In this document: positions 1-64,000 of the stretch, piece by piece
Position numbering within the stretch: the first letter of the stretch is position 1
Layout: every line of letters starts with the position of its first letter
DNA from: a virus
Lineage: Duplodnaviria; Heunggongvirae; Uroviricota; Caudoviricetes
DNA length: 64,000 bases
Reading direction: 5' to 3' (one strand)
Virus record (IMG/VR): IMGVR_UViG_3300028591_000002
Span: 110,718-174,717 of that record
Translations under genes and position numbers: made by a program
Notes under the pieces: model-generated
What the model was told of the DNA's origin: nothing
Seen by the model: only the letters and a program-made list of their open reading frames with translations
Databases searched by the model: none

Positions 1-650
1 TCGTAAAATCTCATTCATATCATTATCTATCAATAAGTCATCATACATTCCCATAGGAGTTTTAGCTACGTGTTCTCCATCAGAATTTGTTAAAAACTTA
101 TAATCCATTCTATCTCCATTTGGAATAGCTAAAGCATAGAATACATAAGTAAACAAACCTTCTGGAGTTACTTTCTCTTGAACCATCTTTCCTATGGTTT
201 TTAGAGTCCAATGTGGATTTATAGCATCTCCAGTATTTTCTGAATGGGCTGTAAAAATTAAATTTAAGTCATCTCTTAGAGTATCAGCTAATCTAAGTAA
301 ATCAGTGAAATCTCCTCCAATATCATTAAATTTTTGGAAACCTACTTCAGACCTTCTATCCATATATTCAAAACACATAGTATATTGAAGATCATCAACA
401 ACTATATTTTTGATTTCAGGACGTTTAGCATTTACAAATTTAATAATCTTTGCTACATTTTCACTTTTTGCAGTTTGATACCAATTACCTGTATTCTCTT
501 TACTATTAAATTTAGTATACTGCTTTTTCCAACCCCTCCAAGGAAGTGGCTTAGATGTAGTACTAACTATAAAAGTTTCTTCTGGATTTAAATTTCTTAA
601 ACTAGTACTTTTTCCTTGTCCACTTTCTCCTAAAACTAAAATAGTATTAG
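1..650 (-). CDS. P-loop ATPase, AAA_24/Sak4-like (3' end runs off the window)
   Basis: Own translation of minus strand from ATG at 648-650: MANTILVLGESGQGKSTSLRNL... Walker A GESGQGKST. No stop before the window edge, so it is absent from the ORF track. Confidence 0.55.
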
Positions 651-653
651 CCA

Positions 654-1739
654 TTATATTACGAAATTACATTTCTTTGTAACTACTTTATCTGGAACAC
701 TAATATCATCTTTTAATAATAAATATTCTGGAGAAATATATTTGGTAAAATCGTTTATTTCATTAGGTTTAGGTAATTCTGCCCAAATATTACAAGCTCC
801 AAAAAAGTTACATCCGATTTCAACATCGGAATCTCCATATCTATCTTTAAGAACACAAATAACTCTAAAATTATTTCCGAGTGTTTCTATATCATAACCT
901 CGATAATCGTTTAATTTATCTCTATTAGGATTATATATAGAAATAAGAATTTCACAATCCTCAACAGGACCACCACTATCTTTAGTATCATTAATAGTAA
1001 AAGCACTCATTCCTTGTTTTCTCCTTTCCATATTACCTTGTTCTCTGTTAGCTTGTTGAACAACTACTGGAGAGATTCCACAAATATTTCTTAAAGTTCT
1101 TAAATATGAAGAAGTTTCATCTATCTCTTGTTTCTTAGTATTTCCTGTTTGAGGTCTAACTAACGAAATATGGTCAATAACAACTTCAAAAACTAAATCT
1201 GGATTATTAGGATAATATATTTTACGGTGGTCAGATTCTTCAAATCTTCCCAATTTAGATAATTCATCCATTAATAACTTATATAAAATTTTAGAGTTTA
1301 AAGATTTATCATATATAGTTATTTTGGATTCTATTTTCTTTAACCAAGGTAAACAATCCTTTATTATATTATAATATTCATCTGGTAAAACATATCCTTT
1401 CTTTCTAGATAATATTTCTTTTAAAGAAATTATTAATCCATATTTTTCAAAAATGTACATAGATAATAACTTACCAAATATCATATTGGCATTCATTTCT
1501 AATGAAGCAAACCATACTTTAAAATTATCATCATTTAAATGTTCCATTAATGGTTTATATACATAAGCATATAAAACAAAATTAGTTTTACCTGCTCCTG
1601 AATTAGAAAATACTACTGTATAGGTTTGTTTAGTTACTCCATCTATCACAGACTCTAATTTGGGTAAACCCATACTAATTCCCTGGTTCTTACCGGACCT
1701 GCCCCTGTCGATCTCTGATAAGAGAGATTCGGTAATCAT
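654..1739 (-). CDS. replicative DNA helicase, DnaB/T7-gp4 helicase-domain-like
   Basis: 361 aa. N-terminal DnaB-C-domain style region, Walker A SNSGAGKTNF, RecA-like fold features. Confidence 0.65.
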   Translation of the reverse strand: MITESLLSEIDRGRSGKNQGISMGLPKLESVIDGVTKQTYTVVFSNSGAGKTNFVLYAYVYKPLMEHLNDDNFKVWFASLEMNANMIFGKLLSMYIFEKYGLIISLKEILSRKKGYVLPDEYYNIIKDCLPWLKKIESKITIYDKSLNSKILYKLLMDELSKLGRFEESDHRKIYYPNNPDLVFEVVIDHISLVRPQTGNTKKQEIDETSSYLRTLRNICGISPVVVQQANREQGNMERRKQGMSAFTINDTKDSGGPVEDCEILISIYNPNRDKLNDYRGYDIETLGNNFRVICVLKDRYGDSDVEIGCNFFGACNIWAELPKPNEINDFTKYISPEYLLLKDDISVPDKVVTKKCNFVI

Positions 1740-2359
1740 AACTGTTTAATAGCATTAAAGTTAATTTTAGTAATCTTGCCATTCTTTAATGCTTCTAATT
1801 CTGCCCATTTATTTTCTATTACAAATGTGGCTAAAGAGAAATTAATATATCCGATATTATTTTTCTGTTCCCAGTCAATCAAATCTAAAACTTTCTTATG
1901 AGTTTCTGGACTCCATTTAATTTGCTTTCCATAAAATCTAAAGAAATCTTCTAGACTATCAAACTTTTTAGAGATACCTCTTAAAGAAACTGTTGTTCCA
2001 TTAATTTCTCCAAACATAGGATAATGTTCAAATAATTCTTTACCTAAGTCAAATGCAGACCTAAATATAGTATTAAAGAAATTTTTATTTATAGGAACTT
2101 CTAACGGGTCAAAAACTTGTCCAGTTTCTGGAATCTTATAAGATTTAAGAATAATTCCTTTATCTCTTAAAGATATTAAAGTATTTCTAAAACTATTTTT
2201 ATTATCTTCAGAACTTTTTAAAAATCGAGATAAATAATTCTCAGGATAGTCTTCTTGCTGGAGAAGTAGCATTTTAACTACAAATAATTCTGTAGGGGTT
2301 AATGCATACTTCTCTAATAGAGCCATTTCTTCATCAATTGAATAATCAAATTTATTCAT
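1736..2359 (-). CDS. hypothetical protein (replication module)
   Basis: 207 aa ORF, 4-nt overlap with the downstream helicase gene. Confidence 0.5.
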   Translation of the reverse strand: MNKFDYSIDEEMALLEKYALTPTELFVVKMLLLQQEDYPENYLSRFLKSSEDNKNSFRNTLISLRDKGIILKSYKIPETGQVFDPLEVPINKNFFNTIFRSAFDLGKELFEHYPMFGEINGTTVSLRGISKKFDSLEDFFRFYGKQIKWSPETHKKVLDLIDWEQKNNIGYINFSLATFVIENKWAELEALKNGKITKINFNAIKQL

Positions 2360-2445
2360 TCACAACAATTAATTAAGATATTAAAAAATGTCTTATCTTA
2401 ATTGTTAAAACCTTTACTCCACTTTCATGGCTTTACTCGTTAACA

Positions 2446-3735
2446 TTAAAATCTAAAATTAAATCTTTTAATAGGTTTAACATACGCATCTGGTTCTTCA
2501 CCTCTAAGAACTTGATCCAAACCTTTTTCGTCGATAGTAATATAACTATCCCCTTTGTGAGAATTTTTAAACCATTCTAACTCGACAGTAGAATTAATAA
2601 CTAAATTAAAAATCTCAGCTGTTTTGCCTTCTTCCACTCTAATTACACGTCCTCTTCTTTGTACAGCTTTAGTTTTAGAACTATCCAAACCTAAAATTAT
2701 AGCTACAGAAGCTCCGTGTAAATCTGCACCTTCATTTAATTTTTGGCAAGAATGTAGTGTTCCAGACTTGGCTTTATCAAAATCTTCAATTAAAACTCTA
2801 CCTTTCTTTTTTGATGTTTTACCTGTATAAACGTTTTTGCCTTTCTCTAAAGACTCTGCCATTTGGGTATTATTTGAAAAAGTAATAATTTTGGAATCCT
2901 TTCGGTTTTCCATTATCTTTTTACAAACTTCAATTTTCTTAGGATGATTATTTATAAATTTTTTTCGAGCCTGTATCACTCGCATAAAGCCCATAGAATG
3001 ATATGTTATATTCTTTAACATATCGCTCTTTTCCTCTTTGCTAGCTTTATATGAACATCTATCATCCCTCATTTTAATTCTTTCCAAATAACCCTTAGGA
3101 CCTAGCATAGACTTTGCTAAATTAAAATCATAATTAAAGAATTCGAAATGTTCTGTGAATTCTTTATTATAGTCTTTATAAGTTTGAATGTCATCAACAT
3201 CAAGTAAAACTAAATATTCCTTGAAAGGTGATATCCAGCCATTAATTGAAGCTTCCTCCGTAGTAACGGTGTCAACGACTGGACTATATTTTTTTATAAA
3301 TTCTTCTTTACCGTCCAATCTTTCGAATGTCGCAGTTAAACCTAGAATATACTTATATTTAACTTTATCAAAAACTTGGCTATAAGTTTCAGTCGGAATA
3401 CGATGTATTTCATCAATTATTAATATAGTACAAGACCAATCTCTTTTTATAACTGTATTAATAATCTGTACATCAGTATTTAAGCCTAAACCCCACTCAT
3501 CTAATAAACTTAACCATTGATTCTTTAAAGTTTCTGTAGGAACTACTACTAATATCCTAAATTTTGGATACTTCTTAAGTATGGCTTTAATTCCCATTAA
3601 ACCAATCCTAGTTTTTCCAAAACCAGTACAAGCAACAATGCTTCCAATGCATTTATTTCTAAACCATTCTTGAACACATTGTTTTTGTCTTGTAGTTCTA
3701 TCAACAGAAGTAAATAATTCTAGTTGCTGCGTCAT
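2446..3735 (-). CDS. SF2 DEAD/DEAH-box helicase
   Basis: Motif I ACTGFGKT, motif II IIDEIH, motif III LTATFER, motif VI QRRGRVIR. Confidence 0.7.
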   Translation of the reverse strand: MTQQLELFTSVDRTTRQKQCVQEWFRNKCIGSIVACTGFGKTRIGLMGIKAILKKYPKFRILVVVPTETLKNQWLSLLDEWGLGLNTDVQIINTVIKRDWSCTILIIDEIHRIPTETYSQVFDKVKYKYILGLTATFERLDGKEEFIKKYSPVVDTVTTEEASINGWISPFKEYLVLLDVDDIQTYKDYNKEFTEHFEFFNYDFNLAKSMLGPKGYLERIKMRDDRCSYKASKEEKSDMLKNITYHSMGFMRVIQARKKFINNHPKKIEVCKKIMENRKDSKIITFSNNTQMAESLEKGKNVYTGKTSKKKGRVLIEDFDKAKSGTLHSCQKLNEGADLHGASVAIILGLDSSKTKAVQRRGRVIRVEEGKTAEIFNLVINSTVELEWFKNSHKGDSYITIDEKGLDQVLRGEEPDAYVKPIKRFNFRF

Positions 3736-3740
3736 ATCCC

Positions 3741-4646
3741 CTAAGACTCGTTAATAAGGGAAAATCCTTTTAAATTAGCAACTTTCTCAAGTTGTTCAAT
3801 TCTTTCTTCCCATTGATTTATATGATAATCAATCTCATCCAAAAAACGATATAATACTTTATTTCTCAAAGTAAGAAGTTGGTCTGTAGTTAAATCAGAA
3901 TATTTCTTACTCTTAAGAGTAAGCATAGCACGTAATTCAGTATAAGTTAATCCTTTACCTTGATTAATACTAATTTTAGTACTATTTTTAAGACCTAATC
4001 TTTCTTTAATAACTTCTAATCTATTTCTATTCTTTCCTGTTTGTGGGTCCTTTTCAGTTAAATCAATTAACTCGCTATTAGTAAACCAAACCCCTAATTT
4101 AGTTATAAAATTGAGAGATAAATGTTTTCTATCAAATATTCCTAAGTCATATAAACAACCACTAAGAACATTATCAATAAGAACATCTCTGAATTCTTCA
4201 GGAGCTCCTGAATATATAGTAGAAGCTGTTAAAGTTGTTTTCCAATCTTTACCAAATAATTGCTTATTCTTATCCAAAGTACTTCTTAAATCAGAACATA
4301 CTAAATATCTAGGATAAGATTTTCTGTCATTAGAAGGTAAATATTTATTTTCACACCATCTTAAAAACAACTCAGTATTACATTTATTTATCTGGTCTTT
4401 TACAATATCTTTTAGAACATAACGTCCTGGATTCTTAGCATCTTTGCTGTATAACATAGATATACAGTGATTATAAAAATCTCTAAGTTGTTGTGGAGTA
4501 GCATCTAGCAATTTAATTTCTTGTTGGTTTCTATTATTGTCTTTAGGACCTTTCCAAATAAAATTATTAATATCGTTTTTTGCCGCTTCTTGTAACCTCT
4601 TCTTTTCCTCAAATGCTTGTGCTAGTTTTTCTCCTAAAACTCCCAT
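3741..4646 (-). CDS. hypothetical protein
   Basis: 301 aa ORF. Confidence 0.5.
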   Translation of the reverse strand: MGVLGEKLAQAFEEKKRLQEAAKNDINNFIWKGPKDNNRNQQEIKLLDATPQQLRDFYNHCISMLYSKDAKNPGRYVLKDIVKDQINKCNTELFLRWCENKYLPSNDRKSYPRYLVCSDLRSTLDKNKQLFGKDWKTTLTASTIYSGAPEEFRDVLIDNVLSGCLYDLGIFDRKHLSLNFITKLGVWFTNSELIDLTEKDPQTGKNRNRLEVIKERLGLKNSTKISINQGKGLTYTELRAMLTLKSKKYSDLTTDQLLTLRNKVLYRFLDEIDYHINQWEERIEQLEKVANLKGFSLINES

Positions 4647-4680
4647 ATTAAAAATTTTTTTTATTTAAAAAATTCATTAT

Positions 4681-4983
4681 CTAAATAGTAATATTATCTT
4701 CTTCCTCTTTTTTTCTTATAAATTTATCAAATCTAATATGAGTGAAATTATAAGTTTCTTCTTTATTAGTTATTCTATTATAATAAGTTTCTCCAGCTTT
4801 AACTAATGTAAAAGAAACAAACCCTATTTCTCCAATTTCTAATTGTCTATGTTCCCATCTCGGATATCTAGTACATAAAATATATTTATTATCCCATTTA
4901 TCAGATTCTAGATTTCTAAAGACATATAATATATATTCTCCCTCATGTTGGGCTACTTCTAATTTAGCTAATAATGTAGTCAT
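4681..4983 (-). CDS. hypothetical protein
   Basis: 100 aa ORF. Confidence 0.45.
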   Translation of the reverse strand: MTTLLAKLEVAQHEGEYILYVFRNLESDKWDNKYILCTRYPRWEHRQLEIGEIGFVSFTLVKAGETYYNRITNKEETYNFTHIRFDKFIRKKEEEDNITI

Positions 4984-5107
4984 TTAAAATTTTTACATCC
5001 ATATTTAGCAAAATCACTCTTAAATACTTCAAAATTGGACATACAGGGATATCTTTTACAGTCTATACAAGAACGTTCTGGGAACTTTACTTTTTTACTT
5101 GAATTTT

Positions 5108-5494
5108 TCATAGAAATATAGCTAAAATCAACCCCATAAAAAGTCCTAGATTTAAACCACTAGAGAGATTAAGCCTGTTTTTTATCTTTTTAATCTTCTT
5201 TTGGTCAGATGCTACTTTTTCTTCATAGGTAGCTATCTCAGCAGTCCTTATGGAATCTTGAATAGTATAGTTATCTATAATTTTTTCTAATCCTTCTATT
5301 TGTAATTTTAGTAAGGGTTGTTCCTTCTTTAGTTCAGAATGTTCTGCAAATATAAGATTAGTAATTTTCAGTTGTTTTGGAGTTATTACTATTAAGGAGT
5401 CCTTCGTTGTTTGATACGTATCTTGTGAAAAAGACGATATCGGAATCAACAGGCTGATGAATAATATCAATCCTAACTTTACTATATTCTTCAT
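5108..5494 (-). CDS. hypothetical secreted/membrane protein
   Basis: 128 aa, N-terminal signal-like and C-terminal hydrophobic segment. Overlaps the 5358..5714 ORF in another frame, so one of the two may be spurious. Confidence 0.35.
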   Translation of the reverse strand: MKNIVKLGLILFISLLIPISSFSQDTYQTTKDSLIVITPKQLKITNLIFAEHSELKKEQPLLKLQIEGLEKIIDNYTIQDSIRTAEIATYEEKVASDQKKIKKIKNRLNLSSGLNLGLFMGLILAIFL

Positions 5495-5714
5495 GTATTT
5501 TAATCACTTCAACTTTTGCAGTATCAATAATAGACCATAAACTATCTCTTTGATAAGAAAGTCTATCAATTTTTCTTTCTAAACTGTTTATTTTCTTTAT
5601 TAGCTCAATATTAGAGTTATTCTCGGGAGGAGTATAATTATATATCCTCCACGAGAAGAAAGCGATAAACAAAATTACGAAAAATCCCGTTAACACCCAA
5701 AATTTTTTATCCAC
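5358..5714 (-). CDS. hypothetical membrane-anchored protein
   Basis: 118 aa, N-terminal TM helix. Overlaps 5108..5494. Confidence 0.4.
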   Translation of the reverse strand: MDKKFWVLTGFFVILFIAFFSWRIYNYTPPENNSNIELIKKINSLERKIDRLSYQRDSLWSIIDTAKVEVIKIHEEYSKVRIDIIHQPVDSDIVFFTRYVSNNEGLLNSNNSKTTENY

Positions 5715-6273
5715 GATTCTTCAATGCTTTGTTAAGCAATTCTAAATTAGAATACTTAAGAGAATCAATTTCTGCTAGAACACTCTTTACCTCCTGAGGA
5801 AGAGATGCTTCAAATTCTTCTTTAGCCTTATTTTCTAAGAATTTCTTCTCAGATTTATTATATCCTGCAATTATAGCACCGGGATTCTTGGTAATATATT
5901 TTGCATAGTTATCAAGAACAGCTGTAACAACTTCATCGTTAATTAAACCAAAAACTGGAGTATATAAAGCTGTATGTGAATAAAGGTCTTTGACATTGAC
6001 TGCTTTACTATAAGCAATCTTTTCCCCAAGTTCCTTATCATATGTATCATTAGGACTACATATTGATACTCCAATTAAAAGACCTTTTATTGGAATATAT
6101 TCAGATAAATAGAGTCCTTTAGTATAATCCATTACACTAGGGCCTTCAATTGAGATAAGATTATCTTCCTTATCTGTAGGCTCAATTCGACTAACTCCTG
6201 CTACTGTAAACTTGTGTGTAGCACCTGCAAAATCTACGAATTCTCCGTAGACATACTTAACATGTTCTTTCAT
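5707..6273 (-). CDS. hypothetical protein
   Basis: 188 aa ORF. Confidence 0.5.
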   Translation of the reverse strand: MKEHVKYVYGEFVDFAGATHKFTVAGVSRIEPTDKEDNLISIEGPSVMDYTKGLYLSEYIPIKGLLIGVSICSPNDTYDKELGEKIAYSKAVNVKDLYSHTALYTPVFGLINDEVVTAVLDNYAKYITKNPGAIIAGYNKSEKKFLENKAKEEFEASLPQEVKSVLAEIDSLKYSNLELLNKALKNRG

Positions 6274-6475
6274 AATTTACTCCTTCTTCAGTGATAATCA
6301 TTTCCATTTCTGGATTATTAATATAATCTTCAAATTTTGGATCTACCTCAAATTTAACTTCTGGAGGCAAAATCTCATTTGTAGTATGACAAACTGGACA
6401 CTTATATTCTCCTTTAGAATTTAAATAGTGTAAAGTTTGTCTACCACATACTCGGCATTTAATCTGCTTTTCCAT
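6257..6475 (-). CDS. zinc-ribbon protein
   Basis: CRVCG...CPVCH pair of CxxC motifs. Confidence 0.5.
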   Translation of the reverse strand: MEKQIKCRVCGRQTLHYLNSKGEYKCPVCHTTNEILPPEVKFEVDPKFEDYINNPEMEMIITEEGVNYERTC

Positions 6476-6737
6476 TTTTAACTAATTTTAATTCTTGGAT
6501 AAATTCCTTAAAGTATTGTCTTATCTGCAAAGCTTCCTCTGGATGTCTTTTTTGAACTCTATACGAAGCAATTCTCTCTATTGCAGAACGTAAAGTCATT
6601 CCATAGGCAACCAATGTCATCTCTTTTCTTGCTGGACCCCCCTTTGGTCTAATTGTTTTCATTAAATATAAATCAAAAAAGGGAGAACCATCATCATCAA
6701 TAGGCACTAAGCGATAATCAGTATCTTCTAGAGTCAT
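6459..6737 (-). CDS. hypothetical protein
   Basis: 92 aa ORF. Confidence 0.45.
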   Translation of the reverse strand: MTLEDTDYRLVPIDDDGSPFFDLYLMKTIRPKGGPARKEMTLVAYGMTLRSAIERIASYRVQKRHPEEALQIRQYFKEFIQELKLVKNGKAD

Positions 6738-6843
6738 TTTTTCTTTTCCGATCCAGGGCGTTTGTTAGCCGCTTTTTCAGCATTACTTAGATTATCCCAA
6801 ACCTTTTGTCTTCTTTTAAGATTTTCTATTTTCTTTTTATATT

Positions 6844-7266
6844 TCATCCTAGAAATTCTTTACTAGCTTTATCAGCCAATTCATCCGCCATATTATTATA
6901 AATATCTGAGTCATGTCCTTTAGTCCATCTAAAGGTTATCTCTGAATCTACAAGTTTTTGACATTCCTCTAAAGACTCATCTAAAAGATTTCGTAGTTTA
7001 ATATTCTTTTTCTTTTTCCAACCCATAGAAGCACATCCAATAGCATACATACTATCAGAAACTATTTCTAATTTATCTAAGTGAATATTATTTTTAATAA
7101 TGTAACGTAATGCTACAATTACTGCACATAACTCCATCTTTTGATTAGAAACATTTTTATAACCTTTATTATAAGTCTTTACAATTTTGTCGTCTTGAAT
7201 CCAAACCACACCCACCCCACCTTGTTTTAGAGATGGTTTGTAAGCCCCATCTGTATATATTATCAT
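6844..7266 (-). CDS. rnhA: ribonuclease H
   Basis: YTDGA..., ELCAVIVAL, SDSMYA, TKGHDSD...NNMADELA: the RNase H catalytic motifs. Confidence 0.85.
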   Translation of the reverse strand: MIIYTDGAYKPSLKQGGVGVVWIQDDKIVKTYNKGYKNVSNQKMELCAVIVALRYIIKNNIHLDKLEIVSDSMYAIGCASMGWKKKKNIKLRNLLDESLEECQKLVDSEITFRWTKGHDSDIYNNMADELADKASKEFLG

Positions 7267-7637
7267 TTGGCTTTTTCTCCAGTAAAAATAATTTGATTTG
7301 AAACAACTTCCCCTTTAACATTTATATAATATTCAGAACCTTTTGGTATAATAAACTTATACAAAGTACTATTAGTTGGAAAATAAAAAGGTTTTTTCTT
7401 TGGTATTCCAATATAAGAATGATATCCACTATATATATAAATATATGGATAAATATCTATTATATTTTTATTCCAACTCTTATAAGCAGACTTGGGCTCA
7501 AGAAGTACCTTTTCACAGAGTTCATTCTTACGATAATGATACTTTAAAAGTGGAGAATTATGTTTCTTATTTAGATATTTATAAACTGTAATATCTTCTT
7601 TTGCTATATTACGTTTATGTATTCCAGCCCAACACAT
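7263..7637 (-). CDS. hypothetical protein
   Basis: 124 aa ORF. Confidence 0.45.
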   Translation of the reverse strand: MCWAGIHKRNIAKEDITVYKYLNKKHNSPLLKYHYRKNELCEKVLLEPKSAYKSWNKNIIDIYPYIYIYSGYHSYIGIPKKKPFYFPTNSTLYKFIIPKGSEYYINVKGEVVSNQIIFTGEKAK

Positions 7638-7638
7638 A

Positions 7639-8070
7639 TTATATTAACTTATAGTTTAAAGTTGTTATTTCGTCTGAAATAAATTCCCCCATTTCATTTT
7701 CGTAATAAGTAGCACCAAAAGGAATTACACAAGAAACTAAAGCATAGTGCATTTTCTTGTTTGGAACAATCAAAGAATGTTTTTCCACTAGAGAAGCTTC
7801 AAAATGAATGCTATCAGATTTTTGTTTCTTTATTTTAACTCTTTCTGGATTATATGAAGTAAAACCTCCTTTTAGACTTTGCAAATGTAAAAAGAAGTTT
7901 TGGAGATTTCCATTTACAACAGTAATTTTAGAAGAATAATTTTCCCCTAATTCATAATGAAATCCCGTAAAAGAAACTAAATCGGAATCTTCTTTACATA
8001 GAGTTATTATAAAGCAAGGAATATCGTATTTTGCAGTTTTCCTTCTTAATTTTTTTGTAAAGAAACACAT
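7639..8070 (-). CDS. hypothetical protein
   Basis: 143 aa ORF. Confidence 0.45.
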   Translation of the reverse strand: MCFFTKKLRRKTAKYDIPCFIITLCKEDSDLVSFTGFHYELGENYSSKITVVNGNLQNFFLHLQSLKGGFTSYNPERVKIKKQKSDSIHFEASLVEKHSLIVPNKKMHYALVSCVIPFGATYYENEMGEFISDEITTLNYKLI

Positions 8071-8384
8071 TATTTCTTAAATATATATTTATCTACATTA
8101 TAAAATATAATACCTCCTATTAAGTTAGCAATGATAGTATTCCAAAAAGTACTTAATGGTAATAATATTAATACCAAATATAATACTGGAGTACTACATT
8201 GCCATCTTAATAGATATAGCAGAAGTTTTTTCATTATTTACTACTTGCTAGTTTTTCTAAAACTGACAAAGCAACATCTACTGGAAGTGCTATTAATTCT
8301 TTAGCTAAAGAGATTTGAGCTTCCTTCCAAATCTTTTCTTCTACACTAACTTCTGGATTTTTTGAAGAATCATTAATAATTTTC

Positions 8385-9530
8385 TTAGACATAATTTTTC
8401 ACAAATTGTTGTGGTGTTAATTCTTGATTATAAGAATAATACCAATCTTCTATTGAAATTCCCTCTAATGATACCCATAAATCAAAATAAGATAAAGATG
8501 TTATCTTATAATCACCATTCATTAATACAGGAATCTTATCAAAATTATTAATACAATCCACATGAGTTAATATTATATTAAATTTCATGTGATATTTATA
8601 TTGATAATTTGATAAACAATGTCTATCAAAAGATGTTTTTAATAAAGAAAAATCAAATACTCCTCGTTTGAAAACACCTTGAATTCCAGTATCTAAATTA
8701 GAAGGTTCTTCTAAAGTAAAGTAATTTTCAAGTTCTGAAGAAAGCTGAGGTATATAACCATTACCATGTCTGGTAAGATATGGTCTCATTACAAAGAATA
8801 CTTCAGCATCATTCAATATTTCTGGATTTAATCCATTTAATCCAACTTTAGATGGAGTGCAGTTAGGCATAAATCCATGGTCCATATCCAAAAGTAATCC
8901 TTGAGAACCTTCATAAATGATTGTATCATAATCCTTTAAGAATAAAGGTTCTTCATAGAAAGAAGCATGTTCAACAAGCCATTTTATACTATCTATGAAC
9001 ATATCTTCAAACTCTTTTTCTGGAACGAACTTATGATACTCTCGTACTCCCTCTAAAAATTTCTCTGGGTCTTGAATTGCTTGTAGAAGTGTAGAATATT
9101 TAGATTCTTTACATCTTTTAAAAGTTTGATATATTCCCATTCCACAACTACCATTATTTAAATTATTGGAATCTTTAATATTAGAGAATACATCATAAGG
9201 TGTAATACATCTACAATTAAAAGAAATAGTAAGAGTTGGTATTATTCCTTTTGCTTCTAGAACTTCATATTCTTTTCTCATACAAATGGGGTCTACAAAA
9301 ACATTTTCATTAAGACAAGTATCAACGTCTAATAAAACTCCACTTCCATAAGAACTACAAATATGTTCAATACCATTATTTACTATTCTATGTCCTGCTT
9401 GAGGACCTCCAGAAAATCTTACTACAAGAGGTTTTTCTCCACGGTCAATGGCTTGTTTACAAAGCCACTGAACCGTAGAACCTTTTCCTTCATCCCCAAA
9501 AAAAGTTCCGAGGACTATTTGTTTTTTCAT
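8385..9530 (-). CDS. adenylosuccinate synthetase family protein (PurA / PurZ-like)
   Basis: N-terminal GTFFGDEGKGSTV P-loop typical of PurA (QWGDEGKGK), GGPQAGH, 381 aa. Confidence 0.8.
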   Translation of the reverse strand: MKKQIVLGTFFGDEGKGSTVQWLCKQAIDRGEKPLVVRFSGGPQAGHRIVNNGIEHICSSYGSGVLLDVDTCLNENVFVDPICMRKEYEVLEAKGIIPTLTISFNCRCITPYDVFSNIKDSNNLNNGSCGMGIYQTFKRCKESKYSTLLQAIQDPEKFLEGVREYHKFVPEKEFEDMFIDSIKWLVEHASFYEEPLFLKDYDTIIYEGSQGLLLDMDHGFMPNCTPSKVGLNGLNPEILNDAEVFFVMRPYLTRHGNGYIPQLSSELENYFTLEEPSNLDTGIQGVFKRGVFDFSLLKTSFDRHCLSNYQYKYHMKFNIILTHVDCINNFDKIPVLMNGDYKITSLSYFDLWVSLEGISIEDWYYSYNQELTPQQFVKNYV

Positions 9531-10417
9531 TATAATGTAATTTTAACAGTTTCTGTTTCTGTTGGTACATTAAAATCTGTAGAAGTTGAAGAAGAAGCTT
9601 GAGAAAAATCTCCAATACTCCTAAGAACAATATCTGAAATAGTAGGAATCAGATTATAATTTTCTCGTGGAAGAGCATAAACCTTATCTCCTCCAATGAG
9701 GTTTTTCCATTTATTAATTGTACTAATTCTATTTTCTCCAAAGTGAATATGATAAATATCCCACTTTTCTTTAACTTCTTCGATCAATTGATTTGAAGTT
9801 ATTCCAGCCTGTGCAGGATCTCCAAATAACTCTTCTATTGCATTCTTTGGAATTTCAGAAAGACAAGGTTCATCACCAAGAGTAATAAGAATACCTTTTT
9901 TATTTCTCTTCTCCCAAGCATCAGTTACAGTATGGCGAGATGCGAAATACCAAGCAAGATTGTAGCTTTCGCCAGTGTTTCCACCACCTCCTCTTTCAAG
10001 CCAAACTTTCTGAAGCCATTTCTCCATAAGTTCATCAGAACTTTCGAATTGACCACACTGAATTGGAGCATTATCACAATAACAATCACCAACACCAATA
10101 AAGCATACTTGAGCATCATTAACTCCAGAGTCTAAAATTGACTTCATAATCTCTGGAAATGAATTCTGAATCAAATCCATAGGAATATCACCCATACTTC
10201 CAGTAGTATCCAAAGCAACAATAATTGGAACAGAATTTGGATGCTCTTCAGAATCTCTACTTTCACGTATTTTACCTTTAATATTCATTTCTGAATCCAA
10301 TTTCCTTTGAGTAAAAGTCGTCTCCATAGCAGTATATGAATCCATACTTGCTGTAGCCAACTTTCTTGAAAAACTTCTTTCAGAAGCTAAAGAATAACTA
10401 TAAACACCAGTTCCCAT
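9530..10417 (-). CDS. von Willebrand factor A (vWA) domain protein
   Basis: MIDAS-like VALDTTGSMGD motif, 295 aa. Confidence 0.6.
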   Translation of the reverse strand: MGTGVYSYSLASERSFSRKLATASMDSYTAMETTFTQRKLDSEMNIKGKIRESRDSEEHPNSVPIIVALDTTGSMGDIPMDLIQNSFPEIMKSILDSGVNDAQVCFIGVGDCYCDNAPIQCGQFESSDELMEKWLQKVWLERGGGGNTGESYNLAWYFASRHTVTDAWEKRNKKGILITLGDEPCLSEIPKNAIEELFGDPAQAGITSNQLIEEVKEKWDIYHIHFGENRISTINKWKNLIGGDKVYALPRENYNLIPTISDIVLRSIGDFSQASSSTSTDFNVPTETETVKITL

Positions 10418-10436
10418 AATAATAATAATTTAAAAT

Positions 10437-10814
10437 TTAAATTAAATAATCCTTTACTTTCTCAAAATCAGCATAAGGTCCAAACAACTTCTCATACTCT
10501 TTTACATAGATTCCGAGTTTAATAGATAACTCCCTACGAGAAAGAGCAATGTTTATTCTTTTAGCCATGAGTTTATCAGGGTCAAAAGCACTTGGATTAA
10601 TACCCTGTCCAGCATTCATAGGCAGAATATCTAAGATAGCATCCTCTGAGTCAATATCACACTGACGAATAGAAGACATAATATCTTCAATTTGTCTACG
10701 ATACTTAATCTCAGTCTGTTCGTTCATTGTGTTAATTCTAGACTCTTTCAAGTCTCTGAAACTCTTGGTGAGTGTACTCTTCAACACACCAACTGGTACT
10801 TTTCCTTCTTCCAT
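10437..10814 (-). CDS. hypothetical protein
   Basis: 125 aa ORF. Confidence 0.45.
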   Translation of the reverse strand: MEEGKVPVGVLKSTLTKSFRDLKESRINTMNEQTEIKYRRQIEDIMSSIRQCDIDSEDAILDILPMNAGQGINPSAFDPDKLMAKRINIALSRRELSIKLGIYVKEYEKLFGPYADFEKVKDYLI

Positions 10815-10834
10815 AAAAAAAATTTTAAAGTTAA

Positions 10835-11287
10835 TTAATTATTTAAATTACAAGCGTTTTGTATACGTTGTATCATCTTATTTCTTGTATATAAAACACT
10901 AAAATCTGTTCTATCGTAACCTCTACCAATAAATAGATAATCATTTGATTCAGTAGCCTCTTTTATGGCATTAATTACATTATCATGCATGTTTTTATAA
11001 CTACTTTCTTGAAGATAGCTATTATGAAGTAAAGCTAATTGTGTAATTAAATCTGCTTCCTGTGTGGAAGTAATTTGAACAACATCAATCTCATAATCTC
11101 CACTTCCAAAACCAAATAAATCTTCTTCTATTCCAGAATTAATTATAAGAGGTTCATATCTAGTTAAAAGAGCACATTTAGCCGTTTCTTCATACTTAGA
11201 ACATTCTGTCTTGTCTTTAAATTCTGTTCCATCGGATGCAATCCAAACTGAATATTTTTCTGTTCTTTCTCTAGTTTCTTGTTTCAT
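10835..11287 (-). CDS. hypothetical protein
   Basis: 150 aa ORF. Confidence 0.45.
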   Translation of the reverse strand: MKQETRERTEKYSVWIASDGTEFKDKTECSKYEETAKCALLTRYEPLIINSGIEEDLFGFGSGDYEIDVVQITSTQEADLITQLALLHNSYLQESSYKNMHDNVINAIKEATESNDYLFIGRGYDRTDFSVLYTRNKMIQRIQNACNLNN

Positions 11288-11431
11288 GTTCTTTCATTTT
11301 TTCACAAATTTCGAAGCCTCTTTCAAAACCTTTTTGATAGGCATCTACAATAAGATTTCCTGCTTTTGTTAGAATTTCTTCTAAATCTACTCCAACAGTT
11401 TCTTTAATAATTTTTCTTACTTCTTCTTCAT

Positions 11432-11803
11432 TCATGGTTCAATCCAATAATCTTCAGTTTTTAATTTATCTAAAATATTATATTTATAGGCAAATTTTAC
11501 GAATTCATCTTTAGATTTAAATTTAATGCTTTCATAATATATCCAATTATTGCTTCCAAAAATTTTTACAAAGGTAGATAATTCTGAAGGAAGGATTCTA
11601 TAATATAAACTTCCATAGTAACTATCAGAATTTGATACTTTAGATTGAGTAGTTTCTATAAATTTCCATTGAAGTTTATTAGATTTTTTCTTAAGATTAT
11701 ATTCACATATTGGATATATTATAATAAAAGATAAAAGTCCAACCCCTCCTAAAAGAATACCTATACTAAACATAAAAACAATAATATATTCAAATATACT
11801 CAT
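11432..11803 (-). CDS. hypothetical membrane protein
   Basis: N-terminal TM helix. Confidence 0.45.
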   Translation of the reverse strand: MSIFEYIIVFMFSIGILLGGVGLLSFIIIYPICEYNLKKKSNKLQWKFIETTQSKVSNSDSYYGSLYYRILPSELSTFVKIFGSNNWIYYESIKFKSKDEFVKFAYKYNILDKLKTEDYWIEP

Positions 11804-11805
11804 AG

Positions 11806-12612
11806 TTATTTAGTAATTTTAAATTCATAATAATCACCTATATACCTACCAGTAACATGAACTATTGTTCCTATAGGTAACTTCCATTTACGCATTTTAC
11901 GTTTTAATGCTTTAATAGTTTTAACAAATGCTGTATTAGAACCCCAGTCAGAGATTACATATTCATCACTAAAATCCCATGTACCGAGATCTTCATGATA
12001 AGTTAAATATAATACTCCTATAGAAGGAGGTGTTATTTGAACCCACCAACTCTTACAATAGGCAGGTCGATTATAAAATCTAACAGGATGTTTAGTACAT
12101 TTGAAATGTTTACCAACTTCATATTTAGCATCTGTAATCGGAGAATTAAATACTTCTCCTCTTTTAATTCGCATGTAACTAGAGTTTTCATTTTCTGGAA
12201 AGGTTACTACTCCATCTACAACCTTAAAATCGTCTTCTGACATCCACCAATAAGGTCCAGAATATTCTAAAGCAGGTACCCCACCACGTTTCATTACTAT
12301 TTCATATGCCTTATCAATAGATTCTTGGTCTTTATGACCATACCTAAGCATAAGTTCTTTTTGAATATAATCAAAAGGACAATTACGAATAACGTAAGCA
12401 TCGATATAGTAAGGAAATGAAGCTATTGGATGGGATTTCCAATCTTCTGGATCCCAACCAGTAATTAAATATTTAGTCATAGATTCTTGTTTTCCATATT
12501 TATCTGTAAATAATGGTTGTTTTTCACACCATTCTTTAAACTCTAAATACTTTTCGTAAGAATCTACATAAATTCTATCAAGTGCTGCCATTGTCTTTAA
12601 TTTTAAAACCAA
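11806..12612 (-). CDS. hypothetical protein
   Basis: 268 aa ORF. Confidence 0.5.
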   Translation of the reverse strand: MVLKLKTMAALDRIYVDSYEKYLEFKEWCEKQPLFTDKYGKQESMTKYLITGWDPEDWKSHPIASFPYYIDAYVIRNCPFDYIQKELMLRYGHKDQESIDKAYEIVMKRGGVPALEYSGPYWWMSEDDFKVVDGVVTFPENENSSYMRIKRGEVFNSPITDAKYEVGKHFKCTKHPVRFYNRPAYCKSWWVQITPPSIGVLYLTYHEDLGTWDFSDEYVISDWGSNTAFVKTIKALKRKMRKWKLPIGTIVHVTGRYIGDYYEFKITK

Positions 12613-13069
12613 ATGGAACTTTTCCTACAATAATTGATTCCCAATGTTTTTTTACATCTGGATGCGGTTCGATTGTATTGTCTTCTAAACGTTTTTCAGC
12701 AATTTTCTGCAATTCCTTAAACTGTTCAGAAGTAATTGTTTTATCAAAATAGTTTTTATATTGAGGATATAATAATAAATCATAGTCTAAAAGTTTAAGA
12801 CCTAATTTATTATTTTTAAAATTCCAATTTTTAATAAATAACCACATAGCACTAGAAGCTTGCCAAGTAGTAATACCTAAAGTATTAGAAATTAAGTAAC
12901 CTCCAGCAAGGGCCATATAAGTTGTAGCATAGCAACATAAGTTATAAGAATCTGCTTTTTCTAATAGTTCTTCAGCAAATTCCGCAAGTTCTTCAGGACT
13001 TTTAATACTTTTTGCTCTTTTTTCCCACTCTTTTTGAGTCTTTAATAATTTTTCAGAATATTCATTCAT
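12578..13069 (-). CDS. hypothetical protein
   Basis: 163 aa ORF. Confidence 0.45.
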   Translation of the reverse strand: MNEYSEKLLKTQKEWEKRAKSIKSPEELAEFAEELLEKADSYNLCCYATTYMALAGGYLISNTLGITTWQASSAMWLFIKNWNFKNNKLGLKLLDYDLLLYPQYKNYFDKTITSEQFKELQKIAEKRLEDNTIEPHPDVKKHWESIIVGKVPFGFKIKDNGST

Positions 13070-13247
13070 CTATTTTAACAAAATTCAAAATAATTTCTCC
13101 AGCTTGATTATAGCCAGATTCCTTGAGATTATCAAAACGTTCCTTAATTCTTCCTAAGGAAATATCTAACGCTTCTACCATATTACAGGTAGTAACCCTG
13201 CCTTTTGAATCTTCTACAGGGATTGTTAATACTGCTACTATATTCAT
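13062..13247 (-). CDS. hypothetical small protein
   Basis: 61 aa ORF. Confidence 0.35.
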   Translation of the reverse strand: MNIVAVLTIPVEDSKGRVTTCNMVEALDISLGRIKERFDNLKESGYNQAGEIILNFVKIDE

Positions 13248-13257
13248 ATTAAGATGA

Positions 13258-13446
13258 CTATTTTAAAATCTTTAAGATTAATTTAAAAGAATCTATTAAA
13301 TGATATAATTCTTTAGGAGATACTTCTCTTATTTCTGTGAAAGAAGTATTTCGTTCTTTACAAAAAGGACAAAAAATTCTTGGAGCATCACAATCAATAA
13401 TACTACCTAATTCACCACAGTCAATATGTTTGATTAGAACTTTCAT
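13258..13446 (-). CDS. small Cys-motif protein
   Basis: CPFCKERN motif. Confidence 0.35.
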   Translation of the reverse strand: MKVLIKHIDCGELGSIIDCDAPRIFCPFCKERNTSFTEIREVSPKELYHLIDSFKLILKILK

Positions 13447-13460
13447 ATTATTTTATAGAT

Positions 13461-13883
13461 TCATAATATATTATTTTCTTTCAACCAACAAATCATGTCA
13501 AATACAACATCAAGCAATTCTTCCTTTTCCCCAGTATTAATCATATCCTTAAATGAATACTGACCATCTTCATAATACTTATAATTACCATATGCTATTT
13601 GATGTACATCTATGTCTTCCGTAAGTTTATATTTACGAATACGTATTGTATATTTGAAGGTTCCAAATTTGTTTTCTGTTGTAAATTCACTTGGAAGTAA
13701 ATTAATTAGAGCAGCAAGACTCCAGCAAGGAATAGCAGTTTCATCTGCTGTAACTAATCCTTCATCAATATATTTAGACATTACTGGTAATGTGCCATTC
13801 ATTGCTAAGAACATATCTGCACTTTCAAGTGGTAATATTTCTTTTAATTTCGTGCTTTGTTCAAAATCTGTATATGCTTTCAT
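13461..13883 (-). CDS. hypothetical protein, paralog A
   Basis: MKAYTDFEQSTKLKEILPLESADM...; paralogous to 13880..14281. Confidence 0.5.
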   Translation of the reverse strand: MKAYTDFEQSTKLKEILPLESADMFLAMNGTLPVMSKYIDEGLVTADETAIPCWSLAALINLLPSEFTTENKFGTFKYTIRIRKYKLTEDIDVHQIAYGNYKYYEDGQYSFKDMINTGEKEELLDVVFDMICWLKENNIL

Positions 13884-14281
13884 AATTTATTATTTTCTTT
13901 TAGCCGAATTATCATTTCAAAATATGCGTCAACTGGATTAGATTCTACTACATCTAAACCTTCTTCTACACTACCTGTATCAAGATTATCATACCATACA
14001 TTAAAGTCAGTTTCACCCTTATCTATTCTAAGTCTAAGGGCATTTTTCTCTAATAGGTTCCCAATTACTACTGGTAATCTATCGTATAATGCTGCCTGAC
14101 TCCAACATGGAGTAATAGTAAGTTCACCACACACAGAGAATTTCTTTTTTGCTGATATATAATCTGTCATTATAACATTTTCACCACCACATCTTGCCAT
14201 ATCCGCACTTTCAAGTGGCAATATTTCAGCTAACTTCTTAGATTGTTCAATATCTGTATATGCTTTCATTTTTTTATACAC
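13880..14281 (-). CDS. hypothetical protein, paralog B
   Basis: MKAYTDIEQSKKLAEILPLESADM...; tandem duplicate of the previous gene. Confidence 0.5.
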   Translation of the reverse strand: MYKKMKAYTDIEQSKKLAEILPLESADMARCGGENVIMTDYISAKKKFSVCGELTITPCWSQAALYDRLPVVIGNLLEKNALRLRIDKGETDFNVWYDNLDTGSVEEGLDVVESNPVDAYFEMIIRLKENNKL

Positions 14282-14585
14282 TTAATCAAACTTACATTTA
14301 CATAAATTATAGTTTAACAAATTACAAAAACTAGATTTTCCTCTACAAGTTTTACATATCTCTTGTGGTAATCTAGCTTTTTGTTCTTCATGTAAACTAT
14401 CCAATCTCTTTTTTCTTTTTTTATCTTTTTTAGCACTCACAATTCATCCTCTTTTATGTGCAAGACCAAGTTAACTATTTCGCTGAGAGTGAAACATAAA
14501 CCAACACTTGAAGAATCAGTATAAACTATAACTTTAACTTCTTCTTTTGATTCCATTAATTTATTGAATTCTTCTTGTGTCATAA

Positions 14586-14903
14586 CTATTCTCTTTTCTG
14601 TAGTTTAAGTCCAAGGTTAAAGAAATATTTGGCACATTCGAATAACTCTACATAAGGTTCATTTTCAAGGTCAATAAGATATAGATTATCACAATATTTA
14701 TCAAACTCTTTATTTAAATCAACTTCTTTCACTTCAAGAGAATTGACAAGCTCTTTAACCCAAGTTAATGCGTTAAGCCACATGAGAGTATCTCTATCGA
14801 CTCTTTCACCAACTTGCATCTTGTGTGTATTGGTAGGATGAAGTTCTTGCATTCTTTTATCTATCTCAGTTATAATTGTGGCTTTATCAATATAATGTTT
14901 CAT
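14586..14903 (-). CDS. hypothetical protein
   Basis: 105 aa ORF. Confidence 0.4.
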   Translation of the reverse strand: MKHYIDKATIITEIDKRMQELHPTNTHKMQVGERVDRDTLMWLNALTWVKELVNSLEVKEVDLNKEFDKYCDNLYLIDLENEPYVELFECAKYFFNLGLKLQKRE

Positions 14904-14906
14904 AAT

Positions 14907-15161
14907 TTAACTATTGCAAAAAGTAGAATGAAACCAATCTTGTGCTATATCTATAGCTTCTTCTGGAGTTTCAGCATGAAAATCTCGTAATGTATCTCCT
15001 TCAGAACAATGAATCCAGCTTACATGCCAAGCACAATCAAAGTGGTATAAATTAGGACTATATCCCCAATCATCACAGGTAGCATTACCAAAATCATTAA
15101 TATGTGGTAATGTTTTAAATTTATCCAAATGATTCATAATTTCCTTCATGTAGATGTTCAA
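14907..15161 (-). CDS. hypothetical protein
   Basis: 84 aa ORF. Confidence 0.4.
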   Translation of the reverse strand: MNIYMKEIMNHLDKFKTLPHINDFGNATCDDWGYSPNLYHFDCAWHVSWIHCSEGDTLRDFHAETPEEAIDIAQDWFHSTFCNS

Positions 15162-15287
15162 TATTATTTTCTACAGCCCAGTAAACCCAAGAATCTTTAA
15201 TATCTTGTGTTAGTTCTGACTTATGAATGGCAGGTGAAACTTCTCCCAACATTCCTTGTATATCTATTGTATATTCACACATAGCTT

Positions 15288-15491
15288 TCACATTTTAATA
15301 ATTGTCATTTTTGGGTTTTCTTTGTGCATTTTAATTGCCATTTCAGCTTCTTCAAATGTATCATAGAAACCAGTTGTGCAGGCATCTATATTTTCAAAAT
15401 TCCACCAAAATAAACCTAATATCTTTTTTTGAACTTCGTAATCTACTCGTCCATTAGGATATTCTCTTTTTAGTATTCTATATTTTGCCAT
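15288..15491 (-). CDS. hypothetical protein
   Basis: 67 aa ORF. Confidence 0.4.
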   Translation of the reverse strand: MAKYRILKREYPNGRVDYEVQKKILGLFWWNFENIDACTTGFYDTFEEAEMAIKMHKENPKMTIIKM

Positions 15492-15492
15492 A

Positions 15493-15876
15493 CTAAATTA
15501 AGTTTTCAAGTGCATACTTAAAAGAGGCTTCTGTAGCTTCTTCTTCAGTATTATAATGTTTAAAGTCTGAATGTTTATGTGTAGAATTCATTTCAATAAT
15601 TCTCCATTTGTAGGTTTTAGATTCTCCAAAATATTCATTGAAAAGATATAAATTGTAAGTATCTCTTAACCATTTACGAACCATTTGAAAAGTTGGAGCA
15701 GTACAATCCCATAAATAACCTTTACTACATAAAATATTTGTTATATATTGTTGAATTTGTGTAGTAAATAACTGACCATAACTTGTATAAGCAGCTCTAC
15801 ATTCCCCATTAAATCCTTTTTCTTTGAGCAGCTTGGCTATTTCAAAAGAGCAATAATCTTCTGTAATTGTTATCAT
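15493..15876 (-). CDS. hypothetical protein, paralog
   Basis: ITEDYCSFEIAKLLKEKGF... KYALENLI; paralog of 15878..16321. Confidence 0.5.
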   Translation of the reverse strand: MITITEDYCSFEIAKLLKEKGFNGECRAAYTSYGQLFTTQIQQYITNILCSKGYLWDCTAPTFQMVRKWLRDTYNLYLFNEYFGESKTYKWRIIEMNSTHKHSDFKHYNTEEEATEASFKYALENLI

Positions 15877-15877
15877 A

Positions 15878-16321
15878 TTAAATTAAATTCTTAAGCGCAT
15901 ATTTTAACCCCGCTTCAACTGCTTCTTCATAACCAAGATATAATTTGTTATCTACATAGCAATGTTTAGCATTTTTAGGAGTAACAACAAAAACTTGATA
16001 TTCAAATCGTTTTTGATTCCATATTGATACAATATCAATATTTACATTGTGTATTCTTCTCAGCCACTTCATAGCCATTTGATGGGTCGGCATTGAATAT
16101 TCATCAGGATATTTTTCATTATTACAAGTACCGCCATTACTACAAATATGATAAGACTCTGATTCTTTATACCAATCATAGAAATACTCACATTCTTCTG
16201 TAAATCCTTTTTCTTTCAACAGTTTTGCTACTTCATAAGATACGTAATCTTCAGTAATTTCATTCATTTTCCATTGCTTTACATAAATCATCAAGCTCGG
16301 ATTCAGTAAATATCCAACCAA
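15878..16321 (-). CDS. hypothetical protein, paralog
   Basis: ITEDYVSYEVAKLLKEKGF... KYALKNLI. Confidence 0.5.
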   Translation of the reverse strand: MVGYLLNPSLMIYVKQWKMNEITEDYVSYEVAKLLKEKGFTEECEYFYDWYKESESYHICSNGGTCNNEKYPDEYSMPTHQMAMKWLRRIHNVNIDIVSIWNQKRFEYQVFVVTPKNAKHCYVDNKLYLGYEEAVEAGLKYALKNLI

Positions 16322-16478
16322 AACAGTTAGACTTTAACCATTCACAAATCTTTTCTCTATCCCAAAGTCCTTCTTTTGGATGTTCATCTGCCCATTTAAT
16401 ACCTTCGAGAAATTCTTCGTTGGAAAACTCACCAGTTAATTTCCATGAAGCTTCTCTTATTTTTTCTTCTCTATCCAT
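16260..16478 (-). CDS. hypothetical protein
   Basis: 72 aa ORF. Confidence 0.4.
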   Translation of the reverse strand: MDREEKIREASWKLTGEFSNEEFLEGIKWADEHPKEGLWDREKICEWLKSNCFGWIFTESELDDLCKAMENE

Positions 16479-16810
16479 TTTTCATTTGCTGCTTTACGAA
16501 AATCTGTAACTAACTTAGCCATATTAAAACTTATGACATCAGAATACTGATTTTCTAAATAATTATTATGCTGTAATAACCATTTACAAGTATTGTCTAC
16601 AAAAATATCAAAAAGTTTTCGAAAAGGAGAAATATCAGATTTAAGTAAAATTTTAAAGTCCTTCTCCTTTTGTCGAATAACACCCGCTTTAAAACCCTTA
16701 GCAAAGGCAAGCTCTTGTGTATTATCTTCAAGGGCATCAACTGTTGCTGCACCTCTATCATTATAGCTTTTCCACTCTGCTGCGAGAGTTTCTTCAAATT
16801 CTTTATCCAT
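16457..16810 (-). CDS. hypothetical protein
   Basis: 117 aa ORF. Confidence 0.4.
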   Translation of the reverse strand: MDKEFEETLAAEWKSYNDRGAATVDALEDNTQELAFAKGFKAGVIRQKEKDFKILLKSDISPFRKLFDIFVDNTCKWLLQHNNYLENQYSDVISFNMAKLVTDFRKAANEKWIEKKK

Positions 16811-16919
16811 TACAGATTATGATTTTAATCTTATCACTTAAATTAATCGCTTTCCATAAGGAACAAAACAATAATAATACAGATAATATAGATTAAGATT
16901 TTAAGTATAATCATAACTA

Positions 16920-17201
16920 TTATCCTTTTATATAGTTTTTAAAGTCCTCAATAAGTTTATCAATGTCATAAGAATCCCCAAAGTGAAAATTCCTAATAAT
17001 ATAGCCATTAAGTAAATATTCAATACCACCACAAGCCTTGTCAATAAAGGCATCTGTACGAGTGTACTCAATATCTCTGTGAAAATCTAAGTGACTTTTA
17101 CTAAAAGATGCAAGTAAAATATTATCAGGTTCTCCAAATGAAGGAGTCATATAAATCTTCTCTGGTGCTTTGTTAGTAGTTGTAGTTTTAAGTTGGTTCA
17201 T
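16920..17201 (-). CDS. hypothetical protein
   Basis: 93 aa ORF. Confidence 0.4.
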   Translation of the reverse strand: MNQLKTTTTNKAPEKIYMTPSFGEPDNILLASFSKSHLDFHRDIEYTRTDAFIDKACGGIEYLLNGYIIRNFHFGDSYDIDKLIEDFKNYIKG

Positions 17202-17211
17202 AACTTTTCTT

Positions 17212-17652
17212 CTATTGTAATCTTTGTTTTTTTAAATTATACATTCCTTCTGGCGCTTCAATTGCTAAACCCTTTTCAATTAGTCCACGATAATCGAAGT
17301 AATGTTCATTGAGCCAATCAATAGAAACTTGATGTGATTTCCCAAAATAATAAGGAGCGAGTTCTTCTGCTTCATTTTCATCATCAATTTCGTTTAATTT
17401 ATCTAATTCTAAATTAAATAAATCTGCCCACTCTTCTCTTTCTTCCTCAGTCATACTTGACATCGGACGGAGATAGGGTTTAATTTCAGATATTCCAACA
17501 GTATAATTATCTGGAATATCTAGTTTAACTTCTTCATATAATGTTGAAATATAATCAATATTGTATATTTCATTATTATATTGTACTTTTACACCATAAG
17601 GCAATCTCGCATATAAGTCTATAAGCAATAATTTTTTATCTTCTTGTGTCAT
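17212..17652 (-). CDS. hypothetical protein
   Basis: 146 aa ORF. Confidence 0.45.
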   Translation of the reverse strand: MTQEDKKLLLIDLYARLPYGVKVQYNNEIYNIDYISTLYEEVKLDIPDNYTVGISEIKPYLRPMSSMTEEEREEWADLFNLELDKLNEIDDENEAEELAPYYFGKSHQVSIDWLNEHYFDYRGLIEKGLAIEAPEGMYNLKKQRLQ

Positions 17653-17654
17653 AG

Positions 17655-17879
17655 TTATTTTTCTTTGTCTAAATCCTTATAACTTAACGCATAGTCAATA
17701 CATTGTGATATTCCGACACTATTGATAAATGCCACAAGAACTCCATCAATTTGCTCTTTACTTGGCATATTATTTTTATCTATACCAGTAAGATGCTTAT
17801 TAATGCTGATGAAATTTGGCTTTTCTCTAAATTTTACAGCTTCCTTCGTAAGGAATTCTAATAATTCTCCTCTTGTCAT
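17655..17879 (-). CDS. hypothetical protein
   Basis: 74 aa ORF. Confidence 0.4.
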   Translation of the reverse strand: MTRGELLEFLTKEAVKFREKPNFISINKHLTGIDKNNMPSKEQIDGVLVAFINSVGISQCIDYALSYKDLDKEK

Positions 17880-17971
17880 AATTATTAAGCTATTCCAGAA
17901 ACAACTGCTATAACTCCAAAAAGATTAGACAAAATTCCAATTCTTGTTAATAAATATAATTCTAACATAAT

Positions 17972-18175
17972 TTAAAATAATAAATTATCTACTAAATCAA
18001 CAAAAAACGGCATACATGAAAAATAAGTCATAAGTATAACTGAAAGCCAAAAACCTTTCCAACCAATTGCTAAGGAAGATAACCAGACTCCTATAGAAAC
18101 AGGAGTAAAAATTATTGTCAAGATGATAATTGTTAATATAATAGCAATTATTCTTTCTCTTTTTTCTTTAACCAT
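17972..18175 (-). CDS. small membrane protein
   Basis: two predicted TM segments. Confidence 0.35.
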   Translation of the reverse strand: MVKEKRERIIAIILTIIILTIIFTPVSIGVWLSSLAIGWKGFWLSVILMTYFSCMPFFVDLVDNLLF

Positions 18176-18728
18176 TTCTATAATCTTTTAATTGTTTTTT
18201 AAATTCTTCTGTATTGGCAAAACCACAAGATTTAATCTCAGGACAGAATCCTCTATAAATGCAATGAGGAACCATCTTGCTTGCCATAATAGGGTCTATC
18301 TCATTGATAGCCTTCTTGACTTCTTGCCATGCTTCTTTGGTTTCTTTTGAAGCACAGTTACAAAGTCTTTTCTTGCTTACATTGATTAGTGCTTGAGCAT
18401 TAGCAGAAATATCCATATCATTCAATGAACCTTGTGGCAGTTCATCTCTTGGTATTTCAAGATGTCTTCTATCTTCTCTTTGAGTATGAACAAATGGTAT
18501 AAAACCTAACCAATGCCTTACAAGATGCACAGTAACCCATTGACGTATATTTGTTATGGAAATGTAGTAAATTACATTTCTAATTGGAGAATGCTCTGCA
18601 AGTAACATCTTGGATTTCCATTCATCCGTAGGTTGGGAATCTTTTGGACTAAGACCTACAGTTTTTAATGCTGCTCTTTTAGCCCATTCCCAACCTGATT
18701 GAAATTGTGCTTTTACTATTGGTTTCAT
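18168..18728 (-). CDS. hypothetical Cys-rich protein
   Basis: 186 aa, C-terminal CxxxGFCPEIKSCGF cluster. Confidence 0.5.
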   Translation of the reverse strand: MKPIVKAQFQSGWEWAKRAALKTVGLSPKDSQPTDEWKSKMLLAEHSPIRNVIYYISITNIRQWVTVHLVRHWLGFIPFVHTQREDRRHLEIPRDELPQGSLNDMDISANAQALINVSKKRLCNCASKETKEAWQEVKKAINEIDPIMASKMVPHCIYRGFCPEIKSCGFANTEEFKKQLKDYRNG

Positions 18729-18730
18729 AA

Positions 18731-18985
18731 TTATCCAAATAATAGTCTACCAATAATACTTATTAATACTACTATTCCAGTTGCTTGCCAATAAGTTAAA
18801 ATCGGAGCAGCTACCCAGAATATTGGAACTAACCAATTCCAAAGAGACATAAGAACCCAACCAAGAAAAAGTGCTACAGCCGCAAAAATTAATATAGTTA
18901 GCAAACAGGAGAAACATCCTTCTATTTTAATTGATGTTGTATTCATACCTTTAAGAGATTCTTTACATATTTGTTCGTAATCCAT
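18731..18985 (-). CDS. small membrane protein
   Basis: TM-rich 84 aa. Confidence 0.4.
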   Translation of the reverse strand: MDYEQICKESLKGMNTTSIKIEGCFSCLLTILIFAAVALFLGWVLMSLWNWLVPIFWVAAPILTYWQATGIVVLISIIGRLLFG

Positions 18986-19089
18986 ATTTCTGTTTTAATA
19001 AATAAAAAAGTTCTCGTACTGAGGCATAGAACATTATTATTACATATTCAATAAATAAGATTCCTGCCCATAATAATAAAATAAAGTTT

Positions 19090-19467
19090 TTAATCTTTTT
19101 CATTATCTATGATTTCTTTCATAAGTTTTCTTATTTCTTCAAGAGTATTTGGAATACCTACTTCTGAAAATTTATTAAATAAAGAATTGAAAGCTTGAAT
19201 TTTTCCTAATTCAACTCCTTTATTATACATATAAAGAAGTGTTTTTCCATTTGAAAAAAGTTTATCAGAGTTTTCCAAATTATAAGGTTTCATGTTATCT
19301 TCTCCAGCACGACCTATACTCGATACTACATCTTCATCTGGAAAATTGTTAACTAAACAGGTTACTTCATATACATATACCACTTCACCATACCAAGTAA
19401 TATCTTTTACTGTATAGATATTTCCCTTATACCTAAAGGTATCTCCCACTTTAAATTTTGGTTTCAT
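19090..19467 (-). CDS. hypothetical protein
   Basis: 125 aa ORF. Confidence 0.4.
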   Translation of the reverse strand: MKPKFKVGDTFRYKGNIYTVKDITWYGEVVYVYEVTCLVNNFPDEDVVSSIGRAGEDNMKPYNLENSDKLFSNGKTLLYMYNKGVELGKIQAFNSLFNKFSEVGIPNTLEEIRKLMKEIIDNEKD

Positions 19468-19651
19468 CTTCTCTAATAAATTTTACTGGTTTATCTTCTT
19501 CTATAAGTCCTTCTACTGGATAGACAGAATCATCTAATACATCGTAATCTTGAGGTTCAAATGTCGGGTCCATAGGATTTTTCTTACATAATGCAGAAGA
19601 ACCAGCTATATTAGCTAGCCATAAGATATCAGGAATTTGTTTAGTCATCAT
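19451..19651 (-). CDS. hypothetical protein
   Basis: 66 aa ORF. Confidence 0.35.
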   Translation of the reverse strand: MMTKQIPDILWLANIAGSSALCKKNPMDPTFEPQDYDVLDDSVYPVEGLIEEDKPVKFIREDETKI

Positions 19652-20051
19652 GCGATATAATTTTATTAGTTAAATACAATTTAGTACTTGCTACATCATT
19701 AGAATTATCTTCCCAATAGAGAGAAAATCTTGGTATAATAGCTTCTACTAAAATATTTCCCCCAAAAAAAGGATAGCCAACACATTCCTTATGAGAATGT
19801 ACTCCTTCTCCTTCTATATATCCTTTAAACAATGACCAAAACCAATGTCTTTTAGATTTAATAGTAGAATCTAATGTTACCTTTATATCCATATATGGGG
19901 TAGTGATATTACATTCCCCAGGCTTAAGGTATGCACTTCCATCTCTATTAAAATAAAGAACTTCCTTAAGGTTCTCTACATGTAACTCTTTATGAGTTAC
20001 AATAGATTTCCAAGCTATCTTTGGAAACCTATGTTTTTTTATTAAACACAT
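19641..20051 (-). CDS. hypothetical protein, paralog
   Basis: MCLIKKHRFPKIAWKSI... IPRFSLYWE... TKLYLT; paralog of 20054..20440. Confidence 0.5.
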   Translation of the reverse strand: MCLIKKHRFPKIAWKSIVTHKELHVENLKEVLYFNRDGSAYLKPGECNITTPYMDIKVTLDSTIKSKRHWFWSLFKGYIEGEGVHSHKECVGYPFFGGNILVEAIIPRFSLYWEDNSNDVASTKLYLTNKIISHDD

Positions 20052-20053
20052 AA

Positions 20054-20440
20054 CTATATTTTTTTATCGGTTAAATATAATTTAGTACTAGCAATTTCTG
20101 ACTTGTTAATATCTATACCTTCCCAATAAAGAGAAAATCTAGGAATTTTGGATTCTACTATATAATAACATCTATCAATATCAATATTACACGTATTTAA
20201 ATATTTTTTACACTCACGAGCGTCTTTGAAATTTCTATAAGAATGTATTCCTTCTCCAGATACAAAACAATCATCTAAGTTAGAATACCATTTCTTATTA
20301 GCTTTAATAGTAGAATTCAATTTTACTGAAGACCAAAAGAAGGGAGTATATAATTTTTTGTTAAAATATACTAATACTTTATAAACCTTAATTGGTTTCC
20401 AGGCTATTTTTGGAAACCTATGACTTTTAATTAAACACAT
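20054..20440 (-). CDS. hypothetical protein, paralog
   Basis: MCLIKSHRFPKIAWKPI... IPRFSLYWE. Confidence 0.5.
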   Translation of the reverse strand: MCLIKSHRFPKIAWKPIKVYKVLVYFNKKLYTPFFWSSVKLNSTIKANKKWYSNLDDCFVSGEGIHSYRNFKDARECKKYLNTCNIDIDRCYYIVESKIPRFSLYWEGIDINKSEIASTKLYLTDKKI

Positions 20441-20697
20441 TATTCTTGTACATCTTTACTTTCGGTGCTTTTAGCATCTTCATAATAATTCTTTAATATT
20501 CTCTCTAATTCAGAAACTCGATTTTTTAGTTTACAAATAGTTCGAGCATCATCACGTTTACCAGCAATATACTCTTGTAAATCCCAATCCAAATCTTTAT
20601 TAGATTCTCTTAACAGTTTTAAAGAGTTATACTGATAACAAAGAATACAAATTAGAAATACACAAAGTATTCCAAAAATTACACAAAGTGTTTCCAT
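20440..20697 (-). CDS. small membrane protein
   Basis: N-terminal TM helix. Confidence 0.4.
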   Translation of the reverse strand: METLCVIFGILCVFLICILCYQYNSLKLLRESNKDLDWDLQEYIAGKRDDARTICKLKNRVSELERILKNYYEDAKSTESKDVQE

Positions 20698-20698
20698 A

Positions 20699-21016
20699 TT
20701 ATATTATTGAATTTTTTAAATCTGTTTTATTGTTTTTATACTGCTCTATAAGCCAGTTTAAGAAATCCATTCTACCAGTGTTCCAAACTCCTGGATCCCA
20801 CCAATAAGGACACTCTTTATCAGCTCCAAATTTTAAAGCATTTTTACGAGTAAAAAGAGAAAATATATATTCAGGACGAACAATGATACCATAATCATCA
20901 AGAGCTTCTTGAATAGCATAACATAACCCAAACTCTTTATGTTCTTTGGCTTTCTTTAAAACATCTACTCTTGTAACAGTAGATTTACCAAAAAGTTTTT
21001 TTATAAATTTAAACAT
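20699..21016 (-). CDS. hypothetical protein
   Basis: 105 aa ORF. Confidence 0.4.
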   Translation of the reverse strand: MFKFIKKLFGKSTVTRVDVLKKAKEHKEFGLCYAIQEALDDYGIIVRPEYIFSLFTRKNALKFGADKECPYWWDPGVWNTGRMDFLNWLIEQYKNNKTDLKNSII

Positions 21017-21390
21017 AATAAATAAAAAAGGGAGAATAGACCAAAGTCTACTCTCCCAAAAAACAAAAATTTGAATATGAAAAGAAAATAAGTTAATTCT
21101 AATTACAAAGCCTTTGGGGCATTAGCGTCTAAAAACGCTAAGATTGGCCATAATAACCACAAGTCCCATAAGGCAAAAACCAAATGTTTCCATAACAAAT
21201 AAATTTTAGTTATTGAATAAAAAAAATTAATCTTTTCTCCAGAGTATTATATAATCTCTTACTCCAGAGAATATATTAGTATACCATAAGGTAACTAATT
21301 TTTCTCCTTTAACTTCTGTAGTTATAATATTTGGGTCTAAATATAGATAACCTAGAACTAAGAAGAATATTCCAAGTATATATAACATAA

Positions 21391-21825
21391 TTATTTAATA
21401 TTTATAAAATCCAACATCAAACAATCTTCTTCTATAGGTTCTTTGTAGAATTTTTTATTAAATAGAATTGAATATAACTTAGGAAAAATTCCAATAAATT
21501 TAGGATTTTTTGGAGAAGAAGAAAACTTACCATTAATCGATAACTTATTTTTAAAATCATAAAGACATTTCCAGTCATATTTTCTTACACCACCAATAAA
21601 CCGTATATTGGGGTAAAGCTTTTCCACTTCAGCACAGAGCTGAACAAATTTATTTTCTTCTTTAATATCTTCTTTTGTTATTTCCAAAACTAATTGAACC
21701 CAACAATCTTTTGCGTCATTAATAATACTAAAGAGGTTATATACATTACAAGGGAATATAACAAAACCATGTTTTGTATACCATCTATTATCTTTAAAAT
21801 ATACTCTAATATCAAATACTCTCAC
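21391..21825 (-). CDS. hypothetical protein
   Basis: 144 aa ORF. Confidence 0.4.
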   Translation of the reverse strand: MRVFDIRVYFKDNRWYTKHGFVIFPCNVYNLFSIINDAKDCWVQLVLEITKEDIKEENKFVQLCAEVEKLYPNIRFIGGVRKYDWKCLYDFKNKLSINGKFSSSPKNPKFIGIFPKLYSILFNKKFYKEPIEEDCLMLDFINIK

Positions 21826-21944
21826 ATTATAATCTCGATATTGAGTTCCTATATCTTTATTCTAACATCTAGCCATCCACATAAATGGTTTATAATACCA
21901 TTTTAATGGTTTTTGATAAGTCATTGTATTGTGAGAACCTATAA

Positions 21945-22196
21945 TCATAATTTAATATCATATTCTTTTAATAAGAATTGGAGTAATTTTTTATGATTTT
22001 TATTCATCCAATTCTTTGCTGTTGATATAATTTCAAATTTTTCTTCATTGAATTTATATAAACCAGTTAGTTTACATACCCTTTTATTAGGTTTTAATTT
22101 ATATAAATCAAATAGTAAATCATTATTTTTATTATAGCCTATTGGTTGTAATTTATAGTCTCTATATTTAATAGAATTTGTTTTACTTTTTAACAT
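21945..22196 (-). CDS. hypothetical protein
   Basis: 83 aa ORF. Confidence 0.35.
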   Translation of the reverse strand: MLKSKTNSIKYRDYKLQPIGYNKNNDLLFDLYKLKPNKRVCKLTGLYKFNEEKFEIISTAKNWMNKNHKKLLQFLLKEYDIKL

Positions 22197-22216
22197 TTGG
22201 ACCTATAAGCATTTTT

Positions 22217-22618
22217 TCATAAATTAATCATTGACATAATATCATTTCTTGTAGAGAATGCAAAAGGGCCTTTTCCTCCACGACAGCCACTATAAATTAT
22301 CTTATCAGTATGACATTCATATTCTGCATAGGCAATCATATTGATGTAACGCTCATACAAATCTTTTCCGTCAATAGTTTCATATCCAACTTTTGGATCT
22401 GTATAATCAATATTGATTTTCTTAGAATCCCATGTGAGTGTTTCACCCTTTACAGATCTACAGGCTGTCTTAAATGTAATTTCTTTATGATTCTGCTCAA
22501 TCTTTGCAATTACAATACCAAAACCTACTGGCTTACCATAAATATTGCCAATATTGTGAGAAGACATCTGGCGGTAGCCCATTGTGATGAATGCCTGATT
22601 TAATATATTTCTGTTCAT
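22217..22618 (-). CDS. hypothetical protein
   Basis: 133 aa ORF. Confidence 0.45.
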   Translation of the reverse strand: MNRNILNQAFITMGYRQMSSHNIGNIYGKPVGFGIVIAKIEQNHKEITFKTACRSVKGETLTWDSKKINIDYTDPKVGYETIDGKDLYERYINMIAYAEYECHTDKIIYSGCRGGKGPFAFSTRNDIMSMINL

Positions 22619-22619
22619 A

Positions 22620-22910
22620 TTACTTCCAGATATTTATAAACTCAATATTTTTGATTTCTGTACGGTGCAATGTCAAATACTCATTTTCTACTGTGTGATG
22701 ACCATTTGCCCATCCATGACGTTCGATAACTAAATCAACTGCATCACCGTGAAACGATGCTTTCAAAATTTTATCATCTCCATGTACATGCCATAAAACT
22801 GAATGATAATAGCATCTTGCATTGTTCTTATTGAATACACAATAGTTAAATTCAATGTCTTGAGTTTCACCAATTCTATTTTGCCAATCTTTCCAAAATT
22901 TCTTAGTCAT
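22620..22910 (-). CDS. hypothetical His-rich protein
   Basis: 96 aa, HVHGDD..HGWANGHH. Confidence 0.45.
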   Translation of the reverse strand: MTKKFWKDWQNRIGETQDIEFNYCVFNKNNARCYYHSVLWHVHGDDKILKASFHGDAVDLVIERHGWANGHHTVENEYLTLHRTEIKNIEFINIWK

Positions 22911-23197
22911 ATATTTTTTTAATTAGTTTAATAAAAAAATTATAAAGAGAAAGCATAATAAACTGTCTAAGTGCATTAACCACTATGCTAAAAGGTCTAT
23001 TCAAATGGCGATCTTTACGGGAATCGAACCCGTGAATAACGAAGTAAGTTTATTATTGGCTACTTTATAATTATAGGCGGAGGTGTCTTATATCACTATC
23101 AGAATTCTAGATAATTTCTTCACAATTAATAGTATCTTATAGGCCTAATATATCACTTTGTAAGACTTATTAATTATTGCAAGTGAACCTCCATGTG

Positions 23198-23271
23198 TAG
23201 GGACAACGGGACTTGAACCCGTATCTCCGCCTTGAAGGGGCGGCCACCTAACCTATTAGTAAGATATCCCC
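23198..23271 (-). tRNA. tRNA-Glu(TTC)
   Basis: Hand-folded cloverleaf. Anticodon stem ccgcc/ggcgg as in E. coli tRNA-Glu, loop ccTTCaa (C33 variant), T-arm acggg-ttcaagt-cccgt. Confidence 0.65.
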
Positions 23272-23276
23272 ATTAG

Positions 23277-23348
23277 AGCGAGTAATGGGAATCGAACCCA
23301 CATCTCCAGCTTGGAAGGCTGAAGCACTAGCCGTTGTGCTATACTCGC
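23277..23348 (-). tRNA. tRNA-Gly(TCC)
   Basis: Clean cloverleaf: acceptor gcgagta/tactcgc, D-arm gcac..gtgc, anticodon loop ctTCCaa, T-loop ttcgatt. Confidence 0.85.
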
Positions 23349-23489
23349 AGGTGGGATTTTTTCCTTAGGACCCCAAACCTTAGTTCCGTGTTACGTCTCT
23401 GAACCCCCGCTTAATCCTAAAATAGTATTTATTACGTAATTCAACTATAATAGTATTAAGATATTTTAATAAAAATATTCAAAAATATA

Positions 23490-23563
23490 GTGGAGCCTAT
23501 GGGAGTCGAACTCATGTCCCAGGCCTGAAAAGCTAGTGCTCTATCAACTGAGCTACTTTCGCA
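23490..23563 (-). pseudogene. tRNA-like chimera / tRNA pseudogene
   Basis: Canonical D-arm tagctcagttgatagagca and T-arm, but the 5' acceptor gcgaaag does not pair with the 3' end aggctcc and the anticodon stem has 2 mismatches. The 3' part is duplicated at 24319-24347. Confidence 0.35.
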
Positions 23564-23568
23564 TTATA

Positions 23569-24156
23569 TTATAATCCAAATTTTTTCAGTATTGAAAATT
23601 TATCCATTTGAGAAAACTGAGAAGATGTAACACTAAAGTTATTGGCACCATTACTAAATATTACACGATTAGAAAGTGATTCCATATGTTTAATATATTT
23701 AAGCACAGTATCACACTGTTCTTTGGTCCAATAAATAGGATTTTCATCATCAGTAATCCAATAAATTACTTCATTATTACGAATTTTAATAAATCCATTC
23801 CTCTCTAGGTCAAAATCAATACCATATCCAGTACGATTTTTTATATCAAATTTGTCTTTATAAAATTCATATACTTCTACTGCCAGAGCCATATGTACTA
23901 GTGATAATTCATCTGAATTCATCCCATAAAATTTTCCATCTGGTGCAATAAATCCAGTAGGCTCATCAAATTTAGTTATGTCTTCAGATACTTCATCAAG
24001 TGGCTCTTTTGATACCTCACATTCAATATTATCACAATTAAATTTAGTATATAGAGTTTCATTGATTTCATCCTCTAATTTATTCTCAGTAAAATGAGAA
24101 TGAACATCTATTGGTATAGATAACCAAACAGTTGCTCTAAATCTTCTTGAGTTCAT
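23569..24156 (-). CDS. hypothetical protein
   Basis: 195 aa ORF embedded in the tRNA array. Confidence 0.5.
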   Translation of the reverse strand: MNSRRFRATVWLSIPIDVHSHFTENKLEDEINETLYTKFNCDNIECEVSKEPLDEVSEDITKFDEPTGFIAPDGKFYGMNSDELSLVHMALAVEVYEFYKDKFDIKNRTGYGIDFDLERNGFIKIRNNEVIYWITDDENPIYWTKEQCDTVLKYIKHMESLSNRVIFSNGANNFSVTSSQFSQMDKFSILKKFGL

Positions 24157-24216
24157 TATTAAATATCATATTTTTTAAAGATTAAAATACATAGAGAATA
24201 GTGAATACGGACAAAT

Positions 24217-24288
24217 ACGGTTTTGTTGGAATCGAACCAACACATTCTGATTACAAGTCTGACGCTCTACCAAATGAGCTAAAAATCG
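24217..24288 (-). tRNA. tRNA-Thr(TGT)
   Basis: Cloverleaf with anticodon loop ctTGTaa; one A-A mismatch in the anticodon stem and one acceptor mismatch. Confidence 0.7.
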
Positions 24289-24318
24289 AAGTAACCGTAT
24301 TCATGACTACTATGTTTA

Positions 24319-24347
24319 GTGGAGCCTATGGGAGTCGAACCCATGTC
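24319..24347 (-). other. orphan tRNA 3'-fragment (T-arm plus acceptor 3' strand)
   Basis: tggagcctatgggagtcgaacccat, a near-identical copy of the 3' part of the 23490-23563 element; no 5' half nearby. Confidence 0.4.
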
Positions 24348-24607
24348 CAAAATAACTCAAATAAAGAAATTTAATACAGGTTTATAAATCATATAATAAA
24401 TTCTAAAATTCTCAGTGATAGTTAATGTCTCACAACATTATAAAAGTTTCTGTTACCAAGTACTTTTAAAACTCTGGCTTAGGCAGCCATGTTGAAATAA
24501 TCAATTTCAGCAGTTAATTTTAATTTGTCAAATTTAAAGACTTCAACGTGTCTACCTGATTTCTGTATTTAATATTATCTGTCAAAACCAAATAAGGCCC
24601 CGATTTG

Positions 24608-24695
24608 AGGAGATTGAGGGATTCGAACCCCCGGAACGTTTTACCGCCCTCTGGTTTTCAAGACCAGTACAATCGACCAACTCTGTCAAATCTCC
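24608..24695 (-). tRNA. tRNA-Ser(TGA)
   Basis: Acceptor ggagatt/aatctcc, anticodon arm ctggt-ctTGAaa-accag, long variable arm (type II). Confidence 0.85.
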
Positions 24696-24700
24696 AATAG

Positions 24701-24772
24701 GGGGCAGTGACGGAATCGAACCATCATAAAGGGAACCACAATCCCTTGTCCTACCGTTGAACGAACTGTCCC
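24701..24772 (-). tRNA. tRNA-His(GTG)
   Basis: Anticodon arm aggga-ttGTGgt-tccct, extra G-1 paired with C73 (His hallmark). Confidence 0.8.
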
Positions 24773-24782
24773 ATGTTCATCG

Positions 24783-24869
24783 CGGAAGCAGAAGGATTTG
24801 AACCTCCGAGCCAAATAATTGACTAACACCTTAGCAGGGTGCCGCTTTCGACCACTCAGCCATACTTCC
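24783..24869 (-). tRNA. tRNA-Ser(GCT)
   Basis: Type II tRNA, anticodon arm gcacc-ctGCTaa-ggtgt, discriminator G. Confidence 0.85.
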
Positions 24870-25306
24870 TAGTAATGAGTTTCTACATATTTGCAAGTTT
24901 TATATTTTTTATCATAAATATATCCACAATATAATTTATCATCTTCATACCAAAGAATCAAACGATTATCATTTTCCTTAATATTGAATTCTTTATGTCT
25001 TCCAAAAAAGTAACTATTGTATACAACAATAGCTTTTGTATTGTTTCTATTTCTTCTAATGATAACATTATCTTTATGAGGAGCTTTAATAAGGTAATTT
25101 CCTTCTCCCATAGAAATAACTGTTTCATCGTCATAATCGAATGGAGAATGAATATAAAGCCTCTCAATAGGTAAAGAATCTACAATTTCATACTTTTTAA
25201 AATCATGAAAATGAGCTACTCGTCTTGGAATAGACACTTGACTAAAGCTTACTATACTAAATATAGTAAATACAATTAATAAAAGATACTTTTTCATATA
25301 ACTCAA
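24869..25306 (-). CDS. hypothetical secreted protein
   Basis: 145 aa with N-terminal signal peptide. Confidence 0.5.
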   Translation of the reverse strand: MSYMKKYLLLIVFTIFSIVSFSQVSIPRRVAHFHDFKKYEIVDSLPIERLYIHSPFDYDDETVISMGEGNYLIKAPHKDNVIIRRNRNNTKAIVVYNSYFFGRHKEFNIKENDNRLILWYEDDKLYCGYIYDKKYKTCKYVETHY

Positions 25307-25322
25307 AATTTAAAATTATTTG

Positions 25323-25395
25323 TAGGAACGCTCAGATTCGAACTGAGGTGACAACCTTGTAAGGGTTGCATACTTAACCACTATATGACATTCCT
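25323..25395 (-). tRNA. tRNA-Val(TAC)
   Basis: Anticodon arm caacc-ctTACaa-ggttg, perfect acceptor aggaatg/cattcct. Confidence 0.85.
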
Positions 25396-25553
25396 TTTTT
25401 CCCATTTTACCTGTTGGGAATCAGTTTTACATTCCACTATCCCGTACAACTCTATTAAAGGAGCGTCTTTGCTTCTCACTCTTTAATTTTCGACTTTAAT
25501 GGTTGCCTACGGTAACTTCTTCCGCTTTTTATTCACGGATGTTTCCTTCTTTG

Positions 25554-25626
25554 CGGTTCCAACGGGATTCGAACCCGTACCACGCACCGTGACAGGGTGG
25601 TATTGTAGCCATTCAACCATGAAACC
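25554..25626 (-). tRNA. tRNA-Asp(GTC)
   Basis: Anticodon loop ctGTCac, T-arm acggg-ttcgaat-cccgt. Confidence 0.8.
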
Positions 25627-25631
25627 AAAAG

Positions 25632-25705
25632 ACTCCAGTATTGGATTTGAACCAATGAATAACAGTTTTGCAGACTGCCCTTTTAGACCACTCAAGCAAC
25701 TGGAG
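25632..25705 (-). tRNA. tRNA-Cys(GCA)
   Basis: Anticodon arm gcagt-ctGCAaa-actgt; perfect acceptor and T-arm; weak D-stem. Confidence 0.75.
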
Positions 25706-25710
25706 AATTG

Positions 25711-25784
25711 CGTGCCCTGAAGGATTCGAACCTCCATCCTCTGGTTTTGGAGACCAGCTTTTTACCAGTTAAAATAAAGACACA
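25711..25784 (-). tRNA. tRNA-Trp(CCA)
   Basis: Anticodon arm ctggt-ctCCAaa-accag; AT-only D-stem tttt/aaaa; acceptor gtgtctt with G-U pairs. Confidence 0.75.
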
Positions 25785-25948
25785 TTAGCACCTTCCATCG
25801 TGTATAGCTTTCCTATACCTTACTTAGTATACTCTCCCGATATACGTACAATAGCACTTCATGGGTTAATTTAATATAGAGGTACTAAACGTACTTAGTT
25901 AAATAACTCTTCTTGACAGATTTCACTCGTTGACCAGTGCAATTATAG

Positions 25949-26035
25949 CGTGCCCAGTAGGGATCGAACCTACGATGGGGATTTCTCCACGGCAGATTAA
26001 CAGTCTGCTGCCTTCAACCACTCGGCCATAGACAC
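25949..26035 (-). tRNA. type II (long variable arm) tRNA with GTT anticodon, Ser/Tyr-like body
   Basis: D-arm tggccgagtggttgaaggca (Ser-like), anticodon stem gcaga/tctgc identical to E. coli tRNA-Tyr, loop ctGTTaa, 18-nt variable arm, discriminator G. Confidence 0.6.
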
Positions 26036-26048
26036 TTTATGTATTATA

Positions 26049-26294
26049 TTATTTTATTTTTATTATATTTTCTTTATCATTTTCTCGTCGTATCCATCTC
26101 ATAAGAATAATTGCTTTATCATAGTGAGTCATAAATGTTGCACATTCACCAACGTCTTTTTTATCAGATAAATCAATTTCAAATTGATAAACATCACCGT
26201 GTTCTGTTGTAATGTTATATACTGCAATACCACCGCTTTTCATACAGTCTAGATCTGCAGATCCTTTAACTAATTCTTTTAAATTATAAATCAT
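26049..26294 (-). CDS. hypothetical protein
   Basis: 81 aa ORF. Confidence 0.4.
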   Translation of the reverse strand: MIYNLKELVKGSADLDCMKSGGIAVYNITTEHGDVYQFEIDLSDKKDVGECATFMTHYDKAIILMRWIRRENDKENIIKIK

Positions 26295-26489
26295 AATATT
26301 TCAAAAAAAAATAAAAAAAAATGAGTGTTTCTGATAATGCTGTGTTTAGATTGTCTTAATATCTAGTCCAAGTTTAGATATATATTTCTAATCATTTAAC
26401 TTATTGCTACAAAGGAGAGGCCTTCTCCGTTCACTATCCTTGGTCTTTGTACACTATTTCAATGAAACACCAATTATCTAGTTTTTAGT

Positions 26490-26557
26490 TGCGAGGGTGG
26501 GAATCGAACCCACGAAGTCTAGCTTATGAGACTAGATGGAATACCAATTCTCCTCGC
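26490..26557 (-). tRNA. tRNA-Met(CAT), elongator-type
   Basis: Anticodon arm ctagt-ctCATaa-gctag, T-arm gtggg-ttcgatt-cccac; short or atypical D-arm (68 nt). Confidence 0.55.
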
Positions 26558-26564
26558 TATATAG

Positions 26565-26640
26565 TGGAAACACTTGGAGTTGAACCAAAGGCCTTTGGTT
26601 TTTCAGACCAACGCGCAACAACCACCTACGCTATGTTTCC
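26565..26640 (-). tRNA. tRNA-Phe(GAA)
   Basis: Anticodon arm ttggt-ctGAAaa-accaa; acceptor ggaaaca/tgtttcc. Confidence 0.85.
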
Positions 26641-26646
26641 AATTAG

Positions 26647-26730
26647 TGGGAGGGGAGGGACTCGAACCCCCAGTCCATTTAAGGAGTGGATTTACAGTCC
26701 ACGCGGCTACCAGTTACCGGTTACCCTCCC
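26647..26730 (-). tRNA. tRNA-Tyr(GTA)
   Basis: Type II, anticodon arm gtgga-ctGTAaa-tccac, acceptor gggaggg/ccctccc, discriminator A. Confidence 0.85.
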
Positions 26731-26865
26731 TTATTGTTAAGACTTGTTCCATCTTAACAATTCTTTCAACTATTTCGTTTTCGATGAAATAGTAAATTCG
26801 ACCTATTTTTAACAGAGATAGGTTTCTGCCTAGTACTTCTGCCCCGTACTAGTAGGGGAACAATG

Positions 26866-26939
26866 TGGAGCCAGTGAGACTCGAACTCACGACTTTTTGC
26901 GTGCAAAGCAAATGCTCTAGCCAACTGAGCTATGACCCC
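26866..26939 (-). tRNA. tRNA-Ala(TGC)
   Basis: Anticodon arm tttgc-ttTGCac-gcaaa; G3-U70 identity pair present. Confidence 0.85.
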
Positions 26940-27085
26940 TTAAACCAAATCTACAATATGAACACCGTATTATAAGATACGTACAATTCCCTACCTCAGA
27001 CCGTCCTTTGGGTTTCCACCAAAATCATTCTTGCTGAATGCCTCTTCCACTTATAGAGTCTTATACCTCTAAACCTCGATTTGGT

Positions 27086-27421
27086 TTATTTAATGTTCTT
27101 ACCAATTTCCATACCTTTTTTAAATGCTTCTTCTGGAGAAACATCATACGGTTTATCTCCAAAAATAGGGTGTGAACATTGATATGTATTATAAATTATA
27201 TCACAAGTTTCCTTGTCATAATATCCTGCAAAATATCCAAAGTTAGACTTTGCTATTTTTTCTGCTTCAGCATACGTATTAACTTCTTTATAAGTATTAA
27301 GGATATGTTCTACATACGCTTTAAAGAAACTTATAGCTTTGTTCTTATTAGTTTTTGCATAACGAAGTGCTTCATCAAACACTTTTCCAATTGTATTAAA
27401 TTCTTTTCCTTCGTAAACCAT
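27086..27421 (-). CDS. hypothetical protein
   Basis: 111 aa ORF. Confidence 0.45.
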   Translation of the reverse strand: MVYEGKEFNTIGKVFDEALRYAKTNKNKAISFFKAYVEHILNTYKEVNTYAEAEKIAKSNFGYFAGYYDKETCDIIYNTYQCSHPIFGDKPYDVSPEEAFKKGMEIGKNIK

Positions 27422-27451
27422 ATTACTTATAAAATTTTAAATGTTTATTTG

Positions 27452-27524
27452 TCGGGATAGCAGGACTCGAACCTACTCCGCTTGGTCCCAAACCAAGTAT
27501 GCTACCATTAAACACCATATCCCG
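27452..27524 (-). tRNA. tRNA-Pro(TGG)
   Basis: C1-G72 acceptor (Pro hallmark), anticodon arm cttgg-ttTGGga-ccaag. Confidence 0.85.
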
Positions 27525-27618
27525 AGTTACCCCTTCAAAGAAGGGGCTGGCTGTTGCATAAGCAACCGAAATGATTAATATATTTTTTTATATTTAAACT
27601 CAATCTTATCTTCGCAGA

Positions 27619-27963
27619 TTAGAAATGAGTCCATTTATTTTCTTCTTTATTATAATTTACTTTAGCTAATTTATATATCATATTTAAATCTTCAACCGAT
27701 TTAATAATCAAAAAATTAGAATTAAAATTATTTCCTAATTGTCCAGTAAAATTAAATTCATCGGAATACATCAAATTTGATACAATTACATTAGCATAGA
27801 TACCATCACCTTTTTCATAACGTTTAGTTAGTTTAGCTTCCCAAACATCAAAATCTATAACTTTCTCAATACATATATTGTATCCATTTTCTTCAAAATA
27901 TTTTCTAGTTAATTTTTCCATAATATATTTAATTTTTTGAGCCTCTTGTCGGATTCGAACCAA
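27619..27963 (-). CDS. hypothetical protein
   Basis: 114 aa ORF. The true start is probably the internal Met, which avoids overlap with the adjacent tRNA. Confidence 0.45.
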   Translation of the reverse strand: MVRIRQEAQKIKYIMEKLTRKYFEENGYNICIEKVIDFDVWEAKLTKRYEKGDGIYANVIVSNLMYSDEFNFTGQLGNNFNSNFLIIKSVEDLNMIYKLAKVNYNKEENKWTHF

Positions 27964-28013
27964 CGACCCCGAGATTACAAATCACGTGCTCTGGCCAACT
28001 GAGCTAAAGAGGC
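27940..28013 (-). tRNA. tRNA-Thr(TGT)-like (second copy)
   Basis: Perfect acceptor gcctctt/aagaggc, D-arm gctc..gagc, anticodon loop ttTGTaa with one U-U mismatch in the stem. Confidence 0.6.
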
Positions 28014-28151
28014 AGAAGCATACCCCCTAAGGAGTATGCCAAATACAATGAAAGTTTTTAACATCGTTGCTAACTTGTTTATTCTCACGAACCAACACGT
28101 TATATGGGTATTAACCCAATTTTTAAACTATGTTAGATAAAAATTATTTTA

Positions 28152-28751
28152 TTAAATATAATAATCATTTTTAAATCCCTGTGAATAATCAACATTTTCT
28201 CCAAATACAGGGTCAACATCTGTAACTTCTCCAGTTACAGCATCCACAAATAATTGATACTTAGTATTTCCAAAAATGTATTGTGGATTACATATATTCG
28301 GACCAATAGCTTTTCTTAATGTAATGTTTTTACTATGTGGTTTTGGATAATTGGATTCCATTAATTTGTTATATGCTTCCCTAAATGTTAATTTTATATC
28401 TGAATAATTAAGTGGGAAACATTCCATCCAAATACCGTTAATAGTTGTTTTTCCAGTTATATAATCAAAGATTACTACTTTTGGAGTATTTCCATTTACT
28501 TGAAAAACACTATTAATAGATTCAATGTTAAAATGTTCTACCTTATTCAAGGAATCCTTAAGAACAACTGTTGTATTATACCATACGAAGTTTTCTTCGT
28601 AAGAAATAAACATATCTTCCATATTGGTAGATATAAATTGTTCTGGAACAATTTGTTCAACATCATTGGAAATAGGTTTATTCTTCTCACAAGATGTGAA
28701 GGATAGCAGAAATACTGCTAAAATTGCAAAGATTTTAATAAAATTCTTCAT
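28152..28751 (-). CDS. lipoprotein
   Basis: Signal peptide plus lipobox LSFTSC. Confidence 0.55.
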   Translation of the reverse strand: MKNFIKIFAILAVFLLSFTSCEKNKPISNDVEQIVPEQFISTNMEDMFISYEENFVWYNTTVVLKDSLNKVEHFNIESINSVFQVNGNTPKVVIFDYITGKTTINGIWMECFPLNYSDIKLTFREAYNKLMESNYPKPHSKNITLRKAIGPNICNPQYIFGNTKYQLFVDAVTGEVTDVDPVFGENVDYSQGFKNDYYI

Positions 28752-28757
28752 ATTTTT

Positions 28758-29831
28758 TTATTTAAATAATGAAATTATTACACAACGTTGGGAAGTTCTG
28801 GTATTTGCACCCATTCCTTCTAATTTATTAATTTTAACTCCCTTATTAGAAAGATAATCTGCAACTGCCTTTGCTCTTTGTTCAGAAAGAATCTTATTAT
28901 ATTCTGGATTAGAAGAGTCTTCAAATGAAGAATATCCAAATACATTTACAATTGAATTTTCTCCAATATGTTTAACTAATCTATCAAGAATATCTTTGGA
29001 ATTATCATCAAGCTCCGAACTATTAAAAGCAAATGGAACAAAGAATGGATTTCCAGTATTATGAATTATTTCCCTTACAATAGTCTTTTCCACAACATTT
29101 GGTCTTGGAGGACGTCTATTTTCCAATTCTTTGATTTTTGCTTCATAATATCCAATGTCGTATGTCTTGAAATTATGAGTTCCATTAGATGTCTTAAATT
29201 TATGAACAAATGTTACTCTAGGTTCAAGTTGTGCTCTATTTTTATTAAATTGTAATTGGTCACCATTATTAGAAATTTTCCACAAGACATCAGCTCCAAC
29301 CTGTAGTGCATTAGCATCACTTAGATTAAATCGTACTGCAGCTCCTGTCTTAATACCAAATGCATTATTATCTTTGCGATGTGGTATATAGGCATGAGCA
29401 TAATCGACACCACCTCTTACAAAGAGTTCTGCTTTATGTGGTTTATTAAAATATGGATACAAAATATTAGTAACATTAGTAGTACCAAATAATCCTACAC
29501 CTACTCCCCGAACCGCATTATGAGCATAGGGATGGTCGAAACGATTAGTAATTCTGTTATGATTTGCATCAAATAACTGTGTACTATTACTTCCGAACCA
29601 TAAATCACCCTCAATCTCAGCACCAAATATAGGATCGAACTGCTTACCTAATACAAGATGTCCCATTGGATTTACTGGGAATACCTTATTAAAAGTAAGA
29701 GGAGTTGCTACACCAGCACCTACACCTGCATACCAGTTATCCATGAAATTAGTTGAACTTGTTGCAATTTGGGCATTGCTTGCCATGAAAATTCCTAAAG
29801 TAAGGAATAAAGATAAAATAAATTTCTTCAT
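28758..29831 (-). CDS. OmpA-family outer-membrane protein (beta-barrel plus OmpA C-terminal-like domain)
   Basis: Signal peptide MKKFILSLFLTLGIFMASNAQ; C-terminal ...NPEYNKILSEQRAKAVADYL... resembles the OmpA/MotB peptidoglycan-binding motif. Confidence 0.6.
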   Translation of the reverse strand: MKKFILSLFLTLGIFMASNAQIATSSTNFMDNWYAGVGAGVATPLTFNKVFPVNPMGHLVLGKQFDPIFGAEIEGDLWFGSNSTQLFDANHNRITNRFDHPYAHNAVRGVGVGLFGTTNVTNILYPYFNKPHKAELFVRGGVDYAHAYIPHRKDNNAFGIKTGAAVRFNLSDANALQVGADVLWKISNNGDQLQFNKNRAQLEPRVTFVHKFKTSNGTHNFKTYDIGYYEAKIKELENRRPPRPNVVEKTIVREIIHNTGNPFFVPFAFNSSELDDNSKDILDRLVKHIGENSIVNVFGYSSFEDSSNPEYNKILSEQRAKAVADYLSNKGVKINKLEGMGANTRTSQRCVIISLFK

Positions 29832-29871
29832 TTTACATTAAACATTAATTAATTAATAAAAAAATCTAAAG

Positions 29872-29943
29872 TAGGGCCAGTAAGATTCGAACTTAACACC
29901 AGCAGAGTCAAAGTCTGCTGTGCTACCATTACACCATAGCCCT
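29872..29943 (-). tRNA. tRNA-Gln(TTG)
   Basis: Anticodon arm gcaga-ctTTGac-tctgc; D-arm tggtgtaatggtagcac. Confidence 0.85.
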
Positions 29944-29957
29944 GCTTTTTTAAAGAG

Positions 29958-30112
29958 TATCTACTGTAAGAGTATCTACTGTTAAAGTATCTGCCGATAG
30001 TGTATCTACTACTGATTCTACTGAATCATTTTCTTCTTGTACTGGGGAATAACCACTTCCAGTACAACTAGCCAGTGCAACAATTGCTGCAATCAAAATT
30101 AATTTTCTCATG
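29958..30112 (-). CDS. small lipoprotein with DTLTV repeats (about 51 aa)
   Basis: Own translation MRKLILIAAIVALASCTGSGYSPVQEENDSVESVVDTLSADTLTVDTLTVDTL; lipobox LASC; coding repeats agtatctactgt. Below the ORF-track size cutoff. Confidence 0.4.
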
Positions 30113-30113
30113 T

Positions 30114-30584
30114 CTAAGTTTTTAAATGTTTCATTACTTTATTATAATATGCTTGTGTTCCCTTTACAGTATATCCAGCACCACCATTCCAAATTCTAAT
30201 AGCTTTTTCAACACTATTAGACTTATTATACTTCATCATATAGATAATGAACATTTCAATAGATTTCTCTTTGTTATATCTATCTTTTAAAGTAAATCTT
30301 TTCTTATAACCCAAACTCTTTAAGTAATTGTTACAATCTACAACTAAAGCTGGTCCTATTTGCAAATAACCCACATACTTACCACTTTTACTGACTGCTT
30401 GGGTATTCAAACTCGACTCTACTCTGGCTATAGCTGTAATTACAGGGCCCCAGTAATTACTTTTGTGAACAATTTCCTTATTGAAAGGTATTTCTAAGGA
30501 ATCTGTAGTGTGTCCTTTAAGAGATAACGTACATATTACAAGTGTAATGCATAATAAAAGTTTTTTGAAATTAAATAGTCTCAT
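30114..30584 (-). CDS. lytic transglycosylase (SLT/lysozyme-like domain), secreted
   Basis: AIARVESSLN...GYLQI matches the SLT catalytic-Glu region; signal peptide. Confidence 0.7.
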   Translation of the reverse strand: MRLFNFKKLLLCITLVICTLSLKGHTTDSLEIPFNKEIVHKSNYWGPVITAIARVESSLNTQAVSKSGKYVGYLQIGPALVVDCNNYLKSLGYKKRFTLKDRYNKEKSIEMFIIYMMKYNKSNSVEKAIRIWNGGAGYTVKGTQAYYNKVMKHLKT

Positions 30585-30633
30585 ATTCTCTCAGTTTAAT
30601 ATGTTATTAATAAATTGGGAGGATGGAAGTTGT

Positions 30634-30703
30634 GCTACGTTTTGGAATCGAACCAATTATAGAGAATTTAAAATACTCTGTGTTACCATTACACCATACG
30701 TGC
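30634..30703 (-). tRNA. tRNA-Gln-derived tRNA with UUA anticodon (ochre/amber-suppressor-like), possibly degenerate
   Basis: Body nearly identical to tRNA-Gln(TTG) at 29872 (tggtgtaatggtaacac). Anticodon arm gagta-ttTTAaa-ttctc with one U-U mismatch. The acceptor stem pairs over only 4 bp. Confidence 0.45.
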
Positions 30704-31003
30704 TAATCAAAATTACGTTTCTTATTGAAGAACAAATATATTAATTTTTTCTTTCCTAAAAAAATAATTTTTGTTAAAAAAATAGAAGAGAAATATTAAA
30801 GATACCTCAGCTTTAATTTTCCCTTCTATTGTTGGTATTTTTACCCCGTAGCATGATTATGGTATGCCCTTACCACCAACGCTTCATGTTGAACATTGGA
30901 GAAAGTCAACATCTTTGTAGATTGATGTAAACTGAGGTAGTATTTAGATTATTAAGGGGAAAGGTTATACTTTACTACATTTTTTTACCTTTCCCCTATA
31001 AAA

Positions 31004-32995
31004 TTATTTTACCTCTTCAAACTCGGAAGAATCTTTTTCTTCTTTGTCATCCTTTGGAAGTTCTTTGTTTTCAGCAGTAGGAAGTGTTCCCTTAAAGAGC
31101 TTCTGGAACTGACCCTTAACTCCACTATTAATCATGTCAAGAGATGGAGCAAAGGCCGCAATGAAACTCTTAGCAAACTGTGCACCAGTATTACTATCAC
31201 CATAAACAGAAACCTGACCAAGCTTGATATTCTCAAGAACCTTAGATTGTGCTGCAGCAATTCCTTCATAATGCTCAGTCATCTTGAACTGAACAAAGAG
31301 ATCAGGATTTCCTCCAAATGCATCTACCATTTCTCGAAGAGCAACTGCAGGAGCCATTTCTCTCTTCTGATATGCATCTGCTTCTGCAAACAAACGAGCT
31401 CTTTCACCTTCAGCTTCAGCAAGTTTAACTTGTTTAGTACCTTCAGCTTCTGCAAGCATTGTCATACGAGTTGATTCTGCCTTAGCTTCAGCCTCCTTAA
31501 GAATTCTTTGCTTTACTGCTTCTGCTTCAAGGATGGCTTTTTCTTTGATTGCTTCTGCTTCAATAATTGTCTTCTTCTTAGCCTGTTCAGCTGGAATAAT
31601 TTCATCAGCTTTTAATTTAGCTTCAACTGCTTTAGCTTCAGCTTCATTAACTTCAAGCTGACGTTGTTGCTTAGTCTTAGCTGCAGTCATATCTGCCTCA
31701 ATCTTAGCAACCTGAACAGTCTGGTCAGCATCAGCTTCTGCTTTACCTGCTTTTGCACGTGCTTCTGCAACCAAAATCTTTGCATTTTGTTCTGCTACAC
31801 CTGCATCTTGGTCTGCTTTTGCTGCACGAATCTTCTTTTGTGATGCATATTCAGCAGTTTGTGCTTCTTTCTCTTGAGTTGCTTTAGCAATTGCAGCTTC
31901 CTTTTGTTGATTAGCCTGCTCAATACGAGTTTGTTTAGCAGCTTCTTTCTCATTTTCAGTAGCTTCAGCATCTGCTTTAGCAGCGGCTATAGCTTTACGC
32001 TGAGTTGCTTCAGAATCTGCTTTAGAAGATTCTGCTTTTGCTTTCTGTTCTGCAACGGCAGCAACCATACGTGCTTCAGCTTCTGCTTTCTTAGATTCTG
32101 CATCTGCTTCAGCATTAGCTACAGCAGCAGTCTTAAGAGCTTCTTGAGTAGCAATACCAGATTCTCTCTCTTTTTCAATCTCAGCTAATTGTACTTGCTT
32201 TGCTCGTTGAGTATCAGCAATCTGAGTTTCCTGGTTTTTCTCAATTTCTGCTACTTTAATAGCTTGCTCTTGTTTAGTTTGAGAAACTGTAATTTCTCTT
32301 TGTTTATCAGCTTCTGCAACATTAATTTCTTGCTCTTGATAAATCTTTGCCTTTCTTACTTTTCCATCCTTTTGCTTTTCAGCAATGTCAGCTTCTGCTT
32401 GTGCTCTAGCATCGGTTTCCTTCTTCTTACTCAAGTTATTGATGATATCTTGTTCATCAGCTACCTCTCGAATATTGATATTAAGGATTACATAACCCAC
32501 CTTAGCTAATTCTATACTCAAACTCTTATTAACTTTATCTTGGAATTCCTCCCTATTAGAGTTTAAGTCTTCTACAGTCATAGTAGCTACTACCAATCTT
32601 ATGCTACCATCTACAATAGTCTGCAATACATTTTCTATTTCATCTTGATCAGAGCTTAAAAAACGCATTGCAGCATTTGGTTGTATTTCTGAATCTGAAG
32701 AAATAGCAGTAGTTAAAGCAGTATTAACTCTGGTTTTAATTTTATTTATATCAGGACTTATGATGTTTGAAGTAATTTGAATAGGCCGCATAGACATAGT
32801 TTTGTAGTCCTGAATAACAGGCCATACAAATACACCACCTCCAGGATAAAGTTTAGCAGCAGATTTACTGCCTACTTTACCATATACTACCATAAGTTGG
32901 TCACTTGGACATTTTCTATAACGAGAAAGAAGTCCTACGATGGTTGCTATAATAAGAAGAACAACCACTGCTGTAATAATTAAACTTGAATACAT
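31004..32995 (-). CDS. SPFH/band-7 (flotillin-like) membrane protein with long Ala/Glu/Lys-rich coiled-coil
   Basis: N-terminal TM helix, SPFH-like region, then about 300 aa of EA/KA heptad-like repeats; 663 aa. Confidence 0.75.
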   Translation of the reverse strand: MYSSLIITAVVVLLIIATIVGLLSRYRKCPSDQLMVVYGKVGSKSAAKLYPGGGVFVWPVIQDYKTMSMRPIQITSNIISPDINKIKTRVNTALTTAISSDSEIQPNAAMRFLSSDQDEIENVLQTIVDGSIRLVVATMTVEDLNSNREEFQDKVNKSLSIELAKVGYVILNINIREVADEQDIINNLSKKKETDARAQAEADIAEKQKDGKVRKAKIYQEQEINVAEADKQREITVSQTKQEQAIKVAEIEKNQETQIADTQRAKQVQLAEIEKERESGIATQEALKTAAVANAEADAESKKAEAEARMVAAVAEQKAKAESSKADSEATQRKAIAAAKADAEATENEKEAAKQTRIEQANQQKEAAIAKATQEKEAQTAEYASQKKIRAAKADQDAGVAEQNAKILVAEARAKAGKAEADADQTVQVAKIEADMTAAKTKQQRQLEVNEAEAKAVEAKLKADEIIPAEQAKKKTIIEAEAIKEKAILEAEAVKQRILKEAEAKAESTRMTMLAEAEGTKQVKLAEAEGERARLFAEADAYQKREMAPAVALREMVDAFGGNPDLFVQFKMTEHYEGIAAAQSKVLENIKLGQVSVYGDSNTGAQFAKSFIAAFAPSLDMINSGVKGQFQKLFKGTLPTAENKELPKDDKEEKDSSEFEEVK

Positions 32996-33520
32996 TTAAA
33001 TAAAATAATTTGAGTTTTTAAATTCCTTAATTGTAACTATATCTCCTGTTTCTAAATGTTCATTTTTAGAAAGAGCAATCTCTTCTATTAATCCTAAACC
33101 ATTGAAGAAGGTTATAACGTATTTGTAAAAACCATCTTCTGTTTTATTGCCTTGATGAGACATATAAACAGTAGCGGATTTTCCTACTAAATCTTCTCCA
33201 ACTAAAATTTCAGGAGAGTGTTCCAATTTAAGAGTTAATTTATATATGTAGTAAAGTATAAACATGAAGATAATTCCTACTAAAACAGCTATAGCATAAC
33301 TATACCAAGCAACTGTTCCTGCTAAAGTTAGCCAAGTAGAGAATCCCATTGCAAAATGAGTAATTCCTTTAAAGGAGAATAAATCTCCTAAAGAGAAATC
33401 TACATCTGTATCTAAGTCAATGTCTACATCGATATCTCCTGCAAAGAGAGACATGATAAATTGTATTATAAAGATAGAGTAGGATACTATACCTACAATA
33501 TGATACCAGAGTAAAATCAT
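32996..33520 (-). CDS. NfeD-like membrane protein (partner of the SPFH protein)
   Basis: Polytopic TM N-terminus plus a C-terminal soluble beta-domain, immediately upstream of and abutting the SPFH gene. Confidence 0.6.
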   Translation of the reverse strand: MILLWYHIVGIVSYSIFIIQFIMSLFAGDIDVDIDLDTDVDFSLGDLFSFKGITHFAMGFSTWLTLAGTVAWYSYAIAVLVGIIFMFILYYIYKLTLKLEHSPEILVGEDLVGKSATVYMSHQGNKTEDGFYKYVITFFNGLGLIEEIALSKNEHLETGDIVTIKEFKNSNYFI

Positions 33521-33619
33521 ATTTTAAATTTCTTTGTTAATTCTTCATTAAATATTATTCTAGTTTCATTATAAAATTTAAGGGAAAAGATATAATACCC
33601 TTTCCCTTATATTAATTAA

Positions 33620-34276
33620 TTATTTCTAAGTCATTATCGATGTAACTCCTATATCATAATTAGAACCTAACAAATCTTTTAAAGGGTCTTCCATTATATT
33701 CCCATGAAAGTTATGTCTAACTACCCAATCTTTTCCATTATGTAATAAGATTCCTGTATGAGTTCCTTGAGAGTATGAATTTCCTTTTCTTGATTTATAA
33801 TCCCAAGGACTTAAATTAACATACATATTAGCTACATAAGATTGTTTAGGATTTAACTTACTTATATCAAGTTTCTTTTTTAAATTTTCTGCTGCATCTA
33901 AATTATAAGAATAATGATTCTAATAGGAATTACCCTTTCTATCTTTTAAAGTAATTCCTTCATAACCATTTATATAAGGTTTAACATAATCATGAGTCCA
34001 AGCATTTCCCCCTTTTTCTCTTTTAAAATATTTATTTACAAAGTGGGCACATTGTGGACTTGTATGTTTCTAACCTGTAGGATGCATTCGATATCTTTTT
34101 CTACCTCGTGCATCTGAGTATTCTGGAGGTGCAGGCATCATTATCCCATGCATTGAAGCTCTTTTTAAAGGATTTGCTGGAGTTAACATATCTGCATATC
34201 CAGAAGCTTTCTAAATAATATTTTTTATTGCACTAAGAACATCACCTCCAAACGAATATTTATTAATTTTATTCAT
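33620..34276 (-). CDS. hypothetical hydrolase-like protein; gene contains 3 in-frame TAG codons (TAG-recoded)
   Basis: Own translation of the minus strand gives a continuous frame of about 215 codons ...MHPTG(TAG)KHTSPQCAHFVNKYF...SQGTHTGILLHNGKDWVVRHNFHGNIM... ending at TAA 33620-33622. The ORF track sees only the last 66 aa (33626..33826). The start coordinate is approximate because of the display gap. Confidence 0.55.
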
Positions 34277-34850
34277 AAGCAATTAATACTGTTTTATCGT
34301 TTTCACATTCATGACTCATACAATATTTTATAGCATTATAGGTATGCCAGCTCACTGCAAAACATCCTTCACTTGCTTTTGTGAGTGGAAAATTCATACC
34401 AGGAATATTAAATGGAAGTAACGAAGCCATAAGACTGGAATGAATGTAAATTCCTCTTTCTTCTGCATTTGAATTTGTTTCACTCCAACCTTTAAGTTTG
34501 ATGGCTTCTTCTCCATTTTCCATTCTTACAATTCCTTCCAAAGTATAAGTACCTAGTGAAGAGCATTTACTACCTATTTCATTACTGAACTCTGGTTTTG
34601 AAGAAGTACTTTTTCCACCATAACCATGTAAACATACTCCTGAGTAAATCAAGTGAGCATCAATAGAAACATCATAGATAAACAGTCTATCTTCACAAGA
34701 TGGTTTAGAGAAATCCACATGTATTTCGTAGGTACGAAAATTTGGAACTTCATCTTTTATAGGAGTCCATTCTGGTCCTTTGGGAACACAGAAGGAAATG
34801 ACTATGCCTGCAATGAAAGCAATTATAAGATATTTTAATAGTTTATTCAT
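34269..34850 (-). CDS. YkuD-like L,D-transpeptidase-fold protein, secreted
   Basis: N-terminal TM/signal; ...IYIHSS...TKASEGCFAVSW resembles the YkuD His...(S/T)xGC motif. Confidence 0.5.
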   Translation of the reverse strand: MNKLLKYLIIAFIAGIVISFCVPKGPEWTPIKDEVPNFRTYEIHVDFSKPSCEDRLFIYDVSIDAHLIYSGVCLHGYGGKSTSSKPEFSNEIGSKCSSLGTYTLEGIVRMENGEEAIKLKGWSETNSNAEERGIYIHSSLMASLLPFNIPGMNFPLTKASEGCFAVSWHTYNAIKYCMSHECENDKTVLIAYE

Positions 34851-35439
34851 TTTTATATAAATTTAACAATTTTAAATTGTATTTACAGTAATCACAAAGT
34901 TTAAATTTATTTTTAAAATTCGCTTTACCTTTAGCATCTTTCATTATACATGTCTCAACATCTTTAGAACAATGTGAAACACAATAATATGTATGTATAA
35001 ATTCGTGAATTATTACTTTCCAATAATCTCTATTTTTATTTTTTAATCTATAATCTGAAACTACACAAGTATAAGTATTAAGAATTGAAAGTCCTAAAAT
35101 TCCCCAATCATCATGATTTCTTAATGTAGTTGAAATATCATCATGTAATAATCCAATTATTATATGTTTTTTAGATGCTTTTTGCTTATACTTATTTATA
35201 ATTTTATTTCCTCTATATCTTGAATGATTTACATTATATAAATCATCAGAAAGATTTTGAGGAGATTTTATTATAAATACCGGATTTAAATTTAATTCAT
35301 TTGTTATAAATTCTTTTAATTTAGGAACTAACTCTTTAATTTCATTAATTTTAAAATTATTATATGGTTGTAGTTCTACAATTATTTTTTCATTTATAAA
35401 AGAATTTAATATTATATATGCTATTAAAATTAGTTTCAT
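34843..35439 (-). CDS. zinc metalloprotease (HExxH)
   Basis: IIHEFIHTYYC contains HEFIH; signal peptide; 8-nt overlap with the downstream gene. Confidence 0.55.
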   Translation of the reverse strand: MKLILIAYIILNSFINEKIIVELQPYNNFKINEIKELVPKLKEFITNELNLNPVFIIKSPQNLSDDLYNVNHSRYRGNKIINKYKQKASKKHIIIGLLHDDISTTLRNHDDWGILGLSILNTYTCVVSDYRLKNKNRDYWKVIIHEFIHTYYCVSHCSKDVETCIMKDAKGKANFKNKFKLCDYCKYNLKLLNLYKNE

Positions 35440-37208
35440 ATTCTATTATTATAATAGGCTTTTATCATTTTTCCTTTACTGTTCATAATACTATCAGGAT
35501 TATTTTCTCCCCAAGACATTTGCATTTTTCCATTCTTTTCTATTAATTTATTACCCTAAACTTCTGGAAGAACATATACTGTATCATTGTCATTTAATAT
35601 TTTATCATTGTACAAATGAGACATAACTCCACAATCTGGAGAAACACATCCATATGAAACTCTTTTAGATGCTTTAGAATTTTTTAATGCTTGTAATCTA
35701 CTATTACTTGCTGGACTATGTAATGCCTATCCTATTTTTCCAGGAGAATCTGGATACATTATAAACAAAGGTTCTTTTCCTAAATAGTTACTATTAGCTC
35801 TACTTTCTAAAGTAAATACTCCAGCACCAGTAGTACGTGGAGAATCTGATAAATATTTAGCATCACTATTAACCATCATATCTCCAACATTTTTTCCTAA
35901 TGTAATTGGATGTTCTTCCAAAAGTTTATCTTTTTGATAAATCTATAATTTTTGATTTACTTTATCTATTACACCGTATCTATCATTAACATTGTATTTT
36001 GATTTATGGTCCAGTATAGCCTAAAGTCCAGTATTAGGGGAATCTTCAATTTCTTTAGCTGGCTTAAATAATTTACTAATAAAAGAAATATTTGGAAACA
36101 TAGAAGACTTAATAATCTAAGGTTCATTTATCTATTTCTATGTAGATTTTCTACTAGCAGCTTCTTTTGCCATAGCTTGTCTAGTTTTAGGACCCATAAT
36201 TCCATCAACCGCTTGTTCAAAAGTAGTTCCTTCATCATAGAAGCCTCCTTTAAAAAGTCTTTCTTGAAGTCCTGCTACATTTTCAACATAATTATTTCTT
36301 CTTCTTGATTCTTTTTTAACTGCCTTATCTCTAACAGTCTTTTCGTTTTGAACTTTAGAATCTACATTATTTAAATGTTTATTAAGTGTATTATTCCAAC
36401 GAGATTCTAAATTAGTTTCATTTTGTTTTTGTTCTTCTTGAACTTTTTTCTTTTCTTCAGCATATTTTTTGAAATAATTAAACTTATCTCCATTCTATGC
36501 TTTTATTAGTCCACCTTCCTAAAAGAAAGCATGGTATATATCATTTCCTATCATACCCAATCCAAATCCATTTGAAAATTTTGAAAAATTAGACTTTTGT
36601 AATCTATTTAATCTATTTGCAGTTTTTGCCATAGGTTTAGCTAAAGGTTTATAAGCTTTTGCTCCGACTTTTGCAAGTTTACCAAGACCTCCAATAAAAG
36701 GTAATATAAAAGCCGCATCAGTTAATCCTTCTTTCCATCTTCCTTTTCTAAAATTTTTAATGGCATCATATCCAGAGATTAAAGAACCTACTGGAGTGAA
36801 ATAAGGAAGAGATTTTATTATTCCTGAAGTTAAAGCTCCTGCTATTCCTGAATTTTCTAATCTCTATAAATTGTCATCTAAACCTAATTTTTTAGCTATT
36901 CCAATTACAATATTGGCAGATAAACCTTCATCTTCTTCAGGGGTATTTTGTCCAGCATTTCTAGATACTAAACCTTTTTTTGATAATAATTTCTAACCAG
37001 CACTTGTGATTCCTTTGCTATCTTTAATTTTAATAGCTGTTCCATCTGAATTTAATTGATACTAATCTCCCAAATCATCTGTGGAAATTACACCTAATCC
37101 AATCTTCTTTCCATCTTTCTTCCAGACACCTTTTCCAAAGTAACCTTTATTACTTTTGTATCTTTCTGAGGTATCAAAGTAATAACCTTTCTAATATTTT
37201 TTAACCAT
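35436..37208 (-). CDS. peptidoglycan-binding-domain protein with YkuD-like C-terminal region; 11 in-frame TAG codons (TAG-recoded)
   Basis: Own translation: ATG at 37206-37208, 591 codons, only TAG occurs in frame, terminates at TGA overlapping the ATG of 34843..35439. Contains ...FEQAVDGIMGPKTRQAMAKEAA (PG_binding_1-like) and ...RVSYGCVSPDCGVMSH (YkuD-like). Invisible to the standard-code ORF track. Confidence 0.65.
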
Positions 37209-37290
37209 TTTTTTACTTTATTTTATTTAAAATTAAATTAATTACACTACAAACTAATGTATAAAAAATTTTTTAAAAATACAAATAAAA

Positions 37291-37326
37291 ATATAAAAAA
37301 TTAAAGGAGCCTAAAAAGACTCCTTT
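37291..37326 (-). terminator. rho-independent terminator (minus strand)
   Basis: Hairpin aaaggag-N10-ctccttt, with an A-run on the plus side (U-run on the minus transcript), directly downstream of the 37358..39830 minus operon. Confidence 0.55.
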
Positions 37327-37357
37327 AAAATGTGGTTTATGTTGAAAATTATTAATG

Positions 37358-37579
37358 TTAAGCTTCACTCAATATTGTTCCCAGTTCTTTAAAAGCTTCA
37401 AATTTCTCAACACCTTGGACAGCACCTTCTACTATCATACGGAAAGTAGGGTTATGATGCATTTCATATGCAATAGCAGCCATCAGTTCTACAACGTTTC
37501 CGTCACATTCGAAGTGGATTGTTTTTTCATTTACCTCAATTAAGAGTTTTGATTTCTTTTCTTCTTCCATTTTTACCAA
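37358..37579 (-). CDS. hypothetical protein
   Basis: 73 aa ORF. Confidence 0.4.
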   Translation of the reverse strand: MVKMEEEKKSKLLIEVNEKTIHFECDGNVVELMAAIAYEMHHNPTFRMIVEGAVQGVEKFEAFKELGTILSEA

Positions 37580-37776
37580 ATAATTACATAATATGTTTTA
37601 AACTCTTGAATTTCATAACCCAAAGCTACCAAATACTTTAAATAAGTTTCTGGAAGAGGGGCATTAACTCTAAATTCACTTTTACCCTTTTTGGCTGATT
37701 CTATAATTCCTTCAAAAATAGAATTAAGAACTTTACCTATTTTTGTTAATTCCTTTGCTTCTTTTGCTGTAATCAT
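37573..37776 (-). CDS. hypothetical protein
   Basis: 67 aa ORF. Confidence 0.4.
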   Translation of the reverse strand: MITAKEAKELTKIGKVLNSIFEGIIESAKKGKSEFRVNAPLPETYLKYLVALGYEIQEFKTYYVIIW

Positions 37777-37777
37777 A

Positions 37778-37999
37778 TCACCAACTTATGAGAGTATAAT
37801 CATTACATTGAATTACTGTATAACCAAAGTCTTTATAAACTAAGACTTTTTCTTCTGGAAGACAAGGTTGAATAGCACACTTATACAATCCCTTTTCAGC
37901 AGCCTCTTGTATTTTATTATTTATATACATGAGACTAGGACTATTATCCGCTATTCTTTTAGCTTCTTCTGCTGTAAGTAAAGTATTCATATTAATCAT
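37778..37999 (-). CDS. hypothetical protein
   Basis: 73 aa ORF. Confidence 0.4.
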   Translation of the reverse strand: MINMNTLLTAEEAKRIADNSPSLMYINNKIQEAAEKGLYKCAIQPCLPEEKVLVYKDFGYTVIQCNDYTLISW

Positions 38000-38549
38000 A
38001 CCAAATATCAGAGTAATATTCTCTAATTTTATAATACAAGTTTTTACATTTAGCTACATAAAGTTCATGAAGTTTTTTAAGATAATATTCTTTATTATCA
38101 GCATTAATAAATCTTAAGGCATTTCTTGTATTTATGTAAGGTCCATCATAGTGATATTTATGATTGGACCAGTCCATTTCATATAATTCTGCTTTCTTGT
38201 TATTTGGAGATTTTATAGAATTTCCATAATAATCTTTAATTACTGGAATAAACTCTACTTTCCCAGTAAAATGGAAATAATCTGAACCTTCAGTATTTAT
38301 AACATGAAGACAGTGTTTTGCCCATTTAAGAGAACGATATGTTTGCTCCCAACTTTCTAATCTTTTATGTTTAGAGAACCATCTAAGAGCCTTATCAATC
38401 TGTCTTTCTTCTAACTCGGTAAGAAAATAATAGTCCCAACCATAGCTAAGAAAGGCTTGCTTAACAAGTCTCCAGTGTTCTTTATTCCAGTTGCAATAAA
38501 ACCAATATCTGATAGTTCTATACCAGTTTGGTTTTTTAAAAAATTTCAT
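37992..38549 (-). CDS. hypothetical protein
   Basis: 185 aa ORF. Confidence 0.45.
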   Translation of the reverse strand: MKFFKKPNWYRTIRYWFYCNWNKEHWRLVKQAFLSYGWDYYFLTELEERQIDKALRWFSKHKRLESWEQTYRSLKWAKHCLHVINTEGSDYFHFTGKVEFIPVIKDYYGNSIKSPNNKKAELYEMDWSNHKYHYDGPYINTRNALRFINADNKEYYLKKLHELYVAKCKNLYYKIREYYSDIWYD

Positions 38550-38890
38550 GATGCTAATAATAGTTTTGCCATTTTTTCAGAATGATGTTGGTATCTAGTA
38601 GTGAAAACTTCTGAATTATCTGATAATTTATGGATATCACAAGGATATTCATCATTATCTGGCCATACATAAGCTATTAAATCTGCATTTTTCCAAATAT
38701 AAACATGACAACCTTCCGTAGTTGTTTTATCATACTTAAATCTGGAATATTCTTTATGTAAGCCTTTCCACGTTTTATATATATTATGGTCCCATACGTA
38801 ACAACAAACTTTGTTATTACTTATAGTCCAATAAAATGTCATAAATAACATTACAAAAACCCATAGAGAGATAGCAAATATTAACTCCAT
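38546..38890 (-). CDS. hypothetical membrane-anchored protein
   Basis: N-terminal TM helix. Confidence 0.45.
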   Translation of the reverse strand: MELIFAISLWVFVMLFMTFYWTISNNKVCCYVWDHNIYKTWKGLHKEYSRFKYDKTTTEGCHVYIWKNADLIAYVWPDNDEYPCDIHKLSDNSEVFTTRYQHHSEKMAKLLLAS

Positions 38891-39615
38891 AAATATTCAA
38901 CTTCTTTCATTTTTAAGTAATTATCTAATGTTCCAAAGTTCATTGCATGATAAATTTGTTGAGGCTTTTCTAGATTAACAATCTTAAAATTAGGCATTTC
39001 TGGGCCAAAGCCTTCTACAACTTTATTTACCAATGTTTTCCAATAGGCATCTGCAATTTCACCTTTTACTACCATAGCAGGAAACGGTGCAGAGTCAGAT
39101 AATGAGAAATGTTTGTCTAAAATTATACCTAACTCTTGACTATCCTTTATTAAACTTTTATAAGGATTTCTTCCAACATAATCTGTATTAGTAACTACTT
39201 GTACTTTTATATCAAATTCTGAATTTATTCTCACGATTCTTTTCATGTTCATTAACTGAAGATCTCTACTCCAAGTTATAATATAATAATCTTTAAGATT
39301 AAATTCATTATTTAATTCATCTGCAGGTACTAAGTAAGGATAGTCCTCTATAAACTGTATATCATGAATTGTAATAAAGACATATTTGTCAAATTTTTCA
39401 GCAGTAACATGAAGTCCTTCAAGTCCTTTAGAAATTTCATCAATATCTGCTTCAATAATGCCTAAATAATGTAAATTACCTTCATGAATAAAATGTCCCA
39501 TAGAATGGGAACCTCCAGTTATTAGTTTTAAGCCATCAGGAATTGTAATAGTAGAATCTATTACTCCTCCCCATTGTCCTTGCTTGACTTTATAAGTTTT
39601 AAATAACATAATCAA
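38881..39615 (-). CDS. hypothetical protein
   Basis: 244 aa; a GGSHSMG...EADID segment weakly resembles a nucleotidyltransferase motif (uncertain). Confidence 0.45.
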   Translation of the reverse strand: MIMLFKTYKVKQGQWGGVIDSTITIPDGLKLITGGSHSMGHFIHEGNLHYLGIIEADIDEISKGLEGLHVTAEKFDKYVFITIHDIQFIEDYPYLVPADELNNEFNLKDYYIITWSRDLQLMNMKRIVRINSEFDIKVQVVTNTDYVGRNPYKSLIKDSQELGIILDKHFSLSDSAPFPAMVVKGEIADAYWKTLVNKVVEGFGPEMPNFKIVNLEKPQQIYHAMNFGTLDNYLKMKEVEYLWS

Positions 39616-39830
39616 TGAATTTTAGCTTTAAGTCTAGCAATTTCTTCAGAAAGTCTACCACACTCTTCTGCATAGCTTCTTCCTGGATGATAATGTCCAA
39701 AGTTACCTCTTATTGTTGTCCAAGGCTCCTTGTCTTTCTTAGCTTCTTTAAATTTCTTATAAGTGGCTTCAAGCCTTTTCAATGCACCTTTACGGCGTGC
39801 ATTAAGCCCACCTTTCTTACTTCTTCCCAT
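39612..39830 (-). CDS. small basic protein
   Basis: 72 aa, Lys/Arg-rich. Confidence 0.4.
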   Translation of the reverse strand: MGRSKKGGLNARRKGALKRLEATYKKFKEAKKDKEPWTTIRGNFGHYHPGRSYAEECGRLSEEIARLKAKIH

Positions 39831-39859
39831 AAATTTAAATATATTAATAAATTAAGTAG

Positions 39860-39931
39860 TGTGTTCGCTGGGACTCGAACCCAGGCCTCTCGCATTAAAA
39901 GTGCGATACTCTACCACTGAGTTACGAACAC
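39860..39931 (-). tRNA. tRNA-Lys(TTT)
   Basis: Acceptor gtgttcg/cgaacac, anticodon arm tcgca-ctTTTaa-tgcga. Confidence 0.85.
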
Positions 39932-39986
39932 ATCAGGAGATACGCAATGTACCCAGAGAATTTCACCCTATATCTCTGTTAACTAG

Positions 39987-49173: not shown

Positions 49174-49257
49174 GTACCGAGAATGAGACTCGAACTCACA
49201 CGGGCGCAATGCCCAAGGGATTTTAAGTCCCTCGTGTCTACCATTCCACCATCTCGG
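49174..49257 (-). tRNA. tRNA-Leu(TAA)
   Basis: Type II; anticodon arm aggga-ctTAAaa-tccct; long variable arm; T-arm gtgag-ttcgagt-ctcat. Confidence 0.85.
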
Positions 49258-49451
49258 CATTAAAAGCACTTAAAGAACATTTTACACCAGCCAGTGTCAA
49301 TTCACAGTTTCATCTCCACGTATGGAGAATGGTGTGTTTACAAACAATTTCAATTCGAGACTTATGTTACCTTGCATCTTTCACCTAATAAGGTAGATTT
49401 GGGAGTAGTTTACTTTTGTTTGCTAAGTGCTTTTTTATTTATTTTTTGTCA

Positions 49452-49751
49452 TTACATTTCAAATTTGAAGAATGCTTCGTAAGATTCATTGTAACCTGGT
49501 TTGTCATAAGTGACTTTCCAGCCTGCTTTGCGGTAATGTTCTTCTATATCAAGCCAATTATTATCATAAATAGTCTTTCGACGTGGTCTTGGATCATCTA
49601 TGTCATCGCTTGATATAATATCCATAATTTCATTTTGTCTAATTATAGCACTTTTACCATTCCATTTTTTTCGGATAAGTGCATTTACTGCATCGAAAAC
49701 AAAATCAGGAATTATATGCACTACTTCTTTAGGAGAAATTGGTTTTGACAT
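49452..49751 (-). CDS. hypothetical protein (MxxPISP family member 2)
   Basis: MSKPISPKEVV... Confidence 0.45.
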   Translation of the reverse strand: MSKPISPKEVVHIIPDFVFDAVNALIRKKWNGKSAIIRQNEIMDIISSDDIDDPRPRRKTIYDNNWLDIEEHYRKAGWKVTYDKPGYNESYEAFFKFEM

Positions 49752-49763
49752 TTTTTCTAAGAT

Positions 49764-50171
49764 TTAATTGAAAATACTAATATCAAAGAACAGACTAATA
49801 TAGACATCATCACCTGAAACACCACAGTTTATGACTAAACCACCAGTAGTAATGCAAGTACTCTTTTTTCCTTCTTTAAGGATAGTAAACATAGCGTGTT
49901 TAAAGAGTTCATCTATACACCTTAACAAATCTTCTTTTGTTGGAATTTTATTATCCCCTTGATTTGTATAGGCCCAAGTCCAGTTGACGTCGTTCATATA
50001 CTTGAGAACTCTTTTAAAGTTGAAGTACTTTTTAGCCTCTTCTAATTCTTCTTCAAACTTTTTAAAGAGTTTTAATTTTTCCCTTAAATAAAGTTCGTTG
50101 CAGTAGTCGTCCTCAAGTATAGCATTAAGACGATTTATTTCGTCTTGATGTTCTTGTTTCCAAAAATTCAT
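49764..50171 (-). CDS. hypothetical protein
   Basis: 135 aa ORF. Confidence 0.45.
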   Translation of the reverse strand: MNFWKQEHQDEINRLNAILEDDYCNELYLREKLKLFKKFEEELEEAKKYFNFKRVLKYMNDVNWTWAYTNQGDNKIPTKEDLLRCIDELFKHAMFTILKEGKKSTCITTGGLVINCGVSGDDVYISLFFDISIFN

Positions 50172-50187
50172 AATAAGTTATGTTTTT

Positions 50188-50430
50188 TTAATCAGATTTT
50201 GTTTTTCCGAATCGTTCTTGATATAACTTGAATTCATTTTCTAGAATACCAATACTTGCTTGTAATGGAATGTTAGTATACTTGTCTCCATCAGGCTGTA
50301 TTTGATGGATACAATCAGCAGCCATCCGTAAGGCACCTCTTAAAACGTCTATTATATATACATCCGAAGGAACGGCATTTGCAAATGCTTGATGTACTCT
50401 ATTAATTTTTTCTTCTTTTGAATTTTCCAT
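50188..50430 (-). CDS. hypothetical protein
   Basis: 80 aa ORF. Confidence 0.4.
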   Translation of the reverse strand: MENSKEEKINRVHQAFANAVPSDVYIIDVLRGALRMAADCIHQIQPDGDKYTNIPLQASIGILENEFKLYQERFGKTKSD

Positions 50431-50472
50431 ATTAATTTCTTAGAGTTATTACATAAGCCATTTGTACAAAAT

Positions 50473-51114
50473 TCATGATTTTCCCATTTTTTCTTTGAAT
50501 TCATTAACTAATTTTTCTGAGAATTCACTTCCAGAGGATGACCATATATCCCGTACAACAGAGCAAGCTTTATTCATCCACTCTTCCTCTTTGAGTTTAG
50601 AATCTTCAAGAATATGAAAATCCTTATTTATTACTTCAATAGGTTCACGAGATATATAATGAAAATTAGAAAGAATATATAAAGGACCATCAATAGAAAT
50701 TACTTTATATATTTCTTTTCCGTTAGTGATTACATCCTCTTCACAAAAATTAGTTTTCAACTTAAAGTTAGAATTTACTATAGATTCTGACCAAACAGAT
50801 TCTGTTTTATCTCTTTCTAGAACATATTTTATACCACCTTTCCCATTACTGTAATCTTTCACAATAAAGATTCCAAATTTATTAGTGATTTTATCACCAA
50901 TAGAATATTTAAATTTGTGGTAGTGAGATTCTAGATATTCTTCAGAAATTTCAAAAACTTTAAGAATATACTTTTCTTCTTTGGCTTTATAGAATCTTCT
51001 ATACCCTTCACCAATATATGACCCTAATACTTTAAGAATAAAGAAGCCATCTGTGATTATATCACCTGCTTGGAATTTGGGATCATTAATTAATATTTCG
51101 TCTGTTTCTCTCAT
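50473..51114 (-). CDS. hypothetical protein
   Basis: 213 aa ORF. Confidence 0.45.
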   Translation of the reverse strand: MRETDEILINDPKFQAGDIITDGFFILKVLGSYIGEGYRRFYKAKEEKYILKVFEISEEYLESHYHKFKYSIGDKITNKFGIFIVKDYSNGKGGIKYVLERDKTESVWSESIVNSNFKLKTNFCEEDVITNGKEIYKVISIDGPLYILSNFHYISREPIEVINKDFHILEDSKLKEEEWMNKACSVVRDIWSSSGSEFSEKLVNEFKEKMGKS

Positions 51115-51271
51115 TACTTTGTCTTTTTTTAAAGAGTGGCTTCGAGCGACTTTATCTCTACTTCAATACAGTGTGTTCTAAACTAATATTTTCACAACCG
51201 TATACTCGGTATCAAGCCTCACTCTTTTTGGATTACAAACTTAAGTAAAAAAATTCTTAATCCAAATGAAT

Positions 51272-51532
51272 TTAAGATTTTTTCACTTTTTGACGGTATG
51301 CCTCATAAGCATTTGAAATCTTGCCAATATAGATTGGCTTACTTCCAAATGCATACTGATTTTTACCTGAGGTCTCAATTACCTTAAATTCAAGGCATTG
51401 GTGGAACATAGAGTTGTGTTTTGGGAAACCTGCTCCATACACAACTTTTTCCATCTCTTTTCGAGATAGAATTTTTGTTCCAATAACTTGTCGTTGCTTA
51501 TTAAGAGCAATCGTTGTATCTATTAACTTCAT
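51272..51532 (-). CDS. hypothetical protein
   Basis: 86 aa ORF. Confidence 0.4.
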   Translation of the reverse strand: MKLIDTTIALNKQRQVIGTKILSRKEMEKVVYGAGFPKHNSMFHQCLEFKVIETSGKNQYAFGSKPIYIGKISNAYEAYRQKVKKS

Positions 51533-51619
51533 GGTTAGATGAAAATTAAAATCAAAATAATTAATAAATCGAGGAGAATTCCCCCTTTGACATCTTCATT
51601 CATATTAATATTTTGATTA

Positions 51620-51952
51620 TTATTTTTTATACTTTTTTATTAACTCTGCAATATCACTTCCCAAAAGTATTAGAAAAAATGGGGATAATATGATAGAAAA
51701 TGGGATAGCTAATACAACTACCCAGAATTTATCTCCAGAATTCCCTATAAGTCTTTCATGCATATAGGGAATTCCGAACATTAAATATATTACAAGTAGA
51801 GCTATTGTCATAAATTTTTCCAAATATAAGCAAATCCTATTCCCAACATTATAGGGCAAAGGATTGGCCCAAGTATTAAAGAAAATAATGACACAATAAA
51901 AAAAGAGCCACAATTTGAGCTGTCTCCTGCGAATACTTCTACCGTGAAGCAC
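51620..51952 (-). CDS. hypothetical polytopic membrane protein
   Basis: several TM helices. Confidence 0.4.
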   Translation of the reverse strand: MLHGRSIRRRQLKLWLFFYCVIIFFNTWANPLPYNVGNRICLYLEKFMTIALLVIYLMFGIPYMHERLIGNSGDKFWVVVLAIPFSIILSPFFLILLGSDIAELIKKYKK

Positions 51953-51955
51953 ACG

Positions 51956-52300
51956 CTAAACAAATAATAGGCGAGCAGAAGTGCTACTACAAAGATTGTG
52001 ATAATCATGTTTATCATAGGATTGTTTCTTTAACTTATCACGCACTTCCTTAGGCACATACTTCTTCTTACCTTGGAAGTCATAATAGTAATAACCACCT
52101 CGACTACCTTTGTAGATAGGATATCTTCTACCATCTACTTCGATAGTAAAAGAAGTTTTAGTTTCGTTGGATTTCTCTTTACTTTTTTCAGTAGATTTCT
52201 CCACTTTGAAAGTGCTACCAATCTGCGTTACTTTTTGTGTTTGTGCACTTACACAAAGACTGGAAAGTAACATAACCAGCATAAAGATGATCTTTCTCAT
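51956..52300 (-). CDS. hypothetical secreted protein
   Basis: signal peptide, Lys-rich. Confidence 0.4.
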   Translation of the reverse strand: MRKIIFMLVMLLSSLCVSAQTQKVTQIGSTFKVEKSTEKSKEKSNETKTSFTIEVDGRRYPIYKGSRGGYYYYDFQGKKKYVPKEVRDKLKKQSYDKHDYHNLCSSTSARLLFV

Positions 52301-52369
52301 GTTGTTTTATTTTTTAAAGATAAAGAGTAATACTTTTGGCTTTCAGTTCTTTTTGAATCTCCTGAGGGT

Positions 52370-52669
52370 TTACTTTTGCCATGTTTCAATCCATTCTTTC
52401 TCCTTTGTTTGTATTTGTTCTTCTAATTCTTTCGAATGAGAATTAACCCAACTTTTTAGTTTTTCAAAATCGTTGGTCTCAAACAAAGGTTTTTCGATAG
52501 AACACATCTTTTTCATTACTGCATAAGTAGCAGTAATTACTCCATTGTTGTTCCTAAAGAATGTATATAGTACCCAATCAGAGAATACCATATTGGAGGT
52601 TCCTAACAAATAATCGCTTTTCGCTAAGTATTCTGTAGCTAAAGCATGAGAGTTTAATTCTAGTTTCAT
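52370..52669 (-). CDS. hypothetical protein
   Basis: 99 aa ORF; preceded by a conserved ~200-nt leader repeat (see findings). Confidence 0.4.
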   Translation of the reverse strand: MKLELNSHALATEYLAKSDYLLGTSNMVFSDWVLYTFFRNNNGVITATYAVMKKMCSIEKPLFETNDFEKLKSWVNSHSKELEEQIQTKEKEWIETWQK

Positions 52670-52682
52670 GATTGATGGGGTT

Positions 52683-52880
52683 TAATTGTGTTTTACGCCT
52701 AAAACTTATAACCTGTATAGGAAATCTCGACGGCCCCCAACTCACTTAATGGATGGGATATTTAAGATTTTACATAAGAAAAACTGGCGTCCTCAACATC
52801 TTGGAAATCTCCATGCAGGCAGTATCCTGCGCTTCTCTTTTTGATTAGGAGATATTTTATATTGAGTTTTTAAAATGATT
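52683..52880 (-). promoter_or_regulatory. conserved ~200-nt 5' leader, copy 1 (contains hairpin gttttacgcctaaaac immediately upstream of the start codon)
   Basis: Shares the blocks ttttac(g/a)cctaaaactta, aactggcgtcctcaac...cttggaaa and tt(g/t)tattgagttttt(t)aa with 54960-55170. Confidence 0.45.
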
Positions 52881-52899
52881 CAGTAAAAAGCTTTCCGCA

Positions 52900-53130
52900 T
52901 AAAAAACCCAAATCTCATGATATGGATCCGAAATCATCATGATTTTTTTGTTTTTGCCATTATTTATAGTCCCAGAAAAACCCAATAAGGACTAGAGAAA
53001 ATGGTTCGGTAAAAGCATTATGCATGAAACCCGAACCCCCATGAATTATTCGAAACTATCATGATTTTTTGTCTTTACTGTGTTTTATAGTCCCAGAAAG
53101 ACCAAAGAAGACTCCTGCAGAGGAGGAGAT
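52900..53130. repeat. two tandem ~110-nt direct repeats
   Basis: ...catgatttttttgtttttgccattatttatagtcccagaaaaacccaataagg... vs ...catgattttttgtctttactgtgttttatagtcccagaaagaccaaagaag... Confidence 0.5.
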
Positions 53131-54360
53131 GCTTACAATAACTCTACTATTAGAAGAGAATGACTCTTAACACCATAGTAGCAGTTAATAAGGAGGATGT
53201 TTTTCTATAGGCGGCTATGTTCTTCCTGCTATTTGATGTTATCTCACAGGCCTTTTTTTACTTTCCTATAGAATCCGTTTCGTCTTAATTTGCAAAGACT
53301 CTTCAGGGAGCATCTACACTCCGACGGAAGAAAATTTCAAAGGGAAGAACTGTTTTAAATACACAGTTCTCCCCTTTCACGCGTGCCATATTTTACTTTC
53401 TCTTGAAGCAAATATGATTATACAACAAGTACAATCTCCTCAGATGATTGTTACTTTATTCTTAGCCTTGCAATCGACTAAAAATACACTACTCTTAGTA
53501 GTGGTCTCAAGCTAGTTTCGAGACTATTGCACCTAACCCTCTTGGCAAGTTAGAATCTCGCCAGTGTTAAAGAGAATTACTGGACTTTATTATTCAAATC
53601 TTTTACTGGAGCTATCAGTAATTAATTCTAGCGTGTGTTTGTCTGGAACACGCATCCTTCCATAGATAGTTCTCTATCGACGATTCCACCAGGCATTTTT
53701 GAACATTATACAAATAGTCTTGTATTGACCAAATGCTCAATAGCCTATCCCCTCGTGGACTTGGTGGAAAATTTCAGCTGATTTAAGTCGGTCAAAACTA
53801 TAGTGCTTTTAAAAAAAATGAAAAAATTTAAAATGCACTTAGGGTTTTGTGCGAACCCATTAAAATTAAAATACCATAATATTTGGAGGATAGATTAATG
53901 CCTTCTTGCCCACTATTAGGTAGTTTAGAATTTAAAAGGGAGAACATTACTGCTCTCCCTCTTCCCCCATCACCAACCTATATTATTACAGGGTAGATTG
54001 GTTCCCTATTTAAGGTGAGAAGTTTGGTATTCTCCCCTGGACTCTAGCCAGACCAATGGTTCATTGACTTACAATTATACCATCAACTTAGCACCCCTTT
54101 ACTCAAGAGGGGAAACTAAGAGCCACTATGTGAGTGAGTATCACACGCCCATCCTTCCAACACTGGGAATCCGCGTAGCAACGTTTGCACGGAAGGACTA
54201 CAACTATTTGTAGCTGTTATATGCAAACTGATATTGTTCTCTCCGCCAGAATCGGACTGGGCTTATTTTTTTCGAAGTTCCTCACCCAAGGTTTCATTAG
54301 AACTACGGGAAGCTACACCACAACTTCCTGAGAGAGAGTTTAACTTTTAAAAGTTTCCAG

Positions 54361-54390
54361 AATAAAAAAGCTCCCTCACGGTTTGGGAGC
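54361..54390 (-). terminator. rho-independent terminator (minus strand)
   Basis: agctccc-tcacggttt-gggagct hairpin with A8 on the plus side (U-run on the minus transcript). Confidence 0.6.
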
Positions 54391-54738
54391 TGTTCCAAAC
54401 ATTTGAACACGACCTCTTACAATGTACAAAGAAGGTAGTTTGGGCACTACGATACTAATATGCTGGCACACAAAAGTATTACGGAATCATCTTACTGCCA
54501 GATAAGATGAAACATTGTCCTATATTTCAAGGGAATTTACTCCTTGTCACTAACCGTAGAACTCAGATTTTTTTATTATCCAGTTAAATAGTGTGATGCT
54601 ATAAAACTTTAAGTGTATTCACCTTATTTTACATCGAATGATACACCTCGATGTTCCAGCTCGCGAACTGGATTTTGAGAGTTTTAGATACACTCCCGTT
54701 TAACACACATACTTTTCGGCAATCCAATACGGCTTTCC

Positions 54739-54951
54739 TTATGTGTGTTCTATAACCCATTTTGAACCATCCCATTTTACTGGCTTAGCACCATCGCTGA
54801 TGCCTGCGTATGTGCAGTTTACAGAATCTGATCCGTAACGGAAACAATCTGCACAATAGCATTTGCCATTATCTGGGTCAAAACATCCGTTGCCGTCATA
54901 GACATGGATAATTTTCCCATCTTGGTTAGTCCATCCCATATAATTTGCCAT
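54739..54951 (-). CDS. small Cys-rich protein (70 aa)
   Basis: MANYMGWTNQDGK...8 Cys; preceded by the conserved leader copy 2 and followed by ~340 nt of 3' UTR and the terminator. Confidence 0.4.
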   Translation of the reverse strand: MANYMGWTNQDGKIIHVYDGNGCFDPDNGKCYCADCFRYGSDSVNCTYAGISDGAKPVKWDGSKWVIEHT

Positions 54952-54959
54952 ATTTCACC

Positions 54960-55170
54960 ATAATGCGTTTTACACCTAAAACTTATTCTTTCTCATATCT
55001 GGGTATGCATCATGCAGACAGCCCGACCCGTCAATTGGAAGGAACTTAATCCTTACAACCCAATTGCTCATAGGCGAATAAGAAACTGGCGTCCTCAACG
55101 ACTTGGAAACATACATAATTTCGGTAATCCAATACTATATATGCTTTTGTATTGAGTTTTTTAATTCTTA
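54960..55170 (-). promoter_or_regulatory. conserved ~200-nt 5' leader, copy 2 (hairpin gttttacacctaaaac)
   Basis: Same conserved blocks as 52683-52880. Confidence 0.45.
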
Positions 55171-56461
55171 TAGATAATTAAATTAAGGCTGAGTGTTGAC
55201 CTTTAATGCTGTCTTTTCTATCTTTTTCAAGAATATCACACACCTAGGATTAGTAGGTAGACAACATACGGACTAGTTTTTGATAACTAGCTATCACTAC
55301 TCTCATATTATGTAGATTACTAGCTCGCTCATGGTGCTTGCGGCCAAACAGGATGCCTCCTGAACCCAGATGAGTCTACTTTCACCTTTACATTTTCCTT
55401 GCGGTACTCATGTAATCCACGTATTTCAGTGGAACAACCGTATTTTCATACGAGAGTGTACAACACTTTTGCTAACTAATGTTTTTTACAAATTAAATGC
55501 ACCAAATGCACTTTTTGTTTGCGTATAACTTTAATTAGAGCTTTGCCTGGAAGATGTGGTTGTACTTGTCACCATACTGGCTTTTGACCAGCTACAGGTG
55601 CGACACCTCCCTGTTTTCTTCTGCCACGAATACTCACTTTTAATAGTTTTATTTATCCTACCATTTCTGACTCAAGTAACCAGCTGAAGCCTCTTATTGG
55701 TTAAGAGATAGGACATTACTATTAAATTATATACTCTATTGGACTGGCAATCCTTTGGAGTATATTTATACCATATATTGTCGATGTTACCATCCAAGGT
55801 AGGTTAGCAAGACCCACCGTATACCTCTTCAACTCTGCCCGAGTATCCCAAGATATACTCATATGATATAGCTTTCAGGTGGACATTTGTTTACACAAAT
55901 GCGCATACTCTTTCTAAAGGAGCACACTTTATAGCATTACTGCTTTATCCTAAAGACACGAAGCCTGCCTCTCCATCATCCTTCACATTAATTCCGTAGA
56001 ATTGTGTGCCGACTACTTTGGACTTGTCGGGTGTAGATTTAAGAGGTTGTTCCCCCAAAAATTGAGGGAACTTATCGATTCTAGATTGTAGAAGGTATGG
56101 CAATCCACGCCATATCTCCATACTTAAGAGTTTTTCTCACAACAAATGTTGGAGGTTTTTCTTCTGATTTTAGCAATTTGTTTAGGACGTTTCGGTGTAT
56201 CCACAATAAACGTCCATTTTGTTGGAAACAAATGCTATTCCTCGACATTCTAATGATGTTCAAAGGAAAGTGGATTTCGATTATTTCCATTTTGCAAAAT
56301 GTATATTTTCGGTGTTTTGAAATATTTTTTTAGGAAAAAAAGTGGAAATTTCTGGGGGAGGATAACAGTACCAACAACCGACACTGTCCACTCAGAAATT
56401 TCCAAGAGGAATTTTCAGAAGAGAAATGATATTCTAATCAAAATCTCTCCTGAAAATAGTT

Positions 56462-56911
56462 TTACTGACGGATAATTTGAAACCATCCATTCTCCTCAGC
56501 AGTTGAAACAGGAACAGTACAAGACTCCTCATACTCGAAAACACGAGTAATAGTAAGCTTGCCATTATTATCATGATTATACCCGCCGTCATACTTACTT
56601 CTTGCTGCATCAGCCTCTTCCTGAGACTCAAAGTATTTAGTATAACCTTCAATGTAGGTGATACGGATGTTAGTTCTGTCGTCAGACAACTTTGCTCCAA
56701 GTAGCTTGATGCATTTCTCGTTCTTATTGAGATTAGCTTCAACAGCCCCTCTAGGATTAATGGTTTTAATAGCAGTTGCTATTCCCATAACCAAAGACTC
56801 TAATGCATCCTCTCCGGCTTGGCCCAATGAAAATACTGAGGCCAATCTGTCCTCGAAACGCATATTTTCCTTTGCCTGACCAATAATGAATCTTGCTAAT
56901 GACTTTCTCAT
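56462..56911 (-). CDS. hypothetical protein (GC-richer island)
   Basis: 149 aa ORF with codon composition distinct from the rest of the window. Confidence 0.5.
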   Translation of the reverse strand: MRKSLARFIIGQAKENMRFEDRLASVFSLGQAGEDALESLVMGIATAIKTINPRGAVEANLNKNEKCIKLLGAKLSDDRTNIRITYIEGYTKYFESQEEADAARSKYDGGYNHDNNGKLTITRVFEYEESCTVPVSTAEENGWFQIIRQ

Positions 56912-57201
56912 TGTAATTTCCTCCTTATTTTAGTTGGTTAAAATTCAGTTAATTTGGCAACTATGCGACGAATGTCGACCGCCCACCCACGTGAAGGTGT
57001 TGCCGTGTGGACGATTTTAGAGACCACTGTCTCAGGGAATTTCAACCCATTGTTTCACTCTAATTTCTAGACGAGGATTAAATAATACCTCGCCTAGAAC
57101 TATGAAGTCTCCCGACTTTTTGGGAAGGTTCTTGCCGAGTAAAAGGAAAGACCGCCCATCAACAGACAATCTTTTACCTTTTACTTTGCCCCTGACAGTT
57201 G

Positions 57202-57753
57202 TCAGGAAAGCTTGCAGCATGGAACTTTTACCTTGCGAACTCCCACGATTTCACCGTCACGCCAACGAGCGGACTGCACCTCAGGGGTGTTGGTAATCTC
57301 GAGAGTGTGATCGGCCAACAGCTCGATCACTTCTTTCTCTGTAGGTGACGCCATAACGGCCTCATAGAACTTCTTTTCGTCAGTGTCTCCGAGTGTACCA
57401 GCATTCTCAGCAGAGCCAGTTGGCTCAGCACTATCATTGTATACTGGCACACTCTTGTAGAGTGAGTTCAAGTATACGCCCTTAGCACCGCCATTGGCCA
57501 TAGGAAGCGAGATACAGGTGTACGTACGAGAATTGAAATTCACCTGATAGAGAAGATTCTTCAACTCGTCAAGAGTAGGAATCACAAACTTGTCTCCCTT
57601 ACGCAAGGTGGACAGGGAAACGTCAGTGATAGACTTGTTACCAAGCCCATCATAAATTGTGCTGCCACTTTGCTGGTTGGTACCAGCTGTCATACGCTTT
57701 CTCAAATTCTCAGCGGCAGATTTCTGAGAAGCGTTCAATGTAATTTTCGACAT
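57202..57753 (-). CDS. hypothetical protein (GC-richer island)
   Basis: 183 aa ORF. Confidence 0.5.
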   Translation of the reverse strand: MSKITLNASQKSAAENLRKRMTAGTNQQSGSTIYDGLGNKSITDVSLSTLRKGDKFVIPTLDELKNLLYQVNFNSRTYTCISLPMANGGAKGVYLNSLYKSVPVYNDSAEPTGSAENAGTLGDTDEKKFYEAVMASPTEKEVIELLADHTLEITNTPEVQSARWRDGEIVGVRKVKVPCCKLS

Positions 57754-57909
57754 ATACGAAATACATTTAAATTAAACATACACATAACACACACATACAA
57801 CTGCAATACATAGCCTGCAGCCGTATACATATTAGATTGTTTTACATTTGGCTACATATTCGAACCCCAATGGGTCGCCGAAGCAACCCAAGAGGTAAAA
57901 AAGTGGAGG

Positions 57910-58392
57910 CTATGCCTCCACGAAAGTAAGTGCAGATGCAGGGTAAGTTCGATTTTCCCATCTACCCACATAAGACAAACGAGCAACACGCCAACGTTGA
58001 GTAGCAGGTTTTGCACCTAAATAAGTGCAAACACTTGCATTTGTTCTATCTTCATTTCTTCTTTGCGGAAGTGCTCCCGTGAGTTCGTGAATTTCTCCCA
58101 TAGCATCCACCACACTAACAGACTTGAAAAGTCCAAGCGTAGCGTTAAATTCAACACCGTTTTGATTTTTCACTCGGACGGTGTAGTTGAGATTTTCAGA
58201 ACGAACACCGTCAAGAGTATATTCCTGAGCGTTGCACATAATCGTGCCGTCAGAGTTCCTTACGAGTTCTATTGTGTCGTTTGCTGCAAACGGACACGAA
58301 GAACGTTTTTGTGCGTCGGTATTCTGAACACCCGCACAAAAGTCAGCCCAAGTAATTTGCTTTAACTGACCTGTTAATTGAAACTTTGCCAT
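57910..58392 (-). CDS. hypothetical protein (GC-richer island)
   Basis: 160 aa ORF. Confidence 0.5.
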   Translation of the reverse strand: MAKFQLTGQLKQITWADFCAGVQNTDAQKRSSCPFAANDTIELVRNSDGTIMCNAQEYTLDGVRSENLNYTVRVKNQNGVEFNATLGLFKSVSVVDAMGEIHELTGALPQRRNEDRTNASVCTYLGAKPATQRWRVARLSYVGRWENRTYPASALTFVEA

Positions 58393-58489
58393 AATAAAAG
58401 GATTTAGAGTGAAACATTGTGGCAGAGCCGACTCGACGAGCCACCCTACCTATTACTATAGATTTTACTTACGAATTGACTACTTTTTC

Positions 58490-58522
58490 CTTACGCTGAC
58501 CCCCGGGGGGTCTAAGCGTAAG
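58490..58522. promoter_or_regulatory. large imperfect palindrome in a divergent intergenic region (candidate operator or origin element)
   Basis: cttacgctgaccccc|ggggggtctaagcgtaag. Confidence 0.4.
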
Positions 58523-58570
58523 TGTACTCTCTCCCTCGTAATTTTCAAAAAAAATTTTCTTTCTGGAATA

Positions 58571-58579
58571 GGGGGGGGG
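58571..58579. repeat. G9 homopolymer
   Basis: ggggggggg in an otherwise AT-rich intergenic region. Confidence 0.6.
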
Positions 58580-58658
58580 ATTAAGAATTGTTAACATCTA
58601 TTAACTTGTATTTAAGATTGACAAATACTATCTTTGTTTCAGTTAAAATAAAAAAGTT

Positions 58659-59000
58659 ATGAATGAAAAAGAATTAATAAAAGCGGTAATTGCACTTCTA
58701 AAATTAAATTTAGAAGAGCATACTTCAGTTAATGACAATGGAACTGAATATAGTGTAGATTTGATAGTGAAGGACAACAAATTAGACCTTCATATAGAAA
58801 AAAGAGAAGATGAATTTGAAAATTGGGTTAAAACACTTGATGACGAATTATTTCAAAATGCTTTAGAAAGAACAGTAGAAGCCTTTGATGTAGATACAGT
58901 TTCTGAAATTGAAGATAAAGAAGAATTAAAAAATGTATTTAAAAATATGGTTTCAAAGATTGCTACTGAAAGAATTGAACAATTAAAGCAATATGTTTAA
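58659..59000 (+). CDS. hypothetical acidic protein
   Basis: 113 aa ORF; one of the few plus-strand genes. Confidence 0.5.
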   Translation: MNEKELIKAVIALLKLNLEEHTSVNDNGTEYSVDLIVKDNKLDLHIEKREDEFENWVKTLDDELFQNALERTVEAFDVDTVSEIEDKEELKNVFKNMVSKIATERIEQLKQYV

Positions 59001-59265
59001 AGAAACAGCACAAGCCTTAAATGCTATTCATATTTTGGATAGAAATTTTACAGACTTATTAAATCAATGTAACGAAGTGCGAGAAGAAATTCAAGCACTT
59101 CGTTTAGAAAATGAAAAATTAAAACAAGAAATTAAATCCTTAAAATTGCCCTATGGTGTAACGGCTAGCACAGGTGGCTCTAACCCATCTGGTCTGGGTT
59201 CGAATCCTAGTGGGGCGACCAATACAGAAAAAGATGATAAAATTTTTAATGAAAGTACTGGTTAA
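58993..59265 (+). CDS. hypothetical coiled-coil protein (the 3' part is probably not coding)
   Basis: The N-terminal 50 aa look coiled-coil. The remaining frame runs through the suppressor tRNA (the GSNPSG-type translation is typical of tRNA sequence), so the true end is uncertain. Confidence 0.25.
   Translation: MFKETAQALNAIHILDRNFTDLLNQCNEVREEIQALRLENEKLKQEIKSLKLPYGVTASTGGSNPSGLGSNPSGATNTEKDDKIFNESTG
59147..59221 (+). tRNA. tRNA-Sup(CTA): amber suppressor, Gln-derived, with genomically encoded CCA
   Basis: tgcccta-tg-gtgt-aacggcta-gcac-a-ggtgg-ctCTAac-ccatc-tggt-ctggg-ttcgaat-cctag-tggggcg-a-cca. D-arm like tRNA-Gln at 29872; anticodon CTA at 59180-59182. Confidence 0.8.
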
Positions 59266-59452
59266 ACTCTTACAAAAATTATGTAACAAAATTATTAAAC
59301 GTAGTAAACTTGTTGATAAAACTGTAAGAGAATTCAATTTAGAAAATGAACAATGGTTCATAAATTGGCAAGATGAATTAAATGCAATTAGCGTAAAATA
59401 AAAAAGGTGAGCATCAAACGATGTTCACCTTTTTTCGTATTAGTCCACCTAA

Positions 59453-60595
59453 CTATTTCTTAGGAATTAATTTTATACCTTTCTTTGCTTTATTAATTTG
59501 TTTATTACCAAATGTTAATGGAATCAATGGAATTAAACCATATCTAATATCAGGATTACTAAAATTATCTCTTAATCCTAAAGGTATTCTAATACCATTG
59601 TCATCATAAGTTACTGCATCTGCAAGTTTTACTCTTCCAGATTGAGGAGGAACTATAAATGCATCTGTCCAACGTTCATTTTTTACTAAACCAGAGCCTG
59701 CCCAGTCTTTTTCTATATCTAGAGCATTATACCCTTTAGAGTCTAAAAATCTACCAATAGCTCGTTTTGCTTTTATAGCTTCTGTTTTCCAATCCTTTTT
59801 AAATGCTTCTTCAAATGCTTCTGGATTTTTTCTATATTCCAAAAGATATTGTATTCTAGTTTTTAGTTCTTCTGGCAACATTTGCAATAATTCCTTTTTA
59901 TTTTCTACTTTTAAGGGATTATTAAACTTAACATTTAAAGGTATTTGATATTCCCCAAATCCAATAGGTCTATTTGTACGTTTAGTAAATATTCCGAAAG
60001 GAGATAAAACATCTTTAGAAGAGTGTTTACCAAATGCACTGAAAGTATTAAATGGTTCTTTAGTTTCATGAAAAAATCCAGGAGTATAACCTTTGATAAT
60101 TGTATGTAAATCTCTTAATCTTTGAGCTTCTATCATATCTCCTCTTGCAATAGCAACATCTTGTACTGCTGTCCATTGTTCTGGAGTTTGTGGAAGTTTT
60201 ATAAAACTAGTTCCTTCAAAAGTTTTAACTAAACCGTCTTTATCTAAATAATATAAGACACCTTTATTTCCTGGAAGAAATCTAGGATCTCTAGCTAATC
60301 GCTATAATCCAGCTACTGTACCTCTTGTAGCTATATAATCAATTGAGTTAGATTCTGGAAATAATATTTCCCCACCTTCTGGAATTTCTTTATAAGCAGC
60401 ATCAAATAATGCCTGCTTTTCTTCTTTAGTTATTTTTCCAGGAATTTTTTCTCCATCCCAAACCCTCATATGAACTCTATATTGATTAGGATTTGGATTC
60501 TCTATTACAAACTCTCTAGGTCGAAGTTTAGTATGTGTTGGTAACCGGAGTCTTGTTATATAAGGTTCTAATATTTTAATTATTTTATTATTCAT
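59453..60595 (-). CDS. hypothetical structural/late protein, TAG-containing (joins ORFs 60302..60604 and 59453..60136)
   Basis: Own translation: the frame of ORF 60302..60604 continues through the TAG at 60302-60304 and a further TAG at 60245-60247 into 59453..60136 without TAA/TGA; ATG at 60593-60595. Confidence 0.55.
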
Positions 60596-61517
60596 AATTT
60601 CCAATTCCTACTACAGTAGCAATAACTGGAGCAGTTTTTAATAATGTTTTAAGATAAGGAACAAACTAATCTTTTAAAACTTTTTTACCAAAAAATCCAT
60701 AAGCATTACCATAAGTATTAAGTCCCATTAAATCATTAATAACGTTTGCTTCAGGTAAACTATCAACATAATCTTCAAAAAGTTTTCTATTCTATTTTAT
60801 AGATAAATCTTTTTGTCCTTTAGGATTATTAAATGCATATTTTCTAATTAATTCACCTATAGTAGACCTAGCTTCTTCTGGAAGTAATGAGTCCTCATTA
60901 AAACTATGAGTATTATTATAAGCTAATTTTAAATCTTCTAATTCTTTAGAATCTTTAAAAATTTTATTTATAAACTCTTTATATATATTATTATCTCCAG
61001 ATAATTCTCTATAAATATCATCTGTTCCATGCATATTTCTTTCATGGAAAATAATAGATGGAACATTTTTTAGAGTTCTTTGAGTAGGGTCTATAAAAGC
61101 TACTCCAGACTTAGGAAAATACGTACCCCCAACACCTTCTTCATTAAAATAACCTAAATAAGTAGGTTTTTTAAAATTATCTTCTAATATAAATTTCCTA
61201 GGAATAATTCCCTTTTCTCCTAAAGGTTTATCTAAATCATATCCTAAAGCTTCTAATCTTCTTATGGTTTCTTTTGCATGGGTTTTATTAAATCCCAAAG
61301 TATCAATTTCATACAAAGGATTAAAACTTTCCTATAAGGCTAAAGCTTTTACATTTTCAGGTAATTCTGTAATTTCTTTAGGATTTAGATATTCTTTATA
61401 TTTTGAAGCATGTTTTTCTACTAACTATTTAAAAGGAATTTGTTCTAAACCTTTACTGGTCATTGTATATTCTGGAACTCTAGATATTAATTTAAAAATA
61501 GTTTTAAATTTGCTCAT
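60588..61517 (-). CDS. hypothetical late protein, TAG-containing (includes ORF 60792..61316)
   Basis: ATG at 61515-61517 preceded by aaggagg at 61529-61535; translation MSKFKTIFKLISRVPEYTMTSKGLEQIPFK(TAG)LVEKH... runs through several TAGs into ORF 60792..61316 and ends at TAA 60588-60590, overlapping the next start. Confidence 0.55.
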
Positions 61518-61547
61518 AAATAGTTTTTCCTCCTTTTTTAGTAGCTT

Positions 61548-63053
61548 TTAAAATTTGATTCTTTTTAGTAGTTCTTCCATCCTAAAAAGATACATGAATC
61601 CAATCATAATCAAATTCATTAATTAATTGTTTAACTACAATTTCTCCTTTTAAAATCATAGATTTAATTAAATCAAATAAGACTTTATTATCTCTTTTAG
61701 AATCACTTACACTTCTAATATCAGCTGCATTTCCATAACAATGGTCACTAGTTATAGAACCTCCAACTTTTTGATTTAAAAGTTTACATCTAAATCCAGA
61801 AGATACTACTATTGATTTACCATACTTATCTCTTATAGGTTGTAATACAATCTAACATAACTTCTTTAAATTCTCCTATTGCTATTTATTTGGGGTATTA
61901 TTAATTCCCAATCTTTTAGCAGTAGGAGAATTTATTAATTCCTCTAAAGTAAAATTCTTAGTTAATAACATTTTGGAACTAATTTATATAAGGTACCTCC
62001 ATTACGATAACCTCTATTTAACATTACTCTAAATCTCTTTCTATCACTTCCACCTACTGAACCATGTATTCCAAGTTGGTTTAATTTCTATAAAGCTTCA
62101 GTTTGATTCCAAGAAGTTATTCCTAATCTATTCATAACAGCTTTCTTTAATTCTGCATCATCTTCAACAGCTCTAACTAATCCAACAGTATCTTTTACTC
62201 CTTTAGATTTAAACATTCTTCTAATATCTTTTCTAGATTGTAATGGATAATCAGAACTACTCTAAGAAGAAGAAACGTTAGTATTCTGTTGAGCTTGTTG
62301 GGTAGGTTGTAGTCTATTTATGATAGATGGATTTATCTATTGTGGAGCAGTTTCTATACTCTAGTTTCCTTCTGAAATAGGTCCATATTCTTGTGGAGAA
62401 GTTTCAACTATTTGAGGATATTCTCCAAAATCTCCATTTTCAGTACCTTCAATTTCCTCTTCTCTAGAACCTGAATGAGCAAGTAAAGGATATAAAGCTG
62501 TAGCTCCAGCTGCTGCTGCTGCATAAGGCCAAGCTCTTTTCCAAAAAGCTTTCTTTGGAACTATTTTTTCTACTGCCTTTTTTCCTGTTTTACCAGCACT
62601 TTTAGCAACTAGAGCGGTTTCCTTTTTAGCAACTGGAACTAATGCTTTCCCTTCAGGAACTCTAGTATTACTTCCAAAAGATTGTTCAAATCTTTGTGCT
62701 GGAACTTTTCCAGATTGTCCAGGAACCCAACCTTTCTATATTGCTTTATCTGCTTTTCCTTTAAATATTTTATTCAAAGCATTATTATAAGCTTCCTAAT
62801 ATTCTGGAAGAACATTTCCATTTCTACGTATTGCTGATTCTAATGCTTTTATTTCTTTAGCATCTGTTATTCCTAAATCTTCAAAAGTAATTCCACTCTT
62901 TTTTAATGCTTTATATACTTTTTTCCATTCAGGTAAATTTGACATTCCTTTTAATGCTTCTTCAAAAGCACTTAATTTACTACTAGCTTTTACTGAATTT
63001 TTAATAGCTACTTTAGCTATTCTACCCCAATGGGCTTTTGGTATTAATTTCAT
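61548..63053 (-). CDS. hypothetical late protein, TAG-containing (includes ORF 62796..63053)
   Basis: Starts at the ATG of ORF 62796..63053 (in-frame TAA just upstream); the frame continues through multiple TAGs (…GNVLPEY(TAG)EAYNNALNKIFKGKADKAI(TAG)KGWVPGQSGK...) to TAA 61548-61550. Confidence 0.5.
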
Positions 63054-63069
63054 ATGTTATAAAATTTGT

Positions 63070-64000
63070 TTGCATATTTTGCTCTTTGAATATAATTACC
63101 ATGATTTGGATTCTAAAAACCTTTAAACCTTTCAAAACCATAGCCAAAAGCATGAGAAGCTTCTCCCACTGTTTTAGCATTTCTTAAAGCCTATAAAGTT
63201 TTAGCATATGGACCATTTAATTCATTCCAAAGATAATTTAACTACGTATCTAAATCTGTCCACTTATCTCCTCCAAACTTCTTTAAGTTTGATAATCTTC
63301 CTGCATGCCACTAAGCAATACCTGCAGATGTTCCTTTGTCTCCATAAATATGGGTCCTAAATCCAGATTCTGCATAAAGGTTTCCCATAATTCCTGCAAC
63401 GGCTTCTCTAGAAAGTCCTTTACTTAAAAAGAAATTTTTAATTTTTTGTGCAGAATTTTTTGGAGTACTAATCTTAACTTCAGTATTAGACTAAGGTGTA
63501 GTAGTCTACTAAGGAATCTACTAAGAAGTCTATTGCTCAGTCTAAACAGTTGGAAATTCTACAGGAGGCATTTGAGAAATTATATATCTTCTTAATGGTG
63601 GAGTAGAACTCTAAACATTAAGATTTGGAAGATTTATTTCAGGCTATTCTACATCAATATTTTCAAATATAGAACTTAAATTTAAACCTGTCTATCCTTT
63701 CAATATTCCTCCAAACTAATGTTTCCATTTTCTTGCATTTGCAGCAAAAGTTGCTCTCTTAACTAAAGTAGGATTACCAGAAGCTTTAGCTCTAGAAATA
63801 CAAGCATTAGTTACTTTTCCTCCACAATAATCTGTAAACTTACCTCTATTCTTCTTTTTAATATGAATTCCTCCTTTTTTAAGGAATGGAATATGATATA
63901 AGTCTTGGAAAGAAGTAAAAGAATTCAAATTTTTATCTTCTTTCTTAGAGGCATTACTTAATAACTTTAAATTTTTACGATTATTTATCATCATTATAAT
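63070..64000 (-). CDS. hypothetical late protein, TAG-containing, 5' end beyond the window (includes ORF 63716..63994)
   Basis: The frame of ORF 63716..63994 continues leftwards through TAG codons; the 3' boundary is approximate (display gap in line 63601). Confidence 0.35.

Follow-up and report, generated by a model that had tools for sequence, protein, structure and literature searches.

A phage tRNA gene with a UUA anticodon shares its slot and a bulged acceptor helix with tRNA-His(GUG) genes of sister phages

Introduction

Why would a phage that closes most of its genes with TAA carry a tRNA gene whose anticodon, UUA, is complementary to that stop codon? The question is raised by one locus in a 64-kb stretch of DNA from a tailed rumen phage (64,000 nucleotides, referred to here as the window). 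An earlier note on this DNA, made from the letters alone, had described the gene as a Gln-like copy of the suppressor lineage with a degraded acceptor stem. Ochre suppressors can arise by one anticodon change, UUU to UUA in tRNA-Lys for supG and supL of Escherichia coli and UUG to UUA in tRNA-Gln for phage T4, and weak ochre suppression is tolerated alongside TAA terminators. Suppressor tRNAs of the Sup-CUA type are known from TAG-recoded Lak, crAss-like and "gemstone" phages (Borges et al., bioRxiv 10.1101/2021.08.26.457843; PMC9523058), and alloacceptor remolding, or anticodon shift, has been found by synteny in metazoan mitochondria (PMC4783518) and in eukaryotic nuclear genomes (PMC3923123, PMC2997554). 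Here we trace the origin of the gene and weigh what its product may do.

Results

The element at 30633..30703 on the minus strand, counted from G1 to the discriminator A73, is a genuine tRNA gene. ARAGORN called a tRNA-Stop(tta) at 30632..30704, and the Rfam model RF00005 matched positions 30636..30701 with 35.3 bits, above the gathering score of 29 (E-value, 3.9e-6 locally and 1.1e-3 over the whole window); a cloverleaf was also obtained as the minimum free energy (MFE) structure and as the RNAalifold consensus of six orthologs. Both searches thus agreed with the earlier note, which had placed a UUA tRNA here and had proposed covariance-model scoring, and they assigned the gene to the minus strand. 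ARAGORN and the covariance model settled on the same register, in which the anticodon U34 U35 A36 (30671-30669, minus strand) lies, as had been read before, in the loop UUUUAAA. In the ARAGORN cloverleaf and the ortholog alignment, this loop has 7 nt with U33 and a purine at position 37, and the conserved core is present (U8, A14, G18, G19, T54, Psi55, C56, A58 and the pair G53:C61). The fold is weak. The gene ranked 28th among the 30 RF00005 matches of the window, its MFE of -11.3 kcal/mol was the least stable among the 28 tRNAs of the window, compared to -19.8 kcal/mol for a His ortholog (L024), and the z score against shuffled sequences was -0.35.

A motif search of the upstream flank found TATATTTG at 30733..30740 (minus strand), approximately 36 nt upstream of the tRNA and conserved in 5/5 lineages. 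It fits TAnnTTTG, the Bacteroidota -7 promoter consensus, and is by this match a putative promoter; the gene is probably transcribed. On the other side, a C-rich block, CTTCCATCCTCCCAATTT (30612..30629, minus strand), lies in the 3' trailer ahead of the start codon of the next gene; its core, CATCCTCCCAATTT, is invariant across the UUA, UUU and His lineages. The next gene, 48 nt downstream of the tRNA, encodes an SLT lytic transglycosylase (30114..30584, minus strand; Pfam PF01464). Throughout this region, tRNAs alternate with small open reading frames (ORFs) on one strand.

The SLT gene served as the synteny anchor for an ortholog search (homologs P0002-P0004 and P0133 and their loci), and relatives were found only by exact-protein look-ups of SLT and SPFH homologs. 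In four sister lineages (L008, L009, L010 and L024), the slot upstream of the SLT gene holds a tRNA-His(GUG), located 45 to 50 nt from the SLT homolog and inside contiguous blastn alignments with 75 to 85% identity to the window. The slot is flanked by the same features across lineages, a conserved terminator and promoter motif on one side and the SLT gene on the other. The window tRNA is identical to these orthologs at 52 to 56 of 73 positions; the T-arm (bar position 49), the 3' acceptor strand and the core of the 3' trailer do not differ at all. All four orthologs have G-1, C73 and GUG, the window has A-1 (30704, minus strand), A73 and UUA, and in the alignment of six distinct sequences that defines the ortholog family, the column pair -1:73 is GC in four and AA in two. 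Pairing of G-1 with C73 is a hallmark of bacterial tRNA-His. The same phage encodes a canonical tRNA-His(GUG) elsewhere (24700..24771, minus strand), with G-1:C73 and a normal acceptor, so a His function of the slot tRNA would be redundant. The earlier assignment to a Gln-like lineage is therefore not upheld: the orthologs defined by synteny and contiguous flanks are tRNA-His(GUG), and the Gln-type acceptor is missing.

Beyond these relatives, the family was not recovered. No match came from a megablast search of the INPHARED phages with the 12 kb surrounding the locus, from a scan of IMG/VR for the D-arm plus UUA anticodon pattern, or from a scan of IMG/VR and the JGI metagenomes for the T-arm plus 3'-acceptor motif; the slot-tRNA family is absent from the scanned IMG/VR and JGI metagenome collections. 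Protein scans of both collections with SLT and SPFH retrieved only the distant loci L007, L049 and L050, the slots of which lack a tRNA of this family. In the rooted SLT tree, the UUA and His clades are sisters (61% bootstrap for monophyly of the His clade), and the outgroups have no slot tRNA. The direction of the change between His and UUA is not fixed by the tree or these outgroups, and a deeper UUG (Gln-type) ancestor may therefore still have existed.

The acceptor helix of the window tRNA is noncanonical. The 5' strand G1 C2 A3 C4 G5 U6 (30698..30703, minus strand), recovered in the cloverleaf, MFE and RNAalifold structures, is followed by an unpaired A7 (30697), so that a linker of 3 nt joins the acceptor to the D stem. 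The 3' strand A66 C67 G68 U69 A70 G71 C72 (30634..30640, minus strand) reads ACGUAGC and is invariant in the alignment of all six distinct orthologs. With A70 (30636) bulged, six pairs form (G1:C72, C2:G71, A3:U69, C4:G68, G5:C67 and U6:A66), and this bulged helix is both the single-sequence MFE structure and, independently, the RNAalifold consensus of the ortholog family. The canonical seven-pair acceptor is absent, as only two of its seven pairs form (G1:C72 and C2:G71). Over the family, the slipped register pairs 90.5% of cells compared to 41.7% for the canonical one, and in L024 it is the MFE structure and makes up 40% of the ensemble. The change from U3 to A3 in the window shifts the pairing partner from A70 to U69, and the position stays paired. 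The His orthologs carry the same noncanonical acceptor, and they fold cleanly, with compensatory changes in their other stems. This acceptor geometry is therefore inherited and not a product of recent decay. The four base pairs counted in the earlier note correspond to four contiguous pairs in the ARAGORN and covariance-model alignments; what had been called a degraded stem is a bulged helix of six pairs, conserved throughout the family including its His tRNAs. Like bacterial tRNA-His, the orthologs have G-1, C73, GUG and strands of 8 plus 8 nt; unlike in the 8-bp acceptor of bacterial tRNA-His, the lower four canonical pairs never form in the phage family, which uses the slipped register instead, and the window copy also lacks G-1, C73 and GUG. 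The locus thus brings to light a family of phage tRNA-His genes in which the slipped, bulged acceptor is conserved; standard tRNA models score this family poorly, so that tRNAs in viromes should be annotated with caution.

The remaining arms evolved at different rates. The D-arm (GUGU/AAUGGUA/ACAC; 30680..30694, minus strand) is nearly the same as in the His orthologs, and it is also similar to those of tRNA-Gln and Sup(CUA). The T-arm (AUUGG/UUCGAUU/CCAAA; 30641..30657, minus strand) equals that of the His orthologs except at position 49, where the change creates an A.A mismatch at 49:65. A mismatch at 49:65 is found in the bona fide tRNA-Gln of the phage as well. The anticodon arm (stem GAGUA/UUCUC, loop UUUUAAA; 30662..30678, minus strand) is the fast-evolving part of the molecule: 10 to 12 of its 17 positions differ from the His orthologs, compared to 7 to 9 of 56 elsewhere (Fisher's exact test, P = 5e-5 to 1e-3), while the His orthologs differ among themselves at 0 to 2 positions of this arm. 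Four of the five stem positions are paired and the fifth is a U30.U40 mismatch; A26 and U44 could form an additional pair, and the isolated arm has a folding energy of about -1.8 kcal/mol.

Two stem pairs were replaced on both sides with pairing kept, 28:42 from GC to AU and 29:41 from AU to GC, the latter against the GC-to-AT mutation bias. There are no indels relative to the orthologs, and U33, A37, G18, G19, T54, C56 and A58 were kept. In the window lineage the His marks were swapped, from G-1 to A, from C73 to A, from GUG to UUA and from G37-C38 to A37-A38. Eleven of the 17 changes relative to L024 replace GC by AT, a bias that relaxed constraint would produce in a genome with 32% GC. Loss of the -1:73 pair, the change of 30:40 from GC to U.U and the A.A at 49:65 are specific to the lineage, and all lineage-specific structural changes weaken the molecule, with the exception of the two compensatory pairs. 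Import of the anticodon arm from another tRNA was considered and rejected: its 19-mer had 20 exact matches in GTDB, about the number (approximately 17, by our own rough estimate) that we assume to arise by chance, and 4 in IMG/VR, none inside a tRNA. The gene occupies the orthologous position of a tRNA from another acceptor family, and its body is nearer to the His orthologs than to the tRNA-Lys(UUU) of the phage (56% identity). We conclude that it is very probably an identity-shifted ortholog of the His-slot tRNA. Active or not, it would be a clean, synteny-anchored case of a phage tRNA changing acceptor identity, in which positions -1, 73, 34, 36, 37 and 38 moved together with the compensatory stem pairs.

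The UUA form was identical in seven independent assemblies, which are 96.2 to 100% identical to the window over the compared 3 to 5 kb; we put additional D-arm mismatches in one contig (L003) down to noise at the contig end. Position 36 (30669) is polymorphic, being A in the window and these seven assemblies and U in an allele from a single 2.65-kb contig (L001), the anticodon of which is UUU (Lys). Over 2,612 aligned bases, L001 departs from the window at this anticodon base alone; a lone single-nucleotide polymorphism (SNP) in 2.6 kb would hit the anticodon with a chance of about 0.1%. The polymorphism can equally be read as an absence of constraint. Conservation among strains was rejected as a sign of selection: none of the 73 sites varied, yet with a local background of only about 2 variable sites per 100 nt this is not significant.

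TAA ended 61 of the 88 genes in the window, and TGA ended 27. The phage reads TAG as an amino acid, with TAG in frame in a subset of genes, and a Gln-like Sup(CUA) is encoded at 59147-59221; four of the seven TAG-containing genes terminate at TAA. The view of the earlier note that TAA is a genuine stop, which argues against broad suppression, was thus borne out, and its proposed look for TAA-containing frames turned up no gene in the 64-kb window that requires readthrough; long in-frame extensions past TAA were the next gene with its own ATG. A gain in ORF coverage under TAA recoding (from 42% to 71%) was dismissed as an artifact of the 32% GC content. TAA recoding has not been reported among approximately 10,700 jumbo phages (PMC13037316). 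Since TAA ends 61/88 genes and none needs readthrough, the slot tRNA does not define the genetic code, and TAA as a third recoded codon is rejected. Annotators should not take a "tRNA-Sup(TTA)" call in a recoded phage as evidence for TAA recoding. As a guide to the amino acid read at TAG, homologs of the M15 peptidase were compared: at the TAG columns, Gln was enriched in 3/4 and Lys in 2/4, at variable positions and with a risk of circularity from code-15 database translations. The most frequent codon is AAA (72 per 1000); histidine codons, at 16 per 1000, are rare.

Discussion

The account that we favor, tentatively and at somewhat less than even confidence once decoding is included, is an identity-shifted tRNA gene, probably transcribed, which acts at most as a weak reader of UAA and UAG. 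The gene would have undergone an alloacceptor anticodon shift from the slot that tRNA-His(GUG) occupies in the sisters, and its unusual acceptor, with the lower pairs slipped by one and one 3'-strand base bulged, comes from the His-slot family. In the window phage species, the His identity marks were replaced and the anticodon stem was rebuilt with pairing largely preserved; the shift left the D-arm and T-arm, the bases of the tertiary contacts and the geometry of the loops intact. If transcribed and processed, the product could pair with UAA, and with UAG via U:G wobble. Its likeliest charge would be lysine, as in the classical lysT ochre suppressors, given A73, U35 and the natural single-base relationship between UUA and UUU; glutamine would be the alternative. 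As TAA ends about 70% of genes and none needs readthrough, any suppression must be weak and nonessential. Possible roles are low-level readthrough or a back-up reading of the recoded UAG. If active, this would be a natural UAA-reading tRNA in a virus whose genes mostly end in TAA, with a bearing on how stop codon reassignment starts and on suppressors as weapons versus code-defining decoders.

Known systems match this account in part. The slot tRNA resembles the suppressors of recoded phages in its stop-matching anticodon and in its setting, a low-GC, tRNA-rich, TAG-recoded genome with a Gln-like Sup(CUA). It differs from them in that the codon it matches is not recoded and never stands in frame within the 64-kb window, and in that it derives from a His slot rather than from a Gln-like suppressor and has a bulged acceptor. 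In zeta crAss-like phages, a suppressor-type tRNA is likewise kept in several diverged strains without matching in-frame stops, but theirs are Sup-CUA and Sup-UCA, for rare terminators (PMC12386605), whereas here the codon is the main terminator and strong activity would therefore be costly. With the supG/supL and T4 suppressors it shares A73, U35 and a UUU/UUA pair of single-base alleles, here in natural populations; those were laboratory selected from bona fide Lys or Gln tRNAs, in contrast to a prevailing natural allele with a His-derived body. As in reported remolding cases, which were recognized by the same flank and synteny logic, an orthologous tRNA has a body nearest to another acceptor family together with a changed anticodon and changed identity positions. 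Here, however, the gene belongs to a bacteriophage, the shift ended at an anticodon for a stop codon instead of one for another sense codon, and the changes in the anticodon arm are many, where usually one or two are reported. Our literature search found no phage case of alloacceptor tRNA remolding.

Nearly as likely as the weak reader is a nondecoding relic, or a tRNA-like processing element, left from the redundant tRNA-His paralog. Its acceptor/T-arm "top half" and D/T elbow would be kept for RNase P, RNase Z and the CCA-adding enzyme, so that the polycistronic transcript is cut ahead of the SLT gene; the anticodon arm, which these enzymes can do without, would drift to A/T, with UUA and UUU as accidental states. 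The conserved parts are indeed those that processing enzymes use, with change gathered in the anticodon arm and strongly biased from GC to AT, and the tRNAs of the region are interspersed with small ORFs on one strand. Three pairs were lost, the fold is much weaker, and the anticodon is polymorphic. TAA is the main stop and no gene of the window needs suppression; the apparently unused suppressor tRNAs of the zeta crAss-like phages would be a precedent (PMC12386605). Free drift, on the other hand, is unlikely to have kept a 7-nt loop with U33 and A37 and zero indels after 10 to 12 substitutions, or 4/5 stem pairs, and unlikely to have gained an AU-to-GC compensatory pair against the mutation bias. 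The changes at -1 and 73 fall in the conserved top half and hit exactly the His identity determinants, and the lone SNP in 2.6 kb struck the anticodon, with a chance of only about 0.1%.

A bolder reading seems unlikely to us as a whole: a population-stable natural ochre/amber suppressor, derived from a bulged-acceptor tRNA-His, which would promote genome-wide readthrough of UAA and UAG in a TAG-recoded rumen phage. Such a tRNA might sabotage the termination of host or competitor mRNAs while the phage's own tmRNA clears up, or it might be a first step to a code in which only TGA stops; the single anticodon change from UUA to UUU could switch the suppressor off in nature and at once yield an extra decoder of AAA, the commonest codon.

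Less probable still is a Lys decoder of AAA and AAG, either in a shifted register (stem AGAGU/AUUCU, loop AUUUUAA, anticodon UUU) or directly via the UUU allele, which would supply the commonest codon or replace host tRNA-Lys cut by an anticodon nuclease (compare T5 tRNA-Lys versus PARIS). The UUU allele of L001, the match of A73 and the A37-A38 loop to the loop CUUUUAA of the phage's bona fide tRNA-Lys, and the rank of AAA as the top codon speak for it, as do documented phage tRNA-Lys variants that rescue infection from tRNA-cleaving defenses (PMC11464382, PMC11555353). The earlier note had named this refolding as the outcome that would overturn its reading, but the shifted register scored no better: it is less stable (-0.6 versus about -1.8 kcal/mol), removes nucleotide 26, was passed over by the covariance model in favor of UUA, and differs from the register of the His orthologs, so we rejected it as the main fold. 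Seven of eight assemblies, including more diverged strains, have UUA, which is thus established in the species. A canonical tRNA-Lys(UUU) is already encoded at 39859-39931, as noted before, and at 73.4 bits is the best-scoring tRNA of the window; the slot tRNA is only 56% identical to it. A single change at position 36, together with the discriminator A73, links the slot tRNA to a UUU form in the manner of supG/supL, but its body derives from the His slot and not from tRNA-Lys.

Equally improbable is a Gln-type paralog of tRNA-Gln(UUG) or Sup(CUA) with G36 changed to A, either a decayed copy of the suppressor lineage or an ochre/amber suppressor that inserts Gln. Suppressors with U35 are readily charged by GlnRS, UUG is one step from UUA, none of the outgroups excludes a UUG ancestor, and positions 7, 9 and 73 agree with tRNA-Gln, the closest tRNA of the window overall (67%). 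The near identity of arms claimed in the earlier note held for the D-arm block (positions 7 to 27, 20/21 identical), which also occurs in the His orthologs, and failed for the anticodon stem and the T stem (2/5 per strand in each), the T-arm likeness being confined to the near-universal T loop. The T-arm and acceptor match the His orthologs, unlike those of tRNA-Gln; G1:C72 and C2:G71 stand in place of the weak 1:72 and G2:C71 that are common to the phage's tRNA-Gln and Sup(CUA), and 4/4 sampled orthologs are His(GUG) with G-1:C73. By overall identity, the His orthologs are equally like canonical tRNA-His and tRNA-Gln (67% each).

Identification of a tRNA gene with a UUA anticodon

The window is part of a large phage genome (32% GC) and carries its genes almost exclusively on the minus strand, together with about 29 tRNA genes and a tmRNA. 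Upstream of the SLT lysozyme gene, ARAGORN called a tRNA-Stop(tta) on the minus strand (30632..30704). This UUA tRNA scored 35.3 bits with the Rfam tRNA model (gathering score, 29) and ranked 28th among 30 matches in the window. Its anticodon loop reads UUUUAAA, with U33 and A37, and the anticodon bases U34 U35 A36 lie at 30671-30669. The UUA anticodon proposed in the earlier note was upheld, as this register was picked by the covariance model and is also the more stable one. A shifted UUU register was weaker, would delete nucleotide 26 and was not used by the covariance model. The near-identity to tRNA-Gln(UUG) that had been described for the D-arm, anticodon stem and T-arm was found in the D-arm block (20 of 21 positions) but not in the anticodon and T stems, each of which matched at 2 of 5 positions per strand (67% overall). 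ARAGORN and the Rfam model detected only four contiguous acceptor pairs (A3:U69, C4:G68, G5:C67, and U6:A66), and the single-sequence minimum free energy (MFE) structure added G1:C72 and C2:G71 across a bulged A70, resulting in six pairs. The UUA tRNA was the least stable of 28 window tRNAs; two AT-rich, high-scoring tRNAs were nearly as weak.

The slot is occupied by tRNA-His in sister lineages

SLT homologs with 77-80% identity (P0002, P0003, P0004, and P0133) are encoded on contigs L008, L009, L010, and L024. In all four contigs, a tRNA-His(GTG) occupies the slot 45-50 nt upstream of SLT, inside contiguous alignments to the window of 75-85% identity. The T-arm and the 3' acceptor strand (ACGTAGC) are identical in the window tRNA and the four His tRNAs, and the flanks agree as well: a C-rich trailer is conserved on the 3' side, a TAnnTTTG motif occurs about 36 nt upstream, and a terminator hairpin precedes this motif. 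Judged by the common slot, alignments and sequence features, the window tRNA and these His tRNAs are orthologs. No tRNA was found in the slot at the more distant SLT loci L011-14, L022, L023, L049, and L050. The C-rich trailer is an 18-nt block directly 3' of the tRNA (CTTCCATCCTCCCAATTT; 30612-30629, minus strand), whose core CATCCTCCCAATTT is invariant in all lineages while adjoining bases of the intergenic region vary; the block is similar to an anti-Shine-Dalgarno sequence. The hairpin with its T-run (around 30790-30822, minus strand, and at the orthologous loci) separates the SPFH gene from the putative promoter motif of the tRNA and probably terminates the upstream gene. Its stem displays compensatory changes among lineages (TTAAAG...CTTTAA versus TTAGAG...CTCTAA).

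The His orthologs themselves reached only 33-38 bits, as local covariance model matches without the acceptor. Among six distinct sequences, the canonical register paired 41.7% of cells and its four lower pairs formed in none, whereas pairing reached 90.5% when the register was slipped by one position and one base of the 3' strand was bulged. RNAalifold returned exactly this structure unprompted, and for the L024 ortholog the slipped-acceptor cloverleaf was the MFE structure (-19.8 kcal/mol, 40% of the ensemble). The His helix consists of G-1:C73, G1:C72, C2:G71, U3:A70, a bulged U69, C4:G68, G5:C67, and U6:A66. In the window tRNA, U3 is replaced by A3, which pairs with U69, and A70 is bulged instead, so that the position stays paired. 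The acceptor stem had been described as degraded; the slipped, bulged acceptor is a trait of the whole ortholog family and not a sign of decay. The acceptor strands of the His orthologs are invariant despite 15-25% flank divergence, and compensatory changes occur at 27:43 and 51:63; by this pattern, the His slot tRNAs evolve as constrained tRNAs. We consider it very probable that the UUA tRNA is an identity-shifted ortholog of this phage tRNA-His family with a bulged acceptor.

Changes are concentrated in the anticodon arm

The window tRNA differs from the His orthologs at 17-21 of 73 positions. Of these differences, 10-12 map to the anticodon arm, which is 17 nt long, and 7-9 to the remaining 56 positions (Fisher p = 5e-5 to 1e-3). 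Comparisons among the His orthologs themselves gave 2-10 differences, of which 0-2 were in this arm. In the anticodon arm of the window tRNA, GUG changed to UUA and G37-C38 to A37-A38; pairs 28:42 (GC to AU) and 29:41 (AU to GC) were altered on both sides with pairing kept, and 30:40 changed from GC to U.U. Among the changes elsewhere are the loss of the two His identity marks (G-1 to A, C73 to A), the substitution at position 3 that moved the bulge, and one at position 7, which is unpaired. Three pairs were lost (-1:73, 30:40, and 49:65), and 11 of the 17 changes relative to L024 were GC to AT. There were no indels, and all tertiary-contact bases were kept. A search for a donor tRNA for an anticodon-arm swap found none.

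In the SLT tree, the UUA clade is sister to the His lineages (His monophyly, 61% bootstrap). This topology is silent on direction because the outgroups have no slot tRNA. The UUA branch carries about 15 specific changes compared to 0-4 on each comparably deep His lineage, which favors a change from His to UUA; a slot-tRNA ancestor with UUG (Gln-type) is less favored but conceivable.

Pattern scans of IMG/VR and JGI metagenomes yielded no copies of the UUA tRNA. Searching for exact matches to the proteins of the flanking SPFH and SLT genes was more productive and recovered the likely source of the window, contig k141_307136 (178 kb) of ENA ERZ27256846, as well as further assemblies. Seven assemblies (L002 and L015-L020; 96.2-100% identical to the window across the 3-5 kb that were compared) carried the UUA tRNA without any base difference, which carries little weight, since variable sites are sparse in this region (about 2 per 100 nt). 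In L001, a contig from a different sample, anticodon position 36 is T instead of A, giving UUU (Lys) in the same register, and this is the sole difference from the window in 2,612 aligned bases. As UUA occurs in all diverged strains of the species and UUU only in this near-identical one, UUU is, by its distribution, the derived allele. Another contig from the sample of L001 (L003:4340-4399; JGI 3300024345) ends within the tRNA with about 7 extra mismatches in the last 60 nt. This may reflect noise at the contig end, or the assembly graph may have broken there because of strain variation or of the D-arm repeat in common with tRNA-Gln.

TAG is recoded and TAA is a genuine stop

TAG recoding in this phage is real, since long frames on the minus strand, at 33.6-37.2 kb and at 59.4-64 kb, contain TAG as their only interrupting codon (2 to 15 per gene) and terminate on TAA or TGA. 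The suppressor tRNA Sup(CUA) is Gln-like (59147-59221), encodes its own CCA end and is the sole plus-strand tRNA; it adjoins the TAG-rich gene block at 59.4-64 kb. With TAG called as sense, TAA terminates 61 of the 88 genes in the window and TGA the other 27, in line with the earlier view of TAA as a genuine stop; TAA is also the terminator of four of the seven TAG-containing genes. In the few cases of a long in-frame extension beyond TAA, the extension is the next gene with its own ATG start, and the large gain in ORF coverage with TAA as a sense codon is expected in any AT-rich sequence. We therefore see no sign of TAA recoding in TAG-sense gene calls of these 64 kb, in agreement with a survey in which about 10,700 jumbo phages yielded no case (PMC13037316). 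Outside the TAG-rich blocks, some genes (30108-30584 [SLT], 3732-4646, and 4648-4983) end on TAG followed by TGA or TAA within 2-11 codons, and public SLT gene calls differ for this reason (156 or 158 amino acids). In such genes, TAG may be a leaky terminator with a back-up stop.

Possible function of the UUA tRNA

The pattern of changes argues for a UUA tRNA that is still under selection and would decode UAA, as well as UAG through wobble: replacement affected the identity positions and the anticodon loop, pairing in the stem was largely restored, the core was untouched, a putative promoter motif is conserved upstream, and the anticodon is the site of the lone single-nucleotide polymorphism in 2.6 kb. 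Lysine is the amino acid to which A73, U35, and the naturally occurring UUU allele point, with glutamine charging possible. With lysine, the tRNA would resemble the lysT ochre suppressors. Any activity would have to be weak and nonessential, because TAA is the main terminator of the phage. Nearly as likely, the element no longer decodes and is kept as a processing signal or is a young relic. This would account for the AT-biased, weakening changes and for the anticodon polymorphism, and it fits the seemingly unused suppressor tRNAs reported for crAss-like phages (PMC12386605).

The UUU allele fits the heavy AAA use of the phage (72 per 1000 codons) and recalls phage tRNA-Lys variants that counter tRNA-cleaving defenses (PMC11464382, PMC11555353). 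Suppressor tRNAs in recoded phages and classical one-step ochre suppressors are already known, as is alloacceptor remolding detected by synteny (PMC4783518, PMC3923123). The combination of a suppressor-type anticodon with remolding in a phage, the stop-reading end state for a codon that stays unrecoded, and the conserved bulged acceptor in the parent tRNA-His family appear to be new; we found no phage precedent for such remolding in open-access literature text.

Further features of the window

A 3.8-kb block at 52300-56400 (minus strand) has raised GC (0.34-0.43) and no ORF of at least 100 amino acids on either strand, even with TAG as sense. Positions 55186-55611 in this block match the full length of the GOLLD giant RNA (RF02032; E = 1.2e-24) with 95.3 bits, short of the gathering score (150), and probably represent a divergent GOLLD-like large noncoding RNA. 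The same block holds a match over the whole length of the type III hammerhead ribozyme model (RF00008; 53272-53330, minus strand, E = 5e-6), whose 39.4 bits stay below the gathering score (48.5).

Several other minus-strand tRNAs are unusual. When introns were allowed, ARAGORN called a match spanning 168 nt (43805-43972; Rfam, 40.2 bits) as Phe(aaa), its anticodon loop interrupted by an intron of 87 nt. This match is probably a tRNA with an intron, although its identity is uncertain; close by is a weak tmRNA-like match (43507-43649). The tRNA at 46431-46507 (49.5 bits), flanked by two other Met(cat) genes, has an oversized anticodon loop; ARAGORN labeled it '???' and read ttca as a 4-base anticodon, and with introns allowed it gave Met(cat) carrying an insert of 3 nt. 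Two very AT-rich tRNAs with high model scores, namely Asn(att), which has an unusual A34 anticodon (45965-46037; 63.8 bits, 36% GC), and a second copy of Thr(tgt) (24217-24288; 61 bits, 40% GC), duplicate the GC-richer Asn(gtt) and the other Thr(tgt), respectively, and may be further fast-evolving or shifted copies. The phage tmRNA (24317-24601, minus strand; Rfam, 72.5 bits; tag peptide AEIDYFNMAA) lies inside the tRNA array and is relevant to any readthrough by suppressor tRNAs. An adenylosuccinate-synthetase-like gene (8385-9530, minus strand), whose best PHROG match is the PurZ-type phage enzyme phrog_1211 (E = 2e-47), gives a hint of 2-aminoadenine (Z) in the genome, or of some related nucleotide pathway.

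What the first reader, a model, noticed from the sequence alone, without database searches (positions are those of the whole stretch)
33620..37208. Stop-codon reassignment: in-frame TAG codons in long minus-strand genes (alternative genetic code, probably TAG to Gln)
Translating the minus strand by eye gives a 591-codon frame (35436-37208) with 11 in-frame TAG and zero in-frame TAA/TGA. It starts at ATG and ends at TGA, overlapping the next gene's ATG. A second frame of about 215 codons (33620-34276) has 3 in-frame TAG. The same pattern continues in the 59.5-64 kb block. A random AT-rich sequence would not keep a 1.7-kb frame free of TAA/TGA while carrying 11 TAG, so TAG must be sense. These genes encode recognisable domains (PG-binding, YkuD-like). 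The standard-code ORF track reports only fragments of them. Phages of Bacteroidota (crAss-like, Lak) are known to use TAG to Gln in late genes, but each case needs demonstration.
Basis: partly seen in the sequence, partly recalled or inferred. Interest (0 to 1): 0.9.

Follow-up and report, generated by a model that had tools for sequence, protein, structure and literature searches.

The report
TAG read as glutamine in phage
This stretch of an uncultured, AT-rich gut-type phage reads the stop codon TAG as glutamine in a handful of cell-wall-degrading genes and carries its own suppressor tRNA for the purpose; this is real but is a further example of a trick already documented in gut phages.

Summary
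The minus-strand frame 35436-37208 (591 codons, ATG to TGA) has 13 in-frame TAG, not 11, and no TAA or TGA. Frame 33620-34276 has 4 TAG, not 3. Five more ORFs at 59414-64000 carry 2-15 TAG each. Chance is excluded (P about 6e-20).

TAG encodes glutamine. Two TAGs in the Phage_lysozyme2 domain fall on columns that are 95% and 97% Gln in about 150 diverse homologues, and are CAA/CAG in cultured standard-code phages. Relatives interchange TAG with CAA/CAG at conserved Gln columns. A Gln-type tRNA with anticodon CUA lies at 59147-59221.

Only 7 of about 100 ORFs are recoded; three have recognisable cell-wall domains (M15 peptidase, tail lysozyme, L,D-transpeptidase-like) and four have no assignable function. 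Replication genes have no internal TAG. About 9 genes seem to end at TAG.

This matches published "code 15" gut phages (crAss-like, Lak, phAss-1), so it is a new member of a known kind. Interest is modest.

Side finds include a GOLLD-like RNA, a hammerhead ribozyme, a tmRNA, a Ro60-like gene with a tRNA-like RNA, and a His-derived tRNA with a UUA anticodon.

The parts
35436..37208 (-). Recoded gene of 590 aa with 13 in-frame TAG. The N-terminal module is shared with relatives. It is followed by a weak PG-binding-like segment and a C-terminal L,D-transpeptidase (YkuD)-like domain with an SYGCVS motif.
33620..34276 (-). Recoded gene of 218 aa with 4 in-frame TAG. It has no Pfam or PHROG assignment. 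It is 33% identical to an internal domain of the 822-aa relative encoded in L024.
59414..60595 (-). Recoded gene of 393 aa with 2 in-frame TAG. Function unknown.
60588..61517 (-). Recoded gene of 309 aa with 4 in-frame TAG. Function unknown.
61504..61971 (-). Recoded gene of 155 aa for an endolysin-type Peptidase_M15_3, with 4 in-frame TAG.
   Evidence: Pfam E 3e-18. Ten standard-code homologues read through all four TAG positions.
61962..63053 (-). Recoded gene of 363 aa with 6 in-frame TAG and a Gln/Ser-rich linker. Function unknown.
63050..63994 (-). Recoded gene of 314 aa with 15 in-frame TAG and a C-terminal Phage_lysozyme2 (tail lysozyme) domain. The TAGs at codons 228 and 251 sit on near-invariant Gln columns.
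   Evidence: Pfam E 1.5e-30.
59147..59221 (+). Suppressor tRNA with anticodon CUA and an encoded CCA end. It is Gln-type and lies on the opposite strand to almost all genes, in a small plus-strand island that converges on the 3' end of the recoded block.
   Evidence: ARAGORN; Rfam 51.3 bits.
29871..29943 (-). Ordinary tRNA-Gln(UUG). Of the window's tRNAs it is the closest to the suppressor (69% identity, same D-arm).
30108..30584 (-). Example of a non-recoded gene (SLT transglycosylase) whose only TAG lies where orthologues have their stop. It is followed one codon later by TGA.

Best explanation
The window is part of an uncultured, AT-rich (about 30% GC) tailed phage with relatives in pig-gut and other metagenomes. 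In a minority of its genes, TAG is decoded as glutamine by a phage-encoded amber-suppressor tRNA-Gln(CUA). Seven genes in two clusters (33.6-37.2 kb and 59.4-64 kb) carry 48 in-frame TAG. Three of them have recognisable cell-wall domains: an M15 endolysin-type peptidase, a tail lysozyme, and an L,D-transpeptidase-like protein with a weak PG-binding signal. The other four have no assignable function. The replication and nucleotide-metabolism genes at 1-23 kb, and most other genes, have no internal TAG and can be translated by an unmodified host. About nine of them even seem to end at TAG. The likely working is as follows. Without the suppressor tRNA, the recoded genes give only truncated products. 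Once the tRNA is made and charged, presumably by the host GlnRS, full-length proteins appear. The codon would then act as a post-transcriptional gate on wall-degrading or virion proteins. What is shown: TAG is sense, TAG means Gln, a matching tRNA is present, and the recoding is gene-specific. What is inferred: the timing, which enzyme charges the tRNA, how competition with release factor 1 is resolved, and any regulatory benefit.
For: The frames are closed only by TAA/TGA, with P about 6e-20. Code 15, but not code 4, restores coding density from about 0.4 to 1.0 in both blocks. In the Phage_lysozyme2 domain, two TAGs align with columns that are 95% and 97% Gln across 164 domain hits from the best 150 of 7338 homologues. 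Those columns are CAA/CAG in the five cultured standard-code phages checked and in the uncultured human-gut phage csAssE-Sib, and the first of them is Q in the phi29 gp13 chain (PDB 3csr), which has E at the second. In relatives of the 590-aa gene, TAG and CAA/CAG interchange at conserved Gln columns. For example, the invariant LQE column is CAA/CAG in the window, L004, L023 and the standard-code relative L025, and is TAG in L001, L005, L024 and L026. The 48 TAGs are spread evenly along the seven genes (KS p 0.84). The tRNA(CUA) is closest to the window's tRNA-Gln. It is 93% identical to amber-suppressor tRNAs in at least 120 IMG/VR viral contigs, and 82-87% identical to features annotated tRNA-Gln in crAss-like phages. 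The gene-specific pattern recurs in relatives L001, L005, L023 and L024. The same pattern is described in the literature: recoding of structural and lysis genes with standard-code replication genes (bioRxiv 10.1101/2021.08.26.457843), peptide proof of TAG as Gln in crAss-like phages (PMC9523058), and code 15 in Lak phages (PMC6784885).
Against: No expression or peptide data exist for this phage. No RF2, GlnRS or other code-change gene was found among the ORFs scanned in these 64 kb. Several wall-related genes (SLT 30108-30584, YkuD_2 34269-34850, OmpA 28758-29831) are not recoded, so 'lysis genes are recoded' is not a clean rule here. Four of the seven recoded genes have no assignable function. 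Most TAGs fall in variable columns, where the amino acid cannot be read from alignments. The database homologues of the 590-aa gene were themselves translated with TAG as Q, so only the codon-level comparison and the standard-code homologues are independent evidence.
Confidence: 0.88

Rival explanations
1. The TAG-interrupted frames are decaying pseudogenes or assembly errors, and TAG is still a stop.
For: Under the standard code the ORF list shows only fragments of these genes.
Against: Only TAG interrupts the frames: 48 TAG against 0 TAA/TGA. An independent assembly has the same TAGs. Orthologues in several diverged phages are also TAG-rich but at partly different positions. Catalytic motifs are intact. 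A matching suppressor tRNA is present.
Confidence: 0.01
2. TAG is sense but encodes another amino acid, such as pyrrolysine (as ARAGORN labels the tRNA), Glu, Lys, Trp, Tyr or Leu.
For: Most TAGs lie in variable columns where homologues carry E, K, S, T or N. ARAGORN labels CUA as 'Pyl' by default.
Against: The two informative columns are 95% and 97% Gln and are CAA/CAG in standard-code phages. Gln was as frequent a partner of TAG columns as Lys (20 vs 21 columns), ahead of every other residue. The tRNA is Gln-like. No Pyl synthesis or PylS domains were seen in the Pfam scans. In recoded genes CAG has almost vanished (2, against 48 TAG and 54 CAA), as expected if TAG took over from CAG.
Confidence: 0.04
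3. TAG is fully reassigned throughout infection, or the host itself uses code 15. There is no temporal switch, and the C-terminal TAGs in 'non-recoded' genes are simply Gln codons.
For: Timing cannot be tested here. One clearly recoded gene (33620-34276) also has a TAG two codons before its TAA. The shorter distance to a back-up stop is only marginal (p 0.05).
Against: In non-recoded genes, 10 of 18 TAGs lie in the last 13% of the ORF (KS p 0.002), whereas they are spread evenly in recoded genes. In the SLT gene the TAG sits where orthologues have TAA or TGA. About 90% of genes avoid internal TAG altogether. The published cases infect standard-code hosts (10.1101/2021.08.26.457843).
Confidence: 0.12
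4. Read-through depends on the second unusual tRNA (anticodon UUA, 30632-30704), acting as an ochre/amber suppressor instead of, or together with, tRNA(CUA).
For: ARAGORN and Rfam both call it a tRNA. A U34 anticodon could in principle read both UAA and UAG. Its anticodon stem shows two compensatory changes relative to its orthologues.
Against: It scores only 35 bits in Rfam. It has a U-U mismatch in the anticodon stem and mismatches in the acceptor stem. It is the positional orthologue of tRNA-His(GUG) in L023 and L024, so it may be a decaying copy. No convincing in-frame TAA was found. The only cases are abutting genes that happen to share a frame. TAA is the main terminator, with 52 of 73 TAG-free genes ending in TAA.
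Confidence: 0.05

Closest known systems
Code-15 (TAG to Gln) crAss-like phages (Crassvirales), validated by metaproteomics (PMC9523058; 10.1101/2021.08.26.457843)
   Same: In-frame TAG read as Gln. A phage-encoded tRNA(CUA) of the same Gln-like type, 82-87% identical to tRNA-Gln features of cr53_1, cr60_1 and cr7_1. Recoding concentrated in structural and lysis genes while replication genes stay in the standard code. Low GC and a probable Bacteroidota host.
   Different: No crAss hallmark gene lies in the window. Shared proteins are only about 25% identical. The window holds about 28 tRNA genes plus a tmRNA. Only about 7% of the ORFs here are recoded.
Lak megaphages of Prevotella (PMC6784885)
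   Same: Code 15 used only in some regions. Many tRNAs, some with insertions. Several kinds of suppressor tRNA. Large intergenic regions and very low GC. The M15 peptidase's best match in the phage collection is Lak-A1/Lak-B5 at 48-49% identity.
   Different: The Lak-A1 orthologue of the M15 gene has no TAG. Other window proteins do not have Lak phages as best hits. No RF2 was found in the window. Genome size is unknown.
phAss-1 / proposed Phassvirus and related human-gut phages (PMC10607447); phage csAssE-Sib (OR575929)
   Same: Phages of about 136-151 kb; phAss-1 has 36 tRNAs, suppressor tRNA-CTA genes and TAG at conserved Gln positions. csAssE-Sib also encodes a flotillin, a Ro60-related protein and a tail lysozyme.
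   Different: Only 25-41% protein identity, and no nucleotide match. In phAss-1, 28% of ORFs are recoded, including terminase and portal.
TGA to Trp (code 4) recoded gut phages (Agate and Jade clades; 10.1101/2021.08.26.457843)
   Same: The same proposed logic: a suppressor tRNA plus recoded late and lysis genes in a standard-code host.
   Different: A different codon and amino acid. Code 4 gives no gain in coding density here.
Classical amber suppressor supE, a tRNA-Gln(CUA) of E. coli (from established knowledge)
   Same: A tRNA-Gln derivative with anticodon CUA that inserts Gln at UAG in competition with RF1.
   Different: supE is a weak mutant host allele. Here the tRNA is a conserved phage gene family found in at least 120 viral contigs.

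Membership tests
Stop-codon-recoded (code 15, TAG to Gln) bacteriophages | Long conserved ORFs interrupted only by TAG, with coding density clearly higher under code 15 than under code 11. The published rule is a gain of more than 10% for contigs of 5-100 kb (PMC9523058). | tested here: met
   48 in-frame TAG and 0 TAA/TGA in seven genes. Density rises from 0.70 to 0.82 overall and from about 0.4 to 1.0 in both blocks. Code 4 gives no gain.
Stop-codon-recoded (code 15, TAG to Gln) bacteriophages | TAG positions align with glutamine in homologues that use the standard code. | tested here: met
   Two lysozyme-domain TAGs fall on columns that are 95% and 97% Q. Those columns are CAA/CAG in the five cultured standard-code phages checked, and the first of them is Q in phi29 gp13. 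TAG interchanges with CAA/CAG among relatives, including the standard-code L025.
Stop-codon-recoded (code 15, TAG to Gln) bacteriophages | A phage-encoded suppressor tRNA with anticodon CUA. | tested here: met
   59147-59221 (+): ARAGORN and Rfam at 51.3 bits. It is Gln-like.
Stop-codon-recoded (code 15, TAG to Gln) bacteriophages | Recoding confined to a subset of genes (structural and lysis), with replication genes compatible with the standard code. | tested here: met
   AAA_24, DnaB, helicase, RNase H and PurA-like genes have no internal TAG. The recoded set includes an M15 endolysin-type peptidase, a tail lysozyme and a YkuD-like protein. Expression timing was not tested.
Stop-codon-recoded (code 15, TAG to Gln) bacteriophages | Low GC, with TAG depleted as a terminator. 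| tested here: met
   GC is 0.26-0.42, mostly about 0.30. Terminators are TAA 52, TGA 20 and TAG about 9.
Stop-codon-recoded (code 15, TAG to Gln) bacteriophages | Peptides spanning TAG with Gln at that position. | not testable with these tools
   This needs proteomics of virions or infected cells.
Stop-codon-recoded (code 15, TAG to Gln) bacteriophages | Accessory code-change genes (RF2, GlnRS). These occur in some lineages only and are not obligatory. | tested here: not met
   No RF or aaRS domain was found among 73 minus-strand ORFs of 90 aa or more. The rest of the genome was not seen.
Lak megaphages | A genome of about 540 kb, a Prevotella host, and broad protein similarity to Lak genomes. 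| tested here: not met
   Only the M15 gene has Lak as its best hit, at 49%. Other proteins point elsewhere. Genome size and host cannot be tested from this window.
Crassvirales | crAss-type hallmark genes (major capsid, portal, terminase, giant RNA polymerase). | not tested
   None of these was recognised in the window. Helicase similarity to cr106_1 is only 25%.
Amber-suppressor tRNA-Gln(CUA) | A cloverleaf tRNA with anticodon CUA that is charged with Gln. | tested here: inconclusive
   The structure and anticodon are met. Similarity to tRNA-Gln is 69% within the window and 82-87% to annotated phage tRNA-Gln. Charging cannot be tested here.

The most novel reading that the evidence does not exclude
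TAG may have two meanings in this phage. It would terminate about nine genes that have no internal TAG, each backed by a TAA or TGA a few codons downstream to limit read-through once the suppressor is active. It would encode Gln in seven wall-degrading or virion genes. That would make the window a compact natural example of a timed code switch with built-in damage control. A second, His-derived tRNA with anticodon UUA could add a further layer of stop-codon suppression.
Probability: 0.2. Interest if true: 0.5.

Novelty: new member of a known kind. Interest (0 to 1): 0.3.

Why it matters
In practice, any annotation of this phage with the standard code will shatter its endolysin-type and tail-lysin genes, so code 15 must be used for at least these blocks. 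Biologically, it adds a lineage, distant at the protein level from the recoded phages in the collection searched here, to the list of gut phages that gate wall-degrading or virion genes with a stop codon and a portable tRNA-Gln(CUA). The tRNA is 93% identical to copies in phages that share almost none of the window's proteins, which suggests that the suppressor moves between phage lineages. The mix of TAG-terminated and TAG-recoded genes in one 64-kb stretch makes this a convenient test case for the code-switch model, if a host can be found.

Tried and rejected
- Megablast of 28-40 kb against 50,697 phage records gave no match.
- MT835492, the best helicase relative, shares only the replication module and has no suppressor tRNA.
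- The word-indexed homologue search with the short lysozyme domain gave only 4 hits. The exhaustive representative search replaced it.
- The M15 alignment was uninformative for amino-acid identity, because all four TAGs fall in variable columns.
- PHROGs and low-stringency Pfam gave nothing for four of the recoded genes.
A homologue alignment was used instead. It gave a low-confidence model overall (mean pLDDT 53), with a usable C-terminal domain.
- Rfam found no HDV-like or theta ribozyme next to the tRNAs.
- TAA or TGA reassignment was considered and rejected.
- The sigma-70 promoter and terminator scan around the suppressor tRNA was no better than shuffled sequence, and it does not model Bacteroidota promoters.
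- Cluster look-up could not show which representative homologues use the standard code, because nearly all are unnamed metagenome proteins. Cultured-phage homologues were used for that purpose.
Full report
**Observation**

Translating 35436-37208 on the minus strand gives 591 codons that start at ATG and end at TGA. The frame has 13 in-frame TAG and no internal TAA or TGA. The other two frames of the same stretch contain 24 and 70 TAA+TGA. The terminal TGA overlaps the ATG of the next gene as ATGA.

The second frame, 33620-34276, has 219 codons and 4 TAG.

A map of all TAA/TGA-delimited ORFs shows five further consecutive minus-strand ORFs at 59414-64000, with 2, 4, 4, 6 and 15 in-frame TAG.

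At the composition of this gene, the chance of 589 codons without TAA or TGA is about 6e-20. The longest such run in 20 shuffled windows was 134-262 codons.

Re-calling ORFs with TAG as sense raises coding density in both blocks, while TGA as sense changes nothing:

| Region | Code 11 | Code 15 | Code 4 |
|---|---|---|---|
| 33620-37208 | 0.38 | 1.00 | 0.38 |
| 59414-64000 | 0.45 | 1.00 | 0.48 |
| Whole window | 0.70 | 0.82 | 0.71 |

A 3-kb contig from another assembly (L004) is 97% identical over the first 339 residues of the 590-aa gene. It has TAG at the same six positions, so the codons are not assembly errors.

**Which amino acid TAG encodes**

The most informative gene is 63050-63994, whose C-terminus is a Phage_lysozyme2 domain (Pfam E 1.5e-30).

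- An exhaustive profile-free search found 7338 homologues.
- I aligned the best 150 locally. The TAG in GIA[TAG]W falls on a column that is 95% Gln. The TAG in DT[TAG]L falls on a column that is 97% Gln. The other two domain TAGs lie in variable columns.
- Many database proteins come from metagenomes, and the database translates TAG as Q in recoded contigs. I therefore checked cultured standard-code phages.
- In Psychrobacillus phage Perkons, Staphylococcus phages Sb-1, SPbeta-like 2 and Lacachita, and Faecalibacterium phage FP_Lagaffe, both columns are CAA or CAG. The uncultured human-gut phage csAssE-Sib also has CAA at both.
- The solved phi29 gp13 structure has Q at the first column.

The focal 590-aa gene has 20 metagenomic homologues. 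Their DNA shows they are also TAG-rich, except L025, which has none. TAG and CAA/CAG interchange at conserved Gln columns. The invariant LQE column is CAA/CAG in the window, L004, L023 and L025, and TAG in L001, L005, L024 and L026. The xALHSPA column, three residues before the catalytic-type His, is TAG in the window and L001, and CAA in L005 and L026.

In the M15 peptidase (61504-61971; Pfam E 3e-18), the four TAGs lie in variable columns. None of ten standard-code homologues ends there.

In the seven recoded genes the counts are TAG 48, CAA 54 and CAG 2. In the other genes they are TAG 18, CAA 281 and CAG 90. This fits TAG having largely taken the place of CAG in very AT-rich genes (GC3 of 0.125 against 0.206).

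**The decoding agent**

ARAGORN and Rfam find about 28 tRNA genes and a tmRNA in the window.

- One tRNA, at 59147-59221 on the plus strand, has anticodon CUA and an encoded CCA end.
- Among the window's tRNAs it is closest to tRNA-Gln(UUG) at 29871-29943, with 69% identity and the same D-arm.
- A pattern built from its D-arm and anticodon loop matched at least 120 IMG/VR viral contigs. The best of those tRNAs are 93% identical, with compensatory changes in the anticodon stem.
- In annotated phage records the nearest matches are features called tRNA-Gln in crAss-like phages (82-87% identity).
- The proteins around those copies are unrelated to the window's, so the tRNA looks like a shared, mobile element.
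- It sits in a small plus-strand island (about 58.66-59.40 kb) that converges on the 3' end of the recoded minus-strand block. I could not establish promoters or timing.

**Scope of the recoding**

Only 7 of about 100 ORFs of 60 aa or more are recoded, and their 48 TAGs are spread evenly along the genes (KS p 0.84).

The replication and nucleotide-metabolism genes have no internal TAG. These are the AAA_24, DnaB-like, helicase, RNase H and adenylosuccinate-synthetase-like genes.

In the remaining genes, 10 of 18 TAGs lie in the last 13% of the ORF (KS p 0.002). Nine genes therefore seem to end at TAG, with a TAA or TGA a median of 4 codons further on. After TAA/TGA terminators the median is 12 codons (Mann-Whitney p 0.05).

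For the SLT transglycosylase gene (30108-30584), the end reads HLKT-TAG-ACA-TGA. Orthologues read HLKS-TAA and HLET-TGA. So TAG probably still terminates some genes. This is suggestive, not proven.

Relatives show the same all-or-none pattern per gene.

Not all wall-related genes are recoded. The SLT, YkuD_2 and OmpA genes are not.

**Function of the focal gene**

YkuD scores 20.6 bits against a cut-off of 23.4, and PG_binding_3 is below its cut-off.

An AlphaFold model of the homologue P0004 was built from 17 sequences. P0004 is 49% identical to the C-terminal half of the window protein. The model is poor overall (mean pLDDT 53), but pLDDT is roughly 50-90 (mostly above 70) in the C-terminal 200 residues. 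Its 50 best PDB matches are all L,D-transpeptidases, with the best E-values near 1e-4. The YkuD-like call therefore stands.

**Comparison with what is known**

The pattern matches the published picture of recoded gut phages. That picture includes low GC, rare TAG terminators, suppressor tRNAs, recoded structural and lysis genes, and standard-code replication genes (bioRxiv 10.1101/2021.08.26.457843). TAG as Gln has been proven by peptides in crAss-like phages (PMC9523058). It is also described for Lak megaphages (PMC6784885) and for phAss-1 (PMC10607447).

The window is not close to any of these.

- There is no nucleotide match in the phage collection.
- The best protein matches are 25-59% identical and are scattered over unverified human-gut contigs, csAssE-Sib, Lak, and Flavobacterium and Cellulophaga phages.

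I therefore class it as a new member of a known kind.

**Limits**

Timing, the charging enzyme, and the fate of RF1 competition are inferred. No RF2 or GlnRS gene was found in these 64 kb. Four recoded genes have no assignable function.

Noticed in passing
window 55186-55611 (-), inside the ORF-free stretch 52.7-56.4 kb: Rfam GOLLD RNA (RF02032) match covering the full model, at 95.3 bits and E 1.3e-24, which is below the curated cut-off of 150. It lies in a 3.7-kb stretch with higher GC (up to 0.42) that has no long ORF under any single stop-codon reassignment. This is probably a large structured phage RNA. The rest of the stretch is unexplained.
   Followed up: partly
window 53272-53330 (-): Type III hammerhead ribozyme match, at 39.4 bits and E 5.6e-6 (cut-off 48.5), in the same ORF-free stretch.
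   Followed up: no
window 30632-30704 (-): tRNA with anticodon UUA, which would read TAA and possibly TAG. It is the positional and sequence orthologue of tRNA-His(GUG) in relatives L023 and L024. Compared with them it has two compensatory changes in the anticodon stem, but also a U-U mismatch there and mismatches in the acceptor stem. Rfam gives only 35 bits. It is either a retargeted tRNA or a decaying copy. No in-frame TAA use was found.
   Followed up: partly
window 43805-43972 (-) and 43989-45656 (-): A 555-aa Ro60/TROVE-like RNA-binding protein (phrog_850, E 3e-21; similar to annotated Ro-like proteins of other phages). Immediately downstream on the same strand lies a 168-nt tRNA-like element with an insertion of about 95 nt (Rfam tRNA, 40 bits). 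This could be a Y-RNA (YrlA-type) partner.
   Followed up: partly
window 23198-30704, 39859-40061, 45965-46621, 49174-49258: A very large tRNA complement of about 28 genes, nearly all on the minus strand, plus a tmRNA at 24317-24601 (72.5 bits; tag AEIDYFNMAA). Oddities include a tRNA with a 10-nt anticodon loop (46431-46507), an anticodon ATT (45965-46037), and an 88-nt 'Asn-GTT' tRNA with a long variable arm (25948-26035).
   Followed up: partly
window 8385-9530 (-) and 9530-10417 (-): An adenylosuccinate-synthetase homologue (Pfam E 9e-33). It and its downstream neighbour both match a gene pair in Rhizobium, Vibrio and Mycobacterium phages, where the first gene is annotated '2-aminooxy adenylosuccinate synthetase' or PurA-like. 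A role in modified-base synthesis was not examined.
   Followed up: no
window 35436-37208 compared with L004, L023 and L024: Domain shuffling. The N-terminal 339 residues are 97% identical in L004, which then continues with an unrelated C-terminal domain. In L024, an 822-aa relative combines the same N-terminus with a domain homologous to the separate window gene 33620-34276.
   Followed up: partly
window 3732-4646, 4648-4983, 13249-13446, 14580-14903, 15454-15876, 17188-17652, 20042-20440, 30108-30584, 57832-58392 (all -): Genes whose only TAG lies within the last 1-26 codons, followed by an in-frame TAA or TGA. They probably terminate at TAG and have nearby back-up stops (median 4 codons against 12 in controls, p 0.05).
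   Followed up: partly
window 40600-42100: A second stretch of about 1.5 kb without convincing ORFs under any code. Rfam finds nothing there.
   Followed up: partly
window 31004-32995 (-) and 32996-33520 (-): A 663-aa flotillin/Band-7 protein with a long Ala/Glu/Lys-rich coiled region, abutting a small membrane protein in the same frame. The pair is conserved at 47-69% in pig-gut relatives, and the flotillin at 51% in an IMG/VR contig. This is an unusual cargo for a phage.
   Followed up: no

Follow-up and report, generated by a model that had tools for sequence, protein, structure and literature searches.

The window analysed here, a 64,000-nucleotide stretch of a tailed-phage genome, contains at 52680-58620 a block with a GC content of 0.396, against 0.309 across the remainder of the window. 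The original prediction of a GC-rich island was borne out by sliding segments of the same length (5.9 kb), for which the mean GC is 0.320 (sd 0.026); the maximum, 0.397, falls on the segment starting at 52601, and the best one outside the island reaches 0.356. An abrupt shift had been described at both ends. At the right edge GC does fall sharply, from 0.43 (58250-58549) to 0.27 (58550-58849), but the left edge is gradual, with values of 0.33-0.37 from 52550 and 0.45 only at ~53900. The low ORF density was also confirmed. Approximately 3.3 kb (52845-56096) hold no ORF of more than 70 aa and just three start-to-stop ORFs of at least 50 aa, which are 70 aa (ORF70, 54739-54951, minus strand), 52 aa (55370-55528, plus strand) and 58 aa (55945-56121, minus strand) long; the longest stop-to-stop frame in this gap is 92 codons. 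By sliding-window MFE z-scores the island (-1.86) could not be distinguished from its flanks (-1.63), and a sigma-70-type promoter scan stayed at chance level. Unless stated otherwise, the features described below lie on the minus strand.

At the right border, the divergent intergenic region between orf113 (plus strand) and the island carries a border module (58466-58561), which consists of a conserved G-rich box GGGAGAGAGTACAC, a hairpin or palindrome at 58490-58522 with a CCCCCC apex, and then GGAAAA. The palindrome and the C9/G9 run had both been predicted and are present, the latter as C9 at 58571-58579 directly upstream of the module. The module is 96-99% identical in two relatives, L029 and L031, and was matched by nhmmer in L010, L016, L021, L022, L023, L024 and L034. 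RNAalifold gave no consensus structure for it, and the stem sequences vary among loci.

Three small ORFan genes follow, and these are under purifying selection, with conserved untranslated regions. The genes are 85-88% identical to those of L031, with synonymous to non-synonymous differences of 62:8, 37:11 and 27:18; the last two values belong to orf160 (57910-58392; 42:10 against L029) and orf149 (56462-56911; 32:30 against L029). Pfam and PHROG searches returned no match for orf160, whose public gene call of 186 aa requires stop read-through. The predicted terminator is found downstream of it, at 57903-57921 followed by T6. The island's GC peak is orf183 (57202-57753; 0.476 overall). Between orf183 and orf149 lies a conserved untranslated stretch of 290 nt (56912-57201), which is probably a structured 5' UTR of orf149. 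It is 96% identical in L029 and 94% in L031, compared with 80-88% for the flanking genes, and its 56948-57061 part is also matched in L034 (E=1e-11). orf149 has an AAGGAGG Shine-Dalgarno sequence, a homolog of 32% identity in L021 and only weak PHROG matches; downstream of it the sequence shows a long hairpin at 56412-56456 as well as a terminator at 56343-56405 with T7. No annotated homologs were found for the island proteins. The three ORFs had been called compositionally odd, and indeed the GC3 of orf160 (0.33), orf183 (0.52), orf149 and ORF70 spans 0.33-0.52, against 0.11-0.25 for 13 other genes of the window.

The ORF gap contains an RNA of ~867 nt (55181-56047) that matches GOLLD (Rfam RF02032), a class reportedly described by Weinberg et al. 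in 2009. The whole model is covered (positions 1-416; 95.3 bits, E=7e-25 to 1.4e-24), with a score below the gathering value of 150, and the signature long-range pseudoknot helix ACUCUCGUAU/AUAUGAGAGU is intact. The homology block is common to L031, L034, L035 and L036, and in the last three homology begins at 56047. The RNA divides into a conserved 3' domain (55186-55611) and a variable 5' domain (55612-56047), which are respectively 96.0% and 99.3% identical in L031. For the 5' domain the RNAalifold fold (-98 kcal/mol) comprises 126 pairs, of which 35 are compensatory, with structure and counts taken from the same four-sequence alignment; 20 column shuffles gave -33 to -48 kcal/mol and 5-14 compensatory pairs, and the antisense strand, at -66 kcal/mol, folds less well than the sense strand. 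The RNA is a divergent, full-length member of the GOLLD class. The cryo-EM structure of GOLLD shows a 14-mer cage, built from an RNA of more than 800 nt with a conserved 3' and a variable 5' region, which occurs in phages near tRNA islands and whose expression goes up at lysis (Kretsch et al. 2025, PMC12286853). The RNA described here is similar in matching the entire 3'-domain model (E about 1e-24), in its separate, more variable 5' domain of ~430 nt and in its tRNA-rich phage. It differs in scoring under the Rfam threshold, in having no adjacent or embedded tRNA, the nearest being ~3.1 kb and ~5.9 kb away, and in its flanks, a 5' hairpin motif and a 3' leader RNA.

This leader RNA is present in two copies, as had been predicted. 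Copy 1 (54959-55164; covariance model R1, 77 bits, E=4e-12) lies directly 3' of GOLLD, an adjacency kept in L031 and L034, and terminates 8 nt ahead of ORF70; copy 2 is at 52682-52874 (91 bits, E=7e-15). The RNA is built of a P0-loop-P1 arm and a P3-loop-P2 arm, with ~60 junction bases that hardly vary. Its exact 25-base core occurs in 18 IMG/VR and 7 MAG contigs, although as this core served as the search pattern its invariance is partly by construction. In a 32-copy alignment, which was fitted to the model, the share of paired cells is 90.7%, compared with 78% in shuffles and 32-43% with the partners slid; 16 of the 25 pairs have changed on both sides, and the observed covariation was reached in 0/500 shuffles. 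Covariation is strong in P1, P2 and P3, which accommodate inserts of up to ~190 nt. In P3, for example, ACGCC/GGYGU becomes ACGGC/GCCGU, ACACC/GGUGU or GCACG/CGUGU, and in L031 the P2 insert of copy 1 is wholly different while the base of the stem is compensated (CTTAT/ATAAG vs CTTGT/ACAAG). The leader matched no Rfam family, and none of the Rfam ribozyme models matched the 261 nt searched even at E<=10. In the island both copies of this RNA stand ahead of small ORFs, and the genes downstream of leader copies are unrelated to one another.

After copy 1 comes ORF70 (54739-54951), a small Cys-rich protein with homologs on record at 64-94% identity. It differs from its L031 counterpart by 12 synonymous and 12 non-synonymous codons, and in L034-L036 it has a different position relative to GOLLD. 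Next is modX (54363-54597), a structured module of ~230 nt, homologous to L007 2370-2588 (E=7e-12) and L010 104-285 (E=6e-10), with an intrinsic terminator (stem 54369-54391 + T6) at its end; RNAalifold predicted 45 pairs, 21 compensatory, on the same four sequences from which these were counted. Two orphan stretches follow. T4 (53935-54362, ~430 nt) is bounded by terminators, marks the island's maximum of non-coding GC (0.43) and differs from L031, to which it is ~97-99% identical, by 2 substitutions and a small indel cluster, with an identical 200-nt core (54051-54249). Its MFE of -136 kcal/mol (z=-3.2) was equalled by 0/100 shuffles. T5 (53335-53934) has an AT-rich variable head (~53750-53934), a conserved body of ~400 nt and a terminator-like hairpin at its end (53342-53374, followed by a T-rich tail); its overall identity to L031 is 95%, with differences clustered at 53750-53949. 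Neither stretch matched Rfam. T4 has homologs only in near-identical strains and T5 none elsewhere, so that conservation and one z-score are the support for their putative structure. On these alignments modX, T4, T5 and the untranslated regions evolve far more slowly than the synonymous sites of the neighbouring genes, and an AT-rich spacer is 82% identical to L031. L029 shows the same pattern of constraint.

Some 40-60 nt downstream of a terminator-like hairpin is a predicted self-cleaving ribozyme (53272-53330) with the features of a canonical type III hammerhead. It matches the full RF00008 model (39.4 bits, E=3e-6), under the gathering score of 48.5. The 11-nt catalytic core (CUGAAGA...GAAA, A15.1-U16.1), all three stems, with stem III open, and a GUC triplet are as in type III/RAGATH-1 hammerheads (RF00008, RF03152), and cleavage is predicted after C53323 of the triplet. 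The surroundings, with other structured RNAs nearby, are typical of phage and mobile-element hammerheads. The ribozyme is 98% identical in L031, and in L007, L018, L021, L011 and L016, too, the leader is preceded at 0.3-1.4 kb by hammerheads on the same strand. The related phages have the RAGATH-1 variant and not the type present in the window.

Beyond the hammerhead the island ends in an insertion/deletion cassette of 930 nt (52334-53265), which carries leader copy 2, ORF99 (52370-52669, 99 aa) downstream of it, and a short module (53209-53266) homologous to a leader P1 insert of L012. The cassette is absent from L031, where the hammerhead joins straight onto the orf226 5' UTR. It also contains two adjacent direct repeats of ~118 nt (52998-53110 and 52872-52989; ~75% identity); the prediction of tandem repeats in the island is only partly borne out. 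There is in addition a trivial 11-nt x2 array at 57775-57797.

The original interpretation of the island is partly supported. Of its three readings, that of a locus of long structured non-coding RNAs is the one upheld, by the GOLLD-class RNA, the hammerhead, the leader, modX and the two ultra-conserved orphan stretches. A horizontally acquired module is supported on a small scale only, for the leader-plus-ORF cassette missing from a 91-94% identical relative; the framework is syntenic in related and distant leader-bearing phages. That the whole block was recently acquired from a non-phage donor, whose GC and codon usage it would retain, is improbable. The high GC3, the cassette indel and the lack of annotated homologs would all fit such an origin. 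However, the order of elements is the same in L029 and L031 and synonymous sites are heavily substituted, which argues that the genes are old residents whose composition is maintained. Distant phage contigs also have orf113, the border module, orf183-like and orf149-like genes, hammerheads and leader in the same order, every homolog found was on a phage-like contig, and much of the GC excess sits in RNA genes (hammerhead 0.46, T4 0.43). An assembly chimera, which the sharp change at 58550 and the ends of two independent contigs (L002, L033) within or near leader copy 2 might suggest, has a negligible probability, given the collinearity of independently assembled contigs. Over 52782-58900 there is 100% identity to L002, which comes from another sequencing run, and over 52712-56030 L033 is 99.5% identical. 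With L029 and L031 also collinear across the 58620 border, chimerism is ruled out there, and L031 continues into the left flank too, the cassette excepted; contig ends at the leader are expected of a repeated element. We give scarcely more credence to proteins in an alternative code, with TGA, TAG or TAA reassigned. The phage does encode suppressor-type tRNAs (anticodons CUA and UUA), and it appears to read TAG through in the flanking gene orf226, where an in-frame TAG is conserved. Within 52700-56460, though, the longest stop-to-stop ORF obtained by recoding TAG (128 aa), TGA (107 aa) or TAA (154 aa) stays below its composition-matched random mean (129, 139 and 165 aa, respectively), which rejects recoding of any single stop for the region. 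The stretch said to be protein-like if TGA is read through (55560-55680) lies inside GOLLD, straddling the start of its 3' domain. The non-coding stretches are 95-99% identical to L031 and have no third-position excess of change, against 85-88% for nearby genes.

For the leader, we prefer a cis-acting processing or stabilising element that may also set the GOLLD 3' end. A serious though unlikely competitor is that it works mainly as DNA, with the invariant box AAAAAACTCAATATAAAAT a phage-specific promoter that, like T4 late promoters, has a -10-like TATAAAAT but lacks a -35 element, the hairpins being secondary. The box is invariant and AT-rich, a terminator-like hairpin lies immediately upstream of it in L015, L018 and L021, and the small ORFs downstream are unrelated. 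P0 shows one or two compensatory events only, so that the box could be a promoter and not part of the RNA. Against this, pairing in P0 reaches 97%; L010_901 shows compensated variants there and L013 a change that keeps a wobble pair. The covariation and insert tolerance of the other stems fit RNA helices, not a promoter. Furthermore, the box directly follows GOLLD with no intervening terminator in the window, L031 and L034, and never occurs in the 64 kb without the rest of the leader. The two roles are mutually compatible. An RNA-polymerase antiterminator and a new self-cleaving ribozyme are weaker alternatives. HK022 put and other processive-antitermination RNAs are cis-acting two-stem RNAs at the start of transcription units; a phage genome has more than one of them, whatever the identity of the gene downstream. 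This likeness is a functional analogy from general knowledge, and the leader has no sequence or Rfam similarity to them. The hairpin ribozyme offers an architectural analogy, in having two helix-internal loop-helix domains with a hinge between them, conserved bases concentrated in the two internal loops and variable outer stems; its loop sequences are unrelated and no Rfam ribozyme model matched the leader.

Taken together, the island is probably a conserved, leftward-transcribed expression locus of an AT-rich rumen phage of ~178 kb, in which structured-RNA genes dominate over proteins. Its GC would be raised because RNA folding in a genome of 30% GC calls for G-C pairs, as in the phage's tRNA arrays (an array of 28 tRNAs and a tmRNA in the same window also has raised GC), and because the codon usage of four small resident genes is GC-richer than elsewhere in the window. 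The ROOL/GOLLD ncRNA/tRNA islands of large phages are likewise ORF-poor, GC-raised blocks of RNA genes in AT-rich genomes, but this one stands apart from the tRNA arrays and has small ORFan genes and repeated leader cassettes among its RNA genes. We infer promoters, RNA ends, hammerhead activity and co-transcription. Each unit would give rise to a short RNA delimited by terminators, and some transcripts would read through. GOLLD would fold and probably self-assemble into a multimeric cage during lytic growth, if the multimerisation of the one solved homolog applies here. The hammerhead would cut read-through transcripts, so that the non-coding RNA upstream is released from the mRNA downstream, which is left with a 5'-OH end, and every downstream unit would begin with a leader that may work in cis as an RNA module. 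What is novel in the island is this leader, a widespread, predicted two-arm RNA with covarying stems and swappable tips. Recombination through its invariant segments could exchange the P1 and P2 tips, and could allow whole leader-plus-ORF cassettes to be gained or lost.

The island at 52680-58620 stands out in a window that is otherwise phage-like and AT-rich (GC 0.317 overall), with nearly all of its genes on the minus strand. Its GC content is 0.396 against 0.309 in the rest, which makes it the extreme case among all sliding windows of the same size, and the highest value outside the island was 0.356. The original prediction had the composition changing abruptly at both ends; the right edge is indeed sharp, at ~58550, and the left edge proved gradual. 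Open reading frames are scarce, as predicted, and between 52845 and 56096 we found only three of at least 50 aa (70, 52 and 58 aa). The unusual composition of the three ORFs at 56.4-58.4 kb was also recovered, these and the small gene ORF70 having GC3 values of 0.33-0.52 compared with 0.11-0.25 for 13 other genes. We located the expected leader pair and terminator, the palindrome (58490-58522) and the C9/G9 run (58571-58579), and the reported tandem repeats amount to two adjoining copies of ~118 nt with ~75% identity. Terminators are mildly enriched (8 observed, 4.3 expected). Sliding-window MFE z-scores did not distinguish the island from its flanks, a sigma-70 promoter scan gave a chance-level result and BLAST against 50,697 GenBank phages returned no match to the whole island.

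Several explanations had been put forward for such a block, among them genes written in a further genetic code, a chimeric assembly, a horizontally acquired module and a locus of long structured non-coding RNAs. With one stop codon reassigned across 52700-56460 (covering codes 4, 15, 25 or TAA reassignment), the longest ORFs for TAG, TGA and TAA were 128, 107 and 154 aa, in each case shorter than the average in random sequence of matched composition (129, 139 and 165 aa). The stretch that had appeared protein-like when TGA was read through coincides in position with the start of the 3' domain of a GOLLD RNA. A chimeric join is contradicted by four contigs that agree with the window arrangement. 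L002, from a different run, is 100% identical across 52782-58900, L033 is 99.5% identical across 52712-56030, and the border at 58.6 kb is collinear in the relatives L029 (89%) and L031 (91-94%), the latter a related phage contig of 179,950 nt. The window itself comes from an ENA metagenome assembly, as part of a contig of 178,305 nt, and pieces identical or near-identical to this phage contig are present in one Logan run and one JGI sample. The recoding and chimera readings of the island are wrong. The reading as a long structured RNA locus is correct, with GOLLD and a hammerhead as the identified core.

Horizontal acquisition has support in one part of the island only. In distant contigs, homologs of the right-flanking gene orf113 and of the island genes orf183 and orf149 adjoin the same border module, hammerheads and leaders, so the framework of the island is conserved within this group of phages and is not a foreign insert. 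Support for acquisition comes from the cassette at 52334-53265 alone, which comprises a short module, two repeats, leader copy 2 and the small gene ORF99. This cassette is missing from L031, where the junction lies immediately past the hammerhead.

The GOLLD assignment rests on the Rfam model RF02032, which covers 55186-55611(-) end to end with all of model positions 1-416 aligned (95.3 bits, E=7e-25 to 1.4e-24), a score that does not reach the gathering value of 150 bits. Kretsch et al. called GOLLD members at an E-value cut-off of 1e-5 (PMC12286853). The long-range helix of the Rfam consensus is intact, with ACUCUCGUAU pairing to AUAUGAGAGU at 10/10 positions, and the loops CGCAAG and GCCGCAAGC are conserved together with the 3' GGUCAACACUCAGCCU. 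Across four variants the 3' domain contains 83 pairs, 20 of them compensatory. Three further contigs (L034-L036), found through homologs of ORF70, have a block in common with the window that runs from 56047 to 55181 at 85% and 69% identity, and from the span of this block the window GOLLD RNA is ~867 nt long. For the 5' domain of the four variants RNAalifold gave 126 pairs, 35 changed on both sides, at -98 kcal/mol, compared with -33 to -48 kcal/mol and 5-14 such pairs in 20 column shuffles and -66 kcal/mol for the antisense. Published GOLLD RNAs combine a conserved 3' region with a less conserved 5' region, exceed 800 nt in total and occur in phages (PMC12286853); the window RNA is alike in size and in this conserved-3'/variable-5' layout. 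We file it as a divergent GOLLD, and so as a known kind of RNA. GOLLD in phages and prophages often lies beside tRNA genes. The window copy is encoded in a phage, on a stretch with 28 tRNAs and a tmRNA; none of the tRNAs flanks it or is embedded in it, the closest being ~3.1 kb (59147) and ~5.9 kb (49258) away. The solved example forms a homo-oligomeric cage, a 14-mer (PMC12286853), and for the window RNA cage formation is assumed from that example. We also observed that the first ~37 nt of the block, a hairpin at 56006-56042(-) (CTACACCCGACAnGTCCAAAGTAGTCGGCAC), is 95% identical at positions 2295-2331 of the contig L007, in which no GOLLD 3' domain was detected. This hairpin could be a module in its own right, a promoter or a 5' end.

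A type III hammerhead is located at 53272-53330(-), directly after a terminator-like hairpin. Full-model alignment to RF00008 gave 39.4 bits (E=3e-6 over 3.9 kb), under the gathering threshold of 48.5 bits. Judged by the elements CUGANGA, GAAA, A15.1-U16.1 and a cleavage triplet NUH, the core is complete, with CUGAAGA...GAAA, an A-U pair closing stem III and the triplet GUC. Stem I is formed by GGAG(U)...(G)CUCC, stem II by GUCUU...AAGAC and stem III, which is open, by UCCG/CGGA. The element is a known kind in divergent form, and a ribozyme is predicted from its sequence. In L031 the hammerhead sits ~40 nt upstream of the start codon of the left-flanking gene orf226, and in six loci a same-strand hammerhead is found 0.3-1.4 kb upstream of the leader.

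The leader itself is a two-arm RNA with copies at 54959-55164(-) and 52682-52874(-), which have three conserved segments in common and variable segments between them. From 5' to 3' it consists of AAAAAACUCAAUAUAAAAU, the hairpin P1, UUCCAAGAUGUUGAGGACGCCAGUUU, the hairpin P2 and GUUUUAGGYGUAAAACACAA. The interior of P1 varies from 5 to 117 nt and that of P2 from 20 to 190 nt. P1 is enclosed by P0 (CUCAAU/GUUGAG) and P2 by P3 (ACGCC/GGYGU), a single base joins the two arms, and the invariant loop bases are UUCCAAGAU and AGUUU/UUUUA. Folded as single sequences, the two copies reached only z=-1.1 and z=-0.4, and the structure emerged from comparison of copies. Exact searching with the 25 specified core bases returned 18 contigs in IMG/VR (15-183 kb), and relaxing the pattern slightly brought up 7 MAG contigs that belong to a variety of bins. 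The covariance model R1, built on 21 copies, detects exactly two copies in the window and 32 across all collected sequence; the element has at least 32 copies on 27 phage-like contigs. In the model alignment 90.7% of cells are paired, compared with 78% after shuffling and 32-43% with slid partners; 16/25 pairs are changed on both sides, and no shuffle matched any of these measures. A hand-made alignment agrees with the model-based picture, and in several loci P3 has changed cleanly on both sides. The P1 and P2 tips are recurring sub-modules that shift between positions and phages. In L031 the P2 insert of leader copy 1 is wholly different, within flanks that are 91-99% identical. Directly adjoining GOLLD and leader, in that order, were found in the window, L031 and L034. 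The 3' end of the leader lies 13-30 nt upstream of unrelated small ORFs or runs into further non-coding sequence. Tandem or second, more divergent copies occur in L010 (759-1044(-)), L015 and L018 (two each) and L006 (5667-5825(+)); among the divergent copies one has no P1 and a P3 that is compensated (ACACC/GGUGU), and in another the sequence of P3 is wholly different (GCACG/CGUGU).

The remaining non-coding parts of the island differ in their distribution. A structured module, modX (54363-54597(-)), is held in common with L007 and L010, and 21/45 of its pairs are compensatory. The orphan stretches T4 (53935-54362) and T5 (53335-53934) gave no Rfam match and no homolog past near-identical strains. 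For T4, nhmmer over every collected locus and k-mer scans of IMG/VR (18-mers) and of the metagenome collection (17-mers) yielded only chance matches and a known near-identical contig. Compared with L031, T4 carries two substitutions and one small indel cluster around an identical 200-nt core, and T5 is 95% identical; the fold of T4 has z=-3.2. Between the ORFs, untranslated sequence is 92-96% identical in L029 and 90-99% in L031, compared with 80-88% for the ORFs and 82% for an AT-rich spacer. The border module with the palindrome (58466-58561(-)) recurs in seven other loci, and RNAalifold yielded no consensus structure for it.

The island ORFs are real genes. Compared with L029, synonymous and non-synonymous codon differences number 73/6 in orf183, 42/10 in orf160 and 32/30 in orf149, and the comparison with L031 is similar. 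Pfam and PHROG scans of seven local ORFs gave nothing meaningful, and IMG/VR searches found no relatives of orf183, orf160 or a 213-aa flanking gene. We identified 24 remote homologs of orf183, all unannotated. Its structure is predicted with confidence (pLDDT 90.7) and has no significant structural neighbours, only weak OB-fold/SSB-like resemblances. The comparison with L003 (98% identical, from another sample) covers one substitution and one 26-nt deletion and is uninformative on selection; the deletion (57903-57928) removes the orf160 stop codon and one terminator arm. The public 186-aa call for orf160 (57910-58470(-)) runs upstream through several stops, and with the ATG at 58392 as start codon the product is an uninterrupted 160-aa protein that is conserved in L029 and L031.

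The wider window contains 28 tRNAs, a tmRNA and suppressor-type tRNAs. The tmRNA (24317-24601(-), Rfam 72.5 bits, tag peptide AEIDYFNMAA) lies within a tRNA array at 23198-28013. At 59147-59221(+), 30632-30704(-) and 46431-46507(-) we observed suppressor-type tRNAs (CUA, UUA) and one with an 8-nt anticodon loop (uuca). The predicted membrane protein orf226 (51620-52300(-)) contains an in-frame TAG at 51953-51955, in the same place in L031, and a public gene caller reads through it. This is a sign of amber read-through or recoding, at least in orf226, and fits the CUA-anticodon tRNA at 59147-59221. That tRNA is overlapped by a same-strand ORF call of 90 aa (58993-59265(+)), so probably only one of them is genuine. 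At 43805-43972(-) an Rfam tRNA match extends over 168 nt, possibly a tRNA gene interrupted by an insertion or intron of ~95 nt. The phage also carries a gene resembling adenylosuccinate synthetase at 8385-9542(-) (PurA/PurZ-like, Pfam E=3e-33). On L004, a leader-bearing phage contig, a sub-threshold YrlA (Y RNA-like) match lies beside a tRNA array at 5429-5547(-) (39 bits, E=5e-5).

Hammerhead neighbourhoods are where new self-cleaving ribozymes have turned up before, and here a widespread, modular and strongly covarying RNA that belongs to no Rfam family adjoins hammerheads. Rfam 15 (4227 models, including twister, twister-sister, pistol, hatchet, hairpin, HDV-like and RAGATH motifs) gave nothing at E<=10 over either copy in a 3.9-kb search, or on 261 nt around copy 2. 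Measured against Rfam 15, and leaving aside the 8,495 unnamed candidates among phage RNAs that have been catalogued in bulk (PMC10690425), the leader and T4/T5 appear to be undescribed. The favoured reading is that the leader is a cis-acting processing or stabilising element. It may instead act in antitermination or cleave itself, and its box may serve as a promoter, which would place a primary 5' end just after TATAAAAT. Readings as an integron attC-like or TnpB reRNA-like element were dropped because the cassette ends do not fall at the leader and because neither a transposase nor a TnpB gene occurs close by. The core also resembles the reverse complement of the tRNA-Met 3' end, with 3 mismatches in 17, which we judged to be chance.

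A more far-reaching proposal, to which we would give only a small chance of being right, is that the leader is a new functional RNA class, a two-arm scaffold with docking internal loops that would be self-cleaving or polymerase-modifying, with the P1 and P2 tips as exchangeable sockets; T4 and T5 would add two more undescribed large RNAs to this 'RNA operon' and might work with the GOLLD cage. If true, leader cleavage would release GOLLD and the other large RNAs and give downstream mRNAs a protected 5'-OH end, and the P1/P2 sockets would hold accessory RNA modules. In practical terms, the case shows that a GC-rich block free of ORFs in an AT-rich phage flags an RNA-gene island, and not recoding or misassembly. 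The function of GOLLD is a long-standing question, and a divergent GOLLD in a defined and conserved neighbourhood, next to the leader, a hammerhead and conserved small proteins, supplies specific candidates for its partners and for steps in its processing.

Follow-up and report, generated by a model that had tools for sequence, protein, structure and literature searches.

A conserved phage cassette carrying a glutamine-type amber suppressor tRNA at the border between TAG-free and TAG-rich genes

A cassette of about 0.8 kb that carries an amber suppressor tRNA gene has been identified within a 64,000-nucleotide stretch of rumen phage DNA (positions 110,718 to 174,717 of IMG/VR record IMGVR_UViG_3300028591_000002; hereafter the window). 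On the plus strand the cassette contains, in order, ORF1, ORF2, a tRNA gene with the anticodon CTA, and ORF3. It is a new example of a known phage suppressor strategy, and a replication origin at this place is not supported. In the reading that we favor, and consider probable, the cassette is a small standard-code operon (ORF1, ORF2, tRNA-Gln(CUA), ORF3) placed backwards between two sets of minus-strand genes, where it would supply the suppressor for the genes that are recoded.

The plus-strand block extends from 58659 to 59401 and is closed by a bidirectional terminator at 59400-59435. Minus-strand genes flank it on both sides. The gene on the left (57910-58392) is separated from the cassette by an intergenic control region of 266 bp (58393-58658), and on the right the minus-strand genes restart at 59453 and reach about 64000. 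The initial annotation had correctly placed the beginning of the plus-strand genes at 58659, which is the start of ORF1. It had also taken 58400-59222 for a general strand switch, and this must be revised: there is only a 0.8-kb plus-strand island, since minus-strand genes resume at 59453, and within the 69 kb that were read the true divergent switch of the genes lies at about 64.0-64.1 kb. Likewise, the tRNA had been described as facing away from the TAG-rich genes. Because the five TAG-rich genes to the right of the tRNA are on the minus strand, the tRNA instead converges on them. This arrangement, together with a conserved promoter-like region and a terminator, supports the prediction that the suppressor tRNA belongs to a small, opposite-strand transcription unit of its own.

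The tRNA gene lies at 59147-59221 on the plus strand, within the region in which it had been noted from the letters alone. ARAGORN predicts a cloverleaf, and the Rfam tRNA model gives 51.3 bits against a gathering score of 29. (This is the sole plus-strand gene among the tRNA and tmRNA genes predicted by ARAGORN and Rfam, and an Rfam scan of the gap at a relaxed threshold gave it as the only match.) The gene is found in all relatives, with compensatory changes in the anticodon stem; judged from these sequences, the tRNA is real and under selection. CCA is encoded in the gene of the window and is not encoded in those of L027, L009, and L015. Several features point to a tRNA of the glutamine type. 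The D-arm ATGGTGTAACGGCTAGCACA is that of the phage's own tRNA-Gln(UUG) except for one substitution and one inserted base, and the two tRNAs have A73 in common. BLAST finds 85-91% identity to crAss-like genes annotated as 'tRNA-Gln', and in the L013 orthologues the residues aligned with in-frame TAG codons are mostly TAG or Q, and otherwise E. By these features the tRNA has glutamine identity and would read TAG as glutamine; its charging with glutamine we infer. ARAGORN prints the label 'Pyl' (pyrrolysine) for this gene, as it does for any CTA anticodon. No pyl genes were found among the products of the subset of window genes scanned against Pfam or PHROGs, and the tRNA itself fits the general tRNA model and tRNA-Gln genes.

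The position of the cassette coincides with a change in the coding regime. The genes to its left contain either no TAG or a single TAG that is best taken as the stop codon. The nearest of them (57910-58392, minus strand; GC 0.44; no family match) would yield 160 aa under the standard code, or 186 aa with TAG read through. An intrinsic terminator at 57903-57921 has this TAG stop in its loop; the orthologue of the gene in L015 is 27% identical. On the right flank (59414-64000, minus strand) there are five genes, each with 2-15 in-frame TAGs. The first of these (59453-60637; 393 aa) has relatives with an ART-PolyVal domain and is followed by a 309-aa gene, a Peptidase_M15_3 endolysin (61504-61983), a 363-aa gene, and a Phage_lysozyme2 gene (63050-64000). 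(The 393-aa gene was tried as a search anchor and proved poor, as its ART-PolyVal-type domain is mobile and turns up in unrelated contexts.) When TAGs are counted in the flanks of the window, L009, L013, L015, and L034, the left genes have 0-1 and the right genes 2-20. In every lineage with scorable flanks, the change from GC-rich, TAG-free genes to TAG-rich ones, read from left to right, thus falls exactly at the cassette. A second TAG-rich cluster is located at 33.6-37.2 kb, 22 kb from the cassette, so adjacency is not needed for the tRNA to act.

The cassette itself keeps to the standard code, as ORF1, ORF2, and ORF3 have no in-frame TAG either in the window or in the relatives, with the exception of one TAG in ORF3 of L013. 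ORF1 (58659-59000, plus strand) encodes an acidic protein of 113 aa whose family is small (about 15 clusters at 50% identity). The structure predicted for it has low confidence (pLDDT 69), and with this model Foldseek returned no PDB match at E <= 0.001. The ORF1 stop overlaps the ORF2 start through ATGTTTAA, which suggests that translation of the two is coupled. The conserved part of ORF2 (58993-59265, plus strand) is an N-terminal coiled coil of 51 aa (58993-59145). In the window the frame has no stop ahead of the tRNA and remains open across it to 59265; in L013, L014, and L034 the ORF2 stop precedes the tRNA. Comparison of ORF2 with that of L009 reveals 8 synonymous changes and 1 non-synonymous change, and purifying selection is seen on both ORF2 and ORF3. 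ORF2 also contains a conserved hairpin with a 10-bp stem (59071-59104, plus strand; -17.3 kcal/mol), about 45 nt upstream of the tRNA, which is a possible processing or pausing site. ORF3 (59249-59401, plus strand) encodes 50 aa with the conserved C-terminus LENEQWF(I/L)(N/D)WQDELNAISVK. None of the three products has a significant match in Pfam or PHROGs, and a family search with ORF2 and ORF3 gave nothing past a weak DivIC-like coiled-coil signal. A direct repeat (59103-59119 and 59338-59354) had hinted that the tRNA was inserted into an older gene. This idea was dropped, because ORF2 and ORF3 are separately kept in all lineages, and distant lineages have extra ORFs between them.

The terminator that closes the cassette, A6-GGTGAGCATC-AAAC-GATGTTCACC-T6 (-21.2 kcal/mol), fits the definition of a hairpin plus T-run on both strands, and it closes both the plus-strand cassette and the converging TAG-rich minus-strand block. 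Its sequence is kept in L009, L014, and L015; L034 has a different hairpin and T-run in the same place.

At least six further phage lineages, all uncultured, have kept the cassette, and those samples that could be placed are from cattle rumen. ORF1, ORF2, and ORF3 stay together with the tRNA in every lineage, and the cassette with its terminator is present in L009-L015, in L027, and in the distant L034-L036. Scans of IMG/VR with two proteins as queries, and with the palindrome, TTAAC block, and promoter geometry described below, returned no relatives, and a scan of GTDB genomes with the ORF1 profile likewise returned none. An exact 19-mer, GTTAACATCTATTAACTTG, is shared with an unrelated, GC-richer family (L016-L026); nhmmer finds no wider similarity to it, and so the shared 19-mer is taken as chance.

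Insight into the transcription of the cassette comes from the 266-bp control region. The primary-sigma promoter of Bacteroidota is reported (Bayley et al. 2000) to consist of a -33 TTTG and a -7 TAnnTTTG, 19-21 nt apart. Ahead of ORF1, the sequence TATCTTTG (58629-58636, plus strand), which lies 22 nt before the ATG, is an exact match to this -7 box, and 20 nt upstream of it the -33 box CTTG (58605-58608) matches TTTG at 3 of 4 positions. The form TAT(A/C)TTTG of the -7 box is kept in all lineages, as is the -33/-7 geometry. We therefore predict that cTTG-N20-TATCTTTG is a Bacteroidota-type promoter for ORF1. (It should be noted that the bare TAnnTTTG pattern shows no enrichment in the AT-rich window and is informative only as the spaced two-box pattern.) The pattern TTTG-N19-21-TAnnTTTG occurs three times without mismatch on the minus strand, each time in an intergenic gap with minus-strand genes downstream. 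Only 4 of 53 genes have a Shine-Dalgarno motif, as expected of a Bacteroidota host. When 45 intergenic gaps were searched de novo for k-mers that might represent a shared promoter, only T-rich terminator tails came up.

The -33 element is contained within a near-invariant block, ATTAAGAATTGTTAACATCTATTAACTTGTATTTAAGATT (58580-58619, plus strand), that has two TTAAC repeats 11 bp apart. The geometry TTAACA-N5-TTAACTTG is retained in L034-L036. The block is likely to be a regulator binding site or a UP-like element, as well as part of the core promoter.

Upstream of this block, the control region contains a GC-rich palindrome, CTTACGCTGACCCCCGGGGGGTCTAAGCGTAAG, at 58490-58522. The initial annotation had reported it as a 33-bp palindrome; it is 33 nt long, as claimed, though imperfect, with an 8-bp outer stem, a 2-nt bulge, a 6-bp GC stem, and a 3-nt loop. 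It forms the most stable 40-nt local hairpin of the 64 kb (-21.8 kcal/mol; as DNA, z -4.6 relative to shuffles). Pairing is kept with changed sequence in L013/L015 (CTTATGCGT/ACGCATAAG) and in L009 (CGTCGG/CCGACG). The distant L034/L035 have no significant hairpin in its place, and the hairpin is therefore not essential to the cassette. Neither strand has a T-run after the hairpin, which excludes an intrinsic terminator. In L013/L015, and only there, the hairpin includes a mini-ORF with an in-frame TAG; as the window and L009 lack this mini-ORF, it was rejected as a suppression sensor. Next to the palindrome lies a pyrimidine-rich C-box, TGTACTCTCTCCCTCGTAA (58523-58541), whose conservation extends to every lineage, even the distant ones, and which can pair with the G run downstream. 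The AT-rich spacer that follows (58542-58570) is 29 nt here and about 46-72 nt in relatives, and has one or two TCAAAAAT motifs.

Farther left, a 21-nt motif, CAATGTTTCACTCTAAATCCT in the minus-strand reading (58399-58419), ends 6 nt ahead of the ATG at 58392 and could serve the leftward gene as a 5' UTR or operator element; an inverted second copy is present at 57048-57068, and the core AGTGAAACA-TGTGG is kept in L013, L015, and L027. Two conserved blocks, CCCTACCTATTnnTATAGAT and TTGACTAC (58444-58483, minus strand), are separated by a 12-nt stretch of constant length and variable sequence. They include hexamers that form a weak sigma-70-like pair on the minus strand, TAGTCA-N16-TATAGT; these blocks go with the left-gene family and are missing from L009. 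(Weak sigma-70-like matches are present on both strands.) A search for the palindrome elsewhere, as had been proposed earlier, found a single copy in the window, and the same is true of the C-box, the TTAAC block, and the left-hand promoter-like block. Being single-copy, these upstream elements are neither a repeated phage promoter nor a PeSL-like shuffling element.

The palindrome, C-box, G run, and TTAAC-repeat block most likely set or regulate the activity of the predicted cassette promoter. A different, rather doubtful assignment would place the palindrome and C-box in a leftward unit, in which TTGAAA-N16-TACACT (minus strand, 58548-58521) would start an mRNA with a 5'-terminal stem-loop that shields it from 5'-end-dependent decay; this mRNA would cover 57910-58392 and beyond, where the genes are GC-rich and TAG-free. 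The minus-strand elements TTGA(A/T)A and TACACT are indeed found 16 nt apart in the window, L009, L013, and L015, but Bacteroidota RNA polymerase does not use -35/-10 elements of the sigma-70 type, the clear promoters of this phage are of the TTTG/TAnnTTTG type, and the best-conserved part is the would-be spacer (the C-box) rather than the hexamers. The hairpin behaves as an RNA or single-stranded element might, since its pairing is held while its sequence shifts, and the fold of the gap is more unusual on the minus strand (z -3.3) than on the plus strand (z -1.7); yet the C-box occurs without the hairpin in the distant lineages. In favor of the leftward unit, no Bacteroidota-type promoter is detected in the gap for the left gene. 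However, in L009 the left gene and the left half of the gap have been replaced and the hairpin and C-box nevertheless remain with the cassette. (By this homology break, the gap is also a mosaic boundary.)

The remaining element of the control region is a G9 homopolymer, present at 58571-58579 on the plus strand as first noted. It is the sole G/C run of at least 7 in the window, and a G9 was found in 4 of 100 shuffles. The length of the run differs by strain: G8 in L013, G9 in the window, and G10 in L009, L015, and L027, the last of which is 96% identical to the window. In L034/L035 the corresponding stretch, upstream of the TTAAC block, is the palindrome CCCC(CC)(A)GGGGGG. Such a run could be a slipped-strand phase-variation switch, in which its length would set the spacing or phasing of the C-box and hairpin relative to the TTAAC-block promoter, and suppressor supply and the outcome of infection would differ among virions. 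We consider this improbable. A G9 is unexpected in DNA of 30% GC, and among close lineages the position of the run is constant and its length variable, with G10 in a strain that has diverged by only 4%; moreover, contig L012 ends in the run and four more contigs end within about 90 nt of it. However, these differences are known at the level of assemblies and could be consensus errors at a homopolymer, and an identical G9 is present in two independent assemblies. With about 64-72 nt between it and the predicted start downstream, the run is outside the core promoter. The adjoining AT-rich spacer, moreover, is anything between 29 and about 72 nt long in the relatives, and exact phasing is therefore not conserved. 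Homopolymer phase-variable promoters include the poly-C tract of Bordetella fim and the poly-G tracts of Neisseria porA/opc. As in these systems, there is here a G/C tract of 8-10 nt in a promoter region, with a length that varies between close strains. In fim and porA/opc, however, the tract separates the -10 and -35 elements or lies, at fixed phasing, between the core promoter and the site of an activator, whereas here it lies upstream of a conserved block and beside a highly variable spacer, and the variation seen is between assemblies.

The control region could also be read as a replication origin or a packaging/recombination site, in which the GC hairpin, an AT-rich unwinding stretch, and an R-loop-stabilising G run start synthesis or mark a cut site. 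This is very improbable. The gap does have an AT-rich stretch between GC-rich clamps, with TCAAAAAT repeats in relatives, it holds the strongest hairpin of the window, and the homology break in L009 makes it a mosaic boundary, but the palindrome, C-box, and TTAAC block each have only one copy in the window. An origin at this site had been raised as an alternative in the initial annotation, with GC skew as the check. In the 69 kb read of the 178-kb genome, GC skew is reversed only across the 0.8-kb plus-strand cassette, which shows as a blip of 1 kb at 58.5-59.5 kb. The cumulative skew reaches its minimum at about 64.0 kb, the true point of divergence of the genes; consequently, an origin in the gap is not supported. 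Five contigs from other samples (L005, L010, L011, L012, and L014) end within the 266-bp gap, which might mark a cut site. Their ends, however, are spread over about 130 nt rather than lying at one point. A drop in coverage at the poly-G or hairpin, and branching of the assembly graph at a mosaic boundary, explain them equally well, and both the 178,305-bp ENA contig and the Logan contig L002 run straight across the gap.

Under the favored model of a suppressor-supplying operon, a Bacteroidota-type host RNA polymerase would initiate at cTTG-N20-TATCTTTG (58605-58636), transcribe ORF1, ORF2, ORF3, and the tRNA, and halt at 59400-59435. The tRNA would then be excised from the transcript, CCA would be added where it is not encoded, and the host GlnRS would charge the tRNA with glutamine. 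The charged tRNA would decode in-frame UAG, mainly in the converging right-hand genes (ART-PolyVal-like, M15 endolysin, and tail-lysozyme-like) and in the 33.6-37.2 kb cluster. A perfect host-type promoter is present at about 64.03 kb, ahead of the right-hand TAG-rich genes, and these genes should therefore be transcribable without phage factors. Their full translation, however, would have to await the accumulation of the suppressor, with the cassette acting as a translational licence.

This proposal has a precedent. Borges et al. (bioRxiv 10.1101/2021.08.26.457843) proposed that a standard-code 'code change module' lies beside the recoded lysis cassette (Jade phages, Fig. S6) and that the supply of suppressor licenses translation of recoded late/lysis genes. 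As in that module, a standard-code suppressor tRNA here directly adjoins lysis-type genes that carry the recoded codon (Peptidase_M15_3 and Phage_lysozyme2). Unlike the Jade-phage module, the cassette has neither a release factor nor an aminoacyl-tRNA synthetase, and TAG would be read as Gln; the partners of the tRNA are three small proteins with no family match, and the unit is inverted, meeting the recoded block at a shared terminator. The earlier suggestion of a control point that licenses late genes consequently stands in part: the tRNA has its own conserved unit at the code border, which fits the idea of Borges et al., but the geometry is otherwise, the switch being local and the tRNA convergent. 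The tRNA also resembles the crAss-like tRNA-Gln(CUA) (genetic code 15; Peters et al. 2022, PMC9523058) in its anticodon, its inferred Gln identity, the likely Bacteroidota host, and 85-91% sequence identity. In the crAss-like contigs L029-L033, however, the tRNA is on the strand of the downstream TAG-containing genes, mostly right after other tRNA-like sequences, whereas here it belongs to an inverted mini-operon that stands apart and has a control region to itself.

A more elaborate version of the model, which we regard as a long shot, is that the cassette is a dedicated, self-timed code switch. ORF1, ORF2, and ORF3 would be co-factors of suppression (e.g., antagonists of release factor 1 or helpers in tRNA processing or charging). 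In most lineages a stop-less ORF2 would be read through the tRNA, so that passage of the ribosome and maturation of the tRNA would be mutually exclusive for each transcript; after excision the ORF2 message would lack a stop and might become a substrate of the phage's own tmRNA, and the array of hairpin, C-box, and G run would set the rate.

For annotation, the lesson is that an ORF called across a tRNA, such as ORF2, and gene calling with one code over a whole contig can both mislead. Recoding of stop codons in phages is thought to be a timer for late and lysis genes; to our knowledge, control of the phage suppressor itself has been almost unstudied. This clade offers a compact, conserved test case, with one tRNA in a 0.8-kb unit that has a recognisable host-type promoter, a strongly conserved upstream region, and three partner proteins, at the exact border of two coding regimes. 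Should the unit prove to be regulated, it would be the natural site at which to seek the switch; if it is constitutive, the 'timer' would lie in the accumulation of the tRNA or in competition with release factor.

The strand switch that the initial annotation placed at 58400-59222 is real in that plus-strand genes begin at 58659, but it is local rather than lasting. The plus-strand block consists of just ORF1 (58659-59000), ORF2 (58993-59265), a tRNA with anticodon CTA (59147-59221; ARAGORN and Rfam), which ORF2 overlaps, and a last reading frame, ORF3 (59249-59401); a bidirectional terminator (59400-59435, both strands) closes it. Minus-strand genes restart at 59453 and extend to about 64000, and only beyond does a lasting turn to the plus strand occur. 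This cassette is clearly a conserved and functional unit. Relatives were reached through ORF1 homologues (62-99% identity) and, for distant lineages, by a profile search, and in all of them (contigs L009-L015 and L027, and the distant L034-L036) minus-strand genes are followed by a gap of about 270-370 bp and then by plus-strand ORF1, ORF2, tRNA(CTA), and ORF3, with one or two additional small ORFs in the distant lineages. Wherever a contig reaches far enough, a terminator and then minus-strand genes follow. ORF1-3 gave no family match and no fold match. The start of ORF2 overlaps the stop of ORF1 (ATGTTTAA), and its first 51 codons are under purifying selection (synonymous:non-synonymous 8:1 versus L009). 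The frame's extension through the tRNA is a derived state, since a stop immediately before the tRNA is kept in L013, L014, and L034 and has been lost in the window, L027, L009, and L015.

The initial annotation was also right to see an amber suppressor tRNA here, and its sequence argues for the glutamine type. Its D-arm and the D-arm of the tRNA-Gln(UUG) encoded by the phage itself differ by one substitution and one inserted base, the two tRNAs share A73, and crAss-like genes annotated as tRNA-Gln are 85-91% identical to it. The anticodon stem shows compensatory changes in relatives, and in L013 orthologues the TAG positions of the window align mainly with TAG or Q, then with E. (The label 'Pyl' is the name that ARAGORN gives to any CTA anticodon.) In the crAss-like contigs, the near-identical tRNA gene shares its strand with the TAG-containing genes downstream and usually follows directly on other tRNA-like sequences; compared with those contigs, only this phage clade has the inverted mini-operon.

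Reading TAG as a sense codon reveals a code boundary at the cassette. Long ORFs then appear at 33620-37217 and throughout 59414-64000, where the five minus-strand genes right of the cassette (ART-PolyVal-like, 309-aa, Peptidase_M15_3 endolysin, 363-aa, and Phage_lysozyme2) carry 2-15 in-frame TAGs each. Left-flank genes have no in-frame TAG, or one that is best read as a stop, and are unusually GC-rich (0.40-0.48). Every lineage with scorable flanks has the same arrangement, TAG-free and GC-rich on the left and TAG-rich on the right. The tRNA had been described as facing away from the TAG-rich genes; because the adjacent TAG-rich block lies to the right on the minus strand, the tRNA instead converges on it.

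Several features of the flanks were noted besides. The first TAG-containing gene (59453-60637, minus strand) belongs to a widespread ART-PolyVal family whose members carry PF18760; relatives of this gene are scattered over many phage contexts that are unrelated to each other, in one case beside a Gln/Sup tRNA pair (L008). A TAG-free gene run of GC 0.40-0.53 occupies 56462-58392 and the left flanks of L009, L013, L015, L034, and L036, a character conserved throughout the relatives; the 56462-58392 genes have no family matches, and no recognisable Bacteroidota-type promoter lies upstream of the first left-flank gene. Within this run, the intrinsic terminator of a 160-aa gene (57903-57921; GTGGAGGCATAGCCTCCAC followed by T6) has the gene's TAG stop in its loop, and in L005, a 98%-identical rumen contig, a 26-nt deletion removes precisely this hairpin and the stop. 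A 21-nt inverted repeat (57048-57068 and 58399-58419; 18/21 matched, with the exact 13-mer TGTTTCACTCTAA) flanks two GC-rich genes, the second copy ending 6 nt ahead of the ATG at 58392.

The window looks like part of a large phage genome (GC about 30%) that encodes helicases of the DnaB-like and DEAD-box types and an adenylosuccinate-synthetase homologue. An identical stretch is contained in the 178,305-bp ENA metagenome contig ERZ27256846 k141_307136, and an 11-kb Logan contig from a separate run (SRR8436538) is 100% identical over 52782-63863; several related contigs originate in cattle-rumen assemblies labelled STEW19. The near-absence of Shine-Dalgarno motifs (4/53 genes) points to a Bacteroidota-like host. 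Beside the cassette tRNA, ARAGORN predicts 28 tRNA/tmRNA genes, all on the minus strand, one of them a doubtful permuted tmRNA. The tRNA array includes a phage-encoded tmRNA (24317-24601, minus strand, 72.5 bits, tag peptide AEIDYFNMAA). A second suppressor-like tRNA (ochre, anticodon TTA; 30632-30704, minus strand) has a Gln-type D-arm and an Rfam score of only 35 bits; TAA nonetheless remains the most frequent stop codon (30/53 genes). The minus-strand pair of sites 46431-46507 / 43805-43972 comprises a predicted tRNA with an 8-nt anticodon loop (ttca) and a separate 168-nt Rfam tRNA match that may contain an insertion or intron. The synthetase homologue (8385-9530, minus strand, Pfam E = 3e-33) is of the PurZ or PurA kind; PurZ is the adenylosuccinate-synthetase-type enzyme of phages that replace adenine by 2-aminoadenine. 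About 3.5 kb within 52700-56400 (GC 37-40%) lacks any ORF of at least 150 aa under any stop-codon reading. It holds a full-length GOLLD RNA match (55186-55611, minus strand; relaxed Rfam threshold, 95.3 bits against a gathering score of 150, E = 1e-24), with no such match in the stretches of relatives scanned, and a candidate type III hammerhead ribozyme (53272-53330, minus strand; 39.4 bits against 48.5, E = 5e-6). A direct repeat (52687-52874 / 54964-55164), its copies separated by about 2290 nt, suggests that there may be a second large RNA related to the first.

The gap had also been proposed as a replication origin. GC skew is negative over the window and positive only at 58.5-59.5 kb, a local blip that matches the plus-strand cassette, after which it drops again; over the 69 kb read, the cumulative minimum falls at about 64.0 kb. 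By the skew test that the initial annotation itself put forward, an origin at the cassette gap is therefore disfavoured. The better candidate, because the skew minimum falls there, is the true divergent gap at about 64028-64047 (15370-15391 of contig L001), where two perfect TTTG-N19/20-TAnnTTTG promoters stand back to back, an arrangement kept in L013. This two-box pattern appears to be used in the phage, given these two copies and the finding that all three perfect minus-strand matches are intergenic, upstream of minus-strand genes.

Aligning the lineages defined the elements of the cassette gap (58393-58658). In all lineages a -7 box, TATCTTTG (58629-58636, plus strand), lies 22 nt upstream of the ORF1 ATG, with cTTG 20 nt further upstream; together they are a predicted promoter of the Bacteroidota pattern, in which cTTG differs from TTTG. 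The cTTG belongs to a near-invariant 40-nt block (58580-58619) in which TTAAC occurs twice, at an interval of 11 bp. The 33-bp palindrome, CTTACGCTGACCCCCGGGGGGTCTAAGCGTAAG, has the sequence first reported and lies at 58490-58522, but it does not pair perfectly (an 8-bp stem, then a 2-nt bulge and a 6-bp stem with a 3-nt loop), and a motif search found it once in the window. It is nevertheless the stablest 40-nt hairpin of the 64 kb (-21.8 kcal/mol; DNA z-score -4.6). L013/L015 and L009 differ in sequence here and yet retain pairing; L034 and L035 have no significant hairpin at the gap. On an alternative, less favoured reading, this hairpin would form the 5' terminus of the leftward mRNA. The reported G9 tract is present (58571-58579), is the sole G/C run of at least 7 in the window, and arises in only 4/100 shuffles. 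Its length is G8, G9, or G10 among close lineages, G10 occurring also in a strain that shares 96% identity with the window, and phase variation of the run is a further, less favoured possibility; in distant lineages a CCCC(CC)(A)GGGGGG palindrome takes its place. A C-box, TGTACTCTCTCCCTCGTAA, capable of pairing with the G run, is common to all lineages. Between the two lies an AT-rich spacer of 29 to about 72 nt, and the leftmost blocks accompany the left-gene family and are missing from L009. For the hairpin, C-box, and G run, the preferred reading is a possible regulatory role at the promoter of the cassette. Within the gap, five contigs of other samples terminate, which is attributed to coverage loss at the poly-G/hairpin and to assembly-graph branching at a mosaic boundary. 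Their end points spread across about 130 nt, and both the ENA contig and the Logan contig (L002) cross the gap uninterrupted. Separately, an exact 19-mer, GTTAACATCTATTAACTTG, is common to an unrelated, GC-richer family (L016-L026; metagenome contigs ERZ17400xx, JAAUYB, JAAUYD) that is conserved across several hundred bases; five loci tested (L016-L019, L021) gave no Rfam match.

Taken together, the best-supported reading is that a standard-code transcription unit under a host-type promoter would supply Gln-tRNA(CUA). The right-hand TAG-rich block would be transcribed from its own perfect host-type promoter, so that its transcription would need no phage factors, and its full translation would require the suppressor; we infer such timing and regulation from sequence. 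Translational licensing was proposed before in work on recoded gut phages that also described a 'code change module' beside a lysis cassette (bioRxiv 10.1101/2021.08.26.457843). In contrast to that module, the unit here runs in inverted orientation and ends at the same terminator as the recoded block, it has as partners three small proteins without a family match in place of a release factor or synthetase, and its upstream region is unusually constrained. The cassette is thus a variant of a known suppressor-supply system, differing in orientation, partners, and upstream constraint.

Follow-up and report, generated by a model that had tools for sequence, protein, structure and literature searches.

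A predicted glutamine-inserting amber suppressor tRNA beside lysis-type genes that carry in-frame TAG codons in a probable zeta crAss-like phage

The window, i.e., the whole 64,000-nucleotide stretch of phage DNA that was analyzed, carries towards its far end a compact plus-strand arrangement of small genes around a tRNA gene, next to a minus-strand block of genes that contain in-frame TAG codons. The features of this locus are as follows.

58393..58658, plus strand: conserved non-coding region upstream of gene A, recognized by its conserved unique blocks
58659..59000, plus strand: gene A, encoding a 113-aa acidic protein and conserved directly upstream of the suppressor family
58993..59265, plus strand: gene B ORF, 90 aa, crossing the tRNA and ending with a TAA at 59263-59265 (alignment of relatives)
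59147..59221, plus strand: tRNA-Sup(CUA) with a glutamine-type body, as judged from sequence motifs, and discriminator A73 (ARAGORN, Rfam, family covariation, tRNA-Gln D-arm motif)
59249..59401, plus strand: gene C, 50 aa, with the motif ...EQWFINWQDELNAISVK (contig gene call, profile matches, alignment)
59414..63994, minus strand: block of five TAG-containing genes, with 2-15 TAGs each (ORFs, Pfam, contig gene calls)

ARAGORN called a plus-strand tRNA of 75 nt at 59147-59221, with the anticodon cta at position 34, and the Rfam tRNA model RF00005, whose gathering score is 29 bits, matched it with 51.3 bits (E=4.5e-8) over model positions 1-71, i.e., the full model. A complete cloverleaf with the loop ctCTAac had been proposed by an earlier, sequence-only reading, which was to be given up if the covariance-model score fell below threshold or if CTA fell outside positions 34-36. 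The score is well clear of the threshold, and the fold returned by ARAGORN is canonical, with CUA occupying positions 34-36 of a 7-nt anticodon loop, C-U-CUA-A-C. The acceptor stem comprises 7 bp (U1-G72, G2-C71, C3-G70, C4-G69, C5-G68, U6-G67 and A7-U66), two of which, U1-G72 and U6-G67, are G-U pairs. The D stem of 4 bp closes an 8-nt D loop, AACGGCUA, that contains GG; the anticodon stem has 5 bp (+1), the variable loop 4 nt and the T stem 5 bp, while the T loop reads TTCGAAT (UUCGAAU in the RNA) and the discriminator is A. The CCA end is encoded in the DNA at 59219-59221, as had been claimed. Among the 29 RNA genes that ARAGORN found in the window this is the only one on the plus strand; the nearest minus-strand tRNA lies ~10 kb away, and the main tRNA array is located at 23-30 kb.

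A scan of IMG/VR with a pattern consisting of the D arm and the CTCTAA loop retrieved members of the same suppressor family from at least 119 contigs, in differing contexts, and 55 distinct sequences were present among the matches listed. Covariation was analyzed in 34 distinct members of standard length, including that of the window. Standard pairs occupy 98.3% of cells in this set, and 14 of the 21 pairs have changed on both sides; none of 500 shuffles reached these values for pairing and compensation, and sliding of the 3' partners, used as a register control, left ~50% of positions paired. Only at 1:72 is pairing frequently lost (UA 11, UG 11, unpaired 11). The compensatory changes across the family support the cloverleaf, and together with its canonical fold they substantiate the tRNA of the earlier reading. 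The interval 59147-59221 is confirmed as a genuine canonical tRNA gene and not an incidental fold, and the sequence comparisons place it in an old and widespread family of phage suppressor tRNAs. An exact 35-nt match to the tRNA core was not found in IMG/VR, a megablast search of 56-64 kb against INPHARED gave no match, and neither did a search of IMG/VR with the back-translated neighboring 393-aa protein; close relatives of the locus were retrieved from the protein collection only.

The 90-aa plus-strand ORF at 58993..59265 does translate through the tRNA, in agreement with the earlier reading, and this raises the question of which of the two is the real feature. The ORF covers the tRNA without interruption, and gene callers have annotated products of 89-90 aa in three lineages, so that the tRNA fold might be incidental or a dead pseudogene. 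The related loci L252-L256 bear directly on this point, as they possess the same A-B-tRNA-C unit, with gene A at 62-77% identity. In L254 and L255 gene B ends at a TAA before the tRNA (63 and 55 aa, respectively), while in the window, L252 and L256 the stop-bearing segment of gene B is missing and the frame continues through the tRNA. The tRNA itself is conserved among these relatives, including a compensatory stem change (G-G-U-G-G/C-C-A-U-C versus G-G-A-A-G/C-U-U-C-U); the encoded CCA is present in the window, L254 and L255, and absent from L252 and L256. The TAA that precedes the tRNA in L254 and L255 indicates that the tRNA-overlapping tail of the 90-aa ORF is incidental. Given also the recurrence of the family across contigs, its strong covariation and an Rfam score well over threshold, it is scarcely credible that the ORF is the real feature and the tRNA an incidental fold or a dead gene. 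The N-terminal part of gene B (~51 aa, 58993-59146) is conserved and coiled-coil-like, with weak DivIC/ZapB-like coiled-coil matches in Pfam.

The genes that flank the tRNA recur with it elsewhere. Homologues of gene A were found on the strand of the tRNA, 30-660 nt upstream, in 18 IMG/VR loci with the suppressor family among the matches listed, and gene A was present in 13 of the 99 listed family loci with enough flanking sequence. Gene C follows the tRNA in 29 IMG/VR loci among the matches listed, mostly at a distance of 80-700 nt and in one case at ~1.3 kb, and was present in 25 of the 102 listed family loci with enough flank. The contigs that bear the cassette are mostly 113-195 kb in size. 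Gene A has no match in Pfam and is represented by only 15 homologues among 1.84 billion proteins; the confidence of its AF2 model is low to moderate (pLDDT 68.7), and a Foldseek comparison of this model with the PDB returned nothing at E<=0.001. No similarity to synthetases or release factors was detected for genes A, B and C in Pfam, protein and fold searches. None of the three contains an in-frame TAG, and they can therefore be expressed before suppression.

The non-coding region at 58393-58658, which contains a GC hairpin (58484-58520) and the sequence TATCTTTG at 58629-58636, may act as a promoter or leader for A-B-tRNA-C. Across the window the Bacteroidota -7 motif TAnnTTTG shows no enrichment (98 found versus 96.7 expected), which makes the promoter reading of TATCTTTG a weak one; promoter-like sites in a sigma-70-type promoter/terminator scan were near shuffle expectation, and the same scan returned no terminator. 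Conservation of the A-B-tRNA-C arrangement may reflect either function or shared ancestry. No description of this cassette was found in the published literature on recoded phages, and the cassette, together with the lineage-specific loss of the gene B stop codon, represents the only modestly new aspect of the locus. A bolder proposal is that the tRNA forms the core of a 'code-switch cassette' (A, B, tRNA-CUA and C) peculiar to large zeta-like crAss phages, in which A, B and C would act with the tRNA, for instance by tuning release-factor competition, tRNA processing or timing, and the output of the stop-less gene B would be coupled to maturation of the tRNA. If so, RNase P cleavage at the 5' end of the tRNA would leave a non-stop B mRNA, and the amount of gene B product would then be linked to maturation of the tRNA, perhaps also to the phage tmRNA. 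We consider this proposal doubtful.

The body of the suppressor was compared with those of the other tRNAs in the window, in particular with that of the resident glutamine tRNA to which the sequence-only reading had likened it.

29871..29943, minus strand: resident tRNA-Gln(UUG) (ARAGORN, Rfam, alignment)

The D arms, i.e., TGGTGTAACGGCTAGCACA in the suppressor and TGGTGTAATGG-TAGCACA in tRNA-Gln(UUG), are indeed alike, and this tRNA is also the best global match among those of the window, with a score of 28 compared to 14 or less for all others. The two share 52 matching positions (~70%); the D arm is common to both, as are the variable and T loops, and the acceptor and anticodon stems differ, indicating that the suppressor is no recent duplicate of the resident tRNA. 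Derivation from tRNA-Gln, as previously claimed, thus holds in the sense of a glutamine-type body, but not in that of a recent descent from the resident gene.

To place this body more broadly, the D-arm motif TGGTGTAAYGG(N)TAGCACA was scanned in one genome per bacterial species. The scan returned 120 bacterial loci, at which 119 plus-strand tRNAs were called; 110 of these 119 were tRNA-Gln (64 UUG, 46 CUG), from many phyla including Bacteroidota. U1, G2-C71, C3-G70 and A73 of the suppressor are common states in these motif-bearing tRNA-Gln, U1 and a U-A pair at 1:72 each being found in 89 of 102 bacterial tRNA-Gln. The suppressor family presents UU (19), UA (13) and UG (10) at 1:72 among the matches listed, the window having U1-G72. 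An extra pyrimidine gives an 8-nt D loop in 41 of 48 family members among the matches listed, compared to 7 nt in bacterial tRNA-Gln, and the family has A37 where bacterial tRNA-Gln mostly have G37. Relative to a standard tRNA-Gln, therefore, the suppressor of the window possesses the Gln-type D arm, including G10, and U1 at its 5' end, and lacks the YUG anticodon, the U1-A72 pair and the 7-nt D loop. It keeps U35, but A36 replaces the G36 of tRNA-Gln; A36 is obligatory for a suppressor, and its presence is that of a Gln-derived tRNA which does not read Gln codons. Four bacterial tRNA-Arg(UCG) also carry the D-arm motif. They possess G1-C72, and the D-loop position that is C or U in the suppressor is occupied by A; A20 and C35 have a role in tRNA-Arg identity; with G1-C72, the D-loop A and the need for C35, an arginine origin is unlikely. 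On these sequence criteria the body of the suppressor is of the glutamine type.

Glutaminyl-tRNA synthetase (GlnRS) opens the 1:72 pair, while the GatCAB route depends on U1-A72 and on D-loop size. The weak 1:72 pair and larger D loop of the family would therefore fit direct charging by GlnRS better than the GatCAB route. A check of GlnRS identity elements, as suggested by the sequence-only reading, gave a divided picture, with U35, the Gln-type D arm and the acceptor states in favor, and A36, the weak 1:72 pair and the 8-nt D loop against. In view of A36, A37, the additional D-loop pyrimidine and the non-Watson-Crick 1:72 pair, recognition by GlnRS is plausible and unproven.

The codons that such a tRNA would read are concentrated in a small part of the window. 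When TAG was treated as sense, ORF coverage rose from 0.52 to 1.0 at 60-64 kb and from 0.67 to 0.98 at 32-36 kb; treating TGA as sense produced no such gain in these regions. In total, 48 in-frame TAGs were found in seven genes, compared to 5 in the other 73 genes of the window. The seven genes are as follows.

63050-63994, minus strand: Phage_lysozyme2 protein, 15 TAG (Pfam)
within 59414-63994, minus strand: 363-aa protein, 6 TAG (ORF/gene call)
61504-61971, minus strand: Peptidase_M15_3 protein, 4 TAG (Pfam)
within 59414-63994, minus strand: 309-aa protein, 4 TAG (ORF/gene call)
59414-60595, minus strand: 393-aa ART-PolyVal-related protein, 2 TAG (polyvalent-protein similarity)
35436-37208, minus strand: YkuD-like gene, 13 TAG (Pfam, ORF with TAG as sense)
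33620-34276, minus strand: gene with 4 TAG (ORF with TAG as sense)

Two genes without TAG lie between the last two. Pfam domains extend across the in-frame TAG sites, and the TAG genes are likewise read through in the gene calls that accompany the contig ENA ERZ27256846 k141_307136 (178,305 bp), of which an identical copy exists in SRR8436538. The 48 TAGs fall in part within conserved enzyme domains that would otherwise be truncated, and a decoder is therefore required, which bears out the need for one asserted earlier. Further TAG-containing genes, on the other strand, are present just past the window end (3.7 kb examined), and one of these encodes a membrane protein that could be a holin. 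Judging by gene content (lysozyme, M15 peptidase), the genes of the TAG block would be late genes. 'Backup stops' 2-13 codons after TAG-terminated early genes were also considered; these distances are no shorter than expected at 30% GC, where the estimated average is ~16 codons, and they were given no weight.

The TAG block runs from ~64.0 kb down to 59414, i.e., towards the tRNA, from which it is separated by 193 nt. As the block is on the minus strand and the tRNA on the plus strand, the two converge at the 3' end of the block, and this arrangement provides no operon-type coupling between them. The sequence-only reading had placed the tRNA on the strand opposite to, and immediately upstream of, the block; the strand is correct, but 'upstream' applies in coordinates only, the tRNA being downstream and convergent in terms of transcription.

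The identity of the amino acid at TAG was assessed by means of the lysozyme, for which six standard-code phages (Herelleviridae, SPbeta-like and unclassified) were compared in six-frame translation, such that each Q represents a real CAA or CAG codon. Two of the four lysozyme TAG sites considered, IA-x-WH and DT-x-LNY, are occupied by Gln in all six phages, and the other two fall in variable columns; in phi29 gp13 (PDB 3csr) the IA-x-WH site has Gln and the DT-x-LNY site Glu. Codon usage points in the same direction, as the TAG-rich genes contain 54 CAA, 2 CAG and 48 TAG codons, compared to 270 CAA and 87 CAG (24% CAG) outside these genes, a depletion of CAG that accords with its replacement by TAG through one transition. 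Alignments of the YkuD-like and 393-aa proteins also present Q in TAG columns, but TAG codons of recoded relatives are already rendered as Q in the protein database, and this evidence is therefore partly circular and was down-weighted. All four M15 peptidase TAG sites lie in variable columns and are uninformative, as indeed most alignable TAG sites fall in variable columns. The Gln insertion suggested by the sequence-only reading is thereby strengthened, the invariant Gln at two lysozyme sites and the CAG depletion both being independent of the tRNA.

A residue other than Gln at UAG (pyrrolysine, Glu, Lys, Trp or Tyr, for instance) would accord with the tRNA-Pyl label given by ARAGORN, with the alignment of some TAG sites with E or K in homologues, and with the departure of A36, the altered 1:72 pair and the D loop from bacterial tRNA-Gln. 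The label, however, follows from the anticodon alone and the fold is unlike that of tRNA-Pyl; moreover, the D arm and U1 are hallmarks of tRNA-Gln, TAG occurs at invariant-Gln columns, CAG is depleted, and TAG-to-Gln is the only such reassignment seen in these phages (bioRxiv 10.1101/2021.08.26.457843; PMC9523058). Insertion of a residue other than glutamine is accordingly very unlikely, and TAG is most likely read as glutamine in this phage, as far as codon usage and homologous proteins can indicate.

The window has ~30% GC and contains replication-type genes, helicases, a PurZ-like gene, a tail lysozyme, a tRNA array and a tmRNA. Homologues of its 393-aa protein adjoin crAss_MUZ on contigs of 164-172 kb whose genes carry in-frame TAGs; no tRNA was present within +/-10 kb in the MUZ-bearing viral loci L004 and L006. 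For the SNF2-type helicase, the only match to a named phage was to the crAss-like Cellulophaga phage phi14:2, while the nearest relatives of the M15 peptidase are found in Prevotella Lak phages and Bacteroides phages. Pfam searches with ten larger window proteins identified no synthetase, release factor or crAss hallmark, and no matches to pyl genes were obtained among the window proteins scanned. Size, GC content, tRNA number and the combination of a CUA tRNA with amber recoding fit the zeta crAss-like phages (PMC12386605, Table 1; PMC7886860), a group to which this phage probably belongs on the basis of these traits.

Taken together, the locus very probably encodes a functional glutamine-inserting amber suppressor tRNA that would allow TAG-containing lysis- and virion-type genes to be translated in a standard-code host. 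In the mechanism that we propose, plus-strand transcription would produce the tRNA, probably along with its standard-code neighbors A and B (upstream) and C (downstream), and RNase P and 3' trimming enzymes of the host would excise it, with the CCA already encoded. Host GlnRS would then charge it with glutamine, following the same logic as in E. coli supE, a route proposed because U1 with its weak 1:72 pair, G2-C71, G10, U35 and a D arm of the Gln type are all retained in the body. The charged suppressor would read UAG in competition with release factor 1, such that full-length products of the TAG genes, i.e., peptidoglycan hydrolases and further proteins with probable late, virion or lysis roles, would be formed only once the tRNA is present, while replication-type genes without TAG would be translated throughout. 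Glutamine charging, co-transcription with A, B and C, the timing of suppression and the gating role are elements that we infer.

The suppressor might alternatively be mainly an anti-host device, which by read-through of host TAG stops would impair host or defence proteins, or it might be a relic, and such roles have been discussed previously (PMC7886860 [Yutin et al.]; PMC12386605). In support of this, a CUA suppressor is retained by many zeta phages that have zero in-frame TAGs (PMC12386605, Table 1). In the phage studied here, by contrast, seven genes contain 48 in-frame TAGs in total, and conserved enzyme domains are among the products that would be truncated without a decoder; the anti-host and decoding roles are compatible and do not exclude one another. 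A mainly anti-host or vestigial role is thus improbable, and decoding of the phage's own TAG codons remains the favored function. For annotation, TAG must be called as Gln in part of the contig, since without TAG recoding genes such as those for the lysozyme and the M15 peptidase look fragmented, and the 90-aa ORF over 59147-59221 should be replaced by a tRNA gene and a shorter gene B. Genes A, B and C, in turn, represent a small and concrete set of candidate proteins for a role in the code switch, a mechanism that includes competition with RF1 and charging of the tRNA.

Known systems provide a context for these findings. tRNA-Pyl has a short D loop and a 3-nt variable loop and lacks G18G19 and TPsiC; the suppressor of the window resembles it in the CUA anticodon only, and differs in having G18G19 and a TPsiC-type T loop, with 8 nt in the D loop and 4 nt in the variable loop. 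The E. coli supE suppressor is a tRNA-Gln with a CUA anticodon that keeps U35 and is charged with Gln by GlnRS despite A36. The likeness to supE (glnV44/glnX44) thus lies in a tRNA-Gln body with a CUA anticodon and a retained U35. However, supE represents a single point mutation of a cellular tRNA, while the tRNA of the window would belong to a phage lineage that diverged long ago; its acceptor and anticodon stems are its own, the D loop is one base longer, and the 1:72 pair is weakened. supE has been cited as a precedent in the literature on recoded phages (bioRxiv 10.1101/2021.08.26.457843).

The same study described, in the TGA-recoded Jade phages, a 'code change module' in which a suppressor tRNA, TrpRS and RF1 are located beside the lysis cassette (bioRxiv 10.1101/2021.08.26.457843). 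The present locus similarly combines a suppressor tRNA, within a small group of standard-code genes, with adjacent and highly recoded lysis-type genes. It differs in that TAG and Gln take the place of TGA and Trp, in that none of A, B and C resembles a synthetase or a release factor, and in orientation, which is convergent and not upstream.

The closest counterparts are the code-15 gut phages, among them zeta and other crAss-like phages and Lak phages. For zeta crAss-like phages, a suppressor tRNA(CUA) has been reported together with amber-recoded late genes (PMC7886860; PMC12386605, Table 1), a bias of recoding towards lysis genes and a code-switch model were put forward by Borges et al. (bioRxiv 10.1101/2021.08.26.457843), and the reading of TAG as Gln has been proven by mass spectrometry in crAss-like phages (PMC9523058). 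The phage of the window corresponds to these in its phage-borne CUA tRNA with TAG as Gln, in the confinement of in-frame TAGs to part of the genome, with enrichment in lysis- and virion-type genes and with replication genes in the standard code, in its AT-rich genome with many tRNAs, and in near-identical tRNA sequences in at least 119 IMG/VR contigs. Nothing fundamental sets it apart, the local details being the lone plus-strand tRNA, the A-B-tRNA-C cassette and the stop-less gene B. The suppressor is therefore another instance of the documented code-15 amber suppressor of crAss-like phages, and the locus adds a further well-supported case to the picture in which gut phages would gate lysis and virion genes by means of a self-encoded, glutamine-type amber suppressor.

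A conserved non-coding region and matches to two structured RNA families were found in the window:

58393-58658: conserved non-coding region 5' of gene A, which encodes a 113-aa acidic protein and lies upstream of the amber-suppressor tRNA
55186-55611, minus strand: match to GOLLD RNA over the whole 416-position model (RF02032; 95.3 bits, E ~1e-24), below the curated threshold of 150 yet far beyond chance
53272-53330, minus strand: type III hammerhead ribozyme match from a regional scan (RF00008; 39.4 bits, E=6e-6), scoring below the threshold of 48.5

The region upstream of gene A contains a GC hairpin (58484-58520), for which compensatory changes are seen in relatives, together with G-runs and two conserved blocks, each of which is unique in the window. 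One of these blocks, GTACTCTC.C.C, is still recognisable in L086, the locus of a relative at ~30% protein identity.

The ~3-kb stretch at ~52850-56000 is richer in GC and almost ORF-free. The GOLLD-like RNA probably accounts for part of this ORF-poor stretch; GOLLD is a giant RNA that is associated with phages and builds cage-like multimers (PMC12286853). The hammerhead match, in which the catalytic core motifs CUGAnGA and GAAAC are both present, is located in the same stretch as the GOLLD match.

Further RNA genes, among them several unusual tRNAs, were detected on the minus strand:

24317-24601, minus strand: phage-encoded tmRNA (RF00023, 72.5 bits)
30632-30704, minus strand: tRNA with an ochre-type UUA anticodon, scoring only 35.3 bits
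43805-43972, minus strand: 168-nt tRNA match (40.2 bits)
46431-46507, minus strand: tRNA with an oversized anticodon loop (49.5 bits)

The tmRNA, with the predicted tag AEIDYFNMAA, lies within the main tRNA array. The UUA tRNA combines a Gln-like D arm with an acceptor stem of only four pairs and is probably a degenerate, Gln-derived paralogue; in another crAss-like phage, Gln(UUG) is mutated to UUA, as described by Yutin et al. (PMC7886860). For the tRNA with the oversized loop ARAGORN returned a four-base anticodon, UUCA, and this could represent an opal-type (UCA) or a frameshift-type tRNA; reading TGA as sense produced no ORF improvement in the window. The 168-nt match is a possible intron-containing tRNA, the intron option of ARAGORN placing an insertion of ~87 nt within it.

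Three protein-coding genes also merit description, the first two being unusual phage cargo genes that adjoin the 23-30 kb tRNA array:

28758-29831, minus strand: OmpA-domain protein, 357 aa
31004-32995, minus strand: SPFH/Band 7 domain protein, 663 aa
8385-9530, minus strand: protein with a match to phrog_1211 (PurZ-type adenylosuccinate-synthetase homologue, E=2.4e-47)

The PurZ-type match hints that 2-aminoadenine may replace adenine in the DNA of this phage. The nearest database relatives of the M15 peptidase (61504-61971, minus strand), the product of a gene with four in-frame TAG codons, are found in Prevotella Lak megaphages (49% identity) and in Bacteroides phages. This relationship hints at a Bacteroidota host, and likewise at a sharing of genes among TAG-recoded gut phages.
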